Source: Eubacteriales bacterium (GTDB lineage Bacteria; Bacillota; Clostridia; Oscillospirales; CAG-272). Taken from it: a stretch of DNA of 36,433 nt. The translations under genes were made by a program, and so were the position numbers. The notes under the pieces were generated by a model that saw only the letters and a list, made by a program, of their open reading frames with translations, did not search any database and had not been told where the DNA came from. The stretch is taken from assembly GCA_045659845.1 (NCBI GenBank), contig JAZRCQ010000294.1, positions 1-36,433 of the forward strand, written 5' to 3'. Positions 1 to 36,433 of the stretch are shown one piece after another. Numbering within the stretch: the stretch's first letter is position 1; each line of letters starts with the position of its first letter.

Positions 1-15
1 CTTGTTTAGGATCGC

Positions 16-648
16 TCAGATCCCTTTTTTGTACAGGCAATAGGAATAGCACAGCGGCACCAGCAGCATGGCAAGCATCACGGGAAGGATGGCCCACAGA
101 AGCCCCGTGCATCCGATCAGCATCACCGTTATGCCGCCGACGACCATTGTCCATCCGGCAACACGGTGCGTTCGATTCCAGTTTTCCTCGCTATTGAGCG
201 TCCAGGGGATCTTGAAGCCGATCGTATAGTTCTGCTTGCATTTTGGAAGATAATTTCCGATCAGCACAAACAGCAATCCTATGAGCATGGGAACCAGCAC
301 GTTCACCATCACCTCGTGCCCCATGGCCGTGGCGTAGCAAACGGCAAGCACCACGTTGCAAAGCACCGGAACGATCCAGAGCGACAGCGCCTGCAGCTTT
401 TCCGAATGATTCCTTCGCTTCGGATCAACGGAAAGCAGGAAGCAGAGCAGCCATTGAAGCGCCAAAAGCATCAAGGGCATACCCAGCACCACCATAGCTT
501 TTCCTGCACTGCGATCCACCTCTCCGCTGAGATTCCAATGCGTCGGAAGCTCCTGCGGCAATCGACTCCAAAGCACGAGCCCCGGAAGAATGGGCAAAAG
601 CGTTACCAAGGATGTGATCACCATCGTCTTTAAATGCTTCTTAATCAT
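16..648 (-). CDS. SdpI/DUF1648-family integral membrane protein
   Basis: 210-aa ORF, strongly hydrophobic with multiple predicted TM helices. N-terminal LPQELPTHWNLSGEVDRSAGK motif is typical of the DUF1648/SdpI family. Start overlaps the stop of the upstream ArsR gene by 8 nt (641-648), which suggests an operon. Confidence 0.65.
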   Translation of the reverse strand: MIKKHLKTMVITSLVTLLPILPGLVLWSRLPQELPTHWNLSGEVDRSAGKAMVVLGMPLMLLALQWLLCFLLSVDPKRRNHSEKLQALSLWIVPVLCNVVLAVCYATAMGHEVMVNVLVPMLIGLLFVLIGNYLPKCKQNYTIGFKIPWTLNSEENWNRTHRVAGWTMVVGGITVMLIGCTGLLWAILPVMLAMLLVPLCYSYCLYKKGI

Positions 649-913
649 GTTTTTCTCCCTTCAGGCCACTCAGCCACAGCATGACCTCCTCCAGAACGGA
701 GGTGTTCAATTCATAGAAAATATACTTCCCTTCTCGCGTATCCCGAATCAGATCCGCATCCTTCAGAATGGAAAGATGCTTGGAAACGGCCGCCCCGCTC
801 ACGGAAAAACGGTTTACGATCTCTCCCGCGGAAAGGCGGCCCGCCCGCAGGCTCTCAAGAATCCCGCGACGGATCGGATCGGAAAGGGCCTTCATCGTAT
901 TCTGAATCCCCAT
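641..913 (-). CDS. ArsR/SmtB-family (SdpR-like) winged-helix transcriptional repressor
   Basis: ALSDPIRRGILESL...SAGEIVNRFSVSGAAVSKHLSILKDADLI is a classic ArsR HTH. I place the start at the MGIQN Met (913) because AAGGAGG lies 6-12 nt upstream. The ORF-track start at 928 has no RBS and sits inside a palindrome. Confidence 0.85.
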   Translation of the reverse strand: MGIQNTMKALSDPIRRGILESLRAGRLSAGEIVNRFSVSGAAVSKHLSILKDADLIRDTREGKYIFYELNTSVLEEVMLWLSGLKGEKHD

Positions 914-927
914 CTCTTCCTCCTTCA

Positions 928-978
928 TTTAACCAATCGGTTAAATATAGCATATCACATTTTCGCCCGATTGTCAAT
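928..978 (-). promoter_or_regulatory. Promoter (TTGACA-N18-TATGCT) plus palindromic operator TTTAACC-N4-GGTTAAA for the arsR-sdpI operon
   Basis: On the minus strand, TTGACA is at complement 973-978 and TATGCT at complement 949-954. The inverted repeat tttaaccaatcggttaaa (928-945) lies between the -10 box and the RBS, as expected for an ArsR-type autoregulatory site. Confidence 0.45.
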
Positions 979-1012
979 AGTCATTTAACCTTTTCTTTAA
1001 ATGTTTTCTCAA

Positions 1013-1051
1013 AAAGCACGTGCCGCGCCTCTCGGGCGCGGCACGTGCTTT
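1013..1051 (-). terminator. Rho-independent terminator after the padR-DUF2812 operon
   Basis: Perfect 17-bp stem aaagcacgtgccgcgcc / ggcgcggcacgtgcttt with a 5-nt loop. On the minus strand it is followed by TTTTT (plus-strand aaaaa at 1008-1012). It sits just 3' of the stop at 1059. Confidence 0.75.
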
Positions 1052-1058
1052 GCTCCGA

Positions 1059-1595
1059 TTAATCCTTGGATCCGGAGCGATACCTTGCATATTGAATTCC
1101 GAACGCCGCAAAGCAGCCGAGATAAAGCCCCATGATCGCTCCAAGCAGGATCGCGATCCCATAATTTTGATTGCCGAGATTGATGACAAATTGCGGCAGA
1201 AGGCAGGCCGTGAACAACAACACCAAGGGAAGCATTCTTCCCTTGAACACGCGCGCCATCATGGCTCTGCGGGAGGCATCGTCGCAAAAGATCTCCTCCT
1301 CGCCGTTCATTTCCGATGCGGGCTTGCGGAAATAGCTGTAGCCAACGTAGTCCTGTATGTATTCCCATCCGCAATCGCGGAACATCTGAACGTATTCCTC
1401 TCTGTGGGAGATCCCCTCCTGATTATAGTCCAGCTGGTAGACCACGTCCTGCGGCTCACATTCCTCAAAATGGAATACGCCCAATCCGCTGACCTTCACA
1501 AATTTCCAACCGTGGCGATGCATCTCTCTCAGATAGTCCTGCTCCTTCTCATGATGAAATATACTGAAATATTTCAATTCCTTTTTGGTTTTCAT
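1059..1595 (-). CDS. DUF2812-family membrane protein (PadR-associated)
   Basis: Start moved to the MKTKKELKYF Met (cat at 1593-1595), one nt after the PadR stop (1597-1599). N-terminal YLREMHRHGWKF...YQLDY...F...GWEY pattern plus two C-terminal TM helices is typical of DUF2812 proteins encoded next to PadR. Confidence 0.7.
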   Translation of the reverse strand: MKTKKELKYFSIFHHEKEQDYLREMHRHGWKFVKVSGLGVFHFEECEPQDVVYQLDYNQEGISHREEYVQMFRDCGWEYIQDYVGYSYFRKPASEMNGEEEIFCDDASRRAMMARVFKGRMLPLVLLFTACLLPQFVINLGNQNYGIAILLGAIMGLYLGCFAAFGIQYARYRSGSKD

Positions 1596-1596
1596 C

Positions 1597-1911
1597 TTAA
1601 AGCTCCTCCTGTGTGATCTGATAAAGCCGCTTGATCCGTTCCATCTCAATGGTCAGAATCTCCTTGCCGAGCGAGGTGATCTCATAGATCTTTCGCTTTT
1701 CCTCTTCTCTGACGAAGCGGATCACTCCGTCCTTTTCCATTTTGGAAAGACTGCCATACATCGTGCCCGGCGCCAGCTTGATCGTTCCCTCCGACATTTT
1801 CTCCACCAGCTGAACGATCCCATATCCGTGATTGGGCTTCTGCAGGCAAAACAAAATATAGAAGGCGGTTTCGGTCATAGGCATATACACCTTTTTAATA
1901 TGCTGATCCAT
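1597..1911 (-). CDS. PadR-family transcriptional regulator
   Basis: 104 aa. YILFCL...PNHGYGIVQLVEKMSEG...APGTMYGSLSKMEKDGVI is the PadR winged-helix signature. GGAGG RBS is upstream. Confidence 0.88.
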   Translation of the reverse strand: MDQHIKKVYMPMTETAFYILFCLQKPNHGYGIVQLVEKMSEGTIKLAPGTMYGSLSKMEKDGVIRFVREEEKRKIYEITSLGKEILTIEMERIKRLYQITQEEL

Positions 1912-1928
1912 TCGCTCCTCCTTGAACT

Positions 1929-1983
1929 ATCGCACTGCGATATATCGTGGTTATATTATATCGCACTGCGATGTATTTGTCAA
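1929..1983 (-). promoter_or_regulatory. padR promoter (TTGACA-N17-TATAAT) with two copies of the palindrome ATCGCA-N-TGCGAT
   Basis: Minus strand: TTGACA at complement 1978-1983 and TATAAT at complement 1955-1960. The 13-nt palindrome atcgcactgcgat occurs twice, at 1929-1941 and 1960-1972. One copy lies in the promoter spacer abutting the -10 box; the other lies between the -10 box and the RBS. Confidence 0.55.
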
Positions 1984-2003
1984 GAGGTTTTCAAAAAAAT
2001 TTT

Positions 2004-2039
2004 CGGGAGGCGGCCGCTTTTTTTGCGGTTCGCCTCCCG
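2004..2039 (-). terminator. Rho-independent terminator after the paaK-ACT operon
   Basis: Stem cgggaggcg ... cgcctcccg (2004-2012 / 2031-2039). On the minus strand it is followed by an A/T tract ending in TTTTTTT (plus aaaaaaa at 1993-1999). It is 13 nt past the ACT gene stop. Confidence 0.6.
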
Positions 2040-2051
2040 ATCAAGCCGTGA

Positions 2052-2483
2052 TCAGAGCTTTTTAATATCGTCCTCGGAGATCATTCTGAAGCCTGCGGCC
2101 GTCAAGGCAGCCTCAGCCACTGCATTGTCCTCCACTCGCAGCACCACGTAGGCATGCCGCTCGGTGCGCGCCATGAAGGCATACATATATTCCACGTTGA
2201 TATCCTCCCGATCCAGCACGGAAAGAGCCTCGGTGAGCTTGCCGGGAGCATCCCCGATCTTCACGCCCACCACGTCGATCACCTTGATCAGATAGCCCTT
2301 TTTCGCAAGCACGGCCTCAGCGGTCTCCGGATCATTCACGATCAGGCGCAGGATTCCGAAATCCTGCGTTTCCGCAATGGAAAGTGCTCTCAGGTTCACT
2401 CCACAATCGGAAAGTGCCTCGGTAACCGATGCCACCGTTCCCTTTTTGTTCTGAACGAACACCGTTAATTGCTTGATTGCCAT
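2052..2483 (-). CDS. ACT-domain protein (tandem ACT, small-ligand/amino-acid-binding regulatory fold)
   Basis: Start moved to MAIKQLTVFVQNKKGTVASV (cat 2481-2483), with an AGGAGA RBS at complement 2491-2496. Two ACT-like repeats are present (LTVFVQNKKGTVA... and VVGVKIGDAPGKL...). The longer ORF-track N-terminus overlaps paaK and has no RBS. Confidence 0.8.
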   Translation of the reverse strand: MAIKQLTVFVQNKKGTVASVTEALSDCGVNLRALSIAETQDFGILRLIVNDPETAEAVLAKKGYLIKVIDVVGVKIGDAPGKLTEALSVLDREDINVEYMYAFMARTERHAYVVLRVEDNAVAEAALTAAGFRMISEDDIKKL

Positions 2484-2499
2484 AGCTGCCTCTCCTTTC

Positions 2500-3810
2500 T
2501 TAAATGAGCTTACGCTTATCGACCACGCGAACGGCCTTGCCCTCGCTTCTTGCAATGCTCTTGGGCGGAACGAGATGCACCAGCGGATTGATGCCCAGCA
2601 TGGTTTTGATCGCATTGGCAAGAGATTTTTCCATCGCCATGATCTCGCTCACCTTATCCGTGAAGCGTTCTGCCGTCATCTCCACGTTCACGTCGAAGGT
2701 ATCGTTGTTCTTCACGCGGTCCACCACGATCTGATAATTGGGCTCATAGCCCTCCTTGAGCAGCACTGTTTCGATCTGGCTGGGGAACACGTTCACGCCG
2801 CGGATGATCAGCATATCGTCGGTTCTGCCCATGGGCTTGGCCATCTTGATCAGCGTGCGGCCGCAGGAGCACTTCTTGCGGGAGAGCACACAAATGTCGC
2901 GGGTGCGATAGCGGAGCAGGGGGAACGCCTCCTTATCCAAGGAGGTGAACACCAGCTCACCCTTGCTTCCCTCGGGAAGCACCTCACCCGTTTCGGGATC
3001 AATGATCTCGGCAAAGAAATGATCCCCGTTGATATGCATGCCGCTCTGCTCACTGCATTCAAAGGCAACGCCGGGGCCGGTGGTCTCGGTGAGGCCGTAG
3101 ATATCGTAGGCCTTGATGCCCAGCAATTTTTCGATGCTTTGGCGCATCTCCTCCGTCCACCGCTCAGCGCAGAAGATGCCTGCCTTCAGCGGCATATCCT
3201 CCGGCCGGTAGCCCTGCTCCTTCAGGCTCTCGCCCAGATAGGCGGCGTAGGAGGGGGTGCAGCAAAGAATGGTGGCATTCAGATCCATCATGAACTGGAT
3301 CTGGCGCTCGGTGTTGCCCGAGGAAAGCGGCAGCGTGAGGCATCCAACCTTATGGGAGCCGCCGTTCAGGCCGGGGCCGCCGGTGAACAGGCCGTAGCCG
3401 TAGGCCACCTGGCAAACGTCCTTCTTCGAGCCGCCAACGGCAACGATCGCGCGGGCGCAGCAATCCTCCCAAAGATCGAGATCCTTCTGCGTGTAGAAGG
3501 CAACCACGCGGCGGCCGGTGGTTCCGGAGGTGGACTGAATGCGAACGCAATCCTCCAGCGGCTTCGCCAACAGACCGTAGGGATAGGCGTCGCGAAGATC
3601 GGCCTTGGAAAGGAACGGAAGCTTGTGGAGATCGTCGATGCTCTGAATATCCTCCGGTCGAACGCCTTTCTGATCCATCAGATCCCGATAGTAGGCAACG
3701 TTTTCATAAACGTGCCTGACCTGCTTGATCAGCTTCTCCGATTGGAGCTTTTTCATCTCCTCACGGGGCATGGTTTCAATTTCCTTTTGGAAATAGCGTT
3801 GCTGTTCCAT
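2500..3810 (-). CDS. paaK: Phenylacetate--CoA ligase (PaaK-family adenylate-forming enzyme)
   Basis: 436 aa. N-terminal MPREEMKKLQSEKLIKQVRHVYENVAYYRDLM...LPFLSKADLRD, the SSGTTGR P-loop (QSTSGTTGRRV), YGLTE and RYRTRD motifs are hallmarks of the PaaK/CoF420-ligase-like subfamily. Confidence 0.85.
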   Translation of the reverse strand: MEQQRYFQKEIETMPREEMKKLQSEKLIKQVRHVYENVAYYRDLMDQKGVRPEDIQSIDDLHKLPFLSKADLRDAYPYGLLAKPLEDCVRIQSTSGTTGRRVVAFYTQKDLDLWEDCCARAIVAVGGSKKDVCQVAYGYGLFTGGPGLNGGSHKVGCLTLPLSSGNTERQIQFMMDLNATILCCTPSYAAYLGESLKEQGYRPEDMPLKAGIFCAERWTEEMRQSIEKLLGIKAYDIYGLTETTGPGVAFECSEQSGMHINGDHFFAEIIDPETGEVLPEGSKGELVFTSLDKEAFPLLRYRTRDICVLSRKKCSCGRTLIKMAKPMGRTDDMLIIRGVNVFPSQIETVLLKEGYEPNYQIVVDRVKNNDTFDVNVEMTAERFTDKVSEIMAMEKSLANAIKTMLGINPLVHLVPPKSIARSEGKAVRVVDKRKLI

Positions 3811-3865
3811 TGTTAAACACCCTTTCTGATTCTGAGCTTTTCACTCGATTTTGGCTCGGAGTGAG

Positions 3866-4164
3866 AAAACAAAAACGTCCTCCGCATTCCGACAGGGCAA
3901 GGCCCCAAGAACACAGAGGACGAGAAATATTCTTTCCCGTGGTACCACCTCAGTTCGCCGCCACCTCACGGTTGCGACCTTTTCAGGTACTGACATACCA
4001 TAGTTCTATGACGGGAACTCCCGTTGCATCCTACTACGGATCTCTCCGATTCAGCGCACTGCTAACAGAATGAATTCGAGAAGGACGCCCCCTCTGTCTC
4101 GCACCGCCCGACAGCTCTCTCCAGGTTCTTTCCAGCCTACTGGTTTCTGCTCTCCGCATTTGAT
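3866..4164 (-). promoter_or_regulatory. T-box riboswitch, specifier UUC (Phe), leader of paaK-ACT
   Basis: All elements read on the minus strand:
- S-turn AGUA at complement 4138-4141;
- AG bulge AGAGAG at complement 4115-4120;
- distal loop GGUGCGA at complement 4099-4105;
- specifier loop GAA-UUC-A at complement 4071-4077, followed by helix UUCUG pairing with CAGAA;
- T-box motif GAGGUGGUACCACGGG at complement 3937-3952, with antiterminator A1 GAGG/CCUC and A2 ACGGGAAA/UUUCUCGU;
- competing terminator CGUCCUC...GAGGACG + UUUUU at complement 3871-3924. Confidence 0.85.
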
Positions 4165-4170
4165 ATTCGC

Positions 4171-4199
4171 ATTATACCACCTTTATGCGCATCTGTCAA
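4171..4199 (-). promoter_or_regulatory. Sigma-70-type promoter TTGACA-N17-TATAAT for the Phe T-box/paaK operon
   Basis: Minus strand cTTGACAgatgcgcataaaggtggTATAATg. The -35 box is at complement 4194-4199 and the -10 box at complement 4171-4176. Confidence 0.65.
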
Positions 4200-4301
4200 G
4201 GGGGTTTCTGAAATTTTATGCATTTATTCTCTCCCCTTCCGCATCATTCGCGCATGGGCAGACCGTTTCTGCGATAAGTTGAATTTTTTTTACAAAATCG
4301 C

Positions 4302-4330
4302 TTGACAAAAAGAGGAAGATATGATATAAT
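4302..4330 (+). promoter_or_regulatory. Sigma-70-type promoter TTGACA-N17-TATAAT for the Leu T-box operon, divergent from the paaK promoter
   Basis: ttgaca (4302-4307), 17-nt spacer ending in tga, tataat (4325-4330). Confidence 0.65.
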
Positions 4331-4336
4331 GCTAAA

Positions 4337-4615
4337 TCATAAACGCGATGATGCGGAATAGTATGCAAAAGGATTCGCCTTCAGAGAATTGCCGGCCGGT
4401 GCGAGGCATGGGAAGAGCTTTGCAGAACTCACCGTTGAGCGGTTGCCATGAAATTGCAGAGTAGTGGCAAACGGGAGCTCCCGTCACAGAGTCAAGATGT
4501 GTCAGCATCGAAGGTGCATCCCGCATCGGGATGAAGAAGAGTGGTACCGCGGAAACACGAGGATCGGCGTTTTCGTCTCTTTGAAGCAACAAAGAGATGG
4601 AAGCGTGTTTTTGTT
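4337..4615 (+). promoter_or_regulatory. T-box riboswitch, specifier CUC (Leu)
   Basis: - K-turn GAUGA at 4347-4351;
- S-turn AGUA at 4360-4363;
- AG bulge AGAGA at 4383-4387;
- distal loop GGUGCGA at 4398-4404;
- specifier loop GAA-CUC-A at 4425-4431, flanked by helix UGCAAAAG/CUUUGCA above and GCGG/CCGU below;
- T-box motif AGAGUGGUACCGCGG at 4538-4552;
- terminator stem 4568-4605 (core UCUCUUUG/CAAAGAGA) followed by UUUUU at 4608-4612. Confidence 0.88.
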
Positions 4616-4660
4616 GCATCACCGGTCCCGAATTTCCAAGCTTGAAAGGAGCATTCCATC

Positions 4661-6049
4661 ATGAGACAGATCAACGTAGCCGACATCACCCTCAAAAAGC
4701 TTTCGGAGGATCGCGCAGTTTCCCTGCTGTTCCGCGAGAAATCCGCTATTGCCAATTGCGCCGACCGTCTCGGTGCAAACTGCATCGAGCTGCCCCCCGT
4801 GAAGAACGTGCGCGAGGATTCTATCATCTATAAGACCATTGCGAAAAATGTTCGGAGCGCCGCGCTGGCCATTCCCGTTGGCTACACCGCCGACGACGTT
4901 GCCGTTGCATGGGAATGCATCCGCGAGGCCAAGGCTCCCCGTCTGCAGGTGGAGCTTCCCGTTTCCACCATTCAAATGGAATACACCTATCACGTGAAGC
5001 AATCCAAAATGCTGGAAAAGATCGGCGAGCTGGTTGCCGCCGCAAAAGCTCTCTGCTCCGACGTGGAGTTCTCCGCGCTGGATGCCACCAGAGCCGACGA
5101 GGAATTTCTGATCGCCGCCGTGCGGGAGGCCGAGGCGAAGGGCGCATCCGTCATCACGATCTGTGATAACGCCGGTGCATCCACTCCCGATCAGATCGGC
5201 GAGCTCACTCAAAAGGTGAAGGCGACCGTGTCCGTTCCCGTGTACGTTCAAGTGTCCGATCGCGTGAGCATGGCAGTTGCATCCGCGTTTTCCGCCATTG
5301 CCTGCGGTGCCGACGGACTCAAGAGCGCCATGGCGGGCAAGGATGCTCTGCTGACGGGGGCACTCTCCGACGCCATGAATGCCTGCGGCGCGCGGCTCGA
5401 CGCGGCAATCAGCCTGAACAGCACCAATATCCACGCCAGCATCGAGGATCTGAAGGCAGGCATCCGCCATGAGGCCGATGAGACCGAGTCCTCTGAAAGC
5501 GAGCAGAAGCGGATCCTGCTGGATTCCGATTCCACTCTGGCGCAGGTGGCCGACACGGCCGCTCTTCTGGGCTACGAGCTTTCGGATTCCGATATTGGAA
5601 ACGTTTATAAGGCGCTGTCGCAGGTCTGTGCGCGCAAGGGTGCCGTTGGAGCCAAGGAGCTGGAGGCTCTGATCGCAAGCTCCGCCATGCAGGCTCCCTC
5701 CACCTATCATTTTGAAACCTACACCACCACCAGCAGCAATATCTCCAGCGCAATGACGCAGATCGTTCTGAAGAACAACAATGAATGCATCTGCGGCGTC
5801 AGCGCAGGCGACGGCCCCATCGATTCCGCCTTCCGCGCCATCGAGCAATGTGTGGGCCATCACTATGAGCTGGACGATTATCAGGTGCAGTCGGTCACCG
5901 AGGGCAAGGAGGCTCTGGGCTCCGCCTTGGTGAAGCTTCGCTACAACGGCAGGCTCTATTCCGGAAACGGCACCTCCACCGATATCATCGCCGCCAGCAT
6001 CCGCGCCTATATCAACGCACTCAACAAGATCGTTTTTGAGGAGGCATGA
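4661..6049 (+). CDS. 2-isopropylmalate synthase-like protein with degenerate catalytic motifs and an intact LeuA C-terminal regulatory domain (probable pseudoenzyme)
   Basis: 462 aa, with AAAGGAG RBS at 4645-4651. The HMGL-like TIM-barrel layout is recognisable (FSALDATRAD, ITICDNAGAS). The DTTLRDGEQ motif reads ADITLKKLSED, and the HxH metal site reads VQVSDRVSMAVAS. The C-terminal GDGPIDSAFRAIEQ...VTEGKEALGSALVKLRYNGRLYSGNGTSTDIIAASIRAYINALNK matches the LeuA allosteric/dimerisation domain. Confidence 0.7.
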   Translation: MRQINVADITLKKLSEDRAVSLLFREKSAIANCADRLGANCIELPPVKNVREDSIIYKTIAKNVRSAALAIPVGYTADDVAVAWECIREAKAPRLQVELPVSTIQMEYTYHVKQSKMLEKIGELVAAAKALCSDVEFSALDATRADEEFLIAAVREAEAKGASVITICDNAGASTPDQIGELTQKVKATVSVPVYVQVSDRVSMAVASAFSAIACGADGLKSAMAGKDALLTGALSDAMNACGARLDAAISLNSTNIHASIEDLKAGIRHEADETESSESEQKRILLDSDSTLAQVADTAALLGYELSDSDIGNVYKALSQVCARKGAVGAKELEALIASSAMQAPSTYHFETYTTTSSNISSAMTQIVLKNNNECICGVSAGDGPIDSAFRAIEQCVGHHYELDDYQVQSVTEGKEALGSALVKLRYNGRLYSGNGTSTDIIAASIRAYINALNKIVFEEA

Positions 6050-6055
6050 TCCAGC

Positions 6056-8515
6056 ATGAAAATCGTTTTTTCCACTAAAAACGTGAGCCGAGCCTCCTTT
6101 CTCGACACCTGCCGCATTGCTCACGACTACGGCTTCGAGGGCTTTGAGATCTATGATGCCGTTGGCGAACGGAGCGTTCACTCCGACAGCGTTCTGAGAC
6201 GCGACAAAATGGCCGATGCCAAAAGAAAGCTCGTCAACCGAAATCTGGCCGTTTCCGCGCTTCGGATGCCCCATCCCGTGGAGCATGCGGAAACCACAGC
6301 GGAGCTGATCCAAAAATATGTGGATATGGCCGCCACGGCAGGCATTGAAAACGTGATCGTTCGTGCAGAAGCCCCCGTTTCCTTTGCGCTTCTGGATGAA
6401 AAAATGGCTGCGGCGATCAAGCGGGCGGAGCAAGCAGGAGTTGGCATCCTGCTGGAAACCGTTGGCAGTCTGGCGAGAACCGAAAACGTGATCGCTATCA
6501 TCAATCACTTCGCCTCTGCCGCCATCGGAGCCTCCTGGAACGTTCGCGGCACCTATTTCGATGCGGGCGAAACCGCTGAGGTGACCATCAAAAATCTGGG
6601 CGCCTACATCCGCTACGTTCGTCTCGGAGACATGAAGGACGGCAAGACCGTTCTGATCGGCGAGGGCGATCTGGACGTGAAAAAGCTCCTCAACGCCCTT
6701 TCCTCTCTCAACTACGAGGGCTTCATCTGCGCCGCATGGAACGAGGAGATCAACGATGCCGACATCGTGTTGACTCATTTTACCAATTACATTTCTGCGC
6801 TGGGACGTGAAAAAAAGTCCTTTGATCACGCATACTATAATCGGGCGAAAACCGGCACCTTCGTATGGAAAAAATACGATGTGATCGAGGCCACCTTCGC
6901 CGACGTGCTGGACACCATGGCCGAACGGTATCCCGATCAGTATGCCTTCAAGTACCCCACGCTGGACTACACCCGAACCTACGAGCAGTTCCGCCGCGAC
7001 GTGGACGAATGCGCCGCCGCCCTCATTTCCTTGGGCGTGAAGGCCGGTGATCACGTGGCGATCTGGGCCACCAACGTGCCCCAATGGTTCATCACCTTCT
7101 GGGCCACCACCAAGATCGGCGCCGTGTTGGTTACCGTGAACACCGCCTATAAGATCCACGAGATCGAATATCTGCTCAAGCAATCCGACACCCACACCCT
7201 CGTGATGGTGGAATATTGCAAGGATATCAACTATAAGGAGATCATCGAGCAGCTCTGTCCCGAGCTGAAGGCGCTCCATCCGGGCGATCCCCTCTATTCC
7301 AAGAATCTTCCCTTCCTGCGCAACGTTGTGACCGTTGGCTTCGGCATGGACGGTTGTCTCACCTGGGAGCAAATGCTCTCCCGCTCTGCCCTCGTGCCCC
7401 GTGAGGAGGTTCGCCGCCGCGCTTCCCTTGTGAAGCCCGACGACGTTTGCAATATGCAATACACCTCGGGAACCACCGGCTTCCCCAAGGGCGTGATGCT
7501 CACCCATCGCAACATCGTGAACAACGGAAAGACCATCGGCGACAGAATGGATCTCTCCACGGCCGATCGCATGATGATCCAAGTGCCCATGTTCCATTGC
7601 TTCGGCATGGTGCTTTCCATGACCTCCATGATGACTCACGGCGGCACGCTCTGCCCCATTCCCTATTTCTCGCCCAAATCCTCTCTTGCCTGCGTGAACG
7701 ATGAGCGCATCACCTGCTTCAACGGTGTGCCCACCATGTTCATTGCTATGTTCAATCATCCCGATTTTGCCAAGACCGACTTTTCCTATATGAGAACCGG
7801 AATCATGGCAGGAGCAAACTGCCCCGCCGATCTGATGCGCCGCGCATCCGAGGAAATGAATATGCGGGAGATCATCTCCGTGTACGGCCAGACCGAGGCC
7901 TCCCCCGGATGCACCATGGGCGAGGTGAACGAGGATCTGGACCATCGCGTGGAAACCGTTGGCAGTGCCTTCCCCGGCGTGGAATGCAAGATCATTGATC
8001 CGGAAACCGGCGACGAGCTTCCCGACGGCGAAAGCGGCGAGTTCGTGGCACGCGGCTTCAACATCATGAAGGGCTACTACAAAATGCCTGAGGCCACGGC
8101 GCAGGCCATCGATGCCAACGGCTGGCTCCACTCGGGCGACATCTGCATGAGAACCCCCGACGGCTACTATAAGGTGACGGGCCGCCTCAAGGATATGATC
8201 ATCCGCGGCGGAGAAAATCTCTATCCTCGCGAAATCGAGGAATTCTACCTCACAAATCCCAAGATCCGCGACGTTCAGGTGGTTGGCGTGCCCGACGAGA
8301 CCTACGGCGAGGAATGCTGTGCATGGGTGATCCTGCACAAGGGAGAAACCGCCGATGAAAAGGAAATGAAGGCCTTCGGTGCCGCATCCATTGCCAAGCA
8401 CAAGGTGCCCAGATACTTCCTCTTCGTGAATGAATTCCCCATGAACGCCGCCGGAAAGATCCTGAAATACAAGATGCGTGAGGAATCCGCTGAAAAGCTG
8501 GGATTGAAAAAATAA
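6056..8515 (+). CDS. Fusion protein: N-terminal xylose-isomerase-like TIM barrel (AP endonuclease 2 family) + C-terminal AMP-forming acyl-CoA synthetase
   Basis: 819 aa, with a GAGGAGG RBS. Residues ~1-250 (GFEGFEIY..., GILLETVG, YIRYVRLGD, GEGDLD, GFICAAWN) resemble sugar-phosphate isomerase/epimerase-type TIM barrels. Residues ~270-819 carry the ANL motifs YTSGTTGFPKGV, YGQTE, GWLHSGD, GRLKDMIIRGGENLYP and the terminal GKILK. Confidence 0.78.
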   Translation: MKIVFSTKNVSRASFLDTCRIAHDYGFEGFEIYDAVGERSVHSDSVLRRDKMADAKRKLVNRNLAVSALRMPHPVEHAETTAELIQKYVDMAATAGIENVIVRAEAPVSFALLDEKMAAAIKRAEQAGVGILLETVGSLARTENVIAIINHFASAAIGASWNVRGTYFDAGETAEVTIKNLGAYIRYVRLGDMKDGKTVLIGEGDLDVKKLLNALSSLNYEGFICAAWNEEINDADIVLTHFTNYISALGREKKSFDHAYYNRAKTGTFVWKKYDVIEATFADVLDTMAERYPDQYAFKYPTLDYTRTYEQFRRDVDECAAALISLGVKAGDHVAIWATNVPQWFITFWATTKIGAVLVTVNTAYKIHEIEYLLKQSDTHTLVMVEYCKDINYKEIIEQLCPELKALHPGDPLYSKNLPFLRNVVTVGFGMDGCLTWEQMLSRSALVPREEVRRRASLVKPDDVCNMQYTSGTTGFPKGVMLTHRNIVNNGKTIGDRMDLSTADRMMIQVPMFHCFGMVLSMTSMMTHGGTLCPIPYFSPKSSLACVNDERITCFNGVPTMFIAMFNHPDFAKTDFSYMRTGIMAGANCPADLMRRASEEMNMREIISVYGQTEASPGCTMGEVNEDLDHRVETVGSAFPGVECKIIDPETGDELPDGESGEFVARGFNIMKGYYKMPEATAQAIDANGWLHSGDICMRTPDGYYKVTGRLKDMIIRGGENLYPREIEEFYLTNPKIRDVQVVGVPDETYGEECCAWVILHKGETADEKEMKAFGAASIAKHKVPRYFLFVNEFPMNAAGKILKYKMREESAEKLGLKK

Positions 8516-8538
8516 CGATCACAATCTGTGGAGGCGCA

Positions 8539-8970
8539 ATGTATTTTGACGATCTTCAAATCGGAATGACGGTGGACATTGATTCCACCGTCATCGAAAA
8601 AGAAAAAATGATGGAGTTTGCCCGCGTTTACGATCCGATACCGCTGCATACCGATGAGGAATATGCTCGGTCTACCCCCTTCGGCGATCTGATCGCCCCC
8701 GGCATGATGTCGTTTATGTCCCTGTGGGCAAAGTATCTGGAGGTCGATTTCTTCGGCAAGGAGCTTTTGGCCGGAAAATCCACCAGGATCGAATGGCTCA
8801 AGCCCGTTTATGCCAACGACAGCTTATCGGGCAGGGCCACCATCACGGCATTGACGAAGAGAAATGACAAAAACGGTTTGGCCGAAATCTCCATCTATGC
8901 CTACAATCAAAAGGGAGAGCCGGTGCTGACAAACGTTACGGAGGCGATCGTAAAGTGCAAGCCGAGCTGA
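8539..8970 (+). CDS. MaoC-like (R)-specific enoyl-CoA hydratase/dehydratase, hotdog fold
   Basis: 143 aa with a GGAGG RBS. FARVYDPIPLHTDEEYARSTPFGDLIAPGMM matches the MaoC dehydratase motif (D-x-N/P-P-x-H-x-D ... G-x-I-A-x-G). Confidence 0.75.
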   Translation: MYFDDLQIGMTVDIDSTVIEKEKMMEFARVYDPIPLHTDEEYARSTPFGDLIAPGMMSFMSLWAKYLEVDFFGKELLAGKSTRIEWLKPVYANDSLSGRATITALTKRNDKNGLAEISIYAYNQKGEPVLTNVTEAIVKCKPS

Positions 8971-8976
8971 TGCTCT

Positions 8977-8995
8977 GCGGAACGTGTCGTTCTGC
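8977..8995 (+). terminator. Weak hairpin after the MaoC gene (possible operon terminator)
   Basis: gcggaacg-tgt-cgttctgc forms an 8-bp stem with one G-U pair. A T-run (catttttttt) follows only after an A-run, so termination efficiency is uncertain. Confidence 0.3.
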
Positions 8996-9025
8996 GCCAA
9001 AAAAACATTTTTTTTGAAAAAGGTA

Positions 9026-9054
9026 TTGACAAATCCGGTTTTCCGTGCTATAAT
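9026..9054 (+). promoter_or_regulatory. Sigma-70-type promoter TTGACA-N17-TATAAT for the third T-box
   Basis: ttgaca at 9026-9031, 17-nt spacer, tataat at 9049-9054. Confidence 0.65.
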
Positions 9055-9060
9055 TTTTTA

Positions 9061-9348
9061 AAATTTGAATATCAAAAAAGACTGTGATGAAGAGGATCGG
9101 AAAGCAATGCTTCCAGAGAGTTGTCGGGCGGTGCGAGACAATAACAGAGACTTCCATATGATCTATCACTTCTGAGTCGAAGGACCGAACCCGGGGCATT
9201 CCCCTGTCAGTAGACTCCTTCCGTATTGCTGCGTCAAAGCAAAGGGCTTGTTGGAGTCCGGAAAGTGACGGAATTGAATTCCGTAATTTGAGTGGTACCG
9301 CGGGTGAATAGCTCGTCTCAAGGGTTTTCTTTTGAGACGAGTTTTTTG
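9061..9348 (+). promoter_or_regulatory. T-box riboswitch, specifier probably AUC (Ile); assignment uncertain
   Basis: - K-turn GUGAUGA at 9084-9090;
- AG bulge AGAGAG at 9115-9120;
- distal loop GGUGCGA at 9130-9136 (the block gtcgggcggtgcgagaca is identical to the Phe T-box);
- T-box motif GAGUGGUACCGCGGG at 9290-9304, with A1 UUGAG/CUCAA;
- terminator CUCGUCUCA...UGAGACGAG + UUUUUU at 9311-9348.
The 3' side of Stem I reads ...AUG AUC U AUC A CUUC UGAGUC. AUC-A (9165-9168) sits directly before the 4-bp helix (GAAG/CUUC) and the K-turn, the same layout as in the other two leaders. No clean AGUA/GAA S-turn is visible. Confidence 0.8.
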
Positions 9349-9413
9349 TTTTATTCAGATTTTCAAATGCGTAATCATGAACCATAAGGACAGAAAGGAA
9401 AGGGGTCACAGCA

Positions 9414-11714
9414 ATGGATTACAGCTTGAAAGAGGTTGCAAGAAGAATTAGGGATCTACGCGAGGCCAAGGGCTACTCCCCTGCCGAGCTTGCAAGACTC
9501 ACCGGCGTTTCCCTTGAGGATTACACGCTTTTGGAGGAAGGAAACACCGACTTCAGCTTCACCTTCATTTATAAATGCGCAAAGGCCTGCGGCGTTGAGG
9601 TGGTTGACATTCTGGAGGGAAGCAGCACCACCCTCACCTCCTTCGCCATCACCCGCAAGGGCGAAGGCCTCAAGATCCTGAAGCAGCACGGCGTGGAATA
9701 CAACAATCTCGCACCCAAGTTCAAGGAGAAGCTCGCCGAGCCCTTCCTCGTGAAATTCCCTTACATCCCCGAGGAGCAAAACGTGCCGATGAAGCTCAAC
9801 TCCCACAACGGTCAGGAATTCGACGTGATCGTGAAGGGCTCGCTGAAGGTGCAGATCGGAAGCCACGTGGACGTGCTTCATGAGGGTGATTCCATTTTCT
9901 ATAACAGCTTGATCCCCCACGGCATGATCGCCGCAAGCGAGGGCGGTTGCGAATTCCACGCGGTGGTTCTCAATCCGCAGAACGGTCAGGTGAGCGAGGA
10001 ATATCCCGAGGCGCCCTACGTTGCGGCGAGAGTGGCCGAAAAGGCAGAGGAAACCGCCACGGTTGCCGATCAGTTCGTAACCTCCACCTACGATGAAAAC
10101 GGCGTTTTCAACGGCATTTCCTTCAAAAACGACGATCAATTCAACTTCGCCTTCGACTGCGTGGACGCCATTGCGAAAAAGAATCCCGATAAGCTTGCAA
10201 TGCTTTGGGTTGGCAACGATAAGAGCGACCGTCGCTTCACCTTTGCCGACATGAAGAAATATTCTGCCAAGACAGCAAACTATTTCGAGTCTCTCGGCAT
10301 CAAAAAGGGCGACACCGTGATGCTGGTGCTGAAGCGTCATTACCAATTCTGGTTCTGCATGCTGGCACTGCATAAGATCGGCGCCATCGCGATCCCCGCC
10401 ACCAATCAGCTGGTGGAGCATGACTTCGCTTACAGATATCAGGCCGCCAAGGTGAAGGCGATCGTTTGCACCGCCGATGGCGACGTTTCCTCCGAGGCCG
10501 AAAAGGCCGCCGCTCAGTTCCCCGGCCTGCTCAAGGTGCTTGTTGGCGGCAAGAAAGAAGGCTGGAATGATTTCAACGTGGAAATGGAACGCTTCAGCAC
10601 CCATTATTACCGCACCGAGCAAACGCCCTGCGGCAATGATCCCATGCTGATGCTCTTCACCTCGGGCACCACGGGCTATCCCCGCATCGCCACCCACTCC
10701 TATAAATATGCGCTGGGCCACTACCCCACCGCCAAGCATTGGCACAACGTCAAAGCCAACGGCCTGCACTTCACCATCTCCGATACGGGATGGGGCAAGG
10801 CGCTCTGGGGCAAGCTCTACGGTCAGTGGCTCTGCGAGGCCGGGATCTTCACCTACGATTTCGATCGCTTCCGCTCCGAGGATATTCTGCCCATGTTCAA
10901 GAAATACGGCATCACCACCTTCTGCGCTCCTCCCACCATGTATCGCTTCTTCATCAAGGAGGATCTCTCCAAATATGATCTTTCCTCCATTGAATATGCC
11001 ACCACGGCAGGCGAGGCGCTGAACCCCGAGGTGTTCAACCAGTTCAAGAAGGCCACCGGACTCACCATCATGGAGGGCTTCGGGCAAACCGAAACCACCC
11101 TTTCCATTGCAAACTTCGTTGGCTCCACGCCCAAGATCGGATCGATGGGTAAGCCCAGCCCGCTCTACGACGTGGTGGTGCTGGATCCCGACGGCAACGA
11201 ATGCAAGACCGGCGACACGGGCGAGATCTGCATCCGCACAAAGGATCATATTCCCTGCGGTCTCTTCATCGGCTACTATCTGGATGAGGAAAAAACGCGC
11301 GACGCCTGGTACGACGGCTATTATCACACCGGCGATCAGGCCACCATGGACGAGGACGGCTATCTCTGGTACGTCGGCCGCATCGACGATGTGATCAAGT
11401 CCTCCGGCTACCGCATCGGGCCCTTTGAGATCGAAAGCGTGATCATGGAGCTTCCCTACGTGCTGGAATGCGCCATCACGCCCGTTCCCGACGAGGTGCG
11501 CGGTCAGATCGTGAAGGCCACCATCGTGCTGACAAAGGGCACCGTTGGCACCGACGCGCTGAAAAAGGAGATTCAGGAGTACGTGAAAACGCACACCGCT
11601 CCCTATAAGTACCCCCGCATCGTTGAGTTTGTGGAGGAGCTTCCCAAGACGATCAGCGGAAAGGTGCGCCGCGTGGAGATCCGCAAAAACGATCTGGAAA
11701 AAATGAAAAAATAA
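9414..11714 (+). CDS. Fusion protein: XRE-type HTH + cupin domain fused to a medium-chain (ACSM/MACS-like) AMP-forming acyl-CoA synthetase
   Basis: 766 aa. Residues 1-~65 form an HTH_3 domain (LREAKGYSPAELARLTGVSLEDYTLLEEG). Residues ~90-190 form a cupin (NSHNGQEFDVIVKGSLKVQIG...GDSIFYNSLIPHGM). Residues ~230-766 carry FTSGTTGYPR, TISDTGWGKALWGKLY, EGFGQTE, YHTGDQA, GRIDDVIKSSGYRIGPFEIE and the terminal SGKVRR, typical of medium/short-chain acyl-CoA synthetases. Confidence 0.8.
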   Translation: MDYSLKEVARRIRDLREAKGYSPAELARLTGVSLEDYTLLEEGNTDFSFTFIYKCAKACGVEVVDILEGSSTTLTSFAITRKGEGLKILKQHGVEYNNLAPKFKEKLAEPFLVKFPYIPEEQNVPMKLNSHNGQEFDVIVKGSLKVQIGSHVDVLHEGDSIFYNSLIPHGMIAASEGGCEFHAVVLNPQNGQVSEEYPEAPYVAARVAEKAEETATVADQFVTSTYDENGVFNGISFKNDDQFNFAFDCVDAIAKKNPDKLAMLWVGNDKSDRRFTFADMKKYSAKTANYFESLGIKKGDTVMLVLKRHYQFWFCMLALHKIGAIAIPATNQLVEHDFAYRYQAAKVKAIVCTADGDVSSEAEKAAAQFPGLLKVLVGGKKEGWNDFNVEMERFSTHYYRTEQTPCGNDPMLMLFTSGTTGYPRIATHSYKYALGHYPTAKHWHNVKANGLHFTISDTGWGKALWGKLYGQWLCEAGIFTYDFDRFRSEDILPMFKKYGITTFCAPPTMYRFFIKEDLSKYDLSSIEYATTAGEALNPEVFNQFKKATGLTIMEGFGQTETTLSIANFVGSTPKIGSMGKPSPLYDVVVLDPDGNECKTGDTGEICIRTKDHIPCGLFIGYYLDEEKTRDAWYDGYYHTGDQATMDEDGYLWYVGRIDDVIKSSGYRIGPFEIESVIMELPYVLECAITPVPDEVRGQIVKATIVLTKGTVGTDALKKEIQEYVKTHTAPYKYPRIVEFVEELPKTISGKVRRVEIRKNDLEKMKK

Positions 11715-11747
11715 AGCGGCTTCTGCATCTTTCGCAGAGCCGGATCA

Positions 11748-11786
11748 AAAAGGAGCTGAGTCGGAATTCGACTCAGCTCCTTTTTC
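11748..11786. terminator. Bidirectional rho-independent terminator between convergent genes
   Basis: aaaaGGAGCTGAGTCGgaattCGACTCAGCTCCttttt: a 12-bp perfect stem flanked by an A-run and a T-run. Confidence 0.8.
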
Positions 11787-11800
11787 CAAAGCCGTTTGAA

Positions 11801-12358
11801 TTATAATTTATCGAACCGTTTCATAACTCTGACGAGCCGCGGCCGATTATAGCGCTGAAGGATCACAAAAACGGAATCGATCAGCATGGCACAAACCGAC
11901 GTTGTAATCATTGCCGCCGTACCGCCCAGAAGCGGTGCAAAGGCGATCGGCAGAAGGCTCAGCACCATGATCACCTCGTGAATGATCTCCGCCTGACAGG
12001 TTGCGCCGATCAATTCCCGAACGGTTTTTCGATGGGGATCAAACGTTTCAGGATCGTAGGTTGGAACGTATTTTTTCCATCTTCGCACTCGGATCAGCTT
12101 ATATAGCTTATCCTCAAAGCTTTTTTCGCGAAACCATCCGTTTGTGTGGTCGGCTTGATTTTTCATGACCAGATCCACAATCGTTCCAACGGCTAGCCGC
12201 ATGGCAAAATGATATAGTGTTACTCCAACCGTGACGGTGAGCGCTTCCGCAACGGCATTTTGAGAAAGGAGGCATACAGGCAGAAGTCCCGCAAATCCAA
12301 GCGCAAGGAATACGGTTGTTAAAATCATTCGTTTTCTCAATGGCTTACCCTCTTCCAT
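11801..12358 (-). CDS. Small polytopic membrane protein, possibly glycosyl-4,4'-diaponeurosporenoate acyltransferase (CrtO)-like family
   Basis: 185 aa with 4 predicted TM segments. The RVRRWKKYVPTYDPETF ... QAEIIHEV ... LQRYNRPRL pattern resembles that family from memory. GC content is lower than in neighbouring genes. Confidence 0.4.
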   Translation of the reverse strand: MEEGKPLRKRMILTTVFLALGFAGLLPVCLLSQNAVAEALTVTVGVTLYHFAMRLAVGTIVDLVMKNQADHTNGWFREKSFEDKLYKLIRVRRWKKYVPTYDPETFDPHRKTVRELIGATCQAEIIHEVIMVLSLLPIAFAPLLGGTAAMITTSVCAMLIDSVFVILQRYNRPRLVRVMKRFDKL

Positions 12359-12637
12359 TTTTGATTTGCCAAGCTCATTATATCACATTTTTGTTAACAA
12401 ATCAAAGCATAGCCTTGTATATCACCCGCAACTTGTTGCACGATGAAATCCGCCTCTCTTTATCCTTGCGAAGCAAGATTTCATCGCATAGCGATTTCAT
12501 CCACGAAGTGGATTTATCCCGTCCGTAAGGACGGATTTAACTGAAAAGGATACAAAATTCTAATGGGTGCATTTTAGGGTTAATGGGTGCATAAACGGAT
12601 GAATTTTTCAAAAATGGGGGCAATTTAACGATAGGTT

Positions 12638-14065
12638 TCAAAAATTATTATTTTTTGATTTGTTAAGTTGATTTTTGATTATTTCATACGCCACTTTATC
12701 GTCTTTAAATTTGTAAAGTTTGAATTTTGACCAAGTTGTTTGAATAATTATCCTTTTATTGTATTCAACTGCAAGGATATTTTGATAATCACAATTAAAC
12801 GAAATATTGTATCCATCGTGCTTTAATCCATTCTCATATATTTCAATGCATTTAGAATCGCTATATCCGGATTTCTTATCCCTTGTATAACCTATCAGAG
12901 ATGAAATCAATACAAGTAATGATACACACAAAGAAGCTCCGAGACCCATGATTAAATACACAATCCATTTCATTTGTGGATTTAAAAGTTGGATTATTAC
13001 CCATATTCCATTATTAAACAATAATATTGAGATCAAAATTTGAATCATCAAACGCCACTGATGAATTGTGCTATATTTATGCTTATATATCAAGTCACCG
13101 TAATCATGCTCATACTCATCAAAATCATCATATATAGGATATTGATCGAAATGAAGACCATATTCTTTACATCTATTTTGAAATAGCAACACTTTGTCTG
13201 CTAATTTGTTTTGACGTTTTCTGTTATTTACATATTTACAAAAACTATAAACGATATCATTGCTGAAAATGAGACAACGTTGCATTATATCATCATTCTC
13301 TATATACCCTAACACATTTCTTTGCTTGAAATCTAAAATATCATTAATAGAATTATTAATTTCAATCCAACCGGAATTGGTTTTGATTGTAAGATTATTT
13401 TCAGAAACGCTATATTCAAATTTTTTGATATCGATTTTTCTCTCAAATATAGACTTAAACTCTACATGTCTTGCTATTAATATTTTTTCTTCTGCACCTG
13501 ACATAGGGGCAAAAGAAAATTCTATACAGCCATCAGCTATACGCATATCACAATGAGAAAATATTTGCCCAAACTCCAAAGAGCTTTTGACGATACCTTT
13601 ACATTTTAAAACTATGAAGGAGCCCCAAGATGTATCCAAAAGTATCTCAAGTGTATTATTCTCTTCGTTTATTCCTAAAACATATCCATCGTGGAATGAA
13701 CCCGAATTTAAATCCAATGCATCAAAATCGGATGTTTTCTCAATTTTTTTAAATTCGCAAAGGCTCTCCGCGCGCAACATCCCCTTTGCTTCATCGAGCA
13801 TTTTTGAGGTGTATTGCTTTCTCTTGATTGTTCTAAAAATATTCTTATCGTTCCAATATGATTTAAACTCGCTATTATTAATAGAAAAATCATCAGTATC
13901 AAAATCTATAAAAAGAACGGTATATCTGTTATCTCTACAAACATCAACAACAATCAACTCGGCAAAAGAGCTGTCAAAAACAACAGCTTTGCTCGGATAT
14001 TTCATAGATACGGCAAAAACAGGCGAATGGTATACACAGCCGTTAGACAGTATTTTTGCGAGCAT
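12638..14065 (-). CDS. Hypothetical protein, AT-rich orphan; soluble N-terminal region, TM hairpin, then a small C-terminal PH-like (bPH/DUF304-type) module
   Basis: 475-aa uninterrupted ORF in very AT-rich DNA, Asn/Lys/Ile/Phe-rich. AAGGAGAAAA RBS. It has its own TTGAAA-N17-TATAAT promoter. Two hydrophobic helices (WRLMIQILISILLFNNGIWVIIQLL, WIVYLIMGLGASLCVSLLVLISSLIGY) are followed by ~80 aa. I recognise no family for the first ~330 aa. Confidence 0.6.
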   Translation of the reverse strand: MLAKILSNGCVYHSPVFAVSMKYPSKAVVFDSSFAELIVVDVCRDNRYTVLFIDFDTDDFSINNSEFKSYWNDKNIFRTIKRKQYTSKMLDEAKGMLRAESLCEFKKIEKTSDFDALDLNSGSFHDGYVLGINEENNTLEILLDTSWGSFIVLKCKGIVKSSLEFGQIFSHCDMRIADGCIEFSFAPMSGAEEKILIARHVEFKSIFERKIDIKKFEYSVSENNLTIKTNSGWIEINNSINDILDFKQRNVLGYIENDDIMQRCLIFSNDIVYSFCKYVNNRKRQNKLADKVLLFQNRCKEYGLHFDQYPIYDDFDEYEHDYGDLIYKHKYSTIHQWRLMIQILISILLFNNGIWVIIQLLNPQMKWIVYLIMGLGASLCVSLLVLISSLIGYTRDKKSGYSDSKCIEIYENGLKHDGYNISFNCDYQNILAVEYNKRIIIQTTWSKFKLYKFKDDKVAYEIIKNQLNKSKNNNF

Positions 14066-14093
14066 ATAGATTTTCTCCTTTTGATTTTTATTT

Positions 14094-14122
14094 ATTATAT
14101 CACAAAATCACAATATTTTCAA
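14094..14122 (-). promoter_or_regulatory. Promoter TTGAAA-N17-(TGa)TATAAT of the AT-rich orphan gene
   Basis: Minus strand gtaTTGAAAatattgtgattttgtgaTATAATaaa. The -35 box is at complement 14117-14122 and the -10 box at complement 14094-14099. Confidence 0.5.
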
Positions 14123-14339
14123 TACTTTTCACCGTCTACGGTCTATATTTAACGAATATATCACAAATTTAACGAAAGCAAAAAGTGCCCAGCCACCGAA
14201 AGCACAAAAGCTCTCGGAAGATAGGCTCTTTTATCGCAAGATATGCTTTTTATGCCTCGAAAGTGCAAAAAAACCCCTAAAAAGCAATAAAAAACGCAGA
14301 TTAGGCACAAATAATTGTATCCTATCCTGCGTTCTTATT

Positions 14340-14424
14340 TGGTGCGGAAAACGGGACTTGAACCCGTACGGTGTGAACCACACGCCCCTCAAACGTGCGC
14401 GTCTGCCAGTTCCGCCACTTCCGC
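14340..14424 (-). tRNA. tRNA-Leu (anticodon GAG), class II with long variable arm, CCA encoded
   Basis: Reverse complement reads GCGGAAGTGGCGGAACTGGCAGACGCGCACGTTTGAGGGGCGTGTGGTTCACACCGTACGGGTTCAAGTCCCGTTTTCCGCACCA.
- Acceptor stem GCGGAAG/UUUCCGC;
- anticodon stem CACGU/GCGUG with loop UU-GAG-GG;
- T arm ACGGG-UUCAAGU-CCCGU;
- discriminator A. Confidence 0.92.
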
Positions 14425-14439
14425 ATACCAGACTCATAT

Positions 14440-14468
14440 ATTATAGCATATTCGAGCTGTTTTGTCAA
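14440..14468 (-). promoter_or_regulatory. Promoter TTGACA-N17-TATAAT of the tRNA-Leu gene
   Basis: Minus strand TTGACAaaacagctcgaatatgcTATAAT. The -35 box is at complement 14463-14468 and the -10 box at complement 14440-14445, 15 nt upstream of the tRNA 5' end. Confidence 0.6.
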
Positions 14469-14504
14469 TACTTTTTTTGAATTTTCTTTGTCTTTTTTCT
14501 TGCT

Positions 14505-14906
14505 TCAAACGTTCATGCGGAAGCGCTCGCCGCAGCAGGGACAGCACACCCGATGGTCGCCCTTGATCCGCGGCAGACGAAGTATATTCTTGCATTTTGG
14601 GCAGCTGTGATACACGTGCGTTTTGCGGTCTCTCCATTGGTTTTTCTTCAGGCGAATGCGCTTCCGCGCTCTTGCAAACAACTGCAAAAATGCCCGATTT
14701 TCCTTCTGTCGCTTCCAAACCTTCCTCGAGAGCATCCGAAAAACGGCATACCACAGAAGCCCCGCCGCCAAAAGCGAGAGAACAACACTATTAAAGAACA
14801 GATTCGCCACCGTGAGCGTGAGACTGCACCACATGATTGCCTGACAAAGCTGATCGGGGCCGTTCCTGCCCCACATCCATTTTGCCAGCTTTTCCCGAAA
14901 CCTCAT
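14505..14906 (-). CDS. Membrane protein with C-terminal zinc-ribbon (CxxC...CxxC)
   Basis: Start moved to MRFREKLAKWMW (cat 14904-14906), preceded by GGAGGAAGG. It has two TM helices, then CPKCKNILRLPRIKGDHRVCCPCCGERF. Confidence 0.65.
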   Translation of the reverse strand: MRFREKLAKWMWGRNGPDQLCQAIMWCSLTLTVANLFFNSVVLSLLAAGLLWYAVFRMLSRKVWKRQKENRAFLQLFARARKRIRLKKNQWRDRKTHVYHSCPKCKNILRLPRIKGDHRVCCPCCGERFRMNV

Positions 14907-14977
14907 TTCCTTCCTCCATCTGTAAGCAACGGACACCATGAGAAGCAATCTCAAAGTGTCCGTTCTGCTTGTGATTT

Positions 14978-16159
14978 TTATGCTGTGAAGCGAACCGTGA
15001 CGGTCAGCTCCTTGCCGTAGCGGTCGATCTGAAGCTTGGCCTGATCTCCCGGTCGGTAGTTATAGAGCAGCTCCTTCAGCTGCAAGCTCGTTTCCACGCG
15101 GTGACCGTCCATCGAAAGGATCACGTCCCCCGCTCTCAAAAGCCCCTGACTCACGCCATCGGGCTCCACCATCGTGACCAGAACGCCCTTTTCCCGAGCC
15201 TTGTAGCCATCCGAGATCTCCTCCCCTTCTGCTACGTCCACCACCTGCACGCCAATGGCAGGCCGTGCCTTGGAGACCGCAGAGGAGCGCTCATCCACCG
15301 TGCCATTGGTCAAATAGGCATTCACCAGCTCCATCGCGCCATTGATGGGAATGGCAAGTCCAAGCCCCTCATAGTCGGTCATTTTTCTTGCCACGATGCC
15401 GATCACCTCGCCCCGATCGTTGCAAAGGGGGCCTCCCGAATTTCCGGGGTTGACCTGCGCGTCGGTTTGGATCATGGTCAGATCCACGATCATTCTGCCG
15501 CTATTAACCGTGACCGTACGATTAACGGCCGAGATCACGCCCTGCGTGAGCGTCCAAGGGCAAAGATTGCCGCCCGGATTGCCAATGGCGATCGCCGTTG
15601 CTCCAACCTGCAGGCTATCGGAGTTTCCAAGGACGAGCGTGGGATAATCCTGTCCCTCGATCTTGATCAATGCCAGATCATCGTAGGTGCTGTACCATTT
15701 CACGGTCGCCTTTTTCGACAAGCCGTCGTAGGTTTGCACCTCCACGTTGCTCTTGCCGCTGACGATATGATAGTTTGTGAGGATATAGCCGTCCGAGCGA
15801 ATAAAAAAGCCCGTTCCGTAGCCTCCGCCGTCGGCATTGGAGGCATAGATCAGCACCGTGCCCGGATTCACAAGCTCCGAGATCTCGGTGGCTGAGAGAG
15901 ACGTGTCGGCCGGTGCCAAAGCACTGATCAGCACCGTTCCGCCCAAAATGGCAAGGCAAACCGCGAAGGCGATCGCCATCACCAGCGCATAGACGCCTGC
16001 TCCTTTTTTTCGCTCTCGCTTCTGCATCTCCCGATCATGGGCGGCCTGCGCCTCGTAGGTCCATCGATAGGTGTAGCGCGGCGGCTCATCGGCCTTTATT
16101 TCCTCCTTGGCGGCGAGCTTCTTTTCCTCTTGTTCCCGCTCCTGCTTCGGTTCATCCAT
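14978..16159 (-). CDS. htrA: S1C-family serine protease (HtrA/DegP-like): N-terminal TM anchor, trypsin-like domain, PDZ domain
   Basis: 393 aa. GTGFFIRSDGYILTNYHIV (His), DLALIKI (Asp) and NPGNSGGPL (Ser) form the catalytic triad context. The C-terminal PDZ reads GVLVTMVEPDGVSQGLLRAGDVILSMDGHRV. Confidence 0.85.
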   Translation of the reverse strand: MDEPKQEREQEEKKLAAKEEIKADEPPRYTYRWTYEAQAAHDREMQKRERKKGAGVYALVMAIAFAVCLAILGGTVLISALAPADTSLSATEISELVNPGTVLIYASNADGGGYGTGFFIRSDGYILTNYHIVSGKSNVEVQTYDGLSKKATVKWYSTYDDLALIKIEGQDYPTLVLGNSDSLQVGATAIAIGNPGGNLCPWTLTQGVISAVNRTVTVNSGRMIVDLTMIQTDAQVNPGNSGGPLCNDRGEVIGIVARKMTDYEGLGLAIPINGAMELVNAYLTNGTVDERSSAVSKARPAIGVQVVDVAEGEEISDGYKAREKGVLVTMVEPDGVSQGLLRAGDVILSMDGHRVETSLQLKELLYNYRPGDQAKLQIDRYGKELTVTVRFTA

Positions 16160-17687
16160 GCTTTTCTTCTCCTTTCAGATGATGCCCTGCCCTGCTTCCC
16201 GACGCCGGGGATTCCTCCCCCGCACGGTGCATCGGCACGGTAAAGAAAAATTCGCAATTTTTTCCGCTCTCGCTTTCCACGCGAATCTCTTCACCAAGGG
16301 CCTCCATCACTGTCTTGGATATGAATAATCCCAGCCCGATGCCGTTTTTATCCAATCCTCTGCTCTTGTCGCTTTTATAAAACTGCTCAAACACGTGCGG
16401 AAGATCTTCACGCGGGATTCCTTCTCCCTCGTTGTAGACCGCGACCTCCACCTTATTGTGGGCCTGTTCCGCGATCCTGATTCTCAAAAGACCGCCCGTT
16501 TTTGAAAATTTAATGGCATTGTGACAAATATTATACATCACTTGATAGATGGCATCGTGATCCGCCCAAACCGTCATGCGGTCGCGTTCGGCGTCCAACG
16601 CCACCTCCAAATCCTTCTCCTCGATCTGCTTTTCAAAGGAAATGAGGATCACCCTTGCCATTTCGCAAACGTCGAAGACCATCGGCGTGAATTTCCGATC
16701 TCCCGCCTGCAGGCGAGAAAGATCCAGCAGCGAGGAAACCAGGCGGGAAAGCCTTTTCACCTCCGCCGAGATCCTGCCCAGATAGTGATCTCTATCGGAC
16801 GGTGCCACCACGCCGTCGCGGATCCCGTCGATAAATCCGGCGATGGTGGTCATGGGCGTGCGGAGATCGTGCGAAACGTTCGCAATGAAGGAGGATCGCA
16901 TTTTTTCCAGATTCTCCAGCGATTCCGCCATATGATTAAAGGCCACGGAAAGCTCGGCAACCTCGTCGCACCCCTGCACCCGCACGCGGCTTTTGAAATC
17001 GCCCTTGGCCATTTTTCTGGCCACGGAGCTCATCTCCCGCAGCGGCGAGGTGATCCTCTCGCTGATCAGATACACAGCGATCATGGCCGCCAGAAGCACC
17101 AAAAGCACGGCGGAAACCACTGTTTTGCTCAGATCCGACATTGCCTTCTCATTCGGTGCCATTGCAGTTGCCACCGAAAGATAGCCCTCCAATGCTCCCG
17201 TTTCCGAATAGATCCCGACCGTGTGCAAAAGCACCTCTCCATCAAAAAAGCCCGGCAAACGGGTTGATTCCATCACAGACGTGCCGCTGCCCGAAATTGC
17301 CTCGCGGCGAATCGGCATCGCCGTAGCGCCGTCTGCAAAGGCCTCGCTCTCACTATATCGCGCAAGCAGAAGCCCATTTGCATCCGAAACCATCAGCTGC
17401 ATCTCCCGATGGGAAACCAGCAACGGAAAAAACAGACCTTCCACATTGGAGTCGGCTACAATCAGGACATGCTCTATGGTCGTGCCCTCGCTCTCGCCGC
17501 CCAGCTCCTGCAGCCGCTCCTCCAGATACGAAGCAGCCACGGCGGAGATCTCGCTCATATCCTCGGCGACGCGTTCGATCAGAACGTTTCTCGTGATGGA
17601 GGTTAGCACCACGAACAGGATCGCAAAGCCCACTGCCAGCACCGCCATCACCACGGTGACGTATTTGGCAAAAACTCTTTTGAACAT
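16152..17687 (-). CDS. Sensor histidine kinase (two TM, HAMP, HisKA, HATPase_c)
   Basis: 511 aa. HAMP region PLREMSSVARKMAKGDF, H-box FIANVSHDLRTPMTTI, N-box NAIKFS and G-box GIGLGL. The stop overlaps the htrA start by 8 nt. Confidence 0.88.
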   Translation of the reverse strand: MFKRVFAKYVTVVMAVLAVGFAILFVVLTSITRNVLIERVAEDMSEISAVAASYLEERLQELGGESEGTTIEHVLIVADSNVEGLFFPLLVSHREMQLMVSDANGLLLARYSESEAFADGATAMPIRREAISGSGTSVMESTRLPGFFDGEVLLHTVGIYSETGALEGYLSVATAMAPNEKAMSDLSKTVVSAVLLVLLAAMIAVYLISERITSPLREMSSVARKMAKGDFKSRVRVQGCDEVAELSVAFNHMAESLENLEKMRSSFIANVSHDLRTPMTTIAGFIDGIRDGVVAPSDRDHYLGRISAEVKRLSRLVSSLLDLSRLQAGDRKFTPMVFDVCEMARVILISFEKQIEEKDLEVALDAERDRMTVWADHDAIYQVMYNICHNAIKFSKTGGLLRIRIAEQAHNKVEVAVYNEGEGIPREDLPHVFEQFYKSDKSRGLDKNGIGLGLFISKTVMEALGEEIRVESESGKNCEFFFTVPMHRAGEESPASGSRAGHHLKGEEKHG

Positions 17688-17708
17688 GGCAATTCGCCGC
17701 TACGCGGA

Positions 17709-18401
17709 TCAGCTCAGAAGCTCAAATTTATAGCCAACGCCCCAAACCGTTTTCAGGATCCACTTATCGGAGGCGCCCTCCAGCTTTTCGCGCAGGCGCT
17801 TCACGTGCACGTCCACCGTGCGGGAGTCGCCGAGATAGTCGAAGCCCCAAACCTTGTCCAGCAGCTGATCGCGGGTAAACACGCGATTGTAGTTGGAGGC
17901 GAGGAAATACAGCAGCTCCAGCTCCTTGGGGGGAATGTCCACCGAGCGACCGCAAAGCTTCAGCTCATATTTCTGCAGGCTGATCTCGATGTTTTCAAAT
18001 TTGATCACCTCGTCGTCGCTCTGACGGGCGTGGTGACGGTAGCGGCGCAGAACGGCCTTCACTCTTGCGGAAAGCTCCTTCATATCGAAGGGCTTCACCA
18101 CGAAATCGTCGGCTCCAAGCTCCAGTCCGAGAACCTTATCGAACACCTCGCCCTTGGCCGTGACCATGATCACGGGCTTCGAGGAGATCTCACGGATCTC
18201 GCGGCAAACCTGCCAACCGTCCTTCTTGGGCAGCATGATGTCCAAAAGCACCAGATCGGGCTCGAACATCTTGAAATAGGAGATGCCCTCTGCTCCGTCG
18301 GAGGCCAGCTTCACATCATAGCCCTCGTTCTCAAAATACATCTTCAAAAGATCGCTGATATTCGCATCGTCGTCAACGATCAGAATTTTCGTGTCTGTCA
18401 T
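17709..18401 (-). CDS. OmpR/PhoB-family response regulator
   Basis: 230 aa. Receiver domain ILIVDDD...DLVLLDIMLPKKDG...VIMVTAKG and a winged-helix C-terminus LTPKELELL...RDQLL...VDVHVKRLREKL. Confidence 0.9.
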   Translation of the reverse strand: MTDTKILIVDDDANISDLLKMYFENEGYDVKLASDGAEGISYFKMFEPDLVLLDIMLPKKDGWQVCREIREISSKPVIMVTAKGEVFDKVLGLELGADDFVVKPFDMKELSARVKAVLRRYRHHARQSDDEVIKFENIEISLQKYELKLCGRSVDIPPKELELLYFLASNYNRVFTRDQLLDKVWGFDYLGDSRTVDVHVKRLREKLEGASDKWILKTVWGVGYKFELLS

Positions 18402-18545
18402 ATTATCTTCCTCCCGATCAAGCCTTGATCCTTCGTCTCACATTATACTCCCCCAATGAGGGTTTTTTGTGAAGAATATCTGAATTTTTTTGTGATTTTC
18501 GCGCTCTGCCGCAACGCTCGGCGGAAAACCCCTATTATCTTTTCT

Positions 18546-18574
18546 ATTATATCACATCAAGACCAAAATTGCAA
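18546..18574 (-). promoter_or_regulatory. Candidate promoter TTGCAA-N17-(TGa)TATAAT for the RR-HK-htrA operon
   Basis: Minus strand TTGCAAttttggtcttgatgtgaTATAAT. The -35 box is at complement 18569-18574 and the -10 box at complement 18546-18551. This leaves a ~140-nt 5' UTR. Confidence 0.4.
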
Positions 18575-18728
18575 ACCTTTTTTAATAATTTTTGAATTTT
18601 TTTGAAAAAACAAAGCATTCTAAAATTTTTCCCGGCAAAGGCCGTCCGTTTGGAGCGGGAAGGGTCTCCCAACGGTGAAGGTTCTGTCGCTTTCCGATGC
18701 AAAAAAGCGCATTTTCCCCAAAAAGCAC

Positions 18729-18757
18729 TTGCAATTGCGCCGCAGTTGTGCTATAAT
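18729..18757 (+). promoter_or_regulatory. Promoter TTGCAA-N17-TATAAT of ychF
   Basis: ttgcaa at 18729-18734, 17-nt spacer, tataat at 18752-18757, ~45 nt upstream of the ychF ATG. Confidence 0.55.
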
Positions 18758-18802
18758 AGTATGGTTAACGAGTAAAACCTTGAAATAAGGAGATCTGATT
18801 CA

Positions 18803-19897
18803 ATGAAACTTGGTATCGTGGGATTGCCCAACGTGGGCAAGAGTACCCTCTTCAATGCGCTCACCAATGCGGGCGCAGAATCCGCCAACTATCCCTTCTG
18901 CACCATCGAGCCCAACGTTGGCGTGGTGACCGTTCCCGACAGTCGCTTGGATTTTCTGGCAGAGATGCACCACCCCAATAAGTACACCCCCGCCGTGATC
19001 GAATTTGTGGACATCGCAGGTCTGGTGAAGGGCGCCTCCAAGGGCGAGGGTCTGGGCAACCAGTTCCTCGGCAACATCCGCGAGGTGGACGCCATTCTGC
19101 ACGTGATCCGTTGCTTCGAAAACGATAATATCATCCACGTGGACGGCAAGATCAACCCCATGCGCGATCTGGAGACCATCAACCTTGAGCTGATCTTCTC
19201 CGATATGGAAATGCTGGAGCGCCGCATGGATCGCACTCGCAAGGCTATGCGCGGCGACAAGACGCTGGCGGGCGAAATGGCCGTTCTGGAAAAGCTCTAT
19301 GCCGTTCTGGAGTCGGGCAAGTGCGCGCGCACGCTGGAGCTGACCGAGGACGAGCGCGCTTGTCTCTACGACACGCCCCTGCTCACCATGAAGCCCGTGA
19401 TCTACGTGGCAAACGTGAGCGAGGACTACGCCGCCGAGGAGCCCACCGACAACGAGGCCTACACCGCTCTGAAGGCCTTTGCCGCCGAGGAGCATTCGCA
19501 GGTGATCCCCATCTGCTGCCAGATCGAGGCAGAGATCGCCGAGCTGAGCGGCGAGGAGAAGGCTATGTTCCTCTCCGATCTCGGCATTGAGGAAAGCGGC
19601 CTCGACCGCCTGATCAAGGCAAGCTATTCCCTGCTCGGTCTGATCAGCTTCCTCACCGCAGGCCCCGATGAATGCCGTGCATGGACCATTCGCCGCGGCA
19701 CCAAGGCGCCCAAGGCAGCCGGCAAGATCCATTCCGATATCGAGCGCGGCTTCATCCGCGCAGAGGTTTGCGCCTTCGACGATCTGAAAAAATACGGCTC
19801 CATGAACGCCGCCAAGGAGGCAGGCGTGCTCCGTCAGGAGGGCAAGGAGTACGTGATGCAGGACGGCGACATCGTGTTCTTCCGCTTCAACGTTTGA
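18803..19897 (+). CDS. ychF: Redox-regulated ribosome-binding ATPase YchF (Obg-like GTPase family)
   Basis: 364 aa. [41 protein letters not shown], the C-terminal TGS/YchF domain ...[31 protein letters not shown] and [18 protein letters not shown]. Confidence 0.95.
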
Positions 19898-19906
19898 TTT
19901 TTATTC

Positions 19907-19940
19907 GGCACACTCCGATTCCGATCGGGGTGTGCCTTTT
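19907..19940 (+). terminator. Rho-independent terminator after ychF
   Basis: ggcacac...gtgtgcc stem (19907-19913 / 19930-19936) followed by tttt. Confidence 0.65.
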
Positions 19941-19961
19941 GCATTGATCGGCAGTTTTCTA

Positions 19962-19990
19962 TTGACATTTATTAGGTTCTATGGTATCAT
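19962..19990 (+). promoter_or_regulatory. Promoter TTGACA-N17-TATCAT upstream of the YcxB-like gene
   Basis: ttgaca at 19962-19967, 17-nt spacer, tatcat at 19985-19990. Confidence 0.5.
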
Positions 19991-20022
19991 GTAAATAGTA
20001 AGAAAATAAGGAGGAGATACTG

Positions 20023-20562
20023 ATGATCTCTGCTCAATTGACCTATTCCGTTCACGCACTTCGCACCCTGCAGGGCGTGGTGATGTTTCGGAAAAAGCGC
20101 CCCGTTCCCAGTATCATTTTCAGCTGTGCGGTGGCTCTGTTTCTCTTCGCAGTATCCTTTTTCGGAAATCTTCCCATCGTTTTCCCCGCACTGGAATTGC
20201 CACTGAAGATCTTTTCCGTGATCTTTCTGTTTCTCTGCGCTTACGTAACGGTAAATTACGCGGTATTCCCCATGCTTTCCTATAAAAGCATGGCCAAAAA
20301 GGGCTTCCCCACCGTTGTTTTGACCTTTGGCAAAAGCTCTTTTCTCATGGAGGCACAGGGCGCCGGAATCGATGCCCGCTCCGAGATCGCCTATGCACAT
20401 CTGAATCAGGTGGTGGACACGCGCGACGTGATCCTGCTTTTCGTCCAAAAAAATATGGCCTACGCCATTGAAAAGAAGCTGATCTCCGGCGGCACCGCCG
20501 AGGAGCTTTCCGAGCTGCTTCACACCTGCCCCGATCTCCCCTACTCCACTCGCAATTTTTAA
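20023..20562 (+). CDS. YcxB-like membrane protein (two TM helices + PH-like domain)
   Basis: 179 aa with an AGGAGGAG RBS. Two TM helices follow a short N-terminal segment. The C-terminal ...IAYAHLNQVVDTRDVILLFVQKNMAYAIEKKLI pattern is typical of the YcxB family. Confidence 0.6.
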   Translation: MISAQLTYSVHALRTLQGVVMFRKKRPVPSIIFSCAVALFLFAVSFFGNLPIVFPALELPLKIFSVIFLFLCAYVTVNYAVFPMLSYKSMAKKGFPTVVLTFGKSSFLMEAQGAGIDARSEIAYAHLNQVVDTRDVILLFVQKNMAYAIEKKLISGGTAEELSELLHTCPDLPYSTRNF

Positions 20563-20582
20563 CCTCAAGAAAGGAATTTGAT

Positions 20583-21056
20583 ATGTCTGAAGTAACACAC
20601 ATCGACGTGGTGATGCCCGAGCAGAAAAGCATTGCTCTCATCGCCCACGACAACAAAAAGCATGAGCTGATCGAATGGTGCAAGAAGAACAAGACCATTC
20701 TGGAGCATCATTTTCTTTGCGGTACCGGTACCACCGCTAAAATGGTGGCCGACCAAACGGGGCTCCCCGTTCGCGGCTACAACAGCGGACCTCTCGGCGG
20801 CGACCAGCAGATCGGCGCCCGCATCGTGGAGGGCAAGGTGGATCTTGTGATCTTCTTCTCCGATCCCCTCTCCGCCCAGCCTCACGATCCCGACGTGAAG
20901 GCTCTGCTCCGCATCGCGCAGGTCTACGATATTCCCATCGCAAATAATCGCGCCACGGCCGATTTTATCATCACCAGCCCCTATATGGACAGTACCTATG
21001 AGCATCCCCTGCCCGATTTCCGCAGCGCCGTGAACGAGCGGGCTAAAAATCTCTGA
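20583..21056 (+). CDS. mgsA: Methylglyoxal synthase
   Basis: IALIAHDNKKHELIEWC...LCGTGTTAKMV...SGPLGGDQQIGARIVEGKVDLVIFFSDPL...PHDPDVKALLRIAQVYDIPIANNRATADFI matches MgsA throughout. The true start could instead be the internal MPEQK Met. Confidence 0.92.
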   Translation: MSEVTHIDVVMPEQKSIALIAHDNKKHELIEWCKKNKTILEHHFLCGTGTTAKMVADQTGLPVRGYNSGPLGGDQQIGARIVEGKVDLVIFFSDPLSAQPHDPDVKALLRIAQVYDIPIANNRATADFIITSPYMDSTYEHPLPDFRSAVNERAKNL

Positions 21057-21073
21057 CGCGAAGGGAGCAAGCC

Positions 21074-22576
21074 ATGGATCTAAAGCAAGCCATTGAGCAA
21101 TTTCACAAGCTGCAGGCCCGCCTCTGCGCGCTGAATCACGCCACCTCGCTGATCTATTTCGACGGTGCCACCACCGCCCCCAAGGGAACGGCCGCCAACC
21201 GCGGACAAACCCTTTCGATCCTGAGCGAGGAGATCTATCTTCTTTCCACGGGTGAGGAGACCGTGGCGCTTCTGGAGGAGCTGGACGCCCACCGCGAGGA
21301 GCTTTCCCCTCTCGATGCCCGCGCGCTCTATCTGGCCTTGAAGGATATCCGCCAGATGCAGAAGATTCCCATGGAGGAATACGTGGCCTATCAGCAGCTG
21401 CTGGTGGAGGCCGAGGACGTTTGGCACACCGCCAAGGAGACCAACGATTTTGCCCTGTTCCTGCCCTATCTGGAAAAGGTGTTTGAGGGGCAGAAGCGCT
21501 TCGCGGCCTACTGCGCTCCCGAGCTTCATCCCTACAACTACTGCCTCGATCAGTATGAAAAAGGGCTCACCATGGAGGCCTGCGATGCCTTCTTTGAAAC
21601 GCTTCGCTGCCGCTTGGTGCCGCTGATCCGAAAGATCGTTCAGAAGGAAAAGCCCTCCGCGGCCTGCCTGCAAGGTCGGTTCGACGATGCCGATCAGGAG
21701 AAATTCTCCCATGCGCTGATGGAGATGATCGGCATCGACCGGAATCATTGCGGCTTGGCCACCACCGAGCATCCCTTCACCATCAGCCTCGGCTCCCATC
21801 ATGACGTTCGCATCACCACCAACTATTGCCCAAGCGACCTCGCCTCCTCCGCCTATAGCGTGATCCATGAGGGCGGGCACGCGCTCTACGACATGAACTC
21901 CGCCGACGAGCTGGCCTACACGCTTTTGGATGGCGGAATTTCTATGGGTATCCACGAAAGTCAGAGCCGCTTTTATGAAAATCTGATCGGCAGAAGCCGC
22001 GGCTTCGTGAGGATGATGTTCCCCGCGCTCTGTCGGTTCTTCCCCGAGCAGATGAAGGGCTACACCGCAGAGGACGTTTACCGCGCGGTAAATCGCGTGG
22101 AGCCCTCCCTGATCCGCACAGAGGCCGACGAAGTGACCTACTGTCTCCACGTGATGGTTCGCTACGAGCTGGAAAAGCGGGTGATGTCGGGCACCTTGGC
22201 CGTGAAGGATCTGCCTGCCGAATGGAACCGCCTCTACGGCGAATACCTTGGCGTGGAGGTTCCCGATAACACCCACGGTGTTCTGCAGGACAGCCATTGG
22301 TCGGGCGGCGGCATCGGCTACTTCCCTTCCTATGCCCTCGGAAGCGCCTACGGCGCACAGCTGCTCCGCAAAATGAAAGAAACCGTGGACGTGGAGGCCT
22401 GCTTTGCCTCCGGCGATCTCTCACCCATCAACGCTTGGAACCGTGAGCATATCTGGAAGCACGGCCGCATGAAGGATCCCGGTGAGCTTCTGGAGGCCGC
22501 GCTGGGCGAGCCCTTCGATCCTACCGCCTACGCGGATTACCTCGAGGAGAAGTTCAGCGAGCTTTACGGGCTTTGA
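21074..22576 (+). CDS. M32-family metallocarboxypeptidase (Taq-type carboxypeptidase)
   Basis: 500 aa. M32 hallmark motifs are present: HPF (TEHPFT), DVRITT, HEGGHALY (HExxH), HESQSRFYEN, IRTEADEVTY and GVLQDSHWSGG. Confidence 0.92.
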   Translation: MDLKQAIEQFHKLQARLCALNHATSLIYFDGATTAPKGTAANRGQTLSILSEEIYLLSTGEETVALLEELDAHREELSPLDARALYLALKDIRQMQKIPMEEYVAYQQLLVEAEDVWHTAKETNDFALFLPYLEKVFEGQKRFAAYCAPELHPYNYCLDQYEKGLTMEACDAFFETLRCRLVPLIRKIVQKEKPSAACLQGRFDDADQEKFSHALMEMIGIDRNHCGLATTEHPFTISLGSHHDVRITTNYCPSDLASSAYSVIHEGGHALYDMNSADELAYTLLDGGISMGIHESQSRFYENLIGRSRGFVRMMFPALCRFFPEQMKGYTAEDVYRAVNRVEPSLIRTEADEVTYCLHVMVRYELEKRVMSGTLAVKDLPAEWNRLYGEYLGVEVPDNTHGVLQDSHWSGGGIGYFPSYALGSAYGAQLLRKMKETVDVEACFASGDLSPINAWNREHIWKHGRMKDPGELLEAALGEPFDPTAYADYLEEKFSELYGL

Positions 22577-22710
22577 TCGAGCCCCAAGGGATCCCCTGCA
22601 AGTCTCTTCTTGATAGATTCCTATACCAAGATCCCTCCCTCCAATGCATCGGAGGGGGTTCTATGCGAAAGCGAGCCGTGAACGCGCGTTCACGGCTCGC
22701 TTGTTTTCAT

Positions 22711-23994
22711 TCAATTTCCAAGCATGATGCGGATGATCTCGCGGTCGGTCTCGCCCATGCCATCGCGGGCAAGTCGGCCCACGTTTCGGATGGTGTTTTC
22801 CACGCCCTTGGTGACGATGCCGTCGCCGCCGTAGAATTGGTGGCCCGCGCGAACCATTTCGTAGCCCATCAGGCCCGCCTCCACCGCCATAGCGATCTTA
22901 GCCGCGCAGGAGGGCTTGGCTCCGTCACAGATGGTGCCTGAGAGAATGGCCACTGCATTCACCAACGTATGGGCGATCTCATAAAGTCCGCCGCCCTGCA
23001 GATAAGCAATTCCCGTGGCGCATCCGCACCCCGCACTGATGGCGCCGCAATAGGCAGAAAGGCAACCGATCCCCGTTTTTTGATGCACGGTGATCAGATC
23101 CGAGACCAACAAAGCTCTCAGCATCCGCTCCCGATCCACGCCCAGCTCTTGCCCGTAAACAACCACGGGCACGGAAGCCGTGATGCCTTGGTTTCCGCTT
23201 CCCGAAAGAATGCAGACCGGCAGCTCGCATCCGCTCATGCGCGCATCCGAGCCTGCGGCGGCATAGGCCTTGGCCTTGTTTTTCGGTGTTTTTTCATTGG
23301 CCGCCAGCAGCGTCTTGCCGATCGCCGCGCCGTATTCTCCGCGCAGGCCCTCCTCGGCAATGGCCATGTTCATTTCGATCTGCCGCTCCAGAAGCTCCTC
23401 CAAGGGCTCCAGATCGACTTCATCGGCAAAGGCTACGATATCCTGCACGGTAAGCAGCGCGCGGTCGGCCTCATGAACGTCGTCCAGCTTCTTTTCCGAA
23501 AGATAGCGCGCAGTGAGGTCTTTTCCGTCCAGCAGAACAGCCACCACGTTTGTGTGATGCTCGGCCAGCTCCACCGCGGCTCTGCGGCCGCCTGCCACGC
23601 CCTCCATCAAAATGCGGAAGGCACAGCTGCCGCCTGCCTCGCGGACGTTGATGGCGGTGTTTTGCCGCACCTCACGGATCCTCGGCACGTGCGCTTCGGT
23701 TAATTTGGTGAGGAGCGCCAGCTTCAGGCTCGGATCTCCCGAAACGATCCCCGCCGCCACGGCGGCCTCGATGCCGTGCATCCCTCCCGTTGCGGGAACG
23801 ACAACGCTCTTCACGTTTTTGATAATATTTCCGCTGAGCCCCAGAGAGATCATCTCCGGCTCCTCCCCCAGCACGTCCCGCAGGATCGCGGCGGCGTAGG
23901 CGATGGCGATCGGCTCCGTGCATCCCATGGCGGGCATCAGCTCCTCCCGCAGGATGGCAACGTAGGTGTCGCTGATCTGCTTCGGCAATGCCAT
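22711..23994 (-). CDS. cyuA: UPF0597/YhaM(CyuA)-family L-cysteine desulfidase-like protein (serine dehydratase alpha-like fold)
   Basis: MPAMGCTEPIAIAYAAA, SGSGNQGITASVPV and ICDGAKPSCAAK match E. coli YhaM/CyuA from memory. I place the start at MALPK (23994), which has a GAGAGGGA RBS. An alternative start at 24009 forms an ATGA overlap with the upstream gene stop. Confidence 0.7.
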   Translation of the reverse strand: MALPKQISDTYVAILREELMPAMGCTEPIAIAYAAAILRDVLGEEPEMISLGLSGNIIKNVKSVVVPATGGMHGIEAAVAAGIVSGDPSLKLALLTKLTEAHVPRIREVRQNTAINVREAGGSCAFRILMEGVAGGRRAAVELAEHHTNVVAVLLDGKDLTARYLSEKKLDDVHEADRALLTVQDIVAFADEVDLEPLEELLERQIEMNMAIAEEGLRGEYGAAIGKTLLAANEKTPKNKAKAYAAAGSDARMSGCELPVCILSGSGNQGITASVPVVVYGQELGVDRERMLRALLVSDLITVHQKTGIGCLSAYCGAISAGCGCATGIAYLQGGGLYEIAHTLVNAVAILSGTICDGAKPSCAAKIAMAVEAGLMGYEMVRAGHQFYGGDGIVTKGVENTIRNVGRLARDGMGETDREIIRIMLGN

Positions 23995-24005
23995 GACGTT
24001 CCCTC

Positions 24006-24464
24006 TCATCGGCGATAGGTGCCGATCAGATGTGCCACGCCGTTCAGAATGAAAAGCACACCCAGCACCACGAAGAAGGCATCCCGCATCAGCCAACGGG
24101 CCGCGATGAGCAGAGCGCCCACCAAAAGGGTGAGGATCGCTCCCAGCAGCTCAGCCGTGGTGGGCTTCCAATGGCTCATCTCCACCAGCTTCAGAATTCC
24201 GTTCACCAGGATCAGCGCGCCAAACACGATGAGGAATACCTCCACGATGGTCATGCTTCCCACGATCAGCAGAATGCCGATCACAATGGGGATCGCGCCC
24301 TGATAGGTTTTCGTTTCCAGAATCTCCAGCACGCCTCTTGCAATAAACAAAGCTCCTGCTATGATGAAAAGGAGCTGGAGAAATTGCGTGCGAAACACGC
24401 AGAACAGCGCTCCGATAAGGATATACAAGAGCGCATTGGCGGGCATTTTGTTCTTCGTTGTCAT
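24006..24464 (-). CDS. DUF308/HdeD-like small polytopic membrane protein
   Basis: 152 aa with ~5-6 TM helices. Repeated G-x-L/I-x-I/L-x-x-G-I/V units are typical of HdeD/DUF308. It is immediately upstream of, and possibly translationally coupled to, the cyuA-like gene. Confidence 0.5.
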   Translation of the reverse strand: MTTKNKMPANALLYILIGALFCVFRTQFLQLLFIIAGALFIARGVLEILETKTYQGAIPIVIGILLIVGSMTIVEVFLIVFGALILVNGILKLVEMSHWKPTTAELLGAILTLLVGALLIAARWLMRDAFFVVLGVLFILNGVAHLIGTYRR

Positions 24465-24611
24465 AAAACGTTCCTTCTTTCTTTCGTTTTCCCTTTAATT
24501 GTATACGAAAACGTCGCATTTGTCAACGGTTTTTCGTTTTTTTTCGCAAACGTCTTGTTTTTTGAGGCCTACTGTGATACAATGAAGAAAATACCTTTCG
24601 GGAGGACCGTT

Positions 24612-25106
24612 ATGAAGATCAGACCTGCAACCGAGGGCGATCTGCCCCGCCTTTTGGAGATCTACGACGATGCGCGCCGATTCATGCGCGAAAACGGCAA
24701 TTTGGAGCAATGGTCGGGGGGCTACCCCAATGAAGCCGTGCTTCGGGAGGACCTTTCCTTGAACCGCCTTTTTATTTGTGAGGAGGACGGCGAACCGCTC
24801 GGCGTGTTCTGCTTCTTTATCGGCGAGGATCCCACCTATCTGCGGATCTATGAGGGACAATGGCTCAACGATCGTCCCTACGGCGTGATCCATCGCATTG
24901 CCGTGGCCCAGCATCGCCGCGGCGTGGCCGCCTTCTGCTATGACTATTGCTTCTCCGTCTGCCCCAATCTGAAGATCGACACCCACCGCGACAACCTCCC
25001 CATGCAGCGATCTCTGAGCAAAAACGGCTTCCTTCCCTGCGGGATCATCTATCTGGCGTCCGGGGATGAGCGCATCGCCTACCAAAAGGAGGATCTTCTG
25101 CGATGA
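24612..25106 (+). CDS. GNAT-family N-acetyltransferase
   Basis: Start set at MKIRPATEGDLPRLLEIYDD (ATG 24612, GGAGGA RBS at 24601-24606). The acetyl-CoA-binding core reads VIHRIAVAQHRRGVAAF ... NLPMQRSLSKNGF. The upstream part of the 358-aa ORF-track entry is antisense to the DUF308 gene. Confidence 0.8.
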   Translation: MKIRPATEGDLPRLLEIYDDARRFMRENGNLEQWSGGYPNEAVLREDLSLNRLFICEEDGEPLGVFCFFIGEDPTYLRIYEGQWLNDRPYGVIHRIAVAQHRRGVAAFCYDYCFSVCPNLKIDTHRDNLPMQRSLSKNGFLPCGIIYLASGDERIAYQKEDLLR

Positions 25107-27682
25107 GATTCCACACACTTTGCTCCCTGCTCCTGCTCCTTTCCCTTCTGCTCTCTGCCTGCTCTGCACCGCAGGGTGAGCCGCCCGCAGAGTCGGCGGG
25201 CACCACCGAGGAGGTGGCCGTCCCCGCGCCTACCGTGACCGTGGCGCAGGATAAAAAATCGCTCTTCGAGATCATTGTGGACACCTCCAATGCTCCCGCC
25301 AAGCGATTTGCAAACGTTCTGCAAACCGCCGTGTTTCAAAGGTGCGGTGCCTTCATTCCCATCCGCGATTACTCCTCCTCAACCTCCGGCTTTTCGGGCA
25401 GGATCTACGTCGGCGACCCCACGGGCCTGCTCGACGCCGACTGCAAGGCTCAGATCTCTCCCGGCTCCTACGGTGTTTTCTCCCAACAAGAAAGAATCGA
25501 TTTCTATGCCGCCGATGCGGCAGGCTTTGTGGCCATGGAGCAATATCTGCAGGAATCGCTCTTCTCCGAGCTTACAGAAACCGGCTGGAGCGTCCCCGAG
25601 GAAAAGCGCATCTCCTCCCTGCCATCGGAGTCCTTCTCCATGCGAACCGATGCGGAAACCGTTTATTCCATCGTTCACGACGGATCCTTCGAGGGAATGT
25701 TTTTTGCCACGCTCCTGCAATCCTACCTCAGCACGACCTACGGCATCGCCTCAAGAACTGTTTTCGATGGCGTGAGATATGAAAACGAGATCCTGCTGGG
25801 CAACGTGAAGCGCGAGCAAAGCGAGGCCGTTTCCCGCTACTCCGCAGGCAAGGATGCCTTCTTCTCCGGCGTTTTGAACGGTGCCTACGTGATCTACGGA
25901 AAATCCAATCTTGCCCTTGCCCACGGCTGCACCCGTCTTTTGGACCTTATCGGATCCGGGTCGGAAAGCACCGCGGTCGAGATCCGCACAGAGGAGCTTT
26001 CCTGCGGCGATCTCGCCCTCTATCCGCGCAATGAGGAATATGCCGCTCTCATCAAGCGTGCCAACGATTTTTCCAAAACCTATTGCAGTTATCAGGATCG
26101 CCAGCTGGCCTCCGCCTCCAATAGCGTGAAGGCGGATCAGGCCTTGGTCGAAGCGCTCACAGAGCGCATGGGCAACAGCATGGCACTCTATCTCGGCAGC
26201 TCCTCCGCGCTTCATAAGGGCTATATCGTGAAGCTGGATCGCGCGGACTATGAGCGCGTTCTCAAGATCACTCCCGAGGGGCATCTGCTGGCTCCTGCCG
26301 ACTATCTCGGCGAATATTTCCAAGCCTCCCTTCCCACCGATTCGGAGGGCTACGTCGATCTCACCGCCTATTGCGCAAGCTCCGACAGCTTCTCCCTCAC
26401 CTATTTCTCCTCCACGCAGATCGCCGTGATCACCCCCGCGGGAGAGGCTCCCTTCGATCAGCTCTCGCTGAAGGTTGGGAACTACACCAATGCGGAATAC
26501 GTTCTGCGCATGAAGCAGTTCTTCACCAATTCCCGCATGCCCGAGCCCGATTGCAACGTGGAGCAGACCCGCTTGGAGATCTTCTCCACCCCCGAGGAAA
26601 ACAACGCCTCCTATTTCTACGACTACGAATGGTATAACGACGAAAAATGGAAGGGCGCGCAGGTACTCCACTCCCCTGCCATTCTCGCAAGACGGGAAAA
26701 CGGCAGGAACGTCCTTTACGCCATCGCAACAGTGGAGACCAAGGGGATCCCCTACGAAACCCAGATGGTTCGCAGTGAGGACGAGGGGAAGACCTGGACA
26801 CACCTCTGCGCCGAAAAATCTCTCTATTTCGCCTCTCTCTTTGAGCAAGGCGGAAGGATCTACATGATCGGAAACTACGGCGGCGCCGTGATGATCGTTC
26901 GCTATGATCCCACCACAGGGCTCAAAACCAGCGCTCGCTTCAGCGATCTCAAGATCGGCGGCGGTGCCCCCAACACCGTCCTCCATGCAAACGGACGGAT
27001 CTATAAGGCCTATAACGATGCCGTGATCAGCGCGCCGGAAGGCTCCGATCTGCTCGAACGCGCTGCCTGGACAGTCTCCAACAACTGCCAGCAAATGATC
27101 ACCCGTCAGCTCTTCCAAAGCATCACGGGAAAGGCCGCGAAGGATTCGGAATTCGACATTGAGGAGGGCAACCCCGTGCAGACGCCGGACGGGCAGATCT
27201 ACGTGATGTATCGTCTGAATGCCGGCACGCACTACGGCTACGTAGCACTTTTCAAGCTTTCCTCCGACGGCACCACCATGACGCTGGATGAACGAACAGG
27301 CGGCATCATGAATTTCCCCTACACGAAATCCAAGTTTTCGCTCGTTTATGAAGAATCCCTCGGCCTCTATATTTCCATTGTTTCGCTGGCAACCATGAAC
27401 AACACCAACCAGCGGAACGTGCTGGGCTTGGTGGTTTCCGAGGATCTCTACGATTGGGAGGTGGTCTCCGTTTTGCTCACCGATCGACAGATGCTCAACG
27501 ACACCTACTCCATGTGGGCACACGGCTTCCAATACGTGGATTTTGTGATCTCTGACAACAAGCTTTATTTCGTGATCCGCGAGGCCTTCGGCGACAGCTA
27601 TTGCTACCATGAGGCCAACGCTAGCACGCTCTACACGCTGGAGAATCTCTCCGAGTTCATTGCCGCCCGACGGACAAACTGA
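25103..27682 (+). CDS. Large secreted lipoprotein with one BNR/Asp-box motif (sialidase-fold-like putative glycoside hydrolase)
   Basis: 859 aa. Signal peptide plus lipobox MRFHTLCSLLLLLSLLLSAC. One clear Asp-box, SEDEGKTW (VRSEDEGKTWTHL), lies in a C-terminal region with a beta-propeller-like repeat texture. The ATG overlaps the GNAT stop (ATGA at 25103-25106). Confidence 0.5.
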   Translation: MRFHTLCSLLLLLSLLLSACSAPQGEPPAESAGTTEEVAVPAPTVTVAQDKKSLFEIIVDTSNAPAKRFANVLQTAVFQRCGAFIPIRDYSSSTSGFSGRIYVGDPTGLLDADCKAQISPGSYGVFSQQERIDFYAADAAGFVAMEQYLQESLFSELTETGWSVPEEKRISSLPSESFSMRTDAETVYSIVHDGSFEGMFFATLLQSYLSTTYGIASRTVFDGVRYENEILLGNVKREQSEAVSRYSAGKDAFFSGVLNGAYVIYGKSNLALAHGCTRLLDLIGSGSESTAVEIRTEELSCGDLALYPRNEEYAALIKRANDFSKTYCSYQDRQLASASNSVKADQALVEALTERMGNSMALYLGSSSALHKGYIVKLDRADYERVLKITPEGHLLAPADYLGEYFQASLPTDSEGYVDLTAYCASSDSFSLTYFSSTQIAVITPAGEAPFDQLSLKVGNYTNAEYVLRMKQFFTNSRMPEPDCNVEQTRLEIFSTPEENNASYFYDYEWYNDEKWKGAQVLHSPAILARRENGRNVLYAIATVETKGIPYETQMVRSEDEGKTWTHLCAEKSLYFASLFEQGGRIYMIGNYGGAVMIVRYDPTTGLKTSARFSDLKIGGGAPNTVLHANGRIYKAYNDAVISAPEGSDLLERAAWTVSNNCQQMITRQLFQSITGKAAKDSEFDIEEGNPVQTPDGQIYVMYRLNAGTHYGYVALFKLSSDGTTMTLDERTGGIMNFPYTKSKFSLVYEESLGLYISIVSLATMNNTNQRNVLGLVVSEDLYDWEVVSVLLTDRQMLNDTYSMWAHGFQYVDFVISDNKLYFVIREAFGDSYCYHEANASTLYTLENLSEFIAARRTN

Positions 27683-27701
27683 TCCGAGCGGGAAAGAGGC
27701 A

Positions 27702-27741
27702 CCATCCGCTTCCTTGGGAAGCGGATGGGGGCTCTTTTTTT
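27702..27741 (+). terminator. Rho-independent terminator after the lipoprotein gene
   Basis: ccatccgcttcc-ttgg-gaagcggatgg stem (27702-27728), then gggctcttttttt. Confidence 0.7.
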
Positions 27742-30232
27742 ATTCCTGTTCAATGACAATGCGCCAGTAGCCTCGGATCTCAAGCAGTGCGATCCGATCG
27801 CTATAGTCTGTGTTGGGTGCCTTCTGCAGGATCAGATAGCGGCCGCCATCCAGCTGCAGGATCTCAGCCTCCGGGGCGATCTCTTCTGTGGAATGGATCG
27901 GGATTGAGCCACCCTTCAGATAGACCTGCAGAACTGTTTTTCCCTTTGCCTGATCGTAGGCATGCAACCACGTGCTTTCGTCATTGGAGAGATAGTATTT
28001 CATCGCGTCCACGCCCGGCAGGGTGGGCTCGGCAGGCGCGCCCGCAGGCGTGAAGCGTTTTCTGCCGCAGGAGAAGAACGCTCCGTCGAAGTAGGCAAGC
28101 TCATAGTCGCTTCTATTGATCTCCACCTGCGCCAGCTTCTCGCCCGTGTCGGTGCGGTAGAAGGAAGCCGTTCCATCATAGGAGGCTGCCATCAGAACAT
28201 GGTCCTTAACCGAAACAGCCAAAGCCATTGATTTTTCCGCCGACCAGGAATCGATCTCCTCCGTGGCTCCCGTTTCCCAATCGGTGCGGTAGAGTTTCCT
28301 CTGATCAAAGTTATAATAGAGCAATACTGAGCCGTCCATCACAAGATCGTGAGGGCTCGCCGCCAGTTCAACCGTCGTCACCGTCTCCAGCGTGGTGGCG
28401 TGATAGACCGTCATCTTCTTGGATGAACGATCTCCCACCGCAAGGAATCCGCCGTCGGCCGCCATCATCGTTCCCGTTCCGTATTTGGCTTCATGCCGAA
28501 TCATTCCCAGGATCTTCAAGGTGCCGGCATCGTAAACAATGAACTCGCGGATGCCGCTCTCGTGCTCCTTCTTTTCAGCAAACACCCGCTCGGTGACGGG
28601 ATCGAAGGCATAGGCCTCCCACAGACCATTCACCGCGATCCGCTCCAGCATTTCCACCTGATAGGTCAGCAGGGTGACACCGAGGCCCTCGTTGATCTTG
28701 CTCGCCAAGGGCATGAGCTGCGCGTGAACGCTCTGATCCAGCTCTTCCAGTCCTTCGCGCGTGAGAGAGGTGACCTCCTCGGCGCGCCGATGGGTTCGGA
28801 TCGCGCTTGCCTTGGGCGAAAGCGAAAGGGTGAAGCGGCTTCCCTGCAATTGCAGGGTCTCATCGTATTGCCGAAGTGAAAATGCGTGAAGTCCCAGCTC
28901 CAGCTTTTTCCCGGTGGCTCGGTAGGTGCCCTCTGCCTTCATCCGGATCTGCTCCTCAAAGAGAGCATCCTCGATGTTTTTTTCGATATCCGAAGCTGCT
29001 CCGATAAACGTCAGCAAAAAGCCATCATTCTCGGTGCGATCGATCTGCAGGGTGTATTTCATGGAAACGAATTGCATTCCGTCGCCAACGTGCAGGATCA
29101 TCTCCGTGGTGGAGCCCTCCGAAGGCATTGCCTGATGGATCAGGCTTCCCTTCTGCAGAAGCTGCTCTCCGCTTTTTCTTTCCATATACGCCTCAAAAGA
29201 AGCGTTTTTCTCGGGATCGGAATGGAATTTGATGGAGACCATGCTTTGCTCGGTGAGAAATTCCTCCTTGGCATAGAGCTGACGGGTCTCAATCGTTTCG
29301 CTCCACTCAAAATACACGAGACAACCGCCGCACACCGCATATTTCACGGTGCCCTTTCTGCGGCCCTCCGAAAACGTATCCCTGAGATTCCAAAGGGCGA
29401 TCTTAAGCTCATCCCTGCTGAACATGTCATTTACGCCGTCGGGCAGCTCGCTCACTCTCTTCCACAGCTCTTCGTTCTCCTCGCATTCGCTCAGAAGCGC
29501 CTCGATCAGCTGAAGCAGATCGGCCTCGTCATAGGAAATGGTGGTGACTTTCACTCGTTTTTCTCCGTCGAGTAGCGAGATCAGCTCCCTTTTCGTTTCC
29601 TTCTCGAAGAGCCCCTTGGTCTTCTTTTTCACGTTGTCCAGCGCGTCCTCGACCAACTCATCCAGCCGCTCGTCGTCCTCCTGCTCCCACCTTTCCAGAA
29701 GCGTGCGGATCGTTTCCATTTGCGACTCGGAGAGGGCATAGTCGCTTCCGCTATCGGAAGCCAAGGGCGACTCCTCCAAACGCGCGAGGAAATCCTTGAC
29801 GGTGGCCTTGAGGCGACGGTCGCCCATCAGCGACTCCGAGCCCCATTCCACACCCTCTTCATAGCCTATGGCATCCATGCGGATCAGATCCTCCCCATGC
29901 CCAACCGCGGCATCCAGCGACATACGATCTCCCTTGAAGGCAATGGTTGCCTGCAGGGTGATAGGCTCGGTCTTCAGCGCAGGCACAAAATCCTGCCCAA
30001 CCTCGCCCGACAGAGTGACGGTGCCGCTTGTTTCCATGTCGGAAAGAAGCTCCGCCATGGGGAAAACCGCCTCCAGCGTTCGCTCGGCAGGGGACTCATA
30101 CAACCATGCAAACGCCCCCACTCCGATGCCGCCGAGGATGACCACGGCCAAGAGCAAAACAACGAGAAAACGTAATTTTCCTTTTTTTGGAGATGCGATG
30201 GGTTCTACGGCTTCGTGCACATTGGGTTCCAT
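27740..30232 (-). CDS. Hypothetical type-II membrane-anchored extracytoplasmic protein (single N-terminal TM; C-terminal region possibly beta-propeller)
   Basis: 830-aa ORF with coding-like composition. N-terminal KKGKLRFLVVLLLAVVILGGIGVGAFAWLY is a signal-anchor. I recognise no family. Confidence 0.55.
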   Translation of the reverse strand: MEPNVHEAVEPIASPKKGKLRFLVVLLLAVVILGGIGVGAFAWLYESPAERTLEAVFPMAELLSDMETSGTVTLSGEVGQDFVPALKTEPITLQATIAFKGDRMSLDAAVGHGEDLIRMDAIGYEEGVEWGSESLMGDRRLKATVKDFLARLEESPLASDSGSDYALSESQMETIRTLLERWEQEDDERLDELVEDALDNVKKKTKGLFEKETKRELISLLDGEKRVKVTTISYDEADLLQLIEALLSECEENEELWKRVSELPDGVNDMFSRDELKIALWNLRDTFSEGRRKGTVKYAVCGGCLVYFEWSETIETRQLYAKEEFLTEQSMVSIKFHSDPEKNASFEAYMERKSGEQLLQKGSLIHQAMPSEGSTTEMILHVGDGMQFVSMKYTLQIDRTENDGFLLTFIGAASDIEKNIEDALFEEQIRMKAEGTYRATGKKLELGLHAFSLRQYDETLQLQGSRFTLSLSPKASAIRTHRRAEEVTSLTREGLEELDQSVHAQLMPLASKINEGLGVTLLTYQVEMLERIAVNGLWEAYAFDPVTERVFAEKKEHESGIREFIVYDAGTLKILGMIRHEAKYGTGTMMAADGGFLAVGDRSSKKMTVYHATTLETVTTVELAASPHDLVMDGSVLLYYNFDQRKLYRTDWETGATEEIDSWSAEKSMALAVSVKDHVLMAASYDGTASFYRTDTGEKLAQVEINRSDYELAYFDGAFFSCGRKRFTPAGAPAEPTLPGVDAMKYYLSNDESTWLHAYDQAKGKTVLQVYLKGGSIPIHSTEEIAPEAEILQLDGGRYLILQKAPNTDYSDRIALLEIRGYWRIVIEQE

Positions 30233-30261
30233 AGAAAGCTCCTTTCTGTTTTTTTAGCCGC

Positions 30262-31290
30262 TCAGCGGCGTTCCTTCTTTTTCAGCACAAATGCGGCGCC
30301 GAGAAGCGCAACCATAGCCGCGCCTCCTGCCAGCGAGGATCCGCATCCGCCCTTGGACGATGCATCGCCGCTATCGGGCGTAGGCTCTGCCGTGGGCGCA
30401 TCGGTGGGCTCGGCGGTGGGTTCGGCGGTGGGTTCGGCAGTAGGCTCCTCAAAGGGATCCTCCTCGGGCTTCAGATCGGGAAAACGATCGGAAAGACGAT
30501 GGGAAAGCAGCCATTCCCAAACGTCGGTCCTGCCGTAAACGTCCGCCCAGATTCCGTGGGTTCCATTCTCAATGGGAGTGTAGGTGATCTTGGTGCCTCC
30601 GGCCTGCTCGATGCGGGAAACCATCAGCTTCGTTCCCGTTGGAGGCACGGTGGTGTCCTTCAAGCCATGGAAGGTCCAGATGGGAATATCCTTCACCACG
30701 GCAGCCTTGTTCATATCGGCACCGCCGCAAAGAGGCATGGCCGCCGCAAAGATTTCGGGATGGCGAACGTTCAGATCCCACGTGGCATAGCCGCCCATGG
30801 AAAGCCCCGTGACGTAGTAGCGATCGGTGTCGGTGCGGTAGCTGCTCTTCAAGCTTGCCAAAAGCTCCAGCACCGCCTTGAGCTCCTGCGTTTCCGCAAT
30901 GGAATCGGTGGAATAGATGCAATCCGTCCAGTTGGACACGTTCACCCATTTTTTGGTTGCCGGACACTGGGGTGCCACCACGATGCAATCATAAACGGGG
31001 CTATCGGTGTTTTTAAAGGGCTCCACGATCCCATGCGTGAGGTGCGATTTCAGATCGTTTCCGCGCTCGCCCGCACCGTGCATAAAGAGGATCACGGGGT
31101 ACTTTTTCGAGGGGGTATAATCCTTCGGCAGGTAGATGCTGTAGTTGAGCACGTAGCCGTCGGCGGCGGTGAATTGCTTTCCCTCAAACAATTCATCCAT
31201 GTTTGGCTCCACGGTTTCTGCCCCGGAAGTCACCGAAAGCATGGTGGCGAGCAGCACCATCATGGCCATCAGAAGCATTGCTTTTTTCAT
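30262..31290 (-). CDS. Secreted alpha/beta-hydrolase esterase (phospholipase/carboxylesterase or PHB-depolymerase-like) with a Pro/Thr-rich linker and a C-terminal hydrophobic anchor
   Basis: Start set at MKKAMLLMAMM (cat 31288-31290), with GGAGGA 5 nt upstream. Signal peptide; YPVILFMHGAGERG; nucleophile elbow GLSMGG; HG..D; (EPTA)n linker. The C-terminus reads GGCGSSLAGGAAMVALLGAAFVLKKKERR. Confidence 0.75.
   Translation of the reverse strand: MKKAMLLMAMMVLLATMLSVTSGAETVEPNMDELFEGKQFTAADGYVLNYSIYLPKDYTPSKKYPVILFMHGAGERGNDLKSHLTHGIVEPFKNTDSPVYDCIVVAPQCPATKKWVNVSNWTDCIYSTDSIAETQELKAVLELLASLKSSYRTDTDRYYVTGLSMGGYATWDLNVRHPEIFAAAMPLCGGADMNKAAVVKDIPIWTFHGLKDTTVPPTGTKLMVSRIEQAGGTKITYTPIENGTHGIWADVYGRTDVWEWLLSHRLSDRFPDLKPEEDPFEEPTAEPTAEPTAEPTDAPTAEPTPDSGDASSKGGCGSSLAGGAAMVALLGAAFVLKKKERR
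30380..30451 (-). repeat. Six tandem 12-nt units (consensus gtgggttcggcg) encoding the (A)EPT linker of the esterase
   Basis: Units at 30380, 30392, 30404, 30416, 30428 and 30440. They translate on the minus strand to EEPTAEPTAEPTAEPTDAPTAEPT. Confidence 0.85.
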
Positions 31291-31337
31291 AATGTCCTCC
31301 AAAATCAATAAGGTTCGGCACCTTTGGTACCGAACCT

Positions 31338-31366
31338 ATTATATCAAATATTTTGCGTTCTGTCAA
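31338..31366 (-). promoter_or_regulatory. Promoter TTGACA-N17-(TGa)TATAAT of the esterase gene
   Basis: Minus strand TTGACAgaacgcaaaatatttgaTATAAT. The -35 box is at complement 31361-31366 and the -10 box at complement 31338-31343. A 10-bp hairpin (GGTTCGGTAC/GTGCCGAACC, ~31311-31337) lies in the 5' UTR. Confidence 0.55.
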
Positions 31367-31394
31367 GGCGTGGCACCTAATTGGTGTCTTTTTC

Positions 31395-31943
31395 TCACAG
31401 CCTTACGACTGTGTAGCCATGCCTCATTTCCGGAAGGATGCGCTCCGTGAGATCCTCCCGACGGATCCGCAGGCTGGACGTGTTGATGCAGGGATGCATG
31501 CCGATCCACTCCGATTCCAGCACGTCGCCGTCGATCAGAAGGCGCACTCTGCCCTCGGTGTCATTCATCAACCCCAGCACGCTGGCCGATCCGGGCGTGC
31601 ATCCAAGCAGCTGCTCCATATCCTCGGGGGAGGCAAAGGAGAGGCGCGAGGATTGGATCTGCGCGGAGAGATCCTTTGTGTGAAACACCTTATCTCCCCG
31701 AAGCATCAGCAGATAAAAGGCGGTTTTCTGACGGTTGCAAAGCAAGAGATTCTTGCAAATGGCCGCCTCCAGCACGCGATCGATCTCCCGACAAACCTCC
31801 ATCGTCATAGCAGGCGCATGGTCGATCCGCTCATATTCGATCCCCAGCTCCTCCAGAAGCGCATAGCATTTCTGCTCTCTGATCAGTCGCTCCGACAGCT
31901 CCTTCGGCGCGCCCTGCTCTCTTTTCAGCTCCTGCCCGCTCAT
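31395..31943 (-). CDS. YbaK/ProX-type aminoacyl-tRNA trans-editing (deacylase) domain protein
   Basis: Start set at MSGQELK (cat 31941-31943), forming an ATGA overlap with the metA stop (31940-31942). ...[29 protein letters not shown]....[24 protein letters not shown] is typical of prolyl-tRNA-synthetase-associated editing domains. Confidence 0.7.
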
Positions 31944-32857
31944 TGGATCTTGGAAATATCGTAGGGCGTGGTTTGATAAACGAAATAGTTCAGCCAATTG
32001 CAATAAAGCAGATTGGCATGAGAACGCCACGTTACCATCGGTGCCTGACTCGGATCGTTGTTGGGATAGTAATTCTTCGGGATCTTGATGGGCTTTCCCT
32101 CGGAAACGTCGCGATCGTATTCGCTCTTGAGCGTATGGGGATCATATTCGGGATGCCCCGTGATGAAGATCTGCTTGCCGTTTTCCGTTGCCATAGCGAA
32201 AATGCCCGCCTCCTCGGAGGAAGCCAGGATCTTCAGGCCGGGAACGGCTCTTGCGGCGGCCTCGTCGATACCCGTGTGACGGGAATGAGGCACCATAAAG
32301 CGATCATCAAAGCCGCGGAACAGAATAGAGCGCTTGTATTCCACCTCATGCGGGAACACGCCGAACATCTTCTCCCCCAGCGGAACCTTGTTCACGCCGA
32401 AGTGATAATAGAGTCCTGCCTGCGCGCCCCAGCAGATATGAAAGGTGCTATGCACGTGGTGACGGCTCCACTCCATGATCTCGCAAAGCTCCTCCCAATA
32501 TTCAACCTCCTCGAAGGGCATTTGCTCCACGGGAGCTCCCGTGATGATCATGCCGTCGAAATTGCGATGCTTCACGTCATCGAAGGTTTTATAGAAGGAG
32601 AGCAGATGCTCCTTGGACACGTTTTTGGATTGATGGCTCTTGGTGTGGATCAGCTCCAGCTCCACCTGCAGAGGAGTGTTGCCCAAAAGACGGGAAAACT
32701 GCGTTTCGGTCTCGATCTTTTTCGGCATCAGATTCAAAATCAGGATCTTCAAGGGGCGGATATCCTGCGTGATCGCGCGCGTTTCGGTCATCACGAAGAT
32801 GTTTTCATCGGTTAAGACCTTGACTGCGGGCAGATCGTTCGGTATTCTAATAGGCAT
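31940..32857 (-). CDS. metA: Homoserine O-acyltransferase (MetA family; acetyl- or succinyl-transferring)
   Basis: 305 aa. [23 protein letters not shown]...[24 protein letters not shown]...PLQVE..L........HF..CWGAQA match MetA along the full length. Confidence 0.93.
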
Positions 32858-32872
32858 TGCTTCAACTCCAAA

Positions 32873-34156
32873 TCAAATATTTTCCAGCGCCTGACGGAGA
32901 TCCTCGATGAGATCCTCCGTTCCCTCCAGACCGCAGGAGAGGCGGATCAGATCGGCGGAAACGCCTGCCGCCAAAAGCTCCTCGTCGTTCATCTGACGGT
33001 GCGTGGTGCTGGCGGGATGCAGGCAGCAGGAGCGGGCATCGGCTACGTGGGTTTCGATGGCGGCGATCTTCAGCCCCTCCATCAGCTTTCCTGCGGCCTC
33101 TCTGCCACCCTTCACGCCGAAGCTGATCACGCCGCAGCTACCGTTTGGCAGGTACTTCTCAGCCAGCGAGTGGTTTTTATCGTTTTTCAGACCGGGATAC
33201 ACCACCCAGGAGATCTTTTCATGCTTCTCCAGAAATTCCGCCACGGCCTGCGCATTGGCGCAATGTCTGGCCATTCTCACATGGAGGCTTTCCAGCCCCA
33301 TATTCAGGAGGAAGGCGCTCTGAGGCGACTGCACCGAGCCGAAATCTCTCATCAGCTGAGCGGTTGCCTTGGTGATATAGGCTCCCTCCAGTCCGAAGTC
33401 CTTGGCGTAGGTCACGCCGTGGTAGCTATCGTCGGGCGTGCAGAGGCCGGGGAACTTATCGGGGTAAGCCAGCCAATTGAACTTGCCCGAATCCACGATG
33501 CATCCGCCAACGGCGGCACCGTGACCATCCATATACTTGGTGGTGGAGTGGGTGACGATATCGGCGCCCCACTCGAAGGGACGGCAATTCACGGGGGTGG
33601 CAAAGGTGTTGTCCACGATCAGCGGGACGCCGTGGGCGTGGGCCACCCTTGCAAACTTCTCAATATCCAGCACGGTGAGCGCGGGATTGGCGATGGTCTC
33701 ACCGAACACGGCCTTGGTGTTGGGGCGGAAGGCGGCATTCAGCTCCTCCTCGGTGGCATCGGGGGAAACGAAGGTGAATTCGATGCCCATGCGCTTCATG
33801 GTGACGGCAAACAGATTGAAGGTGCCTCCGTAGATGGTGGCGGAGGAAACGATATGGTCGCCGCAGGAGGCAATGTTGAAAATGCTATAGAAGGAGGCCG
33901 CCTGACCGGAGGAGGTCAGCATAGCGGCAGTGCCTCCCTCCAGCTCACAGATCTTCTTTGCCACCGTGTCGCAGGTGGGATTCTGCAATCTGGAATAGAA
34001 ATAACCGGAGGCCTTCAGATCGAACAGGGCTCCCATGGCGTCGCCCGTGGTGTATTTGAAGGTGGTGCTTTGCACGATGGGGATCTGACGGGGCTCGCCG
34101 TTGCCGGGGGTGTAGCCGCCCTGCACGCAAACGGTATCCTTGCTATAGTTGCTCAT
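32873..34156 (-). CDS. metY: O-acetylhomoserine aminocarboxypropyltransferase / sulfhydrylase (PLP-dependent)
   Basis: Start set at MSNYSKDTVCVQGGY (cat 34154-34156, AAGGAGAGAA RBS). ...IVQSTTFKY..., YSRLQNPT, and the PLP-Lys context HSTTKYMDGHG. Confidence 0.92.
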   Translation of the reverse strand: MSNYSKDTVCVQGGYTPGNGEPRQIPIVQSTTFKYTTGDAMGALFDLKASGYFYSRLQNPTCDTVAKKICELEGGTAAMLTSSGQAASFYSIFNIASCGDHIVSSATIYGGTFNLFAVTMKRMGIEFTFVSPDATEEELNAAFRPNTKAVFGETIANPALTVLDIEKFARVAHAHGVPLIVDNTFATPVNCRPFEWGADIVTHSTTKYMDGHGAAVGGCIVDSGKFNWLAYPDKFPGLCTPDDSYHGVTYAKDFGLEGAYITKATAQLMRDFGSVQSPQSAFLLNMGLESLHVRMARHCANAQAVAEFLEKHEKISWVVYPGLKNDKNHSLAEKYLPNGSCGVISFGVKGGREAAGKLMEGLKIAAIETHVADARSCCLHPASTTHRQMNDEELLAAGVSADLIRLSCGLEGTEDLIEDLRQALENI

Positions 34157-34185
34157 GTTCTTCTCTCCTTTATTTCGGTTGTTCT

Positions 34186-34992
34186 TCAGATTTTTAACAG
34201 TTTTTTCACGTTCCCGCCGAGGATAGCCTCGCATTCCCAATCCTCCAGCTCCAATGCTTCAAAGAGCCGCATTTCATTCTGCGGATCGTGAAGCGGAAAG
34301 TCGGTGCCGAACAGGACTCTCTCTGCGCCGTAGCGGCGGATGATCTCCTTGGAGGTCTCCAACGGAATATAGGACAAACTGGAGGAGCAATCCACAATGA
34401 GATTGGGCTGCTCCGTTAGCTCCACACTCGCCTTTTCCCAGATCGACCAGCCACCGAAATGGGCGCCGATCACGGTGAGGCGAGGAAATTTTTTCAAAAC
34501 GGGCAACAGACGATTGGGATTGGACATATCGTAGCGGTAATCGCCCGTATGCAAAAGCACCGGCAGGCCCGCCTCCTGACACAGCTCGTAGATCGGCATA
34601 CAGCGCTCATCGTCGATGCAGAAGCCCTGAATATCGGGATGCAGCTTAATGCCCTTCAGCCCCAGCTGCAACGCCTCCTCAAAATCGGCTTTCTGATCCT
34701 CGCTTTCGGGATGCAGCGTGCCAAAGCCGATGAGGCTTTCACGATGTGCTTCCACCTCGGAGGCAATAAAGCGATTGATGCTTGCCACCTGACGGGGGGA
34801 CGTGGCCACCGACTGGACCACAAACCGATCCACGCCAACGCTTCTTCCCTTTTCCATCAGCTCTTCCAGCGTGCCCGTGCAGGCAGGAGGCTCACTATAA
34901 AAATTCCCCACGCTGATCGCCGCCTTGGCCGCGATCTTCTCGGGATAAATATGACAATGAGGATCGATCACCTCATAGCGATTCTTCCACAT
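34186..34992 (-). CDS. Amidohydrolase-2 family (PF04909-like) metal-dependent TIM-barrel hydrolase
   Basis: Start set at MWKNRYEVIDPHCHIYP (cat 34990-34992, AGGTGGAGA RBS). The HxH motif near the N-terminus, LHPD, VLLHTGD and the C-terminal LFGTDFP are typical of the family. Confidence 0.7.
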   Translation of the reverse strand: MWKNRYEVIDPHCHIYPEKIAAKAAISVGNFYSEPPACTGTLEELMEKGRSVGVDRFVVQSVATSPRQVASINRFIASEVEAHRESLIGFGTLHPESEDQKADFEEALQLGLKGIKLHPDIQGFCIDDERCMPIYELCQEAGLPVLLHTGDYRYDMSNPNRLLPVLKKFPRLTVIGAHFGGWSIWEKASVELTEQPNLIVDCSSSLSYIPLETSKEIIRRYGAERVLFGTDFPLHDPQNEMRLFEALELEDWECEAILGGNVKKLLKI

Positions 34993-35298
34993 CCATCGGT
35001 CTCCACCTTGTCGATTTTTCCAAAAGCATATCGGGTTCTCCCGCGCAAGCATGGATGGAAGAGAAAAAGCCCCAAAGCCTTCTTCGCAGATCGGCTTCAG
35101 GACGAGCTCCTTCGCGGTGTCACCCAAATTGCCGCTTTCAGCGGCCTCTCATCGGGCTCCGTGAAGCCCTTAGCCACGGCAATGAGGCGAGCCGTGACCA
35201 CCCACTTTCCTTCAGCGATCTGCTCAGGAGAGGCGCTCCTCCCCATCGGATCAAGCAAAAAACGGGAAAGAACGCTTCCTTCATCGCATTTTGAAATA
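34993..35298 (-). promoter_or_regulatory. ~300-nt structured leader of the amidohydrolase-metY-metA-ybaK operon (riboswitch-like, class unresolved)
   Basis: Lies between a consensus promoter and the first RBS. On the minus strand it contains GCGAUGA, the hairpins CACGGC/GCCGUG, GGGCU/AGCCC and GCCGC-UGAAA-GCGGC, and two T-box-like strings (GUGGGUGGUCACGGC and AAUUUGGGUGACACCGCG). I could not fit a canonical T-box Stem I, a T-box antiterminator or the SAM-I consensus. Confidence 0.4.
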
Positions 35299-35304
35299 TA
35301 ACGT

Positions 35305-35333
35305 ATTATATCACAATCTCACGGATTTGTCAA
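35305..35333 (-). promoter_or_regulatory. Promoter TTGACA-N17-(TGa)TATAAT of the met operon
   Basis: Minus strand TTGACAaatccgtgagattgtgaTATAAT. The -35 box is at complement 35328-35333 and the -10 box at complement 35305-35310. Confidence 0.65.
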
Positions 35334-35413
35334 GAAGTTTTCTTGTTTTCTTCCCGATCCCTCCGATTTCGCGAATGAAATCCGGTTCTTTCCCATTCAT
35401 TTGATGCGGCAGA

Positions 35414-35947
35414 TCAGAAGTCGGCGCCGATCTGCATCGCCTTGAAGTTGATATCCAGCATATCCGCACGCTTCGCGGAGATCACCTTTTTCAGGGCCGC
35501 CTCCACGTCGGATCTTTCAAACTGCTCCATCACCTTGAGGATCTTGCCCACGATGATCATATTTGCCAGCGTGGGGAAGCCGTTGTCACTGGCCAGACGG
35601 GTGGCGGGGATGGCATAGACCGTGACGTCCTTGCGCTTCACTTCCCTTTCCACCAGCGTGGAACCCACGAAAATGATGCCGCCGGGGGCAACGGAATCCT
35701 CATACTTATCCAGCGAAGGGAGATTCATGGCCACCAGCACGTCGGGGGTGTTCACGATGGGAGAGCCCACGGGCTCGTCGCCAACGATCACTCCGCAGCT
35801 GGCCGTGCCGCCGCGCATTTCGGGGCCATAGGAGGGGAGCCAGCTCACCTGCTTCTCCTCGATCAGTCCCTTATATGCGATAAACTTGCCTGCAAACAGG
35901 ATGCCCTGTCCGCCGAAGCCCGAAAACAAATACTGCACGGTGCTCAT
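35414..35947 (-). CDS. 2-oxoacid:ferredoxin oxidoreductase, gamma subunit
   Basis: 177 aa. FSGFGGQGILFAGKFIA......SWLPSYGPEMRGGTASC.V is the canonical OFOR gamma signature. There is a 4-nt overlap with the upstream beta subunit gene. Confidence 0.9.
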   Translation of the reverse strand: MSTVQYLFSGFGGQGILFAGKFIAYKGLIEEKQVSWLPSYGPEMRGGTASCGVIVGDEPVGSPIVNTPDVLVAMNLPSLDKYEDSVAPGGIIFVGSTLVEREVKRKDVTVYAIPATRLASDNGFPTLANMIIVGKILKVMEQFERSDVEAALKKVISAKRADMLDINFKAMQIGADF

Positions 35948-36433
35948 TCCGCCACCTCCCCGTTCTGCGATCTGTCCTTATAAACGCCCAGCGGATAGTA
36001 GGGGATCATCTTTTCGTCGATCCACTGCAGAGCCTTCTGCGGCGTCATACCCCAGTTGGTGGGGCAAGTGGAAAGCACCTCGATCAGCGAGAAGCCCTTG
36101 CCGTCCAGCTGATTCCGGAAAGCCTTCTTGATCGCCTTCTTGGCGTTCTTGATATTCTTCACGCTATTCACGGTTACGCGCTCCAGATATTCGGGGCCCT
36201 CCAGCTCGGAAAGCATCTCGCACACCTTCACGGGGTAGCCGCAATGGTTCACGTCTCTGCCGTAGGGAGAGGTCTGGGTGACCTGTCCGGGAAGGGGCGT
36301 GGGAGCCATCTGACCGCCCGTCATACCGTAGATTGCGTTGTTGATGAAGATGATGGTGATGTTCTCGTTGCGGGCAGCAGCGTGAACGGTTTCAGCCGTG
36401 CCGATGGAGGCAAGGTCGCCGTCGCCCTGATAG
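35944..36433 (-). CDS. 2-oxoacid:ferredoxin oxidoreductase, beta (TPP-binding) subunit; 5' end lies beyond the window edge
   Basis: The frame stays open to position 36433. It translates ...YQGDGDLASIGTAETVHAAARNENITIIFINNAIYGMTGGQMAPT..., carrying the GDGD TPP/Mg motif. The ORF-track start at 36324 is an internal Met. Confidence 0.88.
   Translation of the reverse strand, partial: YQGDGDLASIGTAETVHAAARNENITIIFINNAIYGMTGGQMAPTPLPGQVTQTSPYGRDVNHCGYPVKVCEMLSELEGPEYLERVTVNSVKNIKNAKKAIKKAFRNQLDGKGFSLIEVLSTCPTNWGMTPQKALQWIDEKMIPYYPLGVYKDRSQNGEVAE

Follow-up and report, generated by a model that had tools for sequence, protein, structure and literature searches.

A putative T-box regulon of acyl-CoA ligases for salvage of fermentation acids into phenylalanine, leucine and isoleucine

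T-boxes switch genes on in starvation for the cognate amino acid, when its tRNA is uncharged. In a 36,433-nt stretch of DNA from a Eubacteriales bacterium (CAG-272; GCA_045659845.1, contig JAZRCQ010000294.1), analyzed as a whole and hereafter called the window, three T-box leaders of different specificity each precede an AMP-forming acyl-CoA ligase gene. We consider it probable, at roughly 80%, that these loci constitute a T-box regulon salvaging fermentation acids into the cognate amino acids. No prior description of a T-box-controlled acid-to-amino-acid ligase regulon was found in the literature, and neither CoA ligases nor ferredoxin oxidoreductases were mentioned as T-box targets in the accessible T-box surveys. 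Through such a regulon, a classic trait of anaerobes that lacks a genetic definition, the conversion of organic acids into amino acids, could be approached at the level of genes.

Anatomy of the three T-box leaders

The window was searched with the Rfam T-box model RF00230 (gathering score 93). The original prediction had placed three units of promoter, T-box and terminator in this region, and all three were recovered, its coordinates beginning exactly at the -35 box and ending exactly at the U-tract.

3866..4199, minus strand: Phe T-box leader (promoter 4199-4171; T-box 4163-3913; terminator and U-tract 3922-3866)
4302..4616, plus strand: Leu T-box leader (promoter 4302-4330; T-box 4339-4583; terminator 4567-4606 and U-tract)
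9026..9353, plus strand: Ile T-box leader (promoter 9026-9054; T-box 9075-9323; terminator 9310-9343 and U-tract)

The Leu leader scored 124.1 bits, over the gathering score; the Phe (87.1 bits, E=1.5e-18) and Ile (86.9 bits, E=1.6e-18) leaders scored under it, and both were full-length matches (model positions 1-219) far beyond chance. All three open with a sigma-70 promoter identical to TTGACA-17-TATAAT at 12/12 positions and bearing an extended -10 TG (starts at 4199(-), 4302(+) and 9026(+)), and each ends in a terminator hairpin with a U-tract (3922-3866(-), 4567-4616(+) and 9310-9353(+)). In every leader the 5' arm of the terminator shares sequence with the antiterminator's 3' strand, so that the two folds compete; the terminator folds ranged from -25 to -45 kcal/mol with z from -3.6 to about -4.0 (Phe leader, -44.9 kcal/mol, z=-4.05).

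In all three leaders the specifier directly adjoins the Stem I base, on the 5' side of its 3' strand, the loops reading GAA-UUC-A (Phe), GAA-CUC-A (Leu) and AUC-A (Ile), and the antiterminator bulge is UGGU throughout; both the specifiers, the last of them as probable, and the bulge had been read in the same way before, and the Rfam matches reproduced them. Since AUC was invariant while the flanking bases varied across 42 homologous leaders, the third specifier was assigned as AUC, and the readings UCU and UAU were ruled out. The window also encodes the tRNA that exactly decodes the CUC specifier.

14340..14424, minus strand: tRNA-Leu(GAG) (ARAGORN; Rfam tRNA)

With this anatomy, uncharged tRNA-Phe, tRNA-Leu(GAG) or tRNA-Ile would base-pair with its codon in the specifier loop (UUC, CUC or AUC, respectively) as well as with the UGGU bulge, stabilizing the antiterminator and permitting read-through into the ligase gene.

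The acyl-CoA ligases and their partner proteins

The genes of the three units are as follows.

2052..2486, minus strand: ACT-pair protein, about 144 aa, start MAIKQL (PF19571 ACT_8, E=1e-24)
2500..3810, minus strand: PaaK-type phenylacetate-CoA ligase, 436 aa (TIGR02155; Pfam AMP-binding and AMP-binding_C_2)
4661..6049, plus strand: pseudo-isopropylmalate synthase (pseudo-IPMS; LeuA-like), 462 aa, with HMGL-like barrel and LeuA_dimer domain
6056..8515, plus strand: AP_endonuc_2 (xylose-isomerase-like) TIM barrel fused to an AMP-forming acyl-CoA ligase, termed TIM-ligase (Pfam; NCBIfam PRK12583, 668 bits)
8539..8970, plus strand: MaoC/hotdog hydratase-like gene (Pfam)
9414..11714, plus strand: HTH_31, Cupin_2 and MACS/MbcS-like short branched-chain acyl-CoA ligase, 766 aa

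The PaaK-type ligase expected under the Phe T-box was found at 3810-2500(-), with 514 bits against TIGR02155 (under the equivalog cut-off of 646), and would activate phenylacetate. Of 80 metagenomic PaaK loci, almost every one carried the ACT-pair protein together with PaaK; this candidate amino-acid-sensing partner had no place in the original prediction.

Under the Ile T-box, the predicted ACSM/MACS-like ligase was retained, and its fusion partners, previously unnamed, were identified as HTH_31 and Cupin_2. The closest characterized relative of the ligase domain is MacsMa (PDB 3etc, E=1.9e-197), which prefers 2-methylbutyrate (PMC10455477). The HTH-cupin ligase is thus proposed to be a 2-methylbutyrate-CoA ligase, by which this acid would be activated.

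In the Leu operon, pseudo-IPMS, TIM-ligase and MaoC follow one another in this order. A FadD-like fusion had been predicted here; the ligase fusion was confirmed, but its AP_endonuc_2 partner had gone unnamed and the LeuA-like first gene had been overlooked. The TIM barrel occupies about aa 1-270 and the acyl-CoA ligase aa 277-818. Because the latter domain is without a close characterized relative, isovalerate was assigned by context only, and TIM-ligase is proposed as the isovalerate-CoA ligase that would activate this acid. A species-level genome scan yielded at least 597 tblastn-confirmed relatives, the best 80 of which were kept, and pseudo-IPMS lay directly upstream of TIM-ligase in 73/74 loci. 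MaoC, although co-directional with the operon in the window, occurred elsewhere among related loci only in L056 and L088, and was rejected as a conserved member.

The Arg/Asp and HxH ligands of metal and substrate are essential to every characterized IPMS, citramalate and homocitrate synthase. They are missing from the barrel of the window protein and from about 105 diverse representatives of its family, in which the regulatory domain is the most conserved part; the Leu-binding LeuA_dimer domain is intact. NCBI names these proteins only as regulatory-domain-containing or hypothetical. Judged by its residues, the LeuA-like protein is a conserved pseudo-IPMS without the IPMS catalytic residues, and the earlier statement that no canonical biosynthetic gene is regulated, which had missed this homologue, therefore holds in effect.

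A barrel active by metal-independent chemistry would make the Leu operon a different, hitherto unknown CoA-dependent route to a leucine precursor, catalyzed by the LeuA-like protein and TIM-ligase (with MaoC in this window) and unrelated to isovalerate salvage. E107, Y108, K113 and D141 are among the residues that never vary within the family, which argues that the barrel is under selection, and the close clade retains the replacement motif, D[IV]TLKKLS; moreover, no function could be assigned to the TIM barrel, and MaoC comes after TIM-ligase in the window. This route nevertheless appears unlikely considering the family-wide absence of the ligands, the predominance of the regulatory domain in conservation and the inconstancy of MaoC, and because the pair is directly followed in 10 loci by a VOR-type 2-oxoacid:ferredoxin oxidoreductase (OFOR), or elsewhere by a branched-chain aminotransferase (BCAT) and an OFOR, as carboxylation of isovaleryl-CoA needs. 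In the salvage reading that we favor, each ligase would have a putative ligand-sensing partner, namely the ACT pair, pseudo-IPMS with its LeuA regulatory domain, or the HTH-cupin portion, and these partners may add end-product feedback.

Specifiers and gene neighborhoods in related loci

The comparison covered about 165 related loci, whose counts are phylogenetically non-independent because all sequences came from metagenome-assembled genomes of related Clostridia. Across these loci the specifier tracks the gene family, as a tabulation proposed along with the original prediction was expected to reveal. UUC was present in 14/15 PaaK leaders, and CUC or CUG in about 65/66 pseudo-IPMS/TIM-ligase leaders spanning 42-100% protein identity; at nine loci of the latter type, no T-box was detectable. 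The HTH-cupin ligases formed three monophyletic clades (Ile, Ile and Val) with congruent specifiers in 51/51, AUC being found in 11/11 clade-I and 22/22 clade-c leaders. Two leaders carried off-family specifiers (L010, UGC; L040, CCC).

Val is a fourth specificity, occurring in relatives and likewise additional to the original prediction. Its reading was fixed by the unpaired geometry and the UGGU bulge and confirmed by an unambiguous GUC-A specifier in L162. The sister ligase under this T-box would activate isobutyrate.

A VorB-type OFOR was located directly downstream of the T-box/ligase genes on the same strand in 31 loci, where a P-loop protein and OFOR delta-alpha-beta-gamma followed HTH-ligase clade b (19 loci), TIM-ligase (10) or clade c (2). 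The P-loop (ApbC/ParA-like) gene preceded the OFOR in every case, and the alpha subunit scored 559 vs the VorB cut-off of 399. In L127, an Ile T-box heads the OFOR operon itself. Indolepyruvate:ferredoxin oxidoreductase (IOR) genes lay directly upstream of PaaK-ACT at loci without a T-box, e.g., L121 (iorA and iorB; iorA, 740 vs cut-off 651). In distant relatives, BCAT passing the equivalog cut-offs (481 vs 307) was found inside the cluster: L162 comprises Val T-box, ligase, P-loop protein, VOR, BCAT, pseudo-IPMS, TIM-ligase and Amidohydro_2, and L163 and L165 comprise Leu T-box, pseudo-IPMS, TIM-ligase, BCAT and a PFOR-type OFOR. The same switch-enzyme pairs adjoin carboxylating and transaminating enzymes in related gut and rumen bacteria. 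Counterparts of two of these genes lie at the far end of the window.

34186..35127, minus strand: Amidohydro_2 protein (homologues directly downstream of TIM-ligase in 21 loci)
35414..36433, minus strand: four-subunit OFOR, beta and gamma subunits (PF01558; translation)

The beta subunit, cut by the window end so that the OFOR lacks its 5' end, is 78% identical to that of L081, whose OFOR alpha passes the VorB cut-off. This OFOR, 24 kb away from the ligases, is likely their carboxylating partner; neither an IOR nor an aminotransferase was found within the window. The acyl-CoA would be reductively carboxylated by a ferredoxin-dependent 2-oxoacid oxidoreductase, of VOR type for branched and IOR for aryl substrates, and an IlvE-type BCAT would transaminate the 2-oxoacid, giving Phe, Leu, Ile or Val.

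Branched-chain amino acids are the usual source of primers for branched-chain fatty acids, and the ligases could instead supply acyl-CoA primers when those amino acids are scarce, amino acid synthesis not being the purpose. A primer shortage would also be compatible with T-box induction on Ile or Val starvation, and the best NCBIfam model for the Ile-unit ligase was MbcS, which plays this very role in Staphylococcus aureus, where it supports the use of 2-methylbutyrate and isobutyrate for making branched-chain fatty acids (PMC10026030, PMC11167679). However, the MbcS score was 447 vs an equivalog cut-off of 850, and primer supply explains neither the Phe T-box on PaaK-ACT nor the Leu-binding regulatory domain of the LeuA-like partner, the conserved co-directional VOR and BCAT genes or the T-box-headed OFOR operon of L127; we regard it as very unlikely.

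Enzymes of the BCAT, VOR, IOR and PFOR types are reversible and serve oxidatively in amino-acid fermenters, as reportedly exemplified by the porA work in C. sporogenes. The clusters might accordingly be catabolic, degrading an amino acid via its 2-oxoacid and acyl-CoA to the acid as in oxidative Stickland-type fermentation, with T-boxes that are coincidental or unusual in sense. Yet AMP-forming ligases, releasing PPi, conserve no energy and run toward the thioester, and fermenters rely on phosphotransacylase/kinase, CoA transferase or ADP-forming synthetases. Antitermination by uncharged cognate tRNA is, furthermore, the opposite of a catabolic need, and the terminator/antiterminator arrangement of the three leaders is the standard one, making catabolism extremely improbable. 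From the direction of the ligases and the starvation response of T-boxes we therefore infer an anabolic direction, and this interpretation, already part of the original prediction, is supported by the T-box matches, the specifier-family link and the adjoining OFOR, IOR and BCAT genes.

Comparison with known systems

The leaders share with transcriptional T-boxes of the B. subtilis tyrS/glyQS type a Stem I with K-turn, a specifier loop with post-codon purine, AGAGA/GGUGNGA distal motifs, Stem III, a T-box sequence with UGGN bulge, a competing terminator and a specifier that fits the amino-acid logic of the operon. Unlike known T-boxes, they target acyl-CoA ligases, joined in relatives by OFOR and BCAT, in place of aminoacyl-tRNA synthetases, de novo biosynthesis or transporters. 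A Leu T-box on leuA is the classic case, and pseudo-IPMS resembles LeuA in its DRE-TIM (HMGL-like) barrel, its allosteric LeuA_dimer domain and its first position after the Leu T-box; in contrast to LeuA, every member is devoid of the substrate Arg, metal Asp and HxH ligands, is about 50 aa shorter and belongs with a TIM-barrel acyl-CoA ligase.

That rumen bacteria carboxylate isoacids reductively is a classical finding, reportedly by Allison and Bryant. Like VOR (VorABCD), the OFOR of the relatives has four subunits in the order delta-alpha-beta-gamma, with an alpha passing the VorB model, and is linked to isoacid-type ligases and BCAT; the preceding P-loop gene distinguishes it from known VOR and rumen isoacid systems, and its linkage to substrate-specific ligases and T-box control appears to be undescribed so far. 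The Ile-unit ligase domain is similar to MacsMa and S. aureus MbcS, both characterized on 2-methylbutyrate, but the protein differs in its N-terminal XRE-type HTH and cupin, T-box control and VOR linkage, and MbcS serves lipid synthesis.

In Methanococcus maripaludis, according to the account in PMC4162585 of work by Porat et al., aryl acids are converted into aromatic amino acids via IOR, and the chemistry proposed here would, as far as that account goes, be the same, leading from the aryl acid through aryl-acetyl-CoA and arylpyruvate to the amino acid. That route and the widespread iorAB-paaK-ACT cluster match the Phe unit in the PaaK-type ligase and ACT protein, and many relatives in the IOR directly upstream. 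Here, however, the host is bacterial, and the PaaK-ACT pair of the window is detached from IOR, placed under a Phe-specific T-box and clustered with its branched-chain counterparts.

T-box leaders of the window and the genes behind them

Three T-box leaders, for Phe, Leu and Ile, had been predicted in the window together with their strands, and matches to Rfam RF00230 were found at all three places; the predicted spans had the -35 box and the U-tract as their exact limits. The leaders, the genes that follow them and the tRNA gene of the window relevant to the Leu leader are listed below.

Features of the three T-box units
4163-3913, minus strand: Phe T-box; RF00230, 87.1 bits, E=1.5e-18, full-length (permissive scan of 3700-9500)
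3810-2500, minus strand: PaaK-family ligase; TIGR02155, 514 bits, full length; AMP-binding and AMP-binding_C_2 domains
2486-2052, minus strand: ACT-pair protein, directly after the PaaK gene in the Phe unit
4339-4583, plus strand: Leu T-box; RF00230, 124.1 bits, the sole match at the gathering threshold in the window scan
4661-6049, plus strand: Leu unit, gene 1; LeuA-like protein of 462 aa, HMGL-like barrel and LeuA_dimer domain
6056-8515, plus strand: Leu unit, gene 2; 819-aa protein with an AP_endonuc_2 (xylose-isomerase-like) TIM barrel fused to an AMP-forming ligase (PRK12583, 668 bits), hereafter TIM-ligase
Leu unit, gene 3: MaoC-like hotdog protein
9075-9323, plus strand: Ile T-box; RF00230, 86.9 bits, E=1.6e-18, full-length (permissive scan of 3700-9500)
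9414-11714, plus strand: Ile unit; single 766-aa protein with an XRE-type HTH, a cupin and a MACS/MbcS-like ligase, hereafter HTH-cupin ligase
14340-14424, minus strand: tRNA-Leu(GAG), the exact decoder of the CUC specifier, 10 kb from the Leu leader

With the RF00230 gathering score at 93 bits, the Leu leader lay above and the Phe and Ile leaders slightly under the threshold, whereas homologues of the latter two in other genomes exceeded it (107 bits for the PaaK leader of locus L010 and 105.7 bits in locus L136). Each leader was headed by one perfect TTGACA-17-TATAAT promoter with an extended -10 TG, at 4199 (minus), 4302 (plus) and 9026 (plus), and ended in a strong hairpin with a U-tract, for which folding energies of -44.9 (Phe), -32.2 (Leu) and -25.5 kcal/mol (Ile) were calculated (z -3.6 to -4.05). 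The 5' arm of this hairpin doubles as the 3' strand of the antiterminator; since the CGUC(C)UC strand is common to both, terminator and antiterminator are mutually exclusive structures in all three leaders. The specifier loops read GAA-UUC-A (Phe), GAA-CUC-A (Leu) and AUC-A (Ile), with the codon and a following purine at the 3' end of the loop, directly 5' of the Stem I base strand and a UGAG/UUAG K-turn. All three leaders carried the T-box sequence GGUGGUACC or GUGGUACC with the bulge UGGU; its variable base N is U, the partner of a discriminator A, which is what tRNAs of Phe, Leu, Ile and Val should require. The specifiers foreseen by the original prediction were those that the loops contained, and AUC, the least certain of them, was confirmed by its invariance among homologues; UCU (Ser) and UAU (Tyr) were excluded as readings of this third loop, given the invariant AUC, the variable flanks and the UGGU bulge. 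The leaders have the anatomy of T-box RNAs and, by the T-box paradigm, would respond to their cognate tRNAs.

A fourth, degenerate T-box-like leader (35095-35293, minus strand; 42 bits, E=5.5e-7) was found between a gene for the gamma subunit of a 2-oxoacid:ferredoxin oxidoreductase (OFOR) and an Amidohydro_2-MetY-MetA-YbaK-like operon. Its bulge is UGAC, not UGGN, and no clear specifier was readable in it.

The expectation of one adenylate-forming ligase per unit held in all three cases; overlooked had been the LeuA homologue, the ACT protein next to PaaK and what the fusions consist of. The PaaK score of 514 bits is below the equivalog cut-off of TIGR02155 (646); the product is a member of the PaaK family, for which phenylacetate is a putative substrate. 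The ligase domain of the Ile unit was covered as a whole by PDB 3etc (E=1.9e-197), which is MacsMa of Methanosarcina acetivorans with 2-methylbutyrate as the preferred substrate (PMC10455477), and its best NCBIfam model, at 447 bits against an equivalog cut-off of 850, was MbcS, the 2-methylbutyryl/isobutyryl-CoA synthetase of S. aureus (PMC10026030). For the TIM-ligase, no close characterised relative was found; for its TIM barrel, PDB yielded no more than a weak match (MJ1311, E=0.005) and NCBIfam none. A stand-alone AP_endonuc_2 TIM-barrel protein of 316 aa is encoded directly after the HTH-cupin ligase in the distantly related locus L162 (202-1152, plus strand), so that the TIM-barrel partner also exists unfused. 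MaoC was considered as a pathway member, including for isopropylmalate isomerisation at the CoA level, and was dropped because it is not conserved across loci. Elsewhere in the window, two long ORFs, at 25103-27682 (plus strand, 859 aa) and 27740-30232 (minus strand, 830 aa), matched no significant Pfam family, the latter giving a faint DUF6923 repeat match.

Specifiers and operon partners among relatives

A TIM-ligase scan with one genome per species returned at least 597 relatives, of which the best 80 (68-91% identity) were taken; all were MAGs from gut or rumen and belong to uncultured Clostridia, with the labels Acutalibacteraceae, Christensenellaceae or Oscillospiraceae. A PaaK metagenome scan contributed a further 80 loci, and context look-ups of TIM-ligase and LeuA-like homologues another 5. 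Genes were located with tblastn; for the leaders an nhmmer profile was iterated, and selected loci were also checked against Rfam. Of 74 loci among the matches listed, 73 had the LeuA-like gene immediately before the TIM-ligase, and in 64 of these 73 a T-box preceded the LeuA-like gene.

The pairing of specifier and ligase family proposed for the window was upheld in these relatives, in totals that combine automatic and by-eye calls (some automatic calls, in a distal loop or on an earlier chance match, having been re-read against Rfam alignments) and that come from related genomes and hence do not count independent events: UUC was read in 14 of 15 PaaK leaders, and nearly all Leu-operon leaders carried CUC (about 63) or CUG (2), with CCC in one. 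CUC was also present in two relatives with only 41-44% identity in the LeuA-like protein. The HTH-cupin ligases fell into three monophyletic clades in the tree, with which the specifier was congruent in 51/51 T-box-linked genes, namely AUC in the clade of the window (9/9 tree members, 11 leaders overall), AUC in the second (22/22) and GUA in the third (20/20). The predicted specificity of the third clade was fixed as Val, because GUA is followed by a purine that has no pairing partner in the 5' strand GAAG-A, the UGGU bulge pairs with a discriminator A, and the distant relative L162 has an unambiguous GUC-A; the reading UGU (Cys) was ruled out by the same purine and the same L162 codon, and by a bulge that suits A73 and not U73. 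The pairing persists across deep protein divergence, and the leaders differ widely outside their conserved core.

The two off-family specifiers were UGC-C, with UGGU kept, in the PaaK leader of L010 (2636-2886, minus strand) and CCC in the Leu-operon leader of L040 (about 2541-2860); mutation, faulty assembly or decay of the switch are possible causes. No T-box was detectable upstream of nine LeuA-like/TIM-ligase loci (L036, L037, L038, L041, L044, L053, L055, L058 and L073). Two others had tandem leaders upstream of the LeuA-like gene (L076, 8135-8338 and 8448-8577; L070, 8065-8351 and 8476-8597), in each case with a complete Leu T-box first and then a partial copy, in which Stem III, the T-box sequence and a terminator are retained and Stem I is missing.

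The strongest new evidence is the linkage of the predicted downstream enzymes to the ligases. A P-loop protein gene and an OFOR delta-alpha-beta-gamma operon lie directly downstream of, and co-directional with, the ligase in 19 loci of the Val clade, 10 of the TIM-ligase and 2 of the second Ile clade. The relative L081 has the four-subunit operon (delta-alpha-beta-gamma) of a 2-ketoisovalerate-type enzyme (VOR), whose alpha subunit scored 559 bits with the NCBIfam VorB model (3-methyl-2-oxobutanoate:ferredoxin oxidoreductase; cut-off 399). The window itself holds the end of such an operon, 24 kb from the ligases:

35414-36433, minus strand: 3' end of an OFOR operon, partial beta gene (78% identical to the L081 homologue) and gamma gene

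Its upstream part falls outside the window, and a look-up of the gamma protein for sequence beyond the window edge gave no match. The most complete module was found in L162, where a Val T-box, the HTH-cupin ligase, the P-loop protein, VOR delta-alpha-beta-gamma, a branched-chain aminotransferase (BCAT), the LeuA-like protein, the TIM-ligase and an Amidohydro_2 protein follow one another on a single strand. Loci L163 and L165 combine a Leu T-box, the LeuA-like protein, the TIM-ligase, a BCAT as in L162 and a single-chain PFOR-type OFOR; the latter passes a housekeeping PFOR model and is only cautiously regarded as a carboxylating partner. The BCATs of L162 (481) and L163 (466) scored above the NCBIfam equivalog cut-off of 307, and no BCAT (IlvE) gene was found within the window. 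In L127, a T-box with an Ile specifier (67.8 bits) stands before an operon of OFOR genes in the order gamma-delta-alpha-beta; PaaK-ACT with a Phe T-box is also present there, and the OFOR unit lies 1.5 kb upstream of that T-box. Where PaaK loci had no T-box, iorA (740 bits against 651) and iorB of an indolepyruvate-type OFOR (IOR) lay immediately upstream; iorAB-paaK-ACT is a classical cluster. On the VOR/BCAT context and its Leu specifier, the TIM-ligase was assigned as a putative isovalerate-CoA ligase.

Further genes are found at these loci. The P-loop protein (220 aa; L081, 2166-2828, minus strand) always stands immediately before VOR delta, in at least 31 loci, and the P-loop-VOR genes also directly follow several of the nine T-box-less operons; its matches were weak and ParA/CbiA/ApbC-like, and a possible role for it is that of a carrier of Fe-S clusters, or of a maturation factor, serving this OFOR alone. 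Amidohydro_2 proteins (PF04909) occur in the window (34186-35127, minus strand), in L162 (12894-13709) and directly after the TIM-ligase in 21 loci; an NCBIfam search with them was without match, and PF04909 includes non-oxidative (de)carboxylases. Upstream of iorAB-paaK-ACT in L121 (351-3637, plus strand), an additional acyl-CoA ligase and a sodium:solute symporter could form an acid uptake and activation pair.

From sequence and gene context in MAGs we infer the following route. Uncharged cognate tRNA would stabilise the antiterminator so that the ligase is made; the acid would then be activated to the acyl-CoA at the cost of ATP to AMP and PPi, the acyl-CoA carboxylated with reduced ferredoxin by VOR, or by IOR in the case of aryl acids, and the amino acid completed by BCAT or an aromatic aminotransferase. 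Two established properties argue for the anabolic direction, namely that thioester formation is the direction in which AMP-forming ligases run and that T-box genes are turned on under starvation for the amino acid; a role of the clusters in catabolism, being at odds with both, is very improbable. That the ligases, like MbcS, supply primers for branched-chain fatty acids seems a little less remote, yet is still unlikely, as it accounts neither for PaaK under a Phe T-box nor for the linkage to VOR, BCAT and a LeuA regulatory domain.

The LeuA-like protein and other partners of the ligases

Alignment of the LeuA-like protein with the isopropylmalate synthase (IPMS) of Listeria (3ewb) revealed that the catalytic DTTLRDGEQ, which in IPMS provides Arg for the substrate and Asp for the metal, is replaced by DITLKKLSED, and the HxH metal ligands by Q-V-S. 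This loss was kept in 76/76 close homologues, which share a conserved D[IV]TLKKLS motif of their own. An exhaustive search of 1.84 billion representatives yielded 263 clusters (50% identity) at E<1e-30; both catalytic motifs were absent from all of the approximately 105 full-length distant members (455-480 aa, down to about 30% identity), whereas true LeuAs (about 500 aa) in the same search kept TTLRDGEQ and HCH. The LeuA_dimer domain (PF08502, E=2.9e-31, aa 331-457) was the best-conserved region of the family. The protein scored under the cut-off of every LeuA model, and NCBI names its homologues hypothetical or regulatory-domain-containing proteins. An ordinary T-box-controlled leuA was excluded by the catalytic motifs; judged by its lost ligands, the protein is a predicted pseudo-enzyme (pseudo-IPMS). 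A novel catalytic role of its barrel and of the TIM domain would fit the invariance of several barrel residues, and is disfavoured by the loss of the catalytic ligands and by the VOR/BCAT context.

A partner of small-molecule-binding type accompanies every ligase: the ACT protein beside PaaK, the LeuA_dimer protein in the Leu operon and, in the Ile and Val ligases, a fused cupin. We propose that these partners could give end-product feedback. That each salvage ligase is paired with its own end-product sensor, as a second, allosteric layer over the T-box, is put forward tentatively, at somewhat less than even odds. Under this proposal, pseudo-IPMS would have lost catalysis and kept its Leu-binding domain, turning from an enzyme into a regulatory subunit that gates the isovalerate-CoA ligase, perhaps by docking on the N-terminal TIM barrel of the TIM-ligase. 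The ACT pair would exert the same feedback on PaaK by Phe, and the cupin on the Ile and Val ligases, whose fused HTH would autoregulate at a conserved TTGAATAT motif beside the -10 box.

The stretch from the -10 box to the T-box start contains a conserved TTTGAATATCA motif (window 9064-9074), with an equivalent site in the HTH-ligase leaders of L007-L056. It was present in 11/11 HTH-ligase leaders of the window clade and some of the other two clades, and in none of the PaaK leaders. The motif could be the operator for the fused HTH domain.

Relation to known physiology and T-box regulons

Many rumen and gut anaerobes need or profit from isobutyrate, isovalerate, 2-methylbutyrate and phenylacetate, and isotope work of the 1960s established that these acids are carboxylated into Val, Leu, Ile and Phe, respectively. 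To our knowledge, neither the genes of this carboxylation, above all the matching of ligases to acids, nor its regulation has ever been pinned down. The T-box specifier offers a built-in label, from which the amino acid of each ligase clade, and with it the acid used as substrate, could be read, while the conserved neighbourhoods supply candidates for the VOR/IOR and aminotransferase steps. An old physiological question is turned into a short, testable gene list in uncultured Oscillospirales-like bacteria that are abundant in livestock and humans, with a bearing on isoacid feed supplements and on models of gut cross-feeding. In addition, a large family of predicted catalytically dead IPMS homologues and two unexplained ligase fusions were brought to light.

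The physiology of reductive carboxylation, the aryl-acid/IOR route of M. maripaludis (as cited in PMC4162585), MacsMa and MbcS are already known. Among the papers covered by full-text searches, none ties T-boxes to PaaK, acyl-CoA synthetases or ferredoxin oxidoreductases, and CoA or ferredoxin enzymes go unmentioned in the T-box surveys Wels 2008, Sun 2013 and TBDB. What appears to be new is the T-box regulon, together with ligase clades labelled by their specifiers, operonic modules of ligase, VOR and BCAT, the family of pseudo-IPMS proteins and both ligase fusions. Known T-box regulons comprise synthetases, de novo pathways and transporters, whereas the leaders described here precede acyl-CoA ligases, by which the T-box regulon is widened.

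Follow-up and report, generated by a model that had tools for sequence, protein, structure and literature searches.

The paaK-ACT operon and its leader

The window (the whole stretch of 36,433 nt that we analysed) carries on its minus strand a two-gene operon, in which a gene for a paaK-family aryl-acetate (phenylacetate)-CoA ligase (3810-2500; 436 aa, with the Pfam domains AMP-binding and AMP-binding_C_2) is followed by one for a tandem-ACT (ACT-pair) protein (2483-2052; 143 aa). The ligase matches PDB entries 2Y27, 2Y4O and 4R1L over residues 5-434 with E-values of about 1e-120 (6e-121 for 4R1L, from B. thetaiotaomicron), and 2Y27 and 4R1L are solved phenylacetate-CoA ligases homologous to it. 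Against TIGR02155 it scores 514.3 bits across the full length, which is below the NCBIfam equivalog cut-off of 646.3, and its substrate is therefore only putatively phenylacetate; the predicted reaction is phenylacetate + ATP + CoA -> phenylacetyl-CoA + AMP + PPi. The second protein matches PF19571 (ACT_8) over residues 1-142 with 88.7 bits (Pfam cut-off 23.5) and the B. thetaiotaomicron ACT-pair protein in PDB 2F06 with an E-value of 6e-24. The paaK stop is followed 16 nt later by the ATG of its gene (2483), which has a ribosome-binding site of its own. The operon ends at an intrinsic terminator (2039-2004, minus strand; -27.6 kcal/mol, z = -4.4), after which AAAAUUUUUUU comes next, and the promoter of a PadR gene (1983-1955, minus strand) lies beyond it. 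These Pfam, PDB and folding results bear out the gene pair and the bounding terminator that an earlier note had proposed from the letters alone. That note had also found no iorAB-type oxidoreductase adjacent, which holds for the entire window: neither a 2-oxoacid:ferredoxin oxidoreductase (iorAB) gene nor an aminotransferase gene is present across the 36 kb, so the route from phenylacetate to Phe is incomplete as seen here. Conserved antisense ORFs chosen by longest-ORF calling (e.g. 4619-8401 and 2473-3816) were dropped under a codon-usage score.

Upstream of paaK lies a sigma-70-type promoter (4199-4171, minus strand) that matches the consensus at 12/12 positions (TTGACA-17 nt-TATAAT, with a TG extension). 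Starting 8 nt past the -10 hexamer, a match to the T-box family RF00230 (4163-3913, minus strand) covers the entire model (positions 1-219) with 87.1 bits and an E-value of 1.4e-19 for a 551-nt stretch; this is the check that the earlier note had suggested for the leader, and the score is 6 bits short of the Rfam gathering score of 93. Six orthologous paaK leaders score 100.6-115.3 bits, over that threshold. When the whole window was scanned at the gathering threshold, a T-box with a Leu specifier was recovered alone, the paaK leader and an Ile T-box being missed; these two were recovered by Rfam in E-value mode on sub-regions.

According to the covariance model (CM) alignment, Stem I (4157-4061, minus strand) contains the AGUA, AGAGA and GGUGCGA distal-loop motifs and the specifier loop. 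The specifier is UUC (Phe; 4074-4072, minus strand), the same triplet in the same GAA-UUC-A context as had been read before, and the order is GAA, UUC, A and then the UUCUG strand of a CAGAA/UUCUG helix. Stem II, a IIA/B region and Stem III follow, as do the T-box sequence and antiterminator (3951-3916, minus strand), comprising a GAGG/CCUC helix, a 7-nt UGGUACC bulge and an 8-bp upper helix; on its own this element folds canonically at -10.6 kcal/mol. The UGGU of the bulge fits the discriminator A73 of tRNA-Phe. The leader terminator (stem 3921-3877, U-tract 3876-3868, minus strand) folds at -36 kcal/mol (z = -4.1, with 0/200 shuffles equally stable), and the 5' strand of its stem shares nucleotides with the 3' strand of the antiterminator, making the two structures mutually exclusive. 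A simple terminator scan had flagged the upper antiterminator helix as a terminator, and missed both the leader terminator (loop over the length limit) and the operon-end terminator (U-run beginning too distant from the stem); direct folding gave the real ones. The earlier claim that every canonical T-box element is present stands for the specifier, the AGAGA and GGUGCGA motifs, the antiterminator and the terminator, with a small qualification at the base and middle of Stem I. The GA (kink-turn) motif is degenerate, as its strands (5' GGAGAG and 3' UUAGC, the latter UGAGC in some clade members) permit one G.A-type pair at most, and the middle helix is weak, with two mismatches in the window and 61% of cells pairing across the clade under the Rfam assignment.

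Conservation and covariation of the leader

Related loci were taken as the matches listed in a genome scan, all at least 82% identical, which gave 80 loci and 78 informative genomes. The relatives are ruminant-gut Acutalibacteraceae/Oscillospirales, with about 60 species-level genomes carrying the T-box, paaK and ACT gene, and it is this clade that the sample represents. The source of the window is likewise a ruminant-gut lineage, from the habitat where Phe formation from phenylacetate was first described. Among the matches listed, the ACT gene follows paaK at nearly all of the 80 loci, and a T-box precedes the pair in 61 of the 78 informative genomes. Of 60 orthologous leaders that were aligned, 59 carry UUC as the specifier and one, at locus L025, has UGC; none of the 60 has a Tyr or Trp specifier ahead of paaK. 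At loci L033 and L044 a regex reading had been wrong, and alignment gives UUC. The nucleotide after the specifier is C, and not the usual purine, in 25/60 leaders.

The T-box 14-mer GGUGGUACC is invariant across the 60 aligned leaders, and AGAGA and GGUGCGA are nearly so. Moreover, 93.2% of cells at paired positions are able to pair, compared with ∼40% in slid controls, and compensatory (double) changes occur at 36 of 60 base pairs; none of 500 shuffles matched the observed pairing and covariation values. For these counts the Rfam Stem I pairs were used in place of a long-range helix proposed by RNAalifold, which would join the distal loop of Stem I to the T-box sequence and was dropped because its columns are nearly invariant and show essentially no covariation. 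On either side of the specifier, the flanking helix shows pairing in 100% of cells, with covariation at 3/5 pairs, and CAGAA/UUCUG, CAGGA/UCCUG, CGGAA/UUCCG and CAAGA/UCUUG all occur around a nearly constant UUC. For the terminator helix the pairing figure is 97.8% of cells. Additionally, many species with conserved leaders (e.g. L004, L017 and L026) have a Stem I that hardly differs from that of the window. The paaK T-box is under strong purifying selection with covariation.

Neighbouring T-boxes and gene neighbourhoods

Two further acyl-CoA ligases within the same 10 kb as paaK stand behind T-boxes of their own. The first is a divergent Leu T-box (4339-4583, plus strand; RF00230, 124.1 bits) with the specifier CUC, which is repeated in L005, L025 and L040; it precedes genes (4661-8970, plus strand) for a LeuA-like protein, a TIM-barrel/acyl-CoA-ligase fusion and a MaoC dehydratase. 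The last of these, a 143-aa ORF after the ligase, had been considered as a second ACT protein and was rejected, as it shows no similarity. The second is an Ile T-box (9075-9323, plus strand; RF00230, 86.9 bits, E-value 1.4e-19) with the specifier AUC, repeated in L028, L029, L042 and L069, ahead of an acyl-CoA ligase fused to an N-terminal HTH and cupin module (9414-11714, plus strand). The ligase domain of this protein matches PDB 3ETC (E-value 1e-202, 678 bits) and, under the equivalog cut-off of 850, NCBIfam MbcS (447 bits). The 3ETC enzyme, MacsMa, prefers 2-methylbutyrate (PMC10455477), which S. aureus MbcS is also reported to use and which PMC7356843 gives as a known rumen precursor of Ile. 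By analogy, the pairing of an Ile T-box with a homologue of 2-methylbutyrate-CoA ligases supports a parallel logic, whereby the ligase would act on the acid one carbon short of the amino acid. At L010 and L015, a closely related T-box with the Tyr specifier UAC controls a neighbouring SSS transporter.

The recurrent neighbours of paaK-ACT are iorAB, aro/pheA genes and further T-box-controlled ligases. Among the matches listed, iorA-iorB lies immediately upstream of orthologous paaK-ACT in 23 of 78 informative genomes; these PaaK orthologues are 82-86% identical to that of the window, and the neighbouring oxidoreductase subunits pass the NCBIfam equivalog cut-offs (IorA 733 vs 651, IorB 277 vs 230). 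In nine of the 23 the T-box is placed between iorB and paaK, covering paaK-ACT only and leaving iorAB outside; in the other 14 the cluster has no T-box that could be detected, and nhmmer, Rfam at the gathering threshold and Rfam in E-value mode found none ahead of c4-iorA in the ior-linked relatives. Locus L039 has a second PaaK/ACT pair, 43% identical and with its own iorAB. Furthermore, pheA/aro genes adjoin paaK-ACT at nine loci among the matches listed. At two of these, L023 and L068, only 27-30 nt separate the ACT gene from a DAHP synthase gene or a pheA-aroB-aroC-aroEK-DAHPS string, and paaK-ACT appears to be co-transcribed with these aromatic-biosynthesis genes. The shikimate/pheA route is also present in some of these organisms, so that salvage would not be obligatory. 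Neither the window nor the related loci contain paaABCDE ring-oxidation genes, and no natural-product cluster genes stand beside paaK-ACT in the window or at the 80 loci.

Probable synthesis of phenylalanine from phenylacetate, and comparison with known systems

T-boxes are known to act on genes for tRNA synthetases, for biosynthesis and for uptake, in each case of the amino acid that the specifier names (PMC2494555). We consider it probable that a Phe-specific attenuating T-box controls paaK-ACT and that PaaK, together with IorAB and transamination, makes Phe from phenylacetate, which suggests that the bacterium converts environmental phenylacetate to phenylalanine when Phe is short. The tRNA response, ligase substrate, direction of flux and ACT role that we infer would be as follows. 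With Phe plentiful, charged tRNA-Phe would be unable to stabilize the antiterminator, the terminator at 3921-3877 would form and transcription would halt before paaK. With Phe scarce, uncharged tRNA-Phe (anticodon GAA) would pair with the Stem I specifier, UUC, and its free ACCA end with UGGU in the bulge of the T-box, permitting the antiterminator to form and paaK-ACT to be transcribed. PaaK would then turn gut phenylacetate into phenylacetyl-CoA, with ATP going to AMP and PPi; IorAB (indolepyruvate/arylpyruvate:ferredoxin oxidoreductase), the gene for which would lie elsewhere in the source genome and adjoins paaK in many relatives, would reductively carboxylate this to phenylpyruvate, and transamination would yield phenylalanine. 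As for the ACT-pair protein, its likeliest role is that of a partner that senses a small molecule, e.g. by acting as a Phe-dependent feedback brake on PaaK. The anabolic direction, which the earlier note had favoured, is strengthened by the conserved and covarying UUC T-box, the linkage to iorAB, the aro linkage at L023 and L068 and the parallel of the Ile T-box. The anabolic route had already been put forward, in rumen work from 1965 and in PMC13285125.

An unlikely alternative, equally anabolic, is a general aryl-acetate-CoA ligase that accepts phenylacetate, 4-hydroxyphenylacetate and indoleacetate on behalf of all three aromatic amino acids, the keying to Phe being incidental. The IOR-associated ligases of C. 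difficile and Bacteroides accept all three acids and all three arylpyruvates are IOR substrates (PMC13285125), the window PaaK scores under the PaaK equivalog cut-off, and at L010 and L015 the Tyr T-box is found on the SSS transporter. Such breadth is at odds, however, with the near-uniform UUC specifier and the lack of Tyr or Trp specifiers ahead of paaK in the 60 leaders, and the second PaaK/ACT pair of L039, having its own iorAB, suggests that paralogues divide the labour. It is quite improbable that PaaK-ACT serves aromatic amino-acid breakdown or phenylacetate disposal behind an incidental or vestigial T-box, although annotation conventionally points that way. While paaK is chiefly familiar from the aerobic degradation of phenylacetate, the Bacteroides thetaiotaomicron IOR contributes to phenylacetate formation from Phe (a finding cited in PMC13285125) and no T-box could be detected at 14 iorAB-paaK-ACT clusters, induction of a Phe-degrading enzyme by uncharged tRNA-Phe would be counter-productive. 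Moreover, AMP-forming ligases favour thioester formation, fermentative routes instead using a phosphotransacylase and a kinase (PMC13285125), and the selection acting on the T-box, the linked pheA/aro genes and the missing paaABCDE genes in the window and related loci likewise argue against breakdown. We give very little credence to the proposal that phenylacetyl-CoA feeds a secondary metabolite or an acylation whose demand tracks Phe status: natural-product PaaK-family ligases are found among the matches (AjiA1 and PaaK-like in PDB; BagE/FevW and FlxY in NCBIfam), but they are distant (112-120 bits vs 408 for true PaaK) and no biosynthetic-cluster genes accompany paaK-ACT in the window or at the 80 loci. 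Least credible of all is a leader in decay and no longer functional as a T-box, with paaK-ACT constitutive or silent, as its score below the gathering threshold, degenerate kink-turn and two mismatches in Stem I are set against a perfect promoter, an intact specifier, distal-loop motifs, 14-mer, antiterminator and terminator, and a Stem I nearly identical to those of conserved leaders; the same middle helix is weak throughout the clade, so the low CM score is a matter of model fit.

Few labels of function in bacterial genomes are as reliable as T-box specifiers, and a conserved Phe T-box on paaK-ACT provides independent regulatory evidence on whether gut anaerobes use their widespread IOR/AMP-forming ligase/ACT sets to make aromatic amino acids or to destroy them. 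The direction of these sets bears on models of gut phenylacetate and on ruminant nutrition. Phenylacetate is the precursor of phenylacetylglutamine and, along with branched-chain volatile fatty acids (VFAs), a classic growth factor of fibre-degrading rumen bacteria. The Ile and Leu T-boxes on two nearby acyl-CoA ligases point to a general rule, open to testing, by which orphan ligases could be assigned their substrates. More tentatively, these T-boxes may constitute an acid-salvage regulon in rumen and hindgut Oscillospirales, in which Phe, Ile, Leu and Tyr specifiers would each govern a dedicated ligase or carboxylate transporter feeding the acid one carbon shorter into ferredoxin-dependent reductive carboxylation. 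If this is true, the specifier codon would be a genome-readable substrate label for otherwise unassignable acyl-CoA ligases, the ACT-pair protein would be an amino-acid-sensing allosteric partner of PaaK, and the genes and regulation behind the rumen VFA and phenylacetate growth requirements described 60 years ago would be supplied.

Synthesis of Phe from phenylacetate by rumen bacteria has been known since 1965, and Allison and co-workers (1962-1971) described how phenylacetate, isovalerate, 2-methylbutyrate and isobutyrate are reductively carboxylated to give Phe, Leu, Ile and Val, respectively (both as cited in PMC7356843). The habitat, here that of ruminant-gut Clostridia, and the pairings of acid and amino acid are common to that work and ours; theirs was physiology and isotope labelling, whereas we take the pairing from T-box specifiers. 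To our knowledge, the bacterial ligase genes for rumen acid carboxylation and their regulation were left unassigned in the earlier rumen studies. A Bacteroides IOR-linked AMP-forming ligase has been assayed as an arylacetate-CoA ligase by authors who argue for biosynthesis (PMC13285125, 2026), a direction proposed there for both the Bacteroides IOR-ligase pair and methanogen IOR. The iorAB-paaK clusters of Bacteroides and other anaerobes, some with ACT, share the PaaK family (4R1L) and the ACT-pair family (2F06) with the window; unlike them, paaK-ACT here stands apart from iorAB and forms a transcription unit by itself behind a Phe T-box, and the published anabolic argument is one of enzyme energetics, with regulation not its basis. 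MacsMa and MbcS resemble the 9414-11714 protein in the ligase domain, to which the window protein adds the HTH and cupin module, and the role of MbcS is in making branched-chain fatty acids, not Ile.

Neither paaK nor the ACT gene is named as a T-box target in the main text of the survey PMC2494555 or in the main text and seven supplements of PMC3766115, with Vitreschak 2008 and Gutierrez-Preciado 2009 outside the scope of this comparison. A search of full-text literature gave no paper pairing a T-box with phenylacetate-CoA ligase or indolepyruvate, or a T-box riboswitch with acyl-CoA and specifier. The paaK leader has AGUA, AGAGA, GGUGCGA and GAA-codon-A in common with known RF00230 T-boxes, the Phe types of which precede pheS/pheT and aromatic biosynthesis genes in Firmicutes, and is also like them in Stem II, IIA/B, Stem III, the UGGU bulge for the ACCA end of the tRNA and attenuation. 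It differs from them in its degenerate kink-turn, in the C that follows the specifier in 25/60 clade leaders and in controlling an aryl-acetate-CoA ligase with an ACT protein. The riboswitch class, enzyme family and pathway are all known already and the mechanism is not new; the new part appears to be paaK as a member of the T-box regulon.

The leader and the operon of paaK

A full-length match to the Rfam T-box model RF00230 was found on the minus strand at 4163–3913 (87.1 bits, E-value 1.4e-19 in the stretch searched), 6 bits under the Rfam gathering score; because the leader falls below this score, a default whole-window Rfam scan returned only a T-box on the other strand. The leader is preceded by an extended promoter of perfect consensus (TTGACA, 17 nt, TG-TATAAT; 4199–4171), and the covariance alignment places the specifier UUC at 4074–4072, with GAA on its 5′ side and A on its 3′ side, followed by the UUCUG strand of the CAGAA/UUCUG helix. 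The antiterminator with its 7-nt UGGUACC bulge (3951–3916; −10.6 kcal/mol folded alone) contains the invariant GGUGGUACC, and shares its 3′ strand with a much stronger terminator (stem 3921–3877, U-tract 3876–3868); the whole 3′ region of the leader folds at −36 kcal/mol (z = −4.1). The earlier note had read a Phe T-box with this specifier and context directly from the DNA and had proposed the RF00230 search as a check, and both the element and its triplet were borne out. Its statement that every canonical T-box element is present needs a small qualification, as the kink-turn is degenerate and a helix in Stem I shows a poor fit to the Rfam model.

The operon is the two-gene unit previously described: paaK (3810–2500, minus; 436 aa, AMP-binding and AMP-binding_C_2 domains) and a gene for a tandem-ACT protein (2483–2052, minus; 143 aa, PF19571 ACT pair), closed by a terminator at 2039–2004 (minus; −27.6 kcal/mol, z = −4.4), beyond which lies the promoter of a PadR-family gene. 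PaaK aligns end to end with the phenylacetate-CoA ligases 2Y27 and 2Y4O (Burkholderia cenocepacia) and 4R1L (Bacteroides thetaiotaomicron) with E-values of about 1e-120. Against the NCBIfam equivalog model for PaaK it reaches 514 bits, short of the cut-off of 646; by sequence it belongs to the family, but this score does not certify its exact substrate. The ACT protein is homologous to B. thetaiotaomicron 2F06. The lack of an adjacent gene for an indolepyruvate:ferredoxin oxidoreductase (IOR, encoded by iorAB), also remarked on earlier, extends across the window, as no 2-oxoacid:ferredoxin oxidoreductase gene was found in the whole 36 kb.

Beyond the operon, the promoter of the PadR-family gene (1911–1597, minus) overlaps a 13-nt palindrome, ATCGCAGTGCGAT, at 1972–1960, and a second copy follows the promoter at 1941–1929 (minus); the two are likely PadR operator sites. 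Separately, two antisense ORFs (4619–8401, minus, 1260 aa; 2473–3816, plus, 447 aa) lie opposite real genes and are almost certainly not genes themselves; they exceed the true genes in length and misled longest-ORF gene calling.

Conservation and covariation of the leader

A genome scan with PaaK yielded at least 80 loci, each from a separate species-level genome (PaaK identity 82–90 %), almost all of them ruminant-gut MAGs labelled Acutalibacteraceae, Oscillospiraceae or Clostridia; nearly all carry the ACT gene 3′ of paaK. Of the listed loci, 78 have enough upstream sequence, and a profile built from the leader recovered this T-box immediately 5′ of paaK in 61 of them; six orthologous leaders run through Rfam all exceeded the gathering score (100.6–115.3 bits). 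The specifier column reads UUC in 59 of 60 aligned leaders and is followed by C, not a purine, in 25 of them, whilst the adjoining helix varies only by compensation (CAGAA/UUCUG, CAGGA/UCCUG, CGGAA/UUCCG and CAAGA/UCUUG). When the Rfam Stem I pairs were counted together with the RNAalifold pairs of Stem II, IIA/B, Stem III and the terminator, 93.2 % of cells were paired across the 60 leaders, and both sides had changed in 36 of 60 base pairs. The observed pairing and covariation values were matched by none of 500 shuffles, and sliding the 3′ partners by 1–3 columns lowered pairing to 39–51 %; the poorly fitting Stem I helix is so clade-wide (61 % paired). The conserved leaders, UUC specifier and covariation therefore indicate an element that is real, structurally selected and Phe-specific throughout the clade. 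We consider it nearly certain that the paaK leader is a Phe T-box attenuator; sequence and comparative evidence show paaK and the ACT gene to be controlled by a Phe-specific T-box that attenuates transcription.

One leader (locus L025, 5649–5925) carries UGC (Cys) in place of UUC with the remaining T-box intact, which may reflect an error in sequencing, drift or altered specificity.

Gene neighbourhoods and further T-boxes

Gene orders around paaK form two groups, parted almost cleanly by an unbootstrapped neighbour-joining tree of PaaK. The ior-linked order is acyl-CoA ligase, iorA, iorB, paaK and ACT gene, with a divergent SSS transporter gene; IorA and IorB passed their NCBIfam equivalog cut-offs (733 versus 651 and 277 versus 230, respectively). 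In 14 ior-linked genomes paaK lies directly 3′ of the ior genes, starting 14–56 nt after iorB where iorB was called, and no T-box was detectable in these; in nine, the Phe T-box sits inside an iorB–paaK gap of about 360–460 nt. The stand-alone group, which includes the window, has T-box, paaK and ACT gene by themselves in varied contexts, the T-box being almost always present; 52 genomes have the T-box and paaK in this stand-alone form. In many relatives, the orthologue of the window PaaK is thus tied physically to IOR. Additionally, paaK-ACT adjoins aromatic-biosynthesis genes in nine listed loci: CM/PDT pheA, the aroE-aroK fusion and DAHP synthase (all three confirmed), together with aroB, aroC, aroQ and aroA (labels read from translated sequences). 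A gap of 27 nt lies between the ACT gene and a downstream DAHP synthase gene in one locus (L023), and one of 30 nt between the ACT gene and a downstream pheA-aroB-aroC-aroEK-DAHPS string in another (L068); neither offers much room for a terminator.

Several loci hold further features of their own. Spacers between the ACT gene and pheA or DAHP synthase (L004, 7758–7993; L048, 7751–8061; L079, 7753–8178) contain short Phe/Tyr-rich ORFs, such as MKLIMGRYFFPFGAAYYFGYACFDAEKCL, followed in L004 and L048 by a hairpin and U-tract; the ORFs resemble leader-peptide attenuators of the aromatic-biosynthesis operon. Locus L039 has a second paaK-iorA-iorB-ACT cluster (10110–13300, minus) ∼3 kb from its T-box-paaK-ACT unit, with PaaK 43 % identical (over the 113 residues present in the locus) and ACT 45 % identical, and these paralogous pairs may serve different aryl acids. 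Just upstream of T-box(Phe)-paaK-ACT in L010 and L015, a Phe-like T-box with a Tyr (UAC) specifier (3663–3937 and 3684–3952, respectively) precedes a 518 aa sodium:solute symporter, a candidate transporter of aryl acids or Tyr; iorAB clusters elsewhere carry a divergent transporter gene of this family.

The window carries two more T-boxes, both no further than 6 kb from the paaK leader. The first, divergent from it on the plus strand (4339–4583; RF00230, 124 bits), has the Leu specifier CUC and a perfect promoter (4302–4330), and heads an operon (4302–8970) encoding a short protein resembling LeuA (462 aa, HMGL-like and LeuA_dimer domains, far under all IPMS equivalog cut-offs), an 819 aa protein (6056–8515) in which a xylose-isomerase-like TIM barrel is fused to a PRK12583-like acyl-CoA ligase, and a dehydratase of the MaoC type. 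The same Leu T-box and gene pair occur in L005, L022, L025 and L040. The second, also on the plus strand (9075–9323; 86.9 bits, E-value 1.4e-19; missed at the Rfam gathering threshold), has the Ile specifier AUC and precedes a 766 aa fusion (9414–11714, plus) of an XRE-type HTH, a cupin and an acyl-CoA ligase. Joining a DNA-binding domain to a ligase is unusual in itself, and the fusion is kept in eight members (764–776 aa) at related loci. Its ligase domain matches PDB 3ETC (E-value 1e-202) and NCBIfam MbcS (447 bits); 3ETC is Macs of Methanosarcina acetivorans, whose preferred substrate is 2-methylbutyrate (PMC10455477). The specifier-to-gene pairings of the window T-boxes recur at other loci.

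The sole tRNA gene in the window, tRNA-Leu with anticodon GAG (14340–14424, minus), lies ∼10 kb from the Leu T-box and is the exact reader of its CUC specifier. It adjoins a 475 aa ORF (12638–14065, minus; weak PIN-domain match only) within a low-GC block (12001–14000; 0.34 versus about 0.55 elsewhere in the window) that may be foreign or mobile DNA. A 479–516 aa protein with ACT domains and a metallo-beta-lactamase fold is encoded 3′ of the Ile-T-box ligase in L012, and in L034 its gene directly follows a T-box (1291–1499) whose specifier region aligned as AUC (Ile).

Direction of the pathway and comparison with known systems

By established T-box biology, uncharged tRNA-Phe(GAA) would pair with UUC and its ACCA end with UGGU of the bulge, stabilizing the antiterminator and allowing read-through. 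Homology, gene neighbourhoods and rumen physiology suggest that PaaK would then form phenylacetyl-CoA, which IorAB, presumably encoded elsewhere in the genome, would convert with CO2 and reduced ferredoxin to phenylpyruvate, and an aminotransferase would complete Phe; more speculatively, the ACT pair might sense Phe or an intermediate and modulate the ligase. The anabolic role for PaaK put forward in the earlier note is favoured, indirectly, by the IOR linkage, the adjacency to aro genes and pheA, and the Ile/2-methylbutyrate parallel. We regard the last as the strongest support: Phe/PaaK and Ile/2-methylbutyrate-ligase are two separate cases following the same logic, each pairing an amino acid with the acid one carbon shorter. 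References in PMC7356843 give 2-methylbutyrate, phenylacetate and isovalerate as classical rumen precursors of Ile, Phe and Leu, respectively, and surveyed T-box-controlled genes agree with their own specifiers (PMC2494555). We regard the full anabolic model, with its route from phenylacetate to Phe, as probable.

The novelty is less than had been supposed, as the riboswitch class, ligase family and pathway are all already known, synthesis of Phe from phenylacetate by rumen anaerobes since 1965 according to work cited in PMC7356843. Full-text searches gave no T-box record for paaK or any acyl-CoA ligase, though other T-box surveys may hold an earlier mention, and paaK, phenylacetate and indolepyruvate are absent from the T-box regulon surveys PMC2494555 and PMC3766115 (the latter including seven supplementary files). 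Thus, paaK is apparently a new member of the T-box regulon and brings regulatory evidence to the direction of a debated pathway; a broader possibility is an acid-salvage regulon governed by T-boxes, whose specifiers would label the substrates of orphan ligases. In Bacteroides, an IOR-linked AMP-forming enzyme has been assayed as an arylacetate-CoA ligase and a biosynthetic role proposed, as in methanogens (PMC13285125, 2026); there biosynthesis is argued from energetics, whereas for the paaK described here the evidence is regulatory.

Follow-up and report, generated by a model that had tools for sequence, protein, structure and literature searches.

A leucine-specific T-box operon proposed to activate isovalerate for leucine synthesis by reductive carboxylation

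The T-box operon at positions 4302-8970 of the DNA analysed here (the window, 36,433 nucleotides of a Eubacteriales bacterium) probably serves to make leucine from isovalerate: induced by leucine starvation, it would activate this gut acid for reductive carboxylation. Judged by its specifier codon, which is retained in orthologous operons, it is Leu-specific. Its features and the matching tRNA are as follows.

4302-4330 (+), sigma-70-type promoter, TTGACA-17-TATAAT, TG-extended, 12/12 consensus positions
4339-4583 (+), Leu-specific T-box leader; RF00230, 124.1 bits, E 2.7e-27, full model 1-219
4428-4430 (+), specifier codon CUC, context GAA-CUC-A, in the Stem I specifier loop (sequence and Infernal alignment)
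4540-4551 (+), conserved T-box sequence AGUGGUACCGCG
4567-4616 (+), intrinsic terminator, 17-bp stem at 4567-4606 plus U-tract; -23.4 kcal/mol, z -4.9
4661-6049 (+), LeuA-like protein, 462 aa, HMGL-like barrel plus LeuA allosteric/dimerisation domain
6056-6850 (+), xylose-isomerase-like TIM barrel, N-terminal part of an 819-aa fusion (gene 6056-8515)
6896-8515 (+), acyl-CoA synthetase (ANL) domain of the fusion; core motifs YTSGTTGFPKG, YGQTE, GRLKDMIIRGGENLYP and AAGK intact
8539-8970 (+), MaoC-type single hotdog protein, 143 aa, an accessory, lineage-variable third gene
14340-14424 (-), tRNA-Leu(GAG), anticodon the exact complement of the CUC specifier, 3' end ACCA

The first-pass annotation had described a T-box with a CUC specifier and an antiterminator/terminator, followed by three tightly spaced genes and unaccompanied by leuBCD or ilv. 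This description held throughout. The leader scored well above the Rfam gathering cut-off for RF00230 (93 bits), the terminator hairpin was recovered, and the intergenic gaps were 6 and 23 nt. Pfam profiles identified HMGL-like and LeuA_dimer in gene 1, AP_endonuc_2, AMP-binding and AMP-binding_C in gene 2 (the predicted TIM-barrel::synthetase fusion), and MaoC_dehydratas/FAS1_DH_region in gene 3. The window ORFs scanned included no leuBCD or ilv gene.

In the Leu T-box family, uncharged tRNA-Leu induces genes that restore leucine. The 5' arm of the terminator overlaps the 3' arm of the antiterminator, so that the two structures are mutually exclusive. Uncharged tRNA-Leu(GAG) would pair with the CUC specifier and, through its 3' ACCA end, with the UGGU bulge of the T-box sequence, stabilising the antiterminator and allowing the terminator to be read through. 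The anatomy was observed here, and the read-through mechanism is that presumed for the family.

The first-pass annotation had named a lack of Leu T-boxes in orthologous operons as a refutation; instead, a Leu specifier proved to be retained in them. CUC is the specifier in 68/68 readable orthologous leaders, which belong to at least five diverged types with differing flanking loop bases. In a second clade, whose LeuA-like proteins are 43-46% identical to that of the window, the specifier is CUG (locus L087) or CUC (L092), which are synonymous Leu codons; three second-clade contexts had no T-box. The LeuA-like gene and the fusion are syntenic in about 70 species. The former lies directly upstream of the latter in every locus with upstream DNA (gaps of 1-42 nt), a coupling that holds down to about 29% identity to the window's fusion TIM domain and about 45% to its LeuA-like protein.

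The Leu operon is flanked by Phe and Ile T-boxes, which had previously been missed. These and other relevant genes of the window are listed here.

4199->4171 (-), divergent promoter, with Phe T-box leader 4163->3913 (-), specifier UUC 4074->4072; RF00230, 87.1 bits, E 1.4e-19, below Rfam's cut-off
3810->2500 (-), PaaK phenylacetate-CoA ligase under the Phe T-box; TIGR02155, 514 bits, below the cut-off of 646
about 2483->2052 (-), ACT-domain protein, under the Phe T-box with PaaK
9026-9343 (+), Ile T-box region: promoter 9026-9054, leader 9075-9323, specifier AUC 9165-9167, terminator 9310-9343; RF00230, 86.9 bits, E 1.7e-19, below Rfam's cut-off
9414-11714 (+), MbcS-like HTH-cupin::acyl-CoA synthetase; NF047394 MbcS, 447 bits, below the cut-off of 850
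36433->35948 and 35947->35414 (-), 2-oxoacid:ferredoxin oxidoreductase (OFOR) beta (partial) and gamma, at the window end
35127->34186 (-), Amidohydro_2 homologue, after OFOR gamma and a weak T-box-like leader

A Phe(UUC) T-box on PaaK and an ACT-domain gene, and an Ile(AUC) T-box on the MbcS-like ligase, a putative 2-methylbutyrate-CoA ligase, suggest that each ligase takes the acid one carbon below the cognate 2-oxoacid. Relatives have paralogous ligases under Ile and Val T-boxes: across the loci and the window, AUC (Ile) stood upstream of 46 HTH-cupin::synthetase genes and GUA (Val) upstream of 32. In Acutalibacteraceae gut MAGs, such Ile/Val T-box operons hold the synthetase together with VOR alpha-beta-gamma and IlvE, which by gene content is a complete route from acid through acyl-CoA and 2-oxoacid to amino acid. 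In the Ile operon of L076, for instance, the ligase is followed by a P-loop protein, VOR alpha (VorB, 554 bits, cut-off 399), beta and gamma, and IlvE (509 bits, cut-off 307). At least 30 of 80 loci have a VOR alpha gene after the ligase. In the second clade, a PFOR gene comes after the Leu module in 5/5 loci, Amidohydro_2 in 4/5 (not L092) and flavodoxin in L091 and L093; the genes lie 9-75 nt apart, in at least two different flanking contexts. By its score, this OFOR is an ordinary pyruvate:ferredoxin oxidoreductase (TIGR02176, 1698 bits), and its adjacency could reflect central metabolism.

The synthetase domain is 93-96% identical over 80 species, with a dN/dS of about 0.03. Its best family, PRK12583, is generic (668 bits, below the cut-off of 832), and none of its solved homologues pointed to a substrate specificity. 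From its context, it is most likely an isovalerate-CoA ligase, which would convert isovalerate, ATP and CoA to isovaleryl-CoA. MbcS uses 2-methylbutyrate and isobutyrate but isovalerate poorly (PMC10026030), which would explain why Leu needs a ligase of a different type. An OFOR would then form 2-oxoisocaproate from isovaleryl-CoA by reductive carboxylation, and a branched-chain aminotransferase would yield leucine. Candidate sources of these two activities are the VOR and IlvE of the relatives' Ile/Val operons, the OFOR beta and gamma at the window end, and the PFOR and flavodoxin of the second clade.

The first-pass annotation had already suggested that this operon handles a C5 branched acid as a CoA thioester and thereby supplies 2-oxoisocaproate and, from it, Leu. 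The proposal fits, with isovalerate as the acid, because of the Phe and Ile T-box ligases in the window, the ligase-VOR-IlvE operons and the second-clade PFOR and flavodoxin. The accompanying statement that the genes match no known leucine pathway is not supported, as isovalerate carboxylation followed by amination is a known leucine route in rumen microbes (PMC7356843). The variants starting from 3-methylcrotonate or 3-hydroxyisovalerate through the MaoC protein are not supported either, since a MaoC gene comes after the synthetase in just 3/60 loci, and is thus not core, with no reductase alongside.

The LeuA-like protein does have the degenerate catalytic motifs first attributed to it. It reads DITLKKLSED in place of DTTLRDGEQ and QVSDR in place of HxH(D/N)D; in every clade the His-x-His site has lost both of its His metal ligands, and the best LeuA equivalog match, at 238 bits, falls short of the 532-bit cut-off. 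Conservation is strongest in the regulatory domain of the protein (dN/dS about 0.03, barrel about 0.09). The fusion's TIM barrel keeps just one of the four canonical metal ligands: N162, R189 and A227 stand in for the other three, R164 is a further substitution, and all of these are clade-invariant; this degeneracy had escaped the earlier reading. Purifying selection acts on both barrels (dN/dS 0.07-0.09). The remodelled sites are invariant, with D8, K12, K13, E43, S199 and D200 in the LeuA-like barrel and E134, N162, R164, R189 and D192 in the TIM domain, so some catalysis could still be possible. Both derive from enzymes but no longer have the metal sites; most likely they would bind ligands without catalysis and regulate the synthetase. 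The LeuA-like protein may be a non-catalytic leucine-sensing or ligand-binding partner: its allosteric domain would sense leucine, and its barrel may bind isovalerate, the deoxo analogue of LeuA's substrate 2-oxoisovalerate.

We considered the possibility, which seems unlikely, that under leucine starvation the ligase serves iso-odd fatty acid synthesis, with isovalerate salvaged from outside as the primer, and not leucine synthesis. The T-box would then induce salvage because scarce leucine cuts the usual supply of isovaleryl-CoA, that from leucine breakdown. MbcS, the closest characterised kin of the Ile/Val ligases, does exactly this (PMC10026030), isovaleryl-CoA would suit both fates, and the window's Leu operon contains neither an OFOR nor an aminotransferase gene, the nearest OFOR genes being about 26 kb away. 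Yet, the sister T-box units join ligase, VOR and IlvE, which is sensible only for amino-acid synthesis in amino-acid starvation. Furthermore, a fatty-acid role would not account for the Phe T-box on PaaK, and the second clade pairs the module with PFOR and flavodoxin, the low-potential donor that carboxylation requires.

It is also improbable that the operon encodes a new catalytic pathway, in which the LeuA-like barrel, the TIM domain and MaoC, Amidohydro_2 or ACT-MBL are all active on another precursor, which they turn, by way of CoA esters, into isovaleryl-CoA or 2-oxoisocaproate. This would extend the earlier hydratase variant, the precursor being 3-hydroxyisovalerate, 3-methylcrotonate or, as in the myxobacterial Aib route, 3-hydroxy-3-methylglutarate. 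The invariance of the substituted active-site residues and the low dN/dS of both barrels are in keeping with it, as is the MaoC protein, which keeps Asp and His at what we take to be the positions of the hydratase motif. So is Amidohydro_2, a distant kin of ACMSD-type decarboxylases that retains its metal ligands and for which the simple three-step route has no place, frequent and apparently active as it is. This intact enzyme follows the synthetase in 43/60 loci, usually in MaoC's place; its standing as the usual third gene had gone unnoticed, and the window's homologue (35127->34186) is kin of the gene that follows the fusion in most relatives. Against such a pathway, the DRE-TIM His ligands are lost in all clades and three of the four xylose-isomerase-fold ligands are gone, MaoC is rare and shifts position, the operon lacks a conserved reductase or dehydrogenase, and the accessory genes swap between species, unlike those of an obligatory pathway. 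MaoC in the window, and Amidohydro_2 or ACT-MBL in relatives, are better viewed as putative variable accessory enzymes.

Leu T-boxes often precede leuA or ilv-leu operons, and gene 1 has the LeuA fold and regulatory domain, but it is very improbable that it is a functional 2-isopropylmalate synthase followed by unrelated passengers, given its score far below the equivalog cut-off, its lost HxH site and GEQ motif, the lack of leuBCD nearby and its strict coupling to the fusion in every locus examined.

The proposed isovalerate module resembles several known systems in part. HisZ, a paralogue of HisRS without catalytic activity, makes HisG subject to histidine feedback. By analogy only, the LeuA-like protein would likewise be an amino-acid-pathway paralogue that has lost catalysis, kept its ligand-binding parts and become coupled genetically to its would-be target; unlike in HisZ, the recruited fold is that of LeuA, the regulated enzyme would be an ANL ligase, and the interaction is a putative one. 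With LeuA itself (2-isopropylmalate synthase, a DRE-TIM metallolyase with a C-terminal leucine-binding domain) it shares the two-part architecture. Its barrel superposes on the N-terminal domain of L. monocytogenes LeuA (3EWB; TM 0.91, rmsd 1.7 A), full-length MtLeuA also aligns, and the LeuA_dimer match has an E of 3e-31. Unlike LeuA, it lacks both His ligands and GEQ, with Arg replaced by Lys in this clade, and its gene never adjoins leuBCD and always adjoins the fusion.

The leader of the B. subtilis ilv-leu operon is a Leu T-box with a CUC specifier, and its RNA architecture, specifier codon and terminator/antiterminator logic, as in RF00230, are the same here. Ordinary Leu T-boxes control de novo biosynthesis, aminoacyl-tRNA synthetase or transporter genes, whereas the present targets are an acid-CoA ligase and pseudoenzyme partners. 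Unlike that of ilv-leu, this leader also clusters with Phe and Ile T-boxes, joined in relatives by Val ones, and all of them precede acid-CoA ligase genes. MbcS of S. aureus, the best family match of the neighbouring Ile (and Val) T-box ligases, is an ATP-dependent ligase through which branched short acids from outside are salvaged (PMC10026030). MbcS feeds fatty-acid synthesis, whereas the synthetase of the Leu operon falls in a different ANL subgroup (PRK12583-like) and has a TIM barrel fused to its N-terminus.

Reductive carboxylation of volatile fatty acids to amino acids is reportedly the subject of classical work by Allison and Bryant, and in methanogens it is represented by the IOR pathway of M. 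maripaludis. Rumen bacteria form amino acids in this way from branched-chain and aryl volatile fatty acids, the acid/amino acid pairs in rumen and methanogens being isovalerate/Leu, isobutyrate/Val, 2-methylbutyrate/Ile and phenylacetate/Phe (PMC7356843). Among the papers searched, we found no description of the acid-activation genes, their T-box control, or the LeuA-like and TIM partners; the genes, their control, the conserved pseudo-LeuA and the remodelled TIM partner appear to be undescribed. The rumen work is physiological and isotopic, whereas the module here is known from its genes; the proposed chemistry and the setting, the ruminant gut, are the same, and the ligase-VOR-IlvE operons of relatives encode all three steps.

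The leucine T-box operon called in the first-pass annotation is real: its leader matches the Rfam T-box model over the full length, carries a CUC specifier, runs into a terminator and is followed by three close-set genes, whose domain calls were upheld by a Pfam profile search. The elements of the operon, and a tRNA gene of the same window, are listed here.

4302-4330 (+): promoter, perfect TTGACA-17-TATAAT
4339-4583 (+): T-box leader (RF00230), full-length model match, 124.1 bits (gathering threshold 93), E 2.7e-27
4428-4430 (+): specifier CUC in the Stem I specifier loop (GAA-CUC-A, 4425-4431), with a purine after the codon
4540-4551 (+): T-box motif AGUGGUACCGCG with UGGU bulge, in the antiterminator that competes with the terminator
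4567-4606 (+): 17-bp terminator with a U-tract behind it, -23.4 kcal/mol (z -4.9)
4661-6049 (+): LeuA-like gene, HMGL-like (PF00682, 96.7 bits) and LeuA_dimer (PF08502, 108.5 bits)
6056-8515 (+): TIM::ACS, a TIM barrel fused to an acyl-CoA synthetase, with AP_endonuc_2 (PF01261, 53.8 bits), AMP-binding (PF00501, 321.6 bits) and AMP-binding_C (PF13193, 58.2 bits)
8539-8970 (+): MaoC gene, MaoC_dehydratas (PF01575, 47.8 bits) and FAS1_DH_region (PF13452, 49 bits)
14340-14424 (-): tRNA-Leu(GAG), anticodon complementary to the CUC specifier, 3' end ACCA

The three genes are separated by 6 and 23 nt. The 5' arm of the terminator and the 3' arm of the antiterminator share part of their sequence, and the position of the specifier is consistent with Infernal alignments of nine related leaders. 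This RNA anatomy predicts tRNA-dependent antitermination, and the ACCA end of tRNA-Leu(GAG) would pair with the UGGU bulge. Long stop-free ORFs (up to 1260 aa) lie antisense to the ligase genes, at 4619-8401 (-), 9456-11594 (-) and 2473-3816 (+). The 1260-aa ORF at 4619-8401 is not regarded as a gene: L006, a related locus from another genome, has nothing comparable, and antisense ORFs of similar length also cover other genes of the window. Having no counterpart in L006, such ORFs look like a by-product of codon usage.

To place the operon among its relatives, one genome per species was scanned with an alignment of four TIM sequences, used because a broader alignment of 17 TIM sequences had no conserved stretch. 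This gave 439 related TIM loci, of which the best 80 (78-85% identical) were analyzed as the first clade. All 80 come from uncultured Acutalibacteraceae, Oscillospiraceae or 'Clostridia' MAGs, and those sample names that state an origin refer to ruminant or other animal guts. In every one of these loci with upstream DNA, the LeuA-like gene directly precedes TIM::ACS. Identity across the 80 loci is 93-96% for the synthetase, about 80% for the TIM domain and about 75% for the LeuA-like protein. The same loci bear out the implication of the first-pass annotation that orthologous operons would keep the Leu T-box: after removal of two leaders cut by contig ends from a total of 70, the specifier is CUC in 68 out of 68 with an intact Stem I (four of them read by inspection). 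The leaders themselves have diverged into at least five types (GAA-CUC-A, ACCU-CUC-C, GGU-CUC-G, UCCU-CUC-G and AGU-CUC-A), and the rule-based placement of the codon matches independent Infernal alignments of nine leaders. In the related locus L051, the gene immediately behind the Leu (CUC) T-box encodes a DUF554 membrane protein (7357-8121, +), a candidate transporter of isovalerate or leucine, and is followed by the MaoC, LeuA-like and TIM::ACS genes.

The Leu operon is flanked in the window by two further T-box leaders, which lie just under the Rfam gathering threshold and were for this reason missed by a default scan.

4199->4171 (-): divergent promoter of the Phe unit, perfect
4163->3913 (-): Phe T-box leader, GAA-UUC-A, 87.1 bits, E 1.4e-19
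2052-3810 (-): PaaK, of the phenylacetate-CoA ligase family (514 bits, short of its 646-bit cut-off), and an ACT-domain protein, both under the Phe T-box
9026-9054 (+): promoter of the Ile unit, perfect
9075-9323 (+): Ile T-box leader, specifier AUC at 9165-9167, 86.9 bits, E 1.7e-19
9310-9343 (+): terminator of the Ile leader

In the PaaK leaders the lower stem has 5 bp, and the specifier is UUC by Infernal alignment; the unit suggests a salvage of phenylacetate to phenylalanine. The Ile unit (9026-11714) encodes a 766-aa protein made of HTH_3, cupin and acyl-CoA synthetase domains (HTH-cupin::ACS), whose best family is MbcS, the short-chain acyl-CoA synthetase of S. aureus (447 bits, short of its 850-bit cut-off). 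The purified S. aureus enzyme is active on 2-methylbutyrate and isobutyrate, and poorly so on isovalerate (PMC10026030). In the Phe, Leu and Ile units alike, the 2-oxoacid of the amino acid read by the T-box is one CO2 larger than the expected substrate of the ligase. The candidate ligand-binding module differs from ligase to ligase: PaaK is paired with an ACT domain, the Ile and Val ligases carry HTH-cupin, and the Leu ligase has the LeuA allosteric domain as its partner.

Among the best 80 loci, HTH-cupin::ACS paralogues are found behind AUC (Ile) T-boxes in 46 cases and behind GUA (Val) T-boxes in 32. The Val unit, absent from the window, places a second paralogue, presumably an isobutyrate ligase, behind its T-box in L006 (5012-5255, -), L011 (4827-5075, -) and about 30 other loci. 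A full gene order was read in the Ile unit of L076, which runs from the T-box through the ligase, a ParA/CbiA-like P-loop protein and the alpha, beta and gamma subunits of VOR, a 2-oxoacid:ferredoxin oxidoreductase (OFOR), to the branched-chain aminotransferase IlvE. The VOR alpha subunit scores 554 bits with the VorB model (cut-off 399) and IlvE 509 bits (cut-off 307). As judged from its genes, this operon is a whole route from acid to acyl-CoA, 2-oxoacid and amino acid under one T-box. Within the flanks present, at least 30 of the 80 loci have a VOR alpha homologue 3' of the ligase. A small ParA/CbiA/NUBPL-like P-loop protein, possibly a carrier that supplies the oxidoreductase with Fe-S clusters, is encoded between the ligase and VOR alpha in 32 loci (e.g. 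L076 15193-15858, +; L006 1794-2465, -).

A second clade, large and with LeuA-like proteins of 466-472 aa, was found by searching with a distant partner of that kind. Its LeuA-like proteins are 43-46% and its fusions 57% identical to those of the window, and the two genes are adjacent at every place examined. Two T-boxes were read in this clade, with CUG in L087 and CUC in L092. Both codons specify leucine, and this synonymous switch argues for selection on the identity of the amino acid. No T-box was detectable in three other contexts (L089/L090, L091 and L093). Close behind the module, L089, L090, L091 and L093 carry an Amidohydro_2 gene and a single-chain OFOR of the PFOR type, with a flavodoxin coming next in L091 and L093; in L092, with different flanking genes, PFOR comes directly after the module. 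By score this enzyme is a standard pyruvate:ferredoxin oxidoreductase, with a substrate range that may or may not reach beyond pyruvate. A 946-aa Fe-S flavoprotein related to GltD and NADPH-dependent oxidoreductases adjoins the module in L091 and L093 (about 4950-7800) and in L089 (3308-6148); it could regenerate a low-potential donor for carboxylation. Ligase, OFOR and aminotransferase occur together in the sister Ile and Val operons of relatives; the Leu module itself has PFOR and flavodoxin in the second clade only, and the Leu operon of the window contains neither OFOR nor aminotransferase.

OFOR genes are also found at the end of the window, next to a weaker leader.

Window end (-): OFOR beta (C-terminal part) and gamma genes
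35095-35293 (-): weak T-box-like leader, 42 bits, E 3.6e-8, Stem I shortened, GGUGACACCGCG motif atypical
34186-35127 (-): Amidohydro_2 homologue, directly after OFOR beta, gamma and the weak leader

The genes behind this leader (31395-35127, -) encode the Amidohydro_2 homologue, a Cys/Met PLP enzyme, a homoserine O-acyltransferase and a protein with a YbaK-type tRNA-editing domain. Two other ORFs of the window, at 12638-14065 (-, 475 aa) and 25103-27682 (+, 859 aa), match no Pfam or NCBIfam family, the former having a sub-threshold PIN match.

The synthetase domain of the fusion has all its core motifs intact (P-loop TSGTTGxPKG, YGxTE, hinge GRxKDxIxxGGENxYP and the catalytic Lys). A PDB search with this domain returned generic ANL relatives, and the homologues with a known specificity, whether solved or curated, are too distant to indicate the substrate; the genomic context makes isovalerate the candidate. 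From that context we infer both the substrate and the direction of flux, and we consider it probable that the operon is an isovalerate-CoA ligase module induced by leucine starvation, whose product is carboxylated and transaminated to leucine. Uncharged tRNA-Leu(GAG), accumulating upon leucine starvation, would cause antitermination and hence expression of the ligase and its partners. Isovaleryl-CoA would then be reductively carboxylated by an enzyme of the VOR or PFOR type, and transamination of the product would yield leucine. Use of isovaleryl-CoA as a primer for fatty-acid synthesis appears unlikely in view of the VOR-IlvE operons and the Phe/PaaK unit.

The TIM domain is a confident xylose-isomerase-type barrel (model pLDDT 92), with TM scores of 0.72-0.79 to UlaE and ketose 3-epimerases. 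The motifs ET.G, WD.HH, HVH.KD and SLEW of the wider family read ETVG, WNVRG, YVRLGD and CAAW in the clade of the window, and these replacements are invariant across 66 species. E134 alone is retained from the Glu-Asp-His-Glu metal tetrad, the three other ligands being replaced, at two positions by Arg. TIM domains of the second clade are intermediate, with the tetrad partly kept. The idea that the TIM::ACS family as a whole is linked to leucine was rejected on account of P0234, a member that has intact metal ligands and a different gene context, with neither a LeuA-like gene nor a T-box in the 269 nt that are available upstream. A distant fusion, P0239 (L082, 1175-3505, +), is still paired with a LeuA-like gene; its synthetase motifs are degenerate (P-loop TYRFDGDVCA, YGEKE, no GRLKD motif), so that the whole fusion may be a pseudoenzyme.

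The LeuA-like protein has undergone a comparable loss. The DTTLRDGEQ motif of LeuA has become DITLKKLSED, with the metal-binding Asp (D8) retained, R replaced by K12 and GEQ by LSE; HxH(D/N)D has become QVSDR, with Q197 and S199 in place of HxH. Both His metal ligands are missing in all clades, and D8, K12, K13, E43, S199 and D200 are invariant. The model superposes on LeuA 3EWB with a TM score of 0.91 (3HPS and 3FIG were also matched) and aligns with full-length MtLeuA, including its leucine-bound form. Within the protein, conservation peaks in the regulatory domain (94-99% column conservation); used alone as the query of a PDB sequence search, this domain returned no homologue. With synonymous sites near saturation, the synthetase and the LeuA regulatory domain have a dN/dS ratio of about 0.03 and both barrels one of 0.07-0.09, so the degenerate barrels are under purifying selection. 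Going by these residues, neither barrel would be able to perform the metal-dependent chemistry of its family, yet both have been maintained. The simplest function for the two of them is to bind a ligand or to regulate, with a new catalytic role as the less simple alternative.

Among the 60 loci with enough downstream DNA, a MaoC gene lies 3' of the synthetase in three, including the window. Elsewhere it is upstream of the LeuA-like gene, usually together with a 478-aa protein made of ACT and metallo-beta-lactamase domains. On this distribution MaoC was rejected as a core step, and the variant of the pathway through a hydratase that the first-pass annotation had proposed is not supported. In the MaoC protein, of the hotdog type, the sequence YDPIPLH keeps D and H and departs from G-D-x-N-P, the consensus of (R)-specific enoyl-CoA hydratases. 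The usual third gene is Amidohydro_2 (43 of the 60 loci), with its HxH...H...D ligands intact; its nearest solved relatives are the uncharacterised 3IRS and, weakly, ACMSD-type decarboxylases. The ACT and metallo-beta-lactamase protein is encoded beside MaoC in the Leu operons of some species: L074 (1563-2999), L005 (7119-8546), L062 (12895-14328), L057 (8629-10056) and L001 (12513-13946). In these it replaces Amidohydro_2 except in L074, where both are present. A new catalytic pathway through the barrels and accessory enzymes is improbable to the same degree as the fatty-acid primer, given that the metal sites are lost and the accessories interchangeable.

An ordinary leuA unit is hardly credible: the protein shares the HMGL-like barrel and LeuA_dimer with 2-isopropylmalate synthase, but it lacks the metal site, its best LeuA score is 238.5 bits against an equivalog cut-off of 532, and, as the first-pass annotation had noted for the window, a leuBCD or ilv gene turned up neither among the scanned ORFs of the window nor among the neighbours scanned in L006, L076, L051, L074, L082 and L086-L093 (the remaining loci were screened for the window's own genes only). 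Homologues are named 'hypothetical protein' at NCBI and isopropylmalate, homocitrate or citramalate synthases at JGI.

Within the isovalerate-CoA ligase reading, we tentatively propose, as a possibility rather than an expectation, that a duplicate of LeuA, the first enzyme of de novo leucine synthesis, was stripped of catalysis and recruited, with the disabled sugar-isomerase barrel of the fusion, as a sensor gating isovalerate activation. The LeuA allosteric domain would bind leucine, and isovalerate may be held by the metal-free barrel. This acid corresponds to the LeuA substrate 2-oxoisovalerate as its deoxo analogue; devoid of the 2-oxo group, it would, speculatively, not need the chelating metal of LeuA, and its being the ligand of the LeuA-like barrel is likewise speculation. 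If the sensor exists, leucine would control salvage twice, on the RNA through tRNA charging and on the protein through a pseudoenzyme.

That branched-chain volatile fatty acids (BCVFA) are required by bacteria of the rumen and hindgut, or benefit them, is knowledge of several decades, and carboxylation of isovalerate to leucine was the subject of classical rumen work. T-box riboswitches and ANL ligases are established, as is the reductive-carboxylation route. The genes that commit branched-chain acids to amino acids, and their regulation, are poorly defined. The formation of leucine by carboxylation of isovalerate is a cited route (PMC7356843). Our literature search found nothing uniting T-box, acyl-CoA synthetase, isovalerate, reductive carboxylation and ferredoxin oxidoreductase, no T-box control of acid activation for four amino acids, and neither a Leu module of pseudo-LeuA and TIM::ligase nor its recurrent Amidohydro_2 partner, though earlier mention of any of these is possible. 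The present data offer a testable gene set, in which Phe, Leu, Ile and Val T-boxes each stand before their own acid-CoA ligase, with ties to VOR or PFOR and IlvE. The module is present in hundreds of uncultured, ruminant-derived Oscillospirales species, which matters for models of cross-feeding and for the supplementation of feed with BCVFA; it also affects the prediction of auxotrophies from MAGs, where a 'leuA' call on the LeuA-like gene would be wrong. If their regulatory role is true, the pseudo-LeuA and the remodelled TIM barrel would add a new example to the enzymes turned regulators.

Follow-up and report, generated by a model that had tools for sequence, protein, structure and literature searches.

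The 2-isopropylmalate synthase LeuA (IPMS, EC 2.3.3.13, PRK00915 type; structures 3ewb, 3rmj, 1sr9 and 3fig) combines a TIM barrel, an accessory region whose subdomain I forms a cap over the active site and binds acetyl-CoA, and, at the C terminus, a regulatory domain made up of a pair of beta-beta-beta-alpha units with Gly-rich loops capping the helices. The same regulatory fold is used by CimA to bind isoleucine. Methylthioalkylmalate synthase (MAM, 6e1j) is a neofunctionalised LeuA paralogue in which catalysis was retained while the regulatory domain disappeared. Separate sensing polypeptides encoded beside the enzyme that they control are represented by ACT subunits (for example IlvN/IlvH, the small subunit of AHAS), and in the HisZ-HisG(short) ATP phosphoribosyltransferase the histidine-sensing subunit, HisZ, is a catalytically dead paralogue of HisRS. 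On the physiological side, it has long been observed that anaerobes of the rumen and gut make branched-chain amino acids from branched-chain volatile fatty acids, which they require or use. In rumen microbes, leucine is obtained from isovalerate by carboxylation and subsequent amination (PMC7356843). The short branched-chain acid:CoA ligase MbcS of S. aureus, which feeds fatty-acid synthesis and not amino-acid synthesis, takes 2-methylbutyrate and isobutyrate, whereas it handles isovalerate very poorly (PMC10026030), and therefore a separate isovalerate ligase is to be expected. A search of the open-access literature returned no paper identifying the activating ligases or their regulation, only general pathway statements (PMC7356843) and the work on MbcS. 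Likewise, no described LeuA pseudoenzyme, no bacterial isovalerate-CoA ligase and no genes for isovalerate reductive carboxylation tied to the module analyzed here were retrieved in the literature search.

The gene studied here lies in a window of 36,433 nt, the whole stretch of DNA that was analyzed, and encodes a LeuA paralogue that we call pLeuA (Table 1). This protein shares with LeuA/IPMS the TIM-barrel fold, the C-terminal domain with its Gly-rich helix-capping loops and a clear sequence ancestry, and both are linked to leucine supply and to a Leu T-box. By contrast, pLeuA is about 40–50 residues shorter and is devoid of the substrate Arg, the Asp/His/His(/Asn) metal site, the His of TSDIH, and subdomain I with its catalytic His. 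The conservation is also inverted, the regulatory domain being more conserved than the barrel, and the gene is never found beside leuBCD but always beside an acyl-CoA ligase fusion. MAM, the top Foldseek match of pLeuA, underwent the opposite change. The proposed role of pLeuA resembles that of the ACT subunits, from which it differs by having the LeuA regulatory fold and a whole degenerate catalytic barrel. It would also be analogous to HisZ in its logic (a dead paralogue, a retained amino-acid site and feedback by the end product on the enzyme that opens the route), although the folds and the partner enzyme are unrelated and the complex, the binding and the effect of pLeuA are putative. Relatives of MbcS fused to HTH and cupin domains occur in the pLeuA clusters, but MbcS belongs to an ANL subfamily other than that of the pLeuA partner.

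Table 1. Features of the pLeuA locus, with positions counted from the first letter of the window.
Feature	Positions	Strand	Evidence or remark
ACT-domain-pair protein (ORF)	2052–2621	-	Pfam ACT_8
PaaK-type phenylacetate-CoA ligase	2500–3810	-	NCBIfam PaaK, 514 bits
Third T-box leader, specifier UUC (Phe), divergent; drives PaaK and the ACT gene	3913–4163	-	87.1 bits, E 1.4e-18
Promoter of the Phe T-box unit	4199–4171	-	Promoter scan
Leu operon promoter, sigma-70 type (TTGACA, 17 nt, TATAAT, extended TG)	4302–4330	+	12/12 consensus match
T-box leader, specifier CUC (Leu), with terminator hairpin at 4567–4606 and U-tract	4339–4606	+	RF00230
pLeuA, catalytically degenerate LeuA paralogue	4661–6049	+	462 aa, ATG start
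pLeuA aa 1–226, HMGL-like (LeuA-type) TIM barrel lacking the metal ligands	4661–5338	+	Pfam, Foldseek, residue mapping
pLeuA aa 227–330, remnant of the accessory region	5339–5650	+	Alignment, span lengths, pLDDT
pLeuA aa 331–462, LeuA allosteric/dimerisation domain	5651–6046	+	Pfam, conservation
819-aa fusion of a xylose-isomerase-like TIM barrel and an ANL acyl-CoA ligase	6056–8515	+	Pfam, NCBIfam
Fusion N-terminal barrel, about aa 1–250	6056–6805	+	AP_endonuc_2
Fusion ANL ligase part, about aa 277–819	6884–8512	+	AMP-binding
MaoC/hotdog-fold protein, final gene in the Leu T-box operon	8539–8970	+	Pfam
Perfect promoter of the Ile T-box unit	9026–9054	+	Promoter scan
Second T-box leader, specifier AUC (Ile), terminator at 9310–9343	9075–9343	+	86.9 bits (under the gathering score of 93), E 1.6e-18
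HTH-cupin-acyl-CoA synthetase fusion (MbcS-like)	9414–11714	+	Pfam; NCBIfam AcylCoAsynMbcS, 447 bits
tRNA-Leu (anticodon GAG), reads the CUC specifier	14340–14424	-	ARAGORN, Rfam
2-oxoacid:ferredoxin oxidoreductase, runs off the end of the window	35414–36433	-	Pfam, gene order

Two Pfam domains were detected in pLeuA, HMGL-like (PF00682; aa 7–226, E 1.9e-27) and LeuA_dimer (PF08502; aa 331–457, E 2.9e-31, model positions 4–130 of 131). The AF2 model (pLDDT 92.5) has the LeuA fold, and its barrel superposes on LeuA 3ewb with a TM of 0.91 and an rmsd of 1.7 Å. This full-length, two-domain match and the confidence of the model are far beyond chance. The NCBIfam equivalog models of LeuA score the protein at only 178–239 bits, below their cut-offs of 532–748; the best of them, NF002086, gave 238.5 bits (cut-off 532, E 1e-70) and TIGR00973 gave 219 bits (cut-off 599).

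The sequence-only reading had claimed that this gene lost the catalytic motifs of LeuA and retained the structural motifs FSALDATRAD and ITICDNAG together with the C-terminal regulatory domain, and on each of these points it was right. Alignments to 3ewb and to the genuine LeuA proteins P0257 and P0269 placed D8-I-T-L-K12-K13-L-S-E of pLeuA on DTTLRDGEQ, with K12 at the substrate Arg and K13 at the metal Asp. The TSDIH motif is VSTIQ105, in which the His is replaced, and HCHND is Q197-V-S199-D, without the two metal His, so that K12, K13, Q105, Q197 and S199 stand in place of Arg, Asp, His, His and His, respectively. Additionally, GERAGN is changed to GKDALLTG with a deletion of four residues, and LGKHSGR to LDSDSTL. 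The deletion of accessory subdomain I has removed the SGIHQDG motif: about 33 residues are gone and the span is 28 residues instead of the 61 of LeuA. In line with this, HCS_D2 was detected by the Pfam search in P0257 but not in pLeuA, where residues 272–281 form an acidic linker modelled with low confidence (pLDDT <50). Both structural motifs are present in the translation, as are GDGPIDSAF and the C-terminal STDIIAASIRAYINALNK. A shifted alignment hiding the catalytic residues was discarded, because the phmmer alignment to 3ewb, the MAFFT alignment with genuine LeuAs and the 1.7 Å superposition agree. K12 takes the place of the enolate-stabilising Arg of LRDG, which is Arg80 in M. tuberculosis LeuA. 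The R80K substitution in that enzyme is tabulated in a review among those destroying activity (PMC10464499), and the accessory domain of LeuA has been reported as essential for catalysis (PMC9860122). From these sequence features, pLeuA is predicted to be a non-catalytic paralogue of LeuA, devoid of 2-isopropylmalate synthase activity.

The same picture was obtained throughout the family, which splits at 50% identity into more than 100 clusters (one of them alone has 521 members) and occurs in 224 species genomes. It is unannotated, its members being named “hypothetical protein” or, wrongly, “2-isopropylmalate synthase” in the databases. None of the Asp/His/His metal ligands is kept in 99 of 111 diverse members, and no member keeps more than one. 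Where LRDG has its Arg, 34 members have R, 32 have K and 17 have C. Since none of the 111 restores the site, a misplaced alignment is also ruled out at this scale, and the pseudoenzyme with a retained regulatory domain envisaged earlier is a family-wide feature. A decaying pseudogene was ruled out as well, given that no internal stops were found in 80 orthologues and that dN/dS is about 0.09. As expected of a subunit with HisZ-like logic, the catalytic residues are lost while the gene is under purifying selection (overall dN/dS 0.085). Proteins with a LeuA_dimer domain (50–59% identical to that of pLeuA) and foreign N-termini (MFS, Laminin_G_3, 7TMR-HDED or Response_reg) were left out of the family; they are probable chimeras of assembly or gene calling.

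The regulatory domain is the most constrained part of pLeuA. Mean pairwise identity in the family is 0.56 in this domain and 0.35 in the barrel, and the dN/dS values are 0.03 and 0.10, respectively. In genuine LeuA, both regions have a pairwise identity of 0.44, although comparisons made with three or four “true” LeuAs are rough because P0255 and P0241, among the first controls used, are atypical sequences; P0255, in which RDGEQ is replaced by CEGER, nevertheless adjoins a LeuC-like gene. Between pLeuA and genuine LeuA, identity is 36–39% in the regulatory domain and 28–29% in the barrel. Two Gly-rich loops, G383-D-G-P-I-D388 and G435-x-G-x-S-T-D441, are near-invariant in the family and common to genuine LeuA. 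They cap the N-termini of helices 386–398 and 442–461 and, as G383-x-G-P-x-D and G435-x-G-x-S-T-D, correspond to the loops that form the amino-acid pocket in LeuA.

The genetic context was examined in the window and in its relatives. As had been proposed, pLeuA is the first gene of an operon under a Leu T-box. RF00230 matched at 4339–4583 with 124.1 bits (gathering score 93, E 2.7e-27), the specifier stands in the context GAA-CUC-A, and the promoter lies 9 nt upstream of the T-box. Of 77 orthologous upstream regions, 73 have CUC as the aligned specifier; the T-box is absent in distant pLeuA lineages.

The downstream gene encodes the 819-aa ligase fusion recognized in the earlier reading, and Pfam assigns AP_endonuc_2 and AMP-binding domains to it. 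The ligase motifs A3, A5, A8 and A10 are intact. The N-terminal domain (model pLDDT 88.8) resembles sugar-epimerase-type barrels with a TM of about 0.7 and 10–20% identity; Foldseek returned generic barrels from which no specific function is assignable, and the PDB sequence search gave only a weak match to MJ1311. This domain was found only inside such fusions (175 matches), and some lineages retain canonical metal motifs in it. Across the lineages compared, the ligase domain is 65–75% identical, the N-domains are 26–45% identical, and the pLeuAs are about 32–42% identical to that of the window. Judged by these identities, the ligase appears to be the constant catalytic core.

The fusion lies directly downstream of pLeuA in essentially all of the 80 genome loci with enough DNA, in most of them with a gap of 1–8 nt. 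The pair persists in lineages only 29–49% identical, where the stop codon of the first gene often overlaps the start codon of the second, and a search starting from the fusion likewise finds pLeuA immediately upstream; the pairing held in all the lineages covered. pLeuA and the fusion constitute a fixed two-gene module, often translationally coupled. Two enzymes acting in the same pathway would also be expected to have adjacent genes. Beside the pair, an Amidohydro_2 gene recurs; the MaoC gene was detected in only 7 of the 80 loci, the neighbor being variable elsewhere.

Three T-box-gated ligase units are present in the window. The Phe T-box precedes PaaK and the ACT gene, the Leu T-box precedes pLeuA and the fusion, and the Ile T-box precedes the MbcS-like ligase. 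The T-box(Phe)-PaaK-ACT unit, whose ACT-pair ORF probably starts near 2495, parallels the T-box(Leu)-pLeuA-ligase unit, and its Phe T-box layout recurs in two other loci (L053 and L067). The HTH-cupin-synthetase is a candidate 2-methylbutyrate/isobutyrate-activating enzyme. At the end of the window, the gamma subunit of a 2-oxoacid:ferredoxin oxidoreductase (OFOR) is encoded at 35414–35947 on the reverse strand (Pfam POR, E 3.8e-35); the ORF lying 5′ of it and overlapping it (35944–36324, same strand) has no Pfam match and may correspond to the beta subunit, as suggested by the gene order in L081 and L083. VOR-type OFORs, branched-chain aminotransferases and MbcS-like ligases are neighbors of the pLeuA-fusion pair in relatives. 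Complete delta-alpha-beta-gamma OFOR sets adjoin pLeuA in L081, L083, L088 and L013. In L083 and L088, the pair, an Aminotran_4 gene, the four OFOR subunits and HTH-cupin-ligase genes form one same-strand cluster, and in L081 and L013 the ligase and the OFOR are present together.

This context points to the salvage of isovalerate to leucine by reductive carboxylation, a pathway that the sequence-only reading had not named. Its hypothesis that pLeuA could be a leucine-sensing subunit of the downstream ligase is strengthened by the pairing, the coupling and the Leu T-box. The explanation that we favor, tentatively and as a little short of an even chance, is that pLeuA is the leucine-sensing subunit of an isovalerate-activating ligase in the isovalerate-to-leucine route. 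The case for a leucine sensor is that catalysis has been lost, the regulatory domain has been kept, a ligase is adjacent and the operon is induced by leucine starvation. The assignment of isovalerate as the ligase substrate is suggested by context, namely the T-box specificity, and by exclusion, MbcS being poor on this acid. Motif conservation suggests that pLeuA may bind leucine, although the same fold serves CimA for isoleucine, and the genomic adjacency with overlapping stop and start codons suggests that it may form a physical complex with the ligase; its effect on the ligase would presumably be negative.

According to this proposal, uncharged tRNA-Leu(GAG) would act on the CUC T-box to let transcription enter the operon. 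The ligase half of the fusion would convert isovalerate to isovaleryl-CoA, which would be reductively carboxylated to 2-oxoisocaproate by the VOR-type OFOR and then converted to leucine by the branched-chain aminotransferase. pLeuA would dimerise through the LeuA regulatory domain and accept leucine in the retained pocket between two helix N-termini, and its barrel, possibly docked on the N-terminal barrel of the ligase, would throttle the enzyme. Such inhibition would provide fast feedback in addition to control by the T-box, which is slower.

Alternatively, the ligase or a ligase-OFOR assembly could depend on pLeuA as an obligate subunit, structural or activating, or as a scaffold, with the regulatory domain serving dimerisation only and without any sensing of leucine; pLeuA might even hold isovaleryl-CoA for hand-over. 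The invariant pairing and translational coupling, the purifying selection on the barrel and the double use of the LeuA_dimer domain as a dimerisation domain would suit this role. HMGL-like barrels are known to form channelling complexes with partner enzymes, and the aldolase-dehydrogenase complexes 1nvm and 4jn6 were among the Foldseek matches. However, the most invariant residues of pLeuA are the helix-N-cap loops of the amino-acid pocket, beyond what dimerisation needs, and the lowest dN/dS (0.03) is that of the regulatory domain, which makes this alternative unlikely.

Rather less likely is that the module serves another precursor or end, such as the activation of 4-methylvalerate, with an indirect link to the Leu T-box and with pLeuA still non-catalytic. 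ANL specificity is unreadable from sequence, and the match of the fusion to the PRK12583-like NCBIfam model (668 bits, below the cut-off; generic “fatty acid CoA ligase family”) leaves room for such a substrate, as do the MaoC hydratase-like gene within the operon of this genome and the recurring Amidohydro_2 gene. Against it stand the conserved CUC specifier (73/77), the VOR-type OFOR and branched-chain aminotransferase carried by the clusters, the scarcity of MaoC (7/80 loci), and the parallel Phe/PaaK and Ile/MbcS-like units, which agree with a scheme of one acid for each amino acid.

An enzyme with a remodelled, metal-independent site, handling for instance an acyl-CoA or a 2-oxoacid and possibly cooperating with the N-terminal barrel of the ligase, is slightly less probable still. 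D8, T10, S102, D141, R144 and D169, which lie on the catalytic face where the barrel strands end C-terminally, are at least 90% conserved in the family, typical replacements occur (Q105 in 70/111 members, S199 in 64/111, D/N200 in 105/111) and the barrel dN/dS is 0.10, which would suit a ligand-binding or catalytic role of the barrel. But the barrel residues under strong conservation are the ones that genuine LeuA conserves as well, a pattern suggesting retention of a scaffold, whereas the positions contacting metal and substrate in LeuA are highly variable (E/K/Q/N/D/S at 13 and E/Q/S/R/C/A at 197 in the family alignment). Moreover, subdomain I is deleted, and the route formed by ligase, OFOR and aminotransferase requires no further step. 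Finally, heterodimerisation with genuine LeuA through the shared domain (35–39% identical, LeuA being a domain-swapped dimer; PMC9860122), as a decoy or anti-feedback subunit modulating de novo leucine synthesis, is very improbable, since it leaves the invariant coupling to the ligase fusion unexplained and, as a weak point, no second LeuA-type gene was found with genuine LeuA P0257 as query in the window and 1.18 Mb of DNA flanking 88 loci, a search of flanks and not of whole genomes.

Returning to the leucine-sensor explanation, a broader version, held somewhat more loosely, may be proposed for the whole family: pLeuA would sense leucine for a dedicated isovalerate-CoA ligase, and the pair would be the committed, feedback-controlled entry step of the isovalerate-to-leucine route in gut and rumen anaerobes. 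More generally, T-box-gated, acid-specific ligases might each have their own amino-acid-sensing module: PaaK with the ACT pair for Phe, the MbcS-like ligase with HTH and cupin for Ile or Val, and the barrel-ligase with pLeuA for Leu.

If true, this would be a natural case of an enzyme turned into a sensor, in which the allosteric domain of LeuA and a dead barrel are re-used on an unrelated enzyme, the mirror image of the plant MAM synthases. The mis-annotation of pLeuA as 2-isopropylmalate synthase can distort reconstructions of leucine prototrophy in gut MAGs, and the module could provide a compact leucine-responsive regulatory part for engineering. It would also offer gene candidates for the use of branched-chain volatile fatty acids by rumen and gut anaerobes.

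The gene at 4661–6049 was confirmed as a real ORF, and its product, the LeuA paralogue pLeuA, clearly descends from LeuA. The presence of a complete LeuA_dimer domain bore out the sequence-only reading that the regulatory domain had been kept, and the proposed position of pLeuA at the head of a Leu-T-box operon was also confirmed. The scores of pLeuA against the NCBIfam LeuA equivalog models were only 178–239 bits, with cut-offs of 532–748. Its residues were mapped by a phmmer alignment to the Listeria LeuA 3ewb and by MAFFT with two genuine LeuAs from the databases, P0257 and P0269. The loss of the catalytic motifs claimed from the translation was observed in these alignments, and every motif then quoted was found. 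DTTLRDGEQ is replaced by D8-I-T-L-K12-K13-L-S-E, TSDIH by VSTIQ105, PDTVG by CDNAG, HCHND by Q197-V-S199-D, LGKHSGR by LDSDSTL, and GERAGN by GKDALLTG with a four-residue deletion. At the place of accessory subdomain I, which carries the SGIHQDG motif in LeuA, pLeuA lacks around 33 residues (span of 28 versus 61 in LeuA), and HCS_D2 was not detected in pLeuA by the Pfam model that detects it in P0257.

In M. tuberculosis LeuA, the metal ligands are Asp81, His285 and His287, and the substrate is bound by Arg80. The substitution R80K is listed in a review table as inactivating this enzyme (PMC10464499), and the accessory domain of LeuA is reportedly needed for catalysis (PMC9860122). The AF2 model of pLeuA was confident (pLDDT 92.5), its barrel superposed on 3ewb with a TM of 0.91 and an rmsd of 1.7 Å, and the full-length model matched M. 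tuberculosis LeuA entries. Since the model is confident and superposes on LeuA, an alignment artefact was excluded as the origin of the motif loss, and alignment and superposition together upheld the loss of the catalytic residues. Judged from its sequence, pLeuA fails the catalytic tests that define LeuA/IPMS membership.

Features of the window and of related loci (L-numbers, homologous loci in other genomes)
Feature	Stretch	Position	Strand	Details
Phe T-box	window	3913–4163	-	specifier UUC; ahead of PaaK phenylacetate-CoA ligase and ACT-pair gene
Promoter	window	4302–4330		sigma-70 type, perfect
Leu T-box	window	4339–4583		specifier GAA-CUC-A; 124 bits
Terminator hairpin of Leu T-box	window	4567–4606
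pLeuA	window	4661–6049	+	462 aa; ribosome-binding site, then ATG at 4661
HMGL-like barrel	pLeuA	aa 7–226		Pfam, E 1.9e-27
LeuA_dimer, complete	pLeuA	aa 331–457		Pfam, E 2.9e-31
Fusion	window	6056–8515		N-terminal half, xylose-isomerase-like barrel (AP_endonuc_2); C-terminal half, ANL acyl-CoA ligase (PRK12583-like, 668 bits)
Fusion N-domain	window	6056–6805		SWNVRGT, YVRLGD, CAAWNEE at metal motifs
MaoC/hotdog gene	window	8539–8970		after fusion
Ile T-box	window	9075–9323	+	specifier AUC; ahead of MbcS-type HTH-cupin-acyl-CoA synthetase
HTH-cupin-ligase	window	9414–11714	+	about 760 aa
HTH-cupin-ligases	L013	4255–6585; 6938–9211	-
HTH-cupin-ligase	L088	1–3369
Low-GC island	window	about 12000–14100		34% GC versus about 55% elsewhere
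475-aa ORF	window	12638–14065	-	weak PIN7 match only
tRNA-Leu(GAG)	window	14340–14424	-	8 kb downstream of operon
Methionine-pathway genes	window	31940–34240	-	HTS homoserine O-acyltransferase, Cys_Met_Meta_PP enzyme
Methionine-pathway genes	L081	9893–12103		directly downstream of pLeuA-fusion pair
Amidohydro_2/TatD-like gene	window	34186–35127	-
Amidohydro_2/TatD-like gene	L013	13904–14758
Amidohydro_2/TatD-like gene	L088	11902–12705
Amidohydro_2/TatD-like gene	L089	3493–4293
OFOR gamma subunit	window	right end
Fusion gene with in-frame stops	L084	2968–4533
P0255 gene	L091	2005–3516		503 aa

Among 8,000 candidates scored, 5,514 database relatives of pLeuA were found at E ≤1e-5, and relatives were encoded on 224 stretches of a one-genome-per-species collection. 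The 80 stretches kept, with relatives 73–83% identical to pLeuA, all belonged to Clostridia MAGs of the herbivore gut (among others Acutalibacteraceae, Oscillospiraceae and Congzhengia). Beyond these, more than 100 clusters of 453–497 aa, 29–49% identical to pLeuA, emerged when representatives at 50% identity were searched exhaustively; LeuA-length proteins (~503–516 aa) began at about 180–210 bits in this search. The only names given to the family in the databases were "hypothetical protein" and "2-isopropylmalate synthase". No internal stops were found among the close orthologues.

The fusion, an 819-aa protein, begins 6 nt after pLeuA, and its ligase motifs A3, A5, A8 and A10 are intact. 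It was the next gene in essentially every one of the 80 species loci with enough downstream DNA, with a gap of 1–8 nt in most, and was more conserved than pLeuA (84–91% versus 72–83% identity). The T-box core motif was present in 75 of 77 upstream regions, and the aligned specifier was CUC in 73. The fusion was again the next gene beside the members only 29–49% identical (L081, L083, L084, L086, L087, L088 and L092/L093), often so close that stop and start codons overlap. In the reverse direction, searches begun from fusion fragments (Faecousia, Lachnospiraceae) found pLeuA directly upstream.

Across lineages, the ligase domain is 65–75% identical, while the N-terminal barrel of the fusion is only 26–45% identical and pLeuA about 32–42% identical to the window protein; it therefore seems that the function held constant lies in the ligase together with the LeuA regulatory domain. 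The N-domain was not found outside this fusion. Of the four canonical metal ligands of this domain, three are lost in the window's clade (D to N162, H to R189, E to A/W), so that both barrels of the module look non-catalytic there; the N-domains of L081, L083 and L086 keep WDMHH/WDFHH, H-x-H-[LV]-[KR]-D and SLEW/SLEL. In L084, the fusion gene reads through several in-frame stop codons, two of which, near the N-terminus, sit at Trp of relatives such as L086 (MKLSFSTYG*DNYE*YKF versus ...NGWDAFNW...). This suggests an organism reading TGA as Trp (genetic code 4).

Two further T-boxes, each with a perfect promoter, came to light in the window when Rfam was scanned at higher sensitivity (87 bits versus a gathering score of 93, E about 1e-18). 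With these Phe and Ile T-boxes beside the Leu unit, the window therefore holds three T-box-gated, amino-acid-specific acyl-CoA ligase units within 10 kb. A candidate sensor module is present in every unit: an ACT pair, the LeuA regulatory domain or a cupin. Phe T-boxes were also located ahead of PaaK and ACT in L053 and L067. The Ile-unit ligase is unusual in joining an XRE-type HTH, a cupin and an MbcS-like acyl-CoA synthetase (MbcS, methylbutyryl-CoA synthetase); the DNA-binding domain hints that this metabolic ligase doubles as a regulator. Such proteins often occur as two tandem paralogues beside a CbiA-like ATPase and a four-subunit 2-oxoacid:ferredoxin oxidoreductase (OFOR).

The gene order in L083 is pLeuA, fusion, Aminotran_4, CbiA-like protein, four-subunit OFOR and HTH-cupin protein, and in L088 two HTH-cupin-ligases, CbiA-like protein, OFOR, Aminotran_4, pLeuA, fusion and Amidohydro_2. 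OFOR lies directly upstream of pLeuA in L081, and in L013 an Ile T-box precedes two HTH-cupin-ligases and OFOR, divergent from the Leu T-box, pLeuA and fusion. The Amidohydro_2/TatD-like gene was found beside the pair or OFOR in several lineages. For the ORF overlapping upstream of the OFOR gamma subunit in the window, no Pfam match was obtained.

A ligase, a VOR-type OFOR and a branched-chain aminotransferase together lead from a branched acid through its acyl-CoA and 2-oxoacid to the amino acid. Rumen microbes are known to make leucine by carboxylating isovalerate and then aminating the product (PMC7356843). The MbcS of S. aureus, which accepts 2-methylbutyrate and isobutyrate as substrates, performs very poorly with isovalerate (PMC10026030), so that isovalerate would be expected to have a ligase of its own. 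The most economical mechanism we infer has pLeuA as a leucine-binding allosteric subunit of a putative isovalerate-CoA ligase, the fusion. It would add fast feedback inhibition on top of T-box control, serving the ligase as HisZ serves HisG, and its mode of action would resemble that of known regulatory subunits of the pseudoenzyme or ACT type.

A role of pLeuA as a pure scaffold or activating subunit is the alternative that survives best, although it is unlikely. Conservation within the family is highest in the regulatory domain, with a mean pairwise identity of 0.56 (barrel 0.35, linker 0.25), compared with 0.44, 0.44 and 0.36, respectively, in a small LeuA set; the dN/dS of this domain is 0.03 (barrel 0.10, linker 0.11). 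Near-invariant residues include G383-D-G-P-I-D388 and G435-x-G-x-S-T-D441, loops directly preceding helices 386–398 and 442–461 in the model. That the fusion ligase takes a different acid is improbable; the fusion is the sole ligase under Leu T-box control. A remodelled enzyme is likewise doubtful: in a 111-sequence alignment, no Asp/His/His metal ligand was left in 99 members and at most one in all 111, with the former metal-Asp position (E/K/Q/N/D/S) and first-His position (E/Q/S/R/C/A) both variable. It is very improbable that pLeuA is a partner of genuine LeuA.

Other LeuA derivatives were also detected. In P0235, P0244, P0247, P0248 and P0265, a LeuA_dimer 50–59% identical to that of pLeuA follows unrelated N-terminal parts (among them MFS_1, Response_reg, 7TMR-HDED, MBOAT and Laminin_G_3). 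These proteins probably arose as chimeras of assembly or gene calling; were they genuine, the regulatory domain of LeuA would count as a sensor module in wide re-use. P0255 is LeuA-like with all three LeuA domains, but CEGER replaces RDGEQ and HxQ replaces HxH; its gene lies just upstream of one whose product is LeuC-like by eye, and P0255 may represent a further LeuA lineage that is atypical or degenerate. In the window, tRNA-Leu(GAG) is the exact decoder of the T-box CUC codon. The low-GC island directly adjoining this gene probably stems from the integration of a mobile or defence element. The methionine-pathway genes lie downstream of OFOR, and their linkage with these amino-acid supply genes recurs in L081.

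The searchable literature yielded no account of a LeuA derivative of this kind or of the pLeuA-fusion module. If the proposed role holds, pLeuA would be a paralogue-derived allosteric pseudoenzyme. These results correct the systematic mis-annotation of its family as 2-isopropylmalate synthase, and the module marks candidate genes for a long-known, genetically ill-defined pathway of gut and rumen anaerobes.

Follow-up and report, generated by a model that had tools for sequence, protein, structure and literature searches.

A gene under an isoleucine T-box joins an HTH-cupin module to a MACS-type acyl-CoA synthetase with a probable role in isoleucine salvage

The window (the whole stretch of DNA analysed, 36,433 nucleotides from an Eubacteriales bacterium, GCA_045659845.1, JAZRCQ010000294.1:1-36433) contains, on the plus strand at 9414–11714, one unbroken ORF that starts with ATG, follows a purine-rich ribosome-binding stretch (~9393–9405), and encodes a 766-residue protein in which an HTH-cupin module is fused to a MACS-type acyl-CoA synthetase. 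Pfam searches of this protein gave matches over the curated cut-offs for HTH_31 (residues 8–64, 35.3 bits), HTH_3 (residues 12–64, 32 bits), Cupin_2 (residues 129–184, 34 bits), AMP-binding (residues 252–622, 197 bits), and AMP-binding_C (residues 672–750, 77 bits), in agreement with an earlier sequence-only reading that had placed an XRE-type HTH, a cupin, and a full MACS synthetase in this single ORF. The AlphaFold model of the N-terminal module shows five helices (residues 5–19, 23–30, 34–41, 49–58, and 63–68) and a barrel (pLDDT 91). Together with Pfam, it delimits the XRE-type five-helix HTH domain (residues 8–64; 9435–9605, plus strand) and, with column conservation in addition, the cupin barrel (residues ~76–188; 9639–9977, plus strand). 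The MACS-type AMP-forming acyl-CoA synthetase occupies residues 216–766 (10059–11711, plus strand), as judged by NCBIfam, by its motifs, and by homology to the solved ligase 3ETC, which starts at residue 216. Between barrel and ligase lies an acidic, poorly conserved linker that is predicted to be disordered (residues 189–215; 9978–10058, plus strand); residues 189–212 have pLDDT values below 50, and conservation is 0.41 over the linker region scored (residues 191–240) versus 0.64–0.86 for the domains. The linker is thus shorter than the ~40 residues first estimated, and the pTM of the whole protein, with the linker disordered, is 0.63.

Upstream of the ORF, a sigma-70 type promoter (9026–9054, plus strand) has TTGACA, a 17 nt spacer, and a TG-extended TATAAT, with 12 of 12 matches; homologous leaders have −35 and −10 boxes of equal strength. 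It is followed by a T-box leader RNA (Rfam RF00230; 9075–9323, plus strand) comprising Stem I, Stem III, the T-box sequence, and the antiterminator. In a local scan the leader matched RF00230 over the full length of the model (1–219) with 86.9 bits (E = 3.6e-19), ~6 bits short of the gathering score of 93, which is why a whole-window scan at the gathering threshold missed it; homologous leaders in other loci score 93.3–109.6 bits. The cmscan alignment places the specifier codon, AUC, at 9165–9167 (plus strand); next come A9168 and then the CUUC strand of the helix at the base of Stem I. In the computed fold AUCA is unpaired directly 5′ of the CUUC helix, and the AGAGA and distal-loop motifs align to the T-box model. 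AUC is the usual Ile specifier of T-boxes, and the leader is accordingly Ile-specific.

The T-box core, AGUGGUACCGCG (9291–9302, plus strand), was located by motif and by the cmscan alignment; its exact sequence recurs in ~70 of 80 loci, where it precedes the called start codon of the fused gene by 16–180 nt (mostly ~75–180 nt). Within it, UGGU (9293–9296) is the predicted pairing partner of the NCCA end of an uncharged tRNA with discriminator base A. Folding predicts an intrinsic terminator at 9310–9353 (plus strand), with a 15-bp stem and a U-run (MFE −22.3 kcal/mol, z = −7.4 for 9310–9343), the 5′ arm of which overlaps the antiterminator. The latter, with its 7-nt UGGUACC bulge, has a computed energy of −9.3 kcal/mol and shares bases 9311–9321 with the terminator, so that the two structures are mutually exclusive. 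The full-length Rfam match, the AUC specifier, and the competing terminator and antiterminator uphold the Ile-responsive T-box that had been proposed upstream of this ORF, and we regard the combination of a ligase with an Ile T-box as close to secure. The T-box leaders of ileS and of the Bacillus ilv-leu operon have the same specifier, UGGN bulge, and terminator/antiterminator competition; in contrast to these known branched-chain T-boxes, the present leader controls an acyl-CoA ligase gene, and those of relatives control a ligase-OFOR (2-oxoacid:ferredoxin oxidoreductase) operon.

The core motifs of the ligase are complete (TSGTTG 416–421, EGFGQTE 554–560, YHTGD 637–641, SSGYRIG 663–669, and PKTISGK 744–750), and motifs A3, A5, A7, A8, and A10, including the catalytic Lys, are present, which places the protein in the ANL/MACS family. 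The match to 3ETC (E = 1e-202, 678 bits) is followed by those to 4-hydroxybutyrate-CoA ligase (387 bits) and ACSM2A (345 bits); Acs-type chains reach at most 255 bits. The MACS/ACSM-like assignment made from the sequence therefore stands. 3ETC is MacsMa from M. acetivorans, the preferred substrate of which is 2-methylbutyrate (PMC10455477). MacsMa is the closest solved relative of residues 216–760 and has the core motifs and the GWGK pocket segment in common with them, but it is archaeal, lacks an HTH-cupin module, and has no known RNA control; its 580-residue chain aligns from residue 26, and relative to it the window protein has ~215 extra residues and a T-box. Trp259 of MacsMa is critical for its acyl pocket (PMC10455477), and the acyl-pocket segment DTGWGK of the window protein (residues 457–462; 10782–10799, plus strand) lies in the same region, the residue-level match being putative.

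The best NCBIfam match is MbcS (NF047394, 447 bits). With the equivalog cut-off at 850 bits, this score is much too low for an MbcS ortholog; the protein belongs to a related family, and for the same reason we infer, rather than assign, its substrate. MbcS of S. aureus is a ligase for 2-methylbutyrate and isobutyrate (PMC10026030); it feeds membrane fatty-acid synthesis, has no N-terminal module, and no report of a T-box for it was found in the literature. Judged from these comparisons, the gene product is most likely a MACS-family acyl-CoA synthetase for branched short-chain acids, with 2-methylbutyrate as the likeliest substrate. A plain acetyl- or propionyl-CoA synthetase with a vestigial N-terminus, or an assembly or frameshift artefact, is an extremely improbable explanation. 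One source does call a homolog “acetyl-CoA synthetase”, and acetate--CoA ligase models are among the secondary matches, but the scores of Acs-type models are far lower than that of the MACS match, and MACS enzymes have a Gly in place of the Acs Trp that limits the pocket to acetate (PMC10455477). Conservation likewise contradicts a vestigial leftover or an artefact: the HTH and cupin, unlike the linker, are conserved nearly to the level of the ligase, and several hundred independent assemblies have the fusion in an intact frame.

An architecture search found the combination of HTH, cupin, and AMP-binding domains, which the sequence-only reading had suggested looking for, to be common to hundreds of protein clusters. 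The same domain set is present in all of the 90%-identity clusters listed (at least 120) at 87–92% identity, and in another 119 clusters around a Val-type paralog, in some of which the HTH models are sub-threshold; nearly all complete ORFs in 80 fetched loci have the same architecture. This recurrence rules out the assembly artefact that had been named as a possible objection to the fusion. In a species-representative genome collection, at least 580 matched stretches code for relatives of the HTH-cupin module, and members of the family abound in metagenome-assembled genomes from the ruminant and human gut.

The 80 fetched fusion loci are all from Clostridia and form two paralog clades, one combining an Ile T-box (AUC) with the pocket motif GW-G-K and the other a Val T-box (GUA/GUC) with GW-A-K. 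The triplet aligned with the specifier is ATC in 54 loci, all with GWGK, and GTA or GTC in 19, all with GWAK, with no discordant case. Position 461 is thus Gly in every Ile-T-box paralog and Ala in every Val-T-box paralog; further paralog-specific positions, T50A and K54R, lie within the HTH-cupin module, on helix 4 of the HTH. Genes of the two types stand in tandem, each behind its own T-box, in 16 loci. The correlation between specifier and pocket essentially reflects one ancient duplication that has been retained, rather than many independent events. One paralog without the ligase catalytic residues still has the cupin part of the N-terminal module. We infer a preference for 2-methylbutyrate from what is published on MacsMa, together with the Ile T-box and the Gly/Ala difference between paralogs at position 461.

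A probable pathway partner, an OFOR, is encoded on the minus strand at 35414–36324 (Pfam POR), 24 kb from the fused gene, where the window includes its gamma subunit (35414–35947) and part of beta; the sequences that would regulate these genes fall beyond the window. By BLAST, these ORFs cluster with the OFOR beta and gamma genes found directly after the Val-type ligase in other loci; there, genes for a CbiA-like NTPase and a ferredoxin, and for the alpha, beta, and gamma subunits of OFOR, lie downstream of the Val-type gene. The Ile- and Val-type genes are often in tandem and precede a four-subunit OFOR. Since in many genomes the OFOR lies directly downstream of the Val T-box and ligase in the same orientation, it is probably co-transcribed with the Val-type ligase. 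In one locus (L087) an aminotransferase gene follows the ligase pair, and LeuA-like genes under Leu T-boxes are found alongside fusion loci. A link to 2-methylbutyrate and isobutyrate activation, suggested earlier from the sequence, gains support from the pairing of paralogs with T-boxes, the OFOR and aminotransferase neighbours, and the preference of the closest solved enzyme.

The best reading of this arrangement is a starvation-induced salvage of branched fermentation acids into isoleucine and valine by reductive carboxylation. The strong constitutive promoter would fire, with transcription normally ending at the leader terminator; when isoleucine is scarce, uncharged tRNA-Ile would pair with the AUC specifier and the UGGU bulge, and this pairing would hold the antiterminator so that the ligase mRNA is completed. 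The enzyme would then turn 2-methylbutyrate, which is abundant in gut and rumen, into 2-methylbutyryl-CoA; a VOR-type OFOR would convert this by reductive carboxylation into 2-oxo-3-methylvalerate, and a transaminase would yield isoleucine. The sister paralog, under its valine T-box, would serve the same route from isobutyrate. We consider salvage to isoleucine probable; the explanation as a whole, an Ile-T-box-gated branched-acid ligase for isoleucine salvage with an N-terminal module acting at the protein level, is favoured with somewhat less assurance.

The ligase might instead mainly feed branched acyl-CoA primers to membrane fatty-acid synthesis, in the manner of S. aureus MbcS, the best-scoring curated family, which has a role in branched fatty-acid synthesis (PMC10026030, PMC11167679). 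T-box control would fit such a purpose, as primers from Ile and Val catabolism fall when these amino acids are scarce, and 2-methylbutyryl-CoA could go to both fates. OFORs of this kind can also run oxidatively, as does the C. thermocellum enzyme Pfor4, which is required for branched fatty acids (PMC13011478). However, the OFOR is probably co-transcribed with the Val T-box, and oxidative operation during valine starvation would drain the valine precursor. The aminotransferase linkage and the LeuA-like genes under Leu T-boxes also argue against primer supply, as do the surveyed T-box regulons, which consist of aminoacyl-tRNA synthetases, amino-acid synthesis, and transport; the two comparative surveys concerned mention no acyl-CoA ligases or OFORs. 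Primer supply as the main purpose is, on this evidence, improbable.

For the N-terminal module, the sequence-only reading had proposed a trigger enzyme, which could repress genes elsewhere when its acid, CoA ester, or amino-acid ligand is present. In the form considered here, the HTH-cupin would bind DNA, and repression of the gene's own promoter, or of the genes for the OFOR and the transaminase, would depend on a ligand or on the catalytic state of the ligase. The co-occurrence of HTH and enzyme in one polypeptide stands, the HTH_3/HTH_31 and Cupin_2 matches being genuine and above the Pfam cut-offs, and BirA, PutA, and NadR are organized likewise, but DNA binding here is doubtful on sequence. 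BirA is an adenylate-forming enzyme, the adenylate of which is the corepressor. The “recognition” helix of the window protein, SLEDYTLLEEG (residues 33–43), is acidic, and across 62 family members the HTH region (residues 1–70) has a net charge of −6.3 ± 2.1 and is never positive. An E or D occupies position 35 in 50 of the 62 members and position 36 in 31; we take these positions to correspond to Q29 and S30, the base contacts in 434 repressor. The polar or basic contacts of a DNA-suited recognition helix or surface were not found. The XRE-cupin factors E. coli PuuR, the P. aeruginosa family (PMC7901475), and 1Y9Q have the same two-domain layout, but they carry polar or basic residues in the HTH where that of the window protein is acidic, and the module differs from them in being fused to, or encoded directly upstream of, a MACS ligase. 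Its match to the PuuR model, 20.7 bits, does not reach the cut-off of 211 bits.

A search of 72 non-redundant promoter regions for inverted repeats found nothing conserved beyond A/T tracts resembling UP elements, and the leader 5′ motif AATTGAATAT (11 of 50 leaders) is not palindromic. A dedicated transcription sensor is, moreover, already present, as the T-box here and as an ArgR gene at the head of one cluster in which the module and ligase are separate genes (L089). Several observations nevertheless favour a regulatory module: XRE-cupin proteins repress neighbouring metabolic genes locally (PMC7901475); the HTH is under purifying selection; the ligase-dead paralog keeps its cupin part, which would fit a purely regulatory role; and the best overall superposition (TM 0.64–0.70), also the best profile match (3e-13), is with 1Y9Q, deposited as a transcriptional regulator. 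In addition, the repeat CGTATC-N9-GATACG lies in the 86 nt between one separately encoded pair of module and ligase (L083) and the CbiA-ferredoxin(-OFOR) genes transcribed divergently from it. However, the match to HppE, which does not bind DNA, is just as good and extends to the Glu in the “recognition” helix. The module is probably not DNA-binding, and we consider a trigger enzyme unlikely.

HppE gave the top Foldseek E-value (1.7e-14), with HEPD, MPnS, and Psf4 among the top matches, and its profile match covers both domains (E = 5e-12). These enzymes have in common with the module an HTH-like helical domain and a 2-His-1-Glu cupin, and the cupin aligns with the HppE motif “HaGnEF ... PHaf”, “HxGxEF...LEG” and “PH” being common to both. 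The 2-His-1-Glu set (H131, E135, and H169) is invariant or nearly so (61/62) among the 62 members, as are G158 and D159 of the GD motif; G142 is also family-invariant. The position of HppE and the related phosphonate enzymes among the matches, the near-invariant triad and GD motif, and a weak match to the cupin acetate kinase EutQ would be consistent with an HppE-like mononuclear-metal enzyme that performs an extra step before or after CoA ligation. This is very unlikely: identity to HppE is only 22–24%, with a TM-score of 0.47 owing to the different orientation of the domains; phosphonate genes are absent from the window and from the loci with flanking genes examined; the proposed pathway requires no additional step; and the hosts are strict anaerobes, in which oxidant-dependent non-heme iron chemistry is unlikely. 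The comparison of paralogs identified no cupin residue that separates Ile-type from Val-type proteins, which argues against acid- or amino-acid-specific sensing by the barrel.

Free-standing relatives of the module (31–47% identity) were sampled, and eight of the nine sit 0–91 nt upstream of a MACS ligase. Five of these eight partner ligases were compared with that of the window and are 43–54% identical to it; the other three were identified by Pfam AMP-binding matches or an N-terminal fragment. The HTH-cupin is therefore poorly described as a stand-alone repressor type captured by an enzyme, as had been suggested, since its nearest free-standing relatives are already neighbours of MACS ligases. 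Split pairs also occur within Arg/Pro gene clusters; on Bacteroidota-like contigs the pair lies mid-cluster behind an argR gene or next to proline-synthesis genes. The four split-pair loci scanned all lack a T-box.

Its gene context suggests that the module has long been dedicated to MACS ligases; other lineages encode it as a separate gene, and here a flexible linker tethers it to the enzyme. We tentatively suggest that it acts on the protein and not as a DNA-binding repressor: through its 2-His-1-Glu metal centre it would sense a ligand or the redox state and thereby gate or support the ligase; gating by the cupin, the second option of the sequence-only reading, is compatible with the data on the module as a dedicated ligase partner. 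A more specific proposal, which we put forward as a possibility of lower standing, is an unrecognised two-component ligase system in which an HTH-cupin sensor or gatekeeper, and not a transcription factor, is paired with a MACS ligase, and a metal-centre signal switches adenylation. The two parts of such a system would be joined in Oscillospirales-like Clostridia but remain separate proteins in Bacteroidota-like lineages and in some Firmicutes. Its HppE-like 2-His-1-Glu centre would read a metabolite, iron, or redox signal, and gating would limit ATP spending to times when the oxygen-labile OFOR can use the product. If so, the gene would be under double control: tRNA charging would act on the RNA, and the module on the protein.

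It has been recognized since the 1960s that rumen and gut anaerobes need branched isoacids, from which they build valine, isoleucine, and leucine by reductive carboxylation. The isoacid physiology of these organisms is also cited in PMC7356843; no gene assignment was found in the literature for the isoacid activation step in Clostridia, nor for its regulation. The present reading offers a testable assignment, namely Ile- and Val-specific ligase paralogs, each under the matching T-box and feeding a neighbouring OFOR. As the family is very common in gut genomes, the assignment bears on isoacid feed supplements and on how branched fatty acids and branched amino acids are balanced in the gut; it is also relevant to genome-scale models, in which these genes are now labelled “AMP-binding protein”. 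T-box targets would gain an acyl-CoA ligase and an OFOR operon, and MACS ligases a conserved, uncharacterised HTH-cupin partner found in more than one phylum, for which the automatic label “transcription factor” is probably wrong.

The same window also has, on the minus strand at 2052–3810, a phenylacetate-CoA ligase-like gene with an adjacent ACT-domain gene. Like the fused protein, this pair combines an acid-activating ligase with a small ligand-binding partner; it differs in the ligase subfamily (AMP-binding_C_2) and in the ACT fold of the partner, is unfused, and shows no T-box. By analogy, it may have a comparable role for aromatic acids.

The gene at 9414–11714 (+) is a single uninterrupted ORF of 766 residues, and we commit to reading its product as an isoleucine-T-box-gated 2-methylbutyrate-CoA ligase that probably feeds isoleucine synthesis, with a tethered HTH-cupin as its putative sensor or gatekeeper. 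Pfam models score above their curated cut-offs for an XRE-type HTH (HTH_31, residues 8–64; HTH_3, residues 12–64), a Cupin_2 barrel (residues 129–184), an AMP-binding domain (residues 252–622) and an AMP-binding_C domain (residues 672–750), and the full set of ligase core motifs is intact. These matches bear out the domain boundaries given by the sequence-only reading; the linker, put there at about 40 residues, is nearer 25–30, with disorder predicted for residues 189–212 and homology to the M. acetivorans ligase MacsMa (PDB 3ETC) from residue 216. All 120 of the best-matching 90%-identity clusters (87–92% identity to the window protein) carry the same Pfam set under the names, where given, “AMP-binding protein”, “helix-turn-helix domain-containing protein” or “acetyl-CoA synthetase”, and a homolog search seeded with a divergent member added 119 further fused clusters, all nameless. 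When species were scanned, each by a single genome, for relatives of the N-terminal module, more than 580 coding stretches came up, the best 80 of which served for locus comparison. These 80 loci are confined to Clostridia (Oscillospiraceae, Acutalibacteraceae, Ruminococcus, Christensenellaceae, and some Lachnospiraceae) and come from metagenome-assembled genomes of ruminant, chicken, and human gut; their complete ORFs are, nearly without exception, 750–800 residues long. The recurrence of the fusion across clusters and loci rules out an assembly artefact or frameshift and shows that it is not rare either. Two long antisense ORFs, at 4619–8401 (−; 1260 residues) and 9456–11594 (−; 712 residues), overlap real plus-strand genes; we treat both as typical by-products of G+C-rich coding sequence, not to be annotated.

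Among solved structures the best match to residues 216–760 is MacsMa, the medium-chain acyl-CoA synthetase of M. acetivorans (3ETC; E = 1e-202), followed by human ACSM2A and a 4-hydroxybutyrate-CoA ligase, with Acs-type enzymes far lower. MacsMa prefers 2-methylbutyrate, with which it completes both half-reactions (PMC10455477). The top NCBIfam model is that of S. aureus MbcS, a methylbutyryl-CoA synthetase whose substrates are 2-methylbutyrate and isobutyrate (PMC10026030); because the score of 447 lies well below the equivalog cut-off of 850, the protein is filed as a MACS-family relative and not as MbcS.

A whole-window Rfam scan at gathering threshold missed the leader of the fused gene and reported a sole T-box, at 4339–4583. 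A local E-value scan recovered a full-length second T-box at 9075–9323 (E = 3.6e-19), whose 86.9 bits fall short of the gathering score, 93; leaders of divergent loci score 93–110 bits with Rfam. The element is preceded by a sigma-70 promoter (9026–9054, +; 12/12 matches) and accompanied by a terminator (9310–9343, +; −22.3 kcal/mol, z = −7.4), which is mutually exclusive with a weaker antiterminator carrying the UGGUACC bulge, an arrangement that fits the T-box mechanism. The four bases AUC-A (9165–9168) are unpaired immediately 5′ of the Stem I base helix, and the specifier is therefore assigned as AUC, isoleucine. An exact copy of the T-box core AGTGGTACCGCG precedes the called start in about 70 of the 80 loci, at a distance of 16–180 nt and mostly of about 75–180 nt. 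Taken jointly, the identity of the ligase and its T-box control are very probable. At 9065–9074, after the −10 box and before Stem I, stands AATTGAATAT(CAC); by 7-mer counting at 5′ ends, 11 of the 50 non-redundant Ile/Val leaders contain AATTGAATAT and the Leu leader does not, and the frequency of the motif in the window does not exceed chance. A/T tracts resembling UP elements lie ahead of many −35 boxes in the homologous leaders.

Across the aligned leaders the triplet at the specifier position is either ATC (Ile) or GTA/GTC (Val), and genes with a Val leader form one protein clade; tandem pairs of one Ile-type and one Val-type fused gene, with a separate T-box ahead of each, occur in 16 loci. 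There is a perfect correlation between the specifier and the residue beside the pocket tryptophan: ATC accompanies D-T-G-W-G-K in 54 cases and GTA/GTC accompanies G-W-A-K in 19, with none discordant in a tally that excludes 11 cases at contig ends or in masked sequence. In MacsMa, Trp259 of the acyl-pocket region is critical for the pocket (PMC10455477); the window tryptophan is likened to it by region. The Gly-to-Ala change would fit a pocket trimmed to take an acid one carbon shorter, isobutyrate (C4) in place of 2-methylbutyrate (C5). Since the two clades go back to one old duplication, the correlation shows long-term retention and not repeated independent origin. Besides G461A, the positions that best separate the paralogs are T50A and K54R, joined by F47L in a smaller set, all three on helix 4 of the HTH module (residues 47–58, nt 9552–9587); no discriminating residues were found in the cupin barrel, only positions 47, 50, 54, and 461 being so. 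The positions on helix 4 therefore suggest that the N-terminal module “knows” its own paralog.

In many loci the Val-type gene is directly followed by five genes encoding, in order, a CbiA/ParA-like P-loop NTPase, a 2×[4Fe-4S] ferredoxin, and the alpha (POR_N and PFOR_II), beta (TPP_enzyme_C), and gamma (POR) subunits of a 2-oxoacid:ferredoxin oxidoreductase (OFOR). Homologs of these OFOR genes are present in the window as a gamma and partial beta gene (35414–36324, −), with their promoter beyond the window end. A class I/II aminotransferase gene follows the ligase pair in one locus (L087), and LeuA-like genes with T-boxes adjoin the Ile/Val ligase pair in four others (L054, L058, L059, and L065), a LeuA-like gene being present in the window too. 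The simplest pathway is a route from branched acid to amino acid, in which this ligase would convert the acid to its acyl-CoA, the OFOR, run reductively with CO2 and reduced ferredoxin, would convert the acyl-CoA to the 2-oxoacid, and a transaminase would yield the amino acid; the T-box gives this pathway its logic, since the route opens only with uncharged cognate tRNA. The main rival has the OFOR working in the oxidative direction, toward branched fatty acids, as C. thermocellum Pfor4 does (PMC13011478). The same-strand position of the Val-type ligase and the downstream OFOR genes suggests that they are co-transcribed; if so, an oxidative OFOR induced in valine starvation would use up the valine precursor. 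The enzyme probably serves salvage by reductive carboxylation to isoleucine, and amino-acid and fatty-acid fates of the acyl-CoA may coexist. The CbiA/ParA-like NTPase is kept between ligase and OFOR genes (L059, 8285–8956) and also occurs beside a split pair, that is, a free-standing HTH-cupin gene with a ligase gene (L083, 707–1378); it may serve the OFOR in Fe-S maturation or assembly.

Searching 1.8 billion representative proteins with residues 1–240 retrieved, besides fused proteins, many free-standing proteins of about 185–195 residues at 30–47% identity. Loci were looked up for nine of these, eight of which have a MACS-type ligase gene immediately downstream, at spacings from a 4-nt overlap to 91 nt; five of the eight ligases were compared with the window ligase (43–54% identity) and the other three were recognised by Pfam AMP-binding hits or by an N-terminal fragment. 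For the ninth, the preceding gene encodes an OFOR gamma subunit and the following gene is truncated. No T-box was found in any of the four split-pair loci scanned. Two Bacteroidota-like loci place the pair in arginine or proline clusters: L089 (2365–8524) reads ArgR, ArgC, ProC-like, HTH-cupin, ligase (50% identical to the window ligase), DUF2007, OTCase, and L094 (5001–9993) reads HTH-cupin, ligase (identified by its Pfam domains), ProB, ProA. The split pairs lacking a T-box and the Arg/Pro clusters indicate that the module stays beside the ligase whatever controls transcription. In L087 (2111–7978) the two tandem fused genes ahead of the aminotransferase lie behind a weak T-box (65 bits); in the second product (P0167), an apparent pseudo-ligase with no HTH model recorded, the cupin metal triad is kept and three ligase features are lost: the P-loop, the A7 Asp, and the catalytic Lys of A10.

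The isolated module is modeled by AlphaFold as five helices and a barrel (pLDDT 91). In Foldseek the lowest E-values belong to the epoxidase HppE and related enzymes and the best overall superposition is with the putative regulator 1Y9Q, and in a profile search both matches span both domains (1Y9Q, 3e-13; HppE, 5e-12). His131, Glu135, and His169 are conserved (61/62) and align with the 2-His-1-Glu iron ligands of HppE, which we take to be H138, E142, and H180. In the full-length AlphaFold model (pTM 0.63) the linker is disordered and the docking of the module on the ligase is not confident; a possible role for the tethered HTH-cupin, proposed here tentatively, is that of a metal-site sensor or a gatekeeper working on the ligase at the protein level.

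The sequence-only reading suggested that the HTH-cupin module could bind DNA, so that the enzyme would double as a repressor, or else that the cupin could gate the ligase. Over 62 family members, the net charge of residues 1–70 is −6.3 ± 2.1 (range −11 to −2), and that of the turn and helix 3 is −2.6. Position 35, among those presumed from alignment with 434 repressor to contact bases (34–36 and 39), is Glu or Asp in 50 of the 62. At the same place the profile alignment gives “SKAMLGQIERG” for 1Y9Q, whereas the family consensus “sveeYeayesge” resembles “TPETVAAWENGE” of HppE. Judged by these residues, the HTH module does not look like a DNA reader. An inverted-repeat scan of 8960–9420 yielded nothing beyond the terminator, Stem III, and one A/T repeat, and a dyad-enrichment search of 72 non-redundant promoter regions returned A/T tracts only. 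The upstream regions of four split operons have promoter-like boxes and no motif common to the loci; one repeat, CGTATC-N9-GATACG, occurs in L083/L084. We take these promoters to lack a conserved operator. A DNA-binding trigger enzyme is accordingly unlikely, and the related idea that the HTH-cupin originated as a captured repressor is disfavoured by three things: the module is a habitual MACS partner, its HTH does not resemble a DNA reader, and no operator was found.

Neither the enzyme family nor the T-box mechanism nor the physiology is new. We found no paper on an HTH-cupin-ligase fusion and none on acyl-CoA ligases or OFORs regulated by a T-box; the T-box survey of Vitreschak (2008) may mention either. 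As far as the literature found shows, the fusion family itself, a T-box that governs an acyl-CoA ligase or ligase-OFOR cluster and whose Ile or Val specificity follows the paralog, and the conserved HTH-cupin/MACS module are new.

The upstream T-box (4339–4583, +; 124 bits), whose specifier reads CUC (Leu) in the Rfam alignment, heads a separate operon (4339–8970) encoding a short LeuA-like protein (4661–6049, +), an 819-residue protein in which a xylose-isomerase-like TIM barrel is joined to a FadD-like AMP-binding ligase (6056–8515, +), and a MaoC-like dehydratase (8539–8970, +). The 819-residue protein is a second enzyme-ligase fusion under amino-acid control in the window. A phenylacetate-CoA-ligase-like gene (AMP-binding and AMP-binding_C_2) adjoins one for an ACT-domain protein at 2052–3810 (−), a pair that may be an aromatic-acid counterpart of the ligase-plus-sensor theme. 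A low-GC island (12000–14424; GC 0.31–0.37 against about 0.55) contains an ORF of 475 residues with a weak PIN7 match only (12638–14065, −) and abuts tRNA-Leu(GAG) (14340–14424); it looks like foreign DNA inserted beside a tRNA gene. This tRNA reads CUC, the specifier of the window's Leu T-box. Near the OFOR genes, methionine-related genes occupy 31395–35127 (−): a homoserine O-acyltransferase of the HTS family (31940–32857, −), a Cys/Met PLP enzyme (32873–34240, −), and an amidohydrolase (34186–35127, −), together with a free-standing tRNA_edit domain protein (31395–32030, −).
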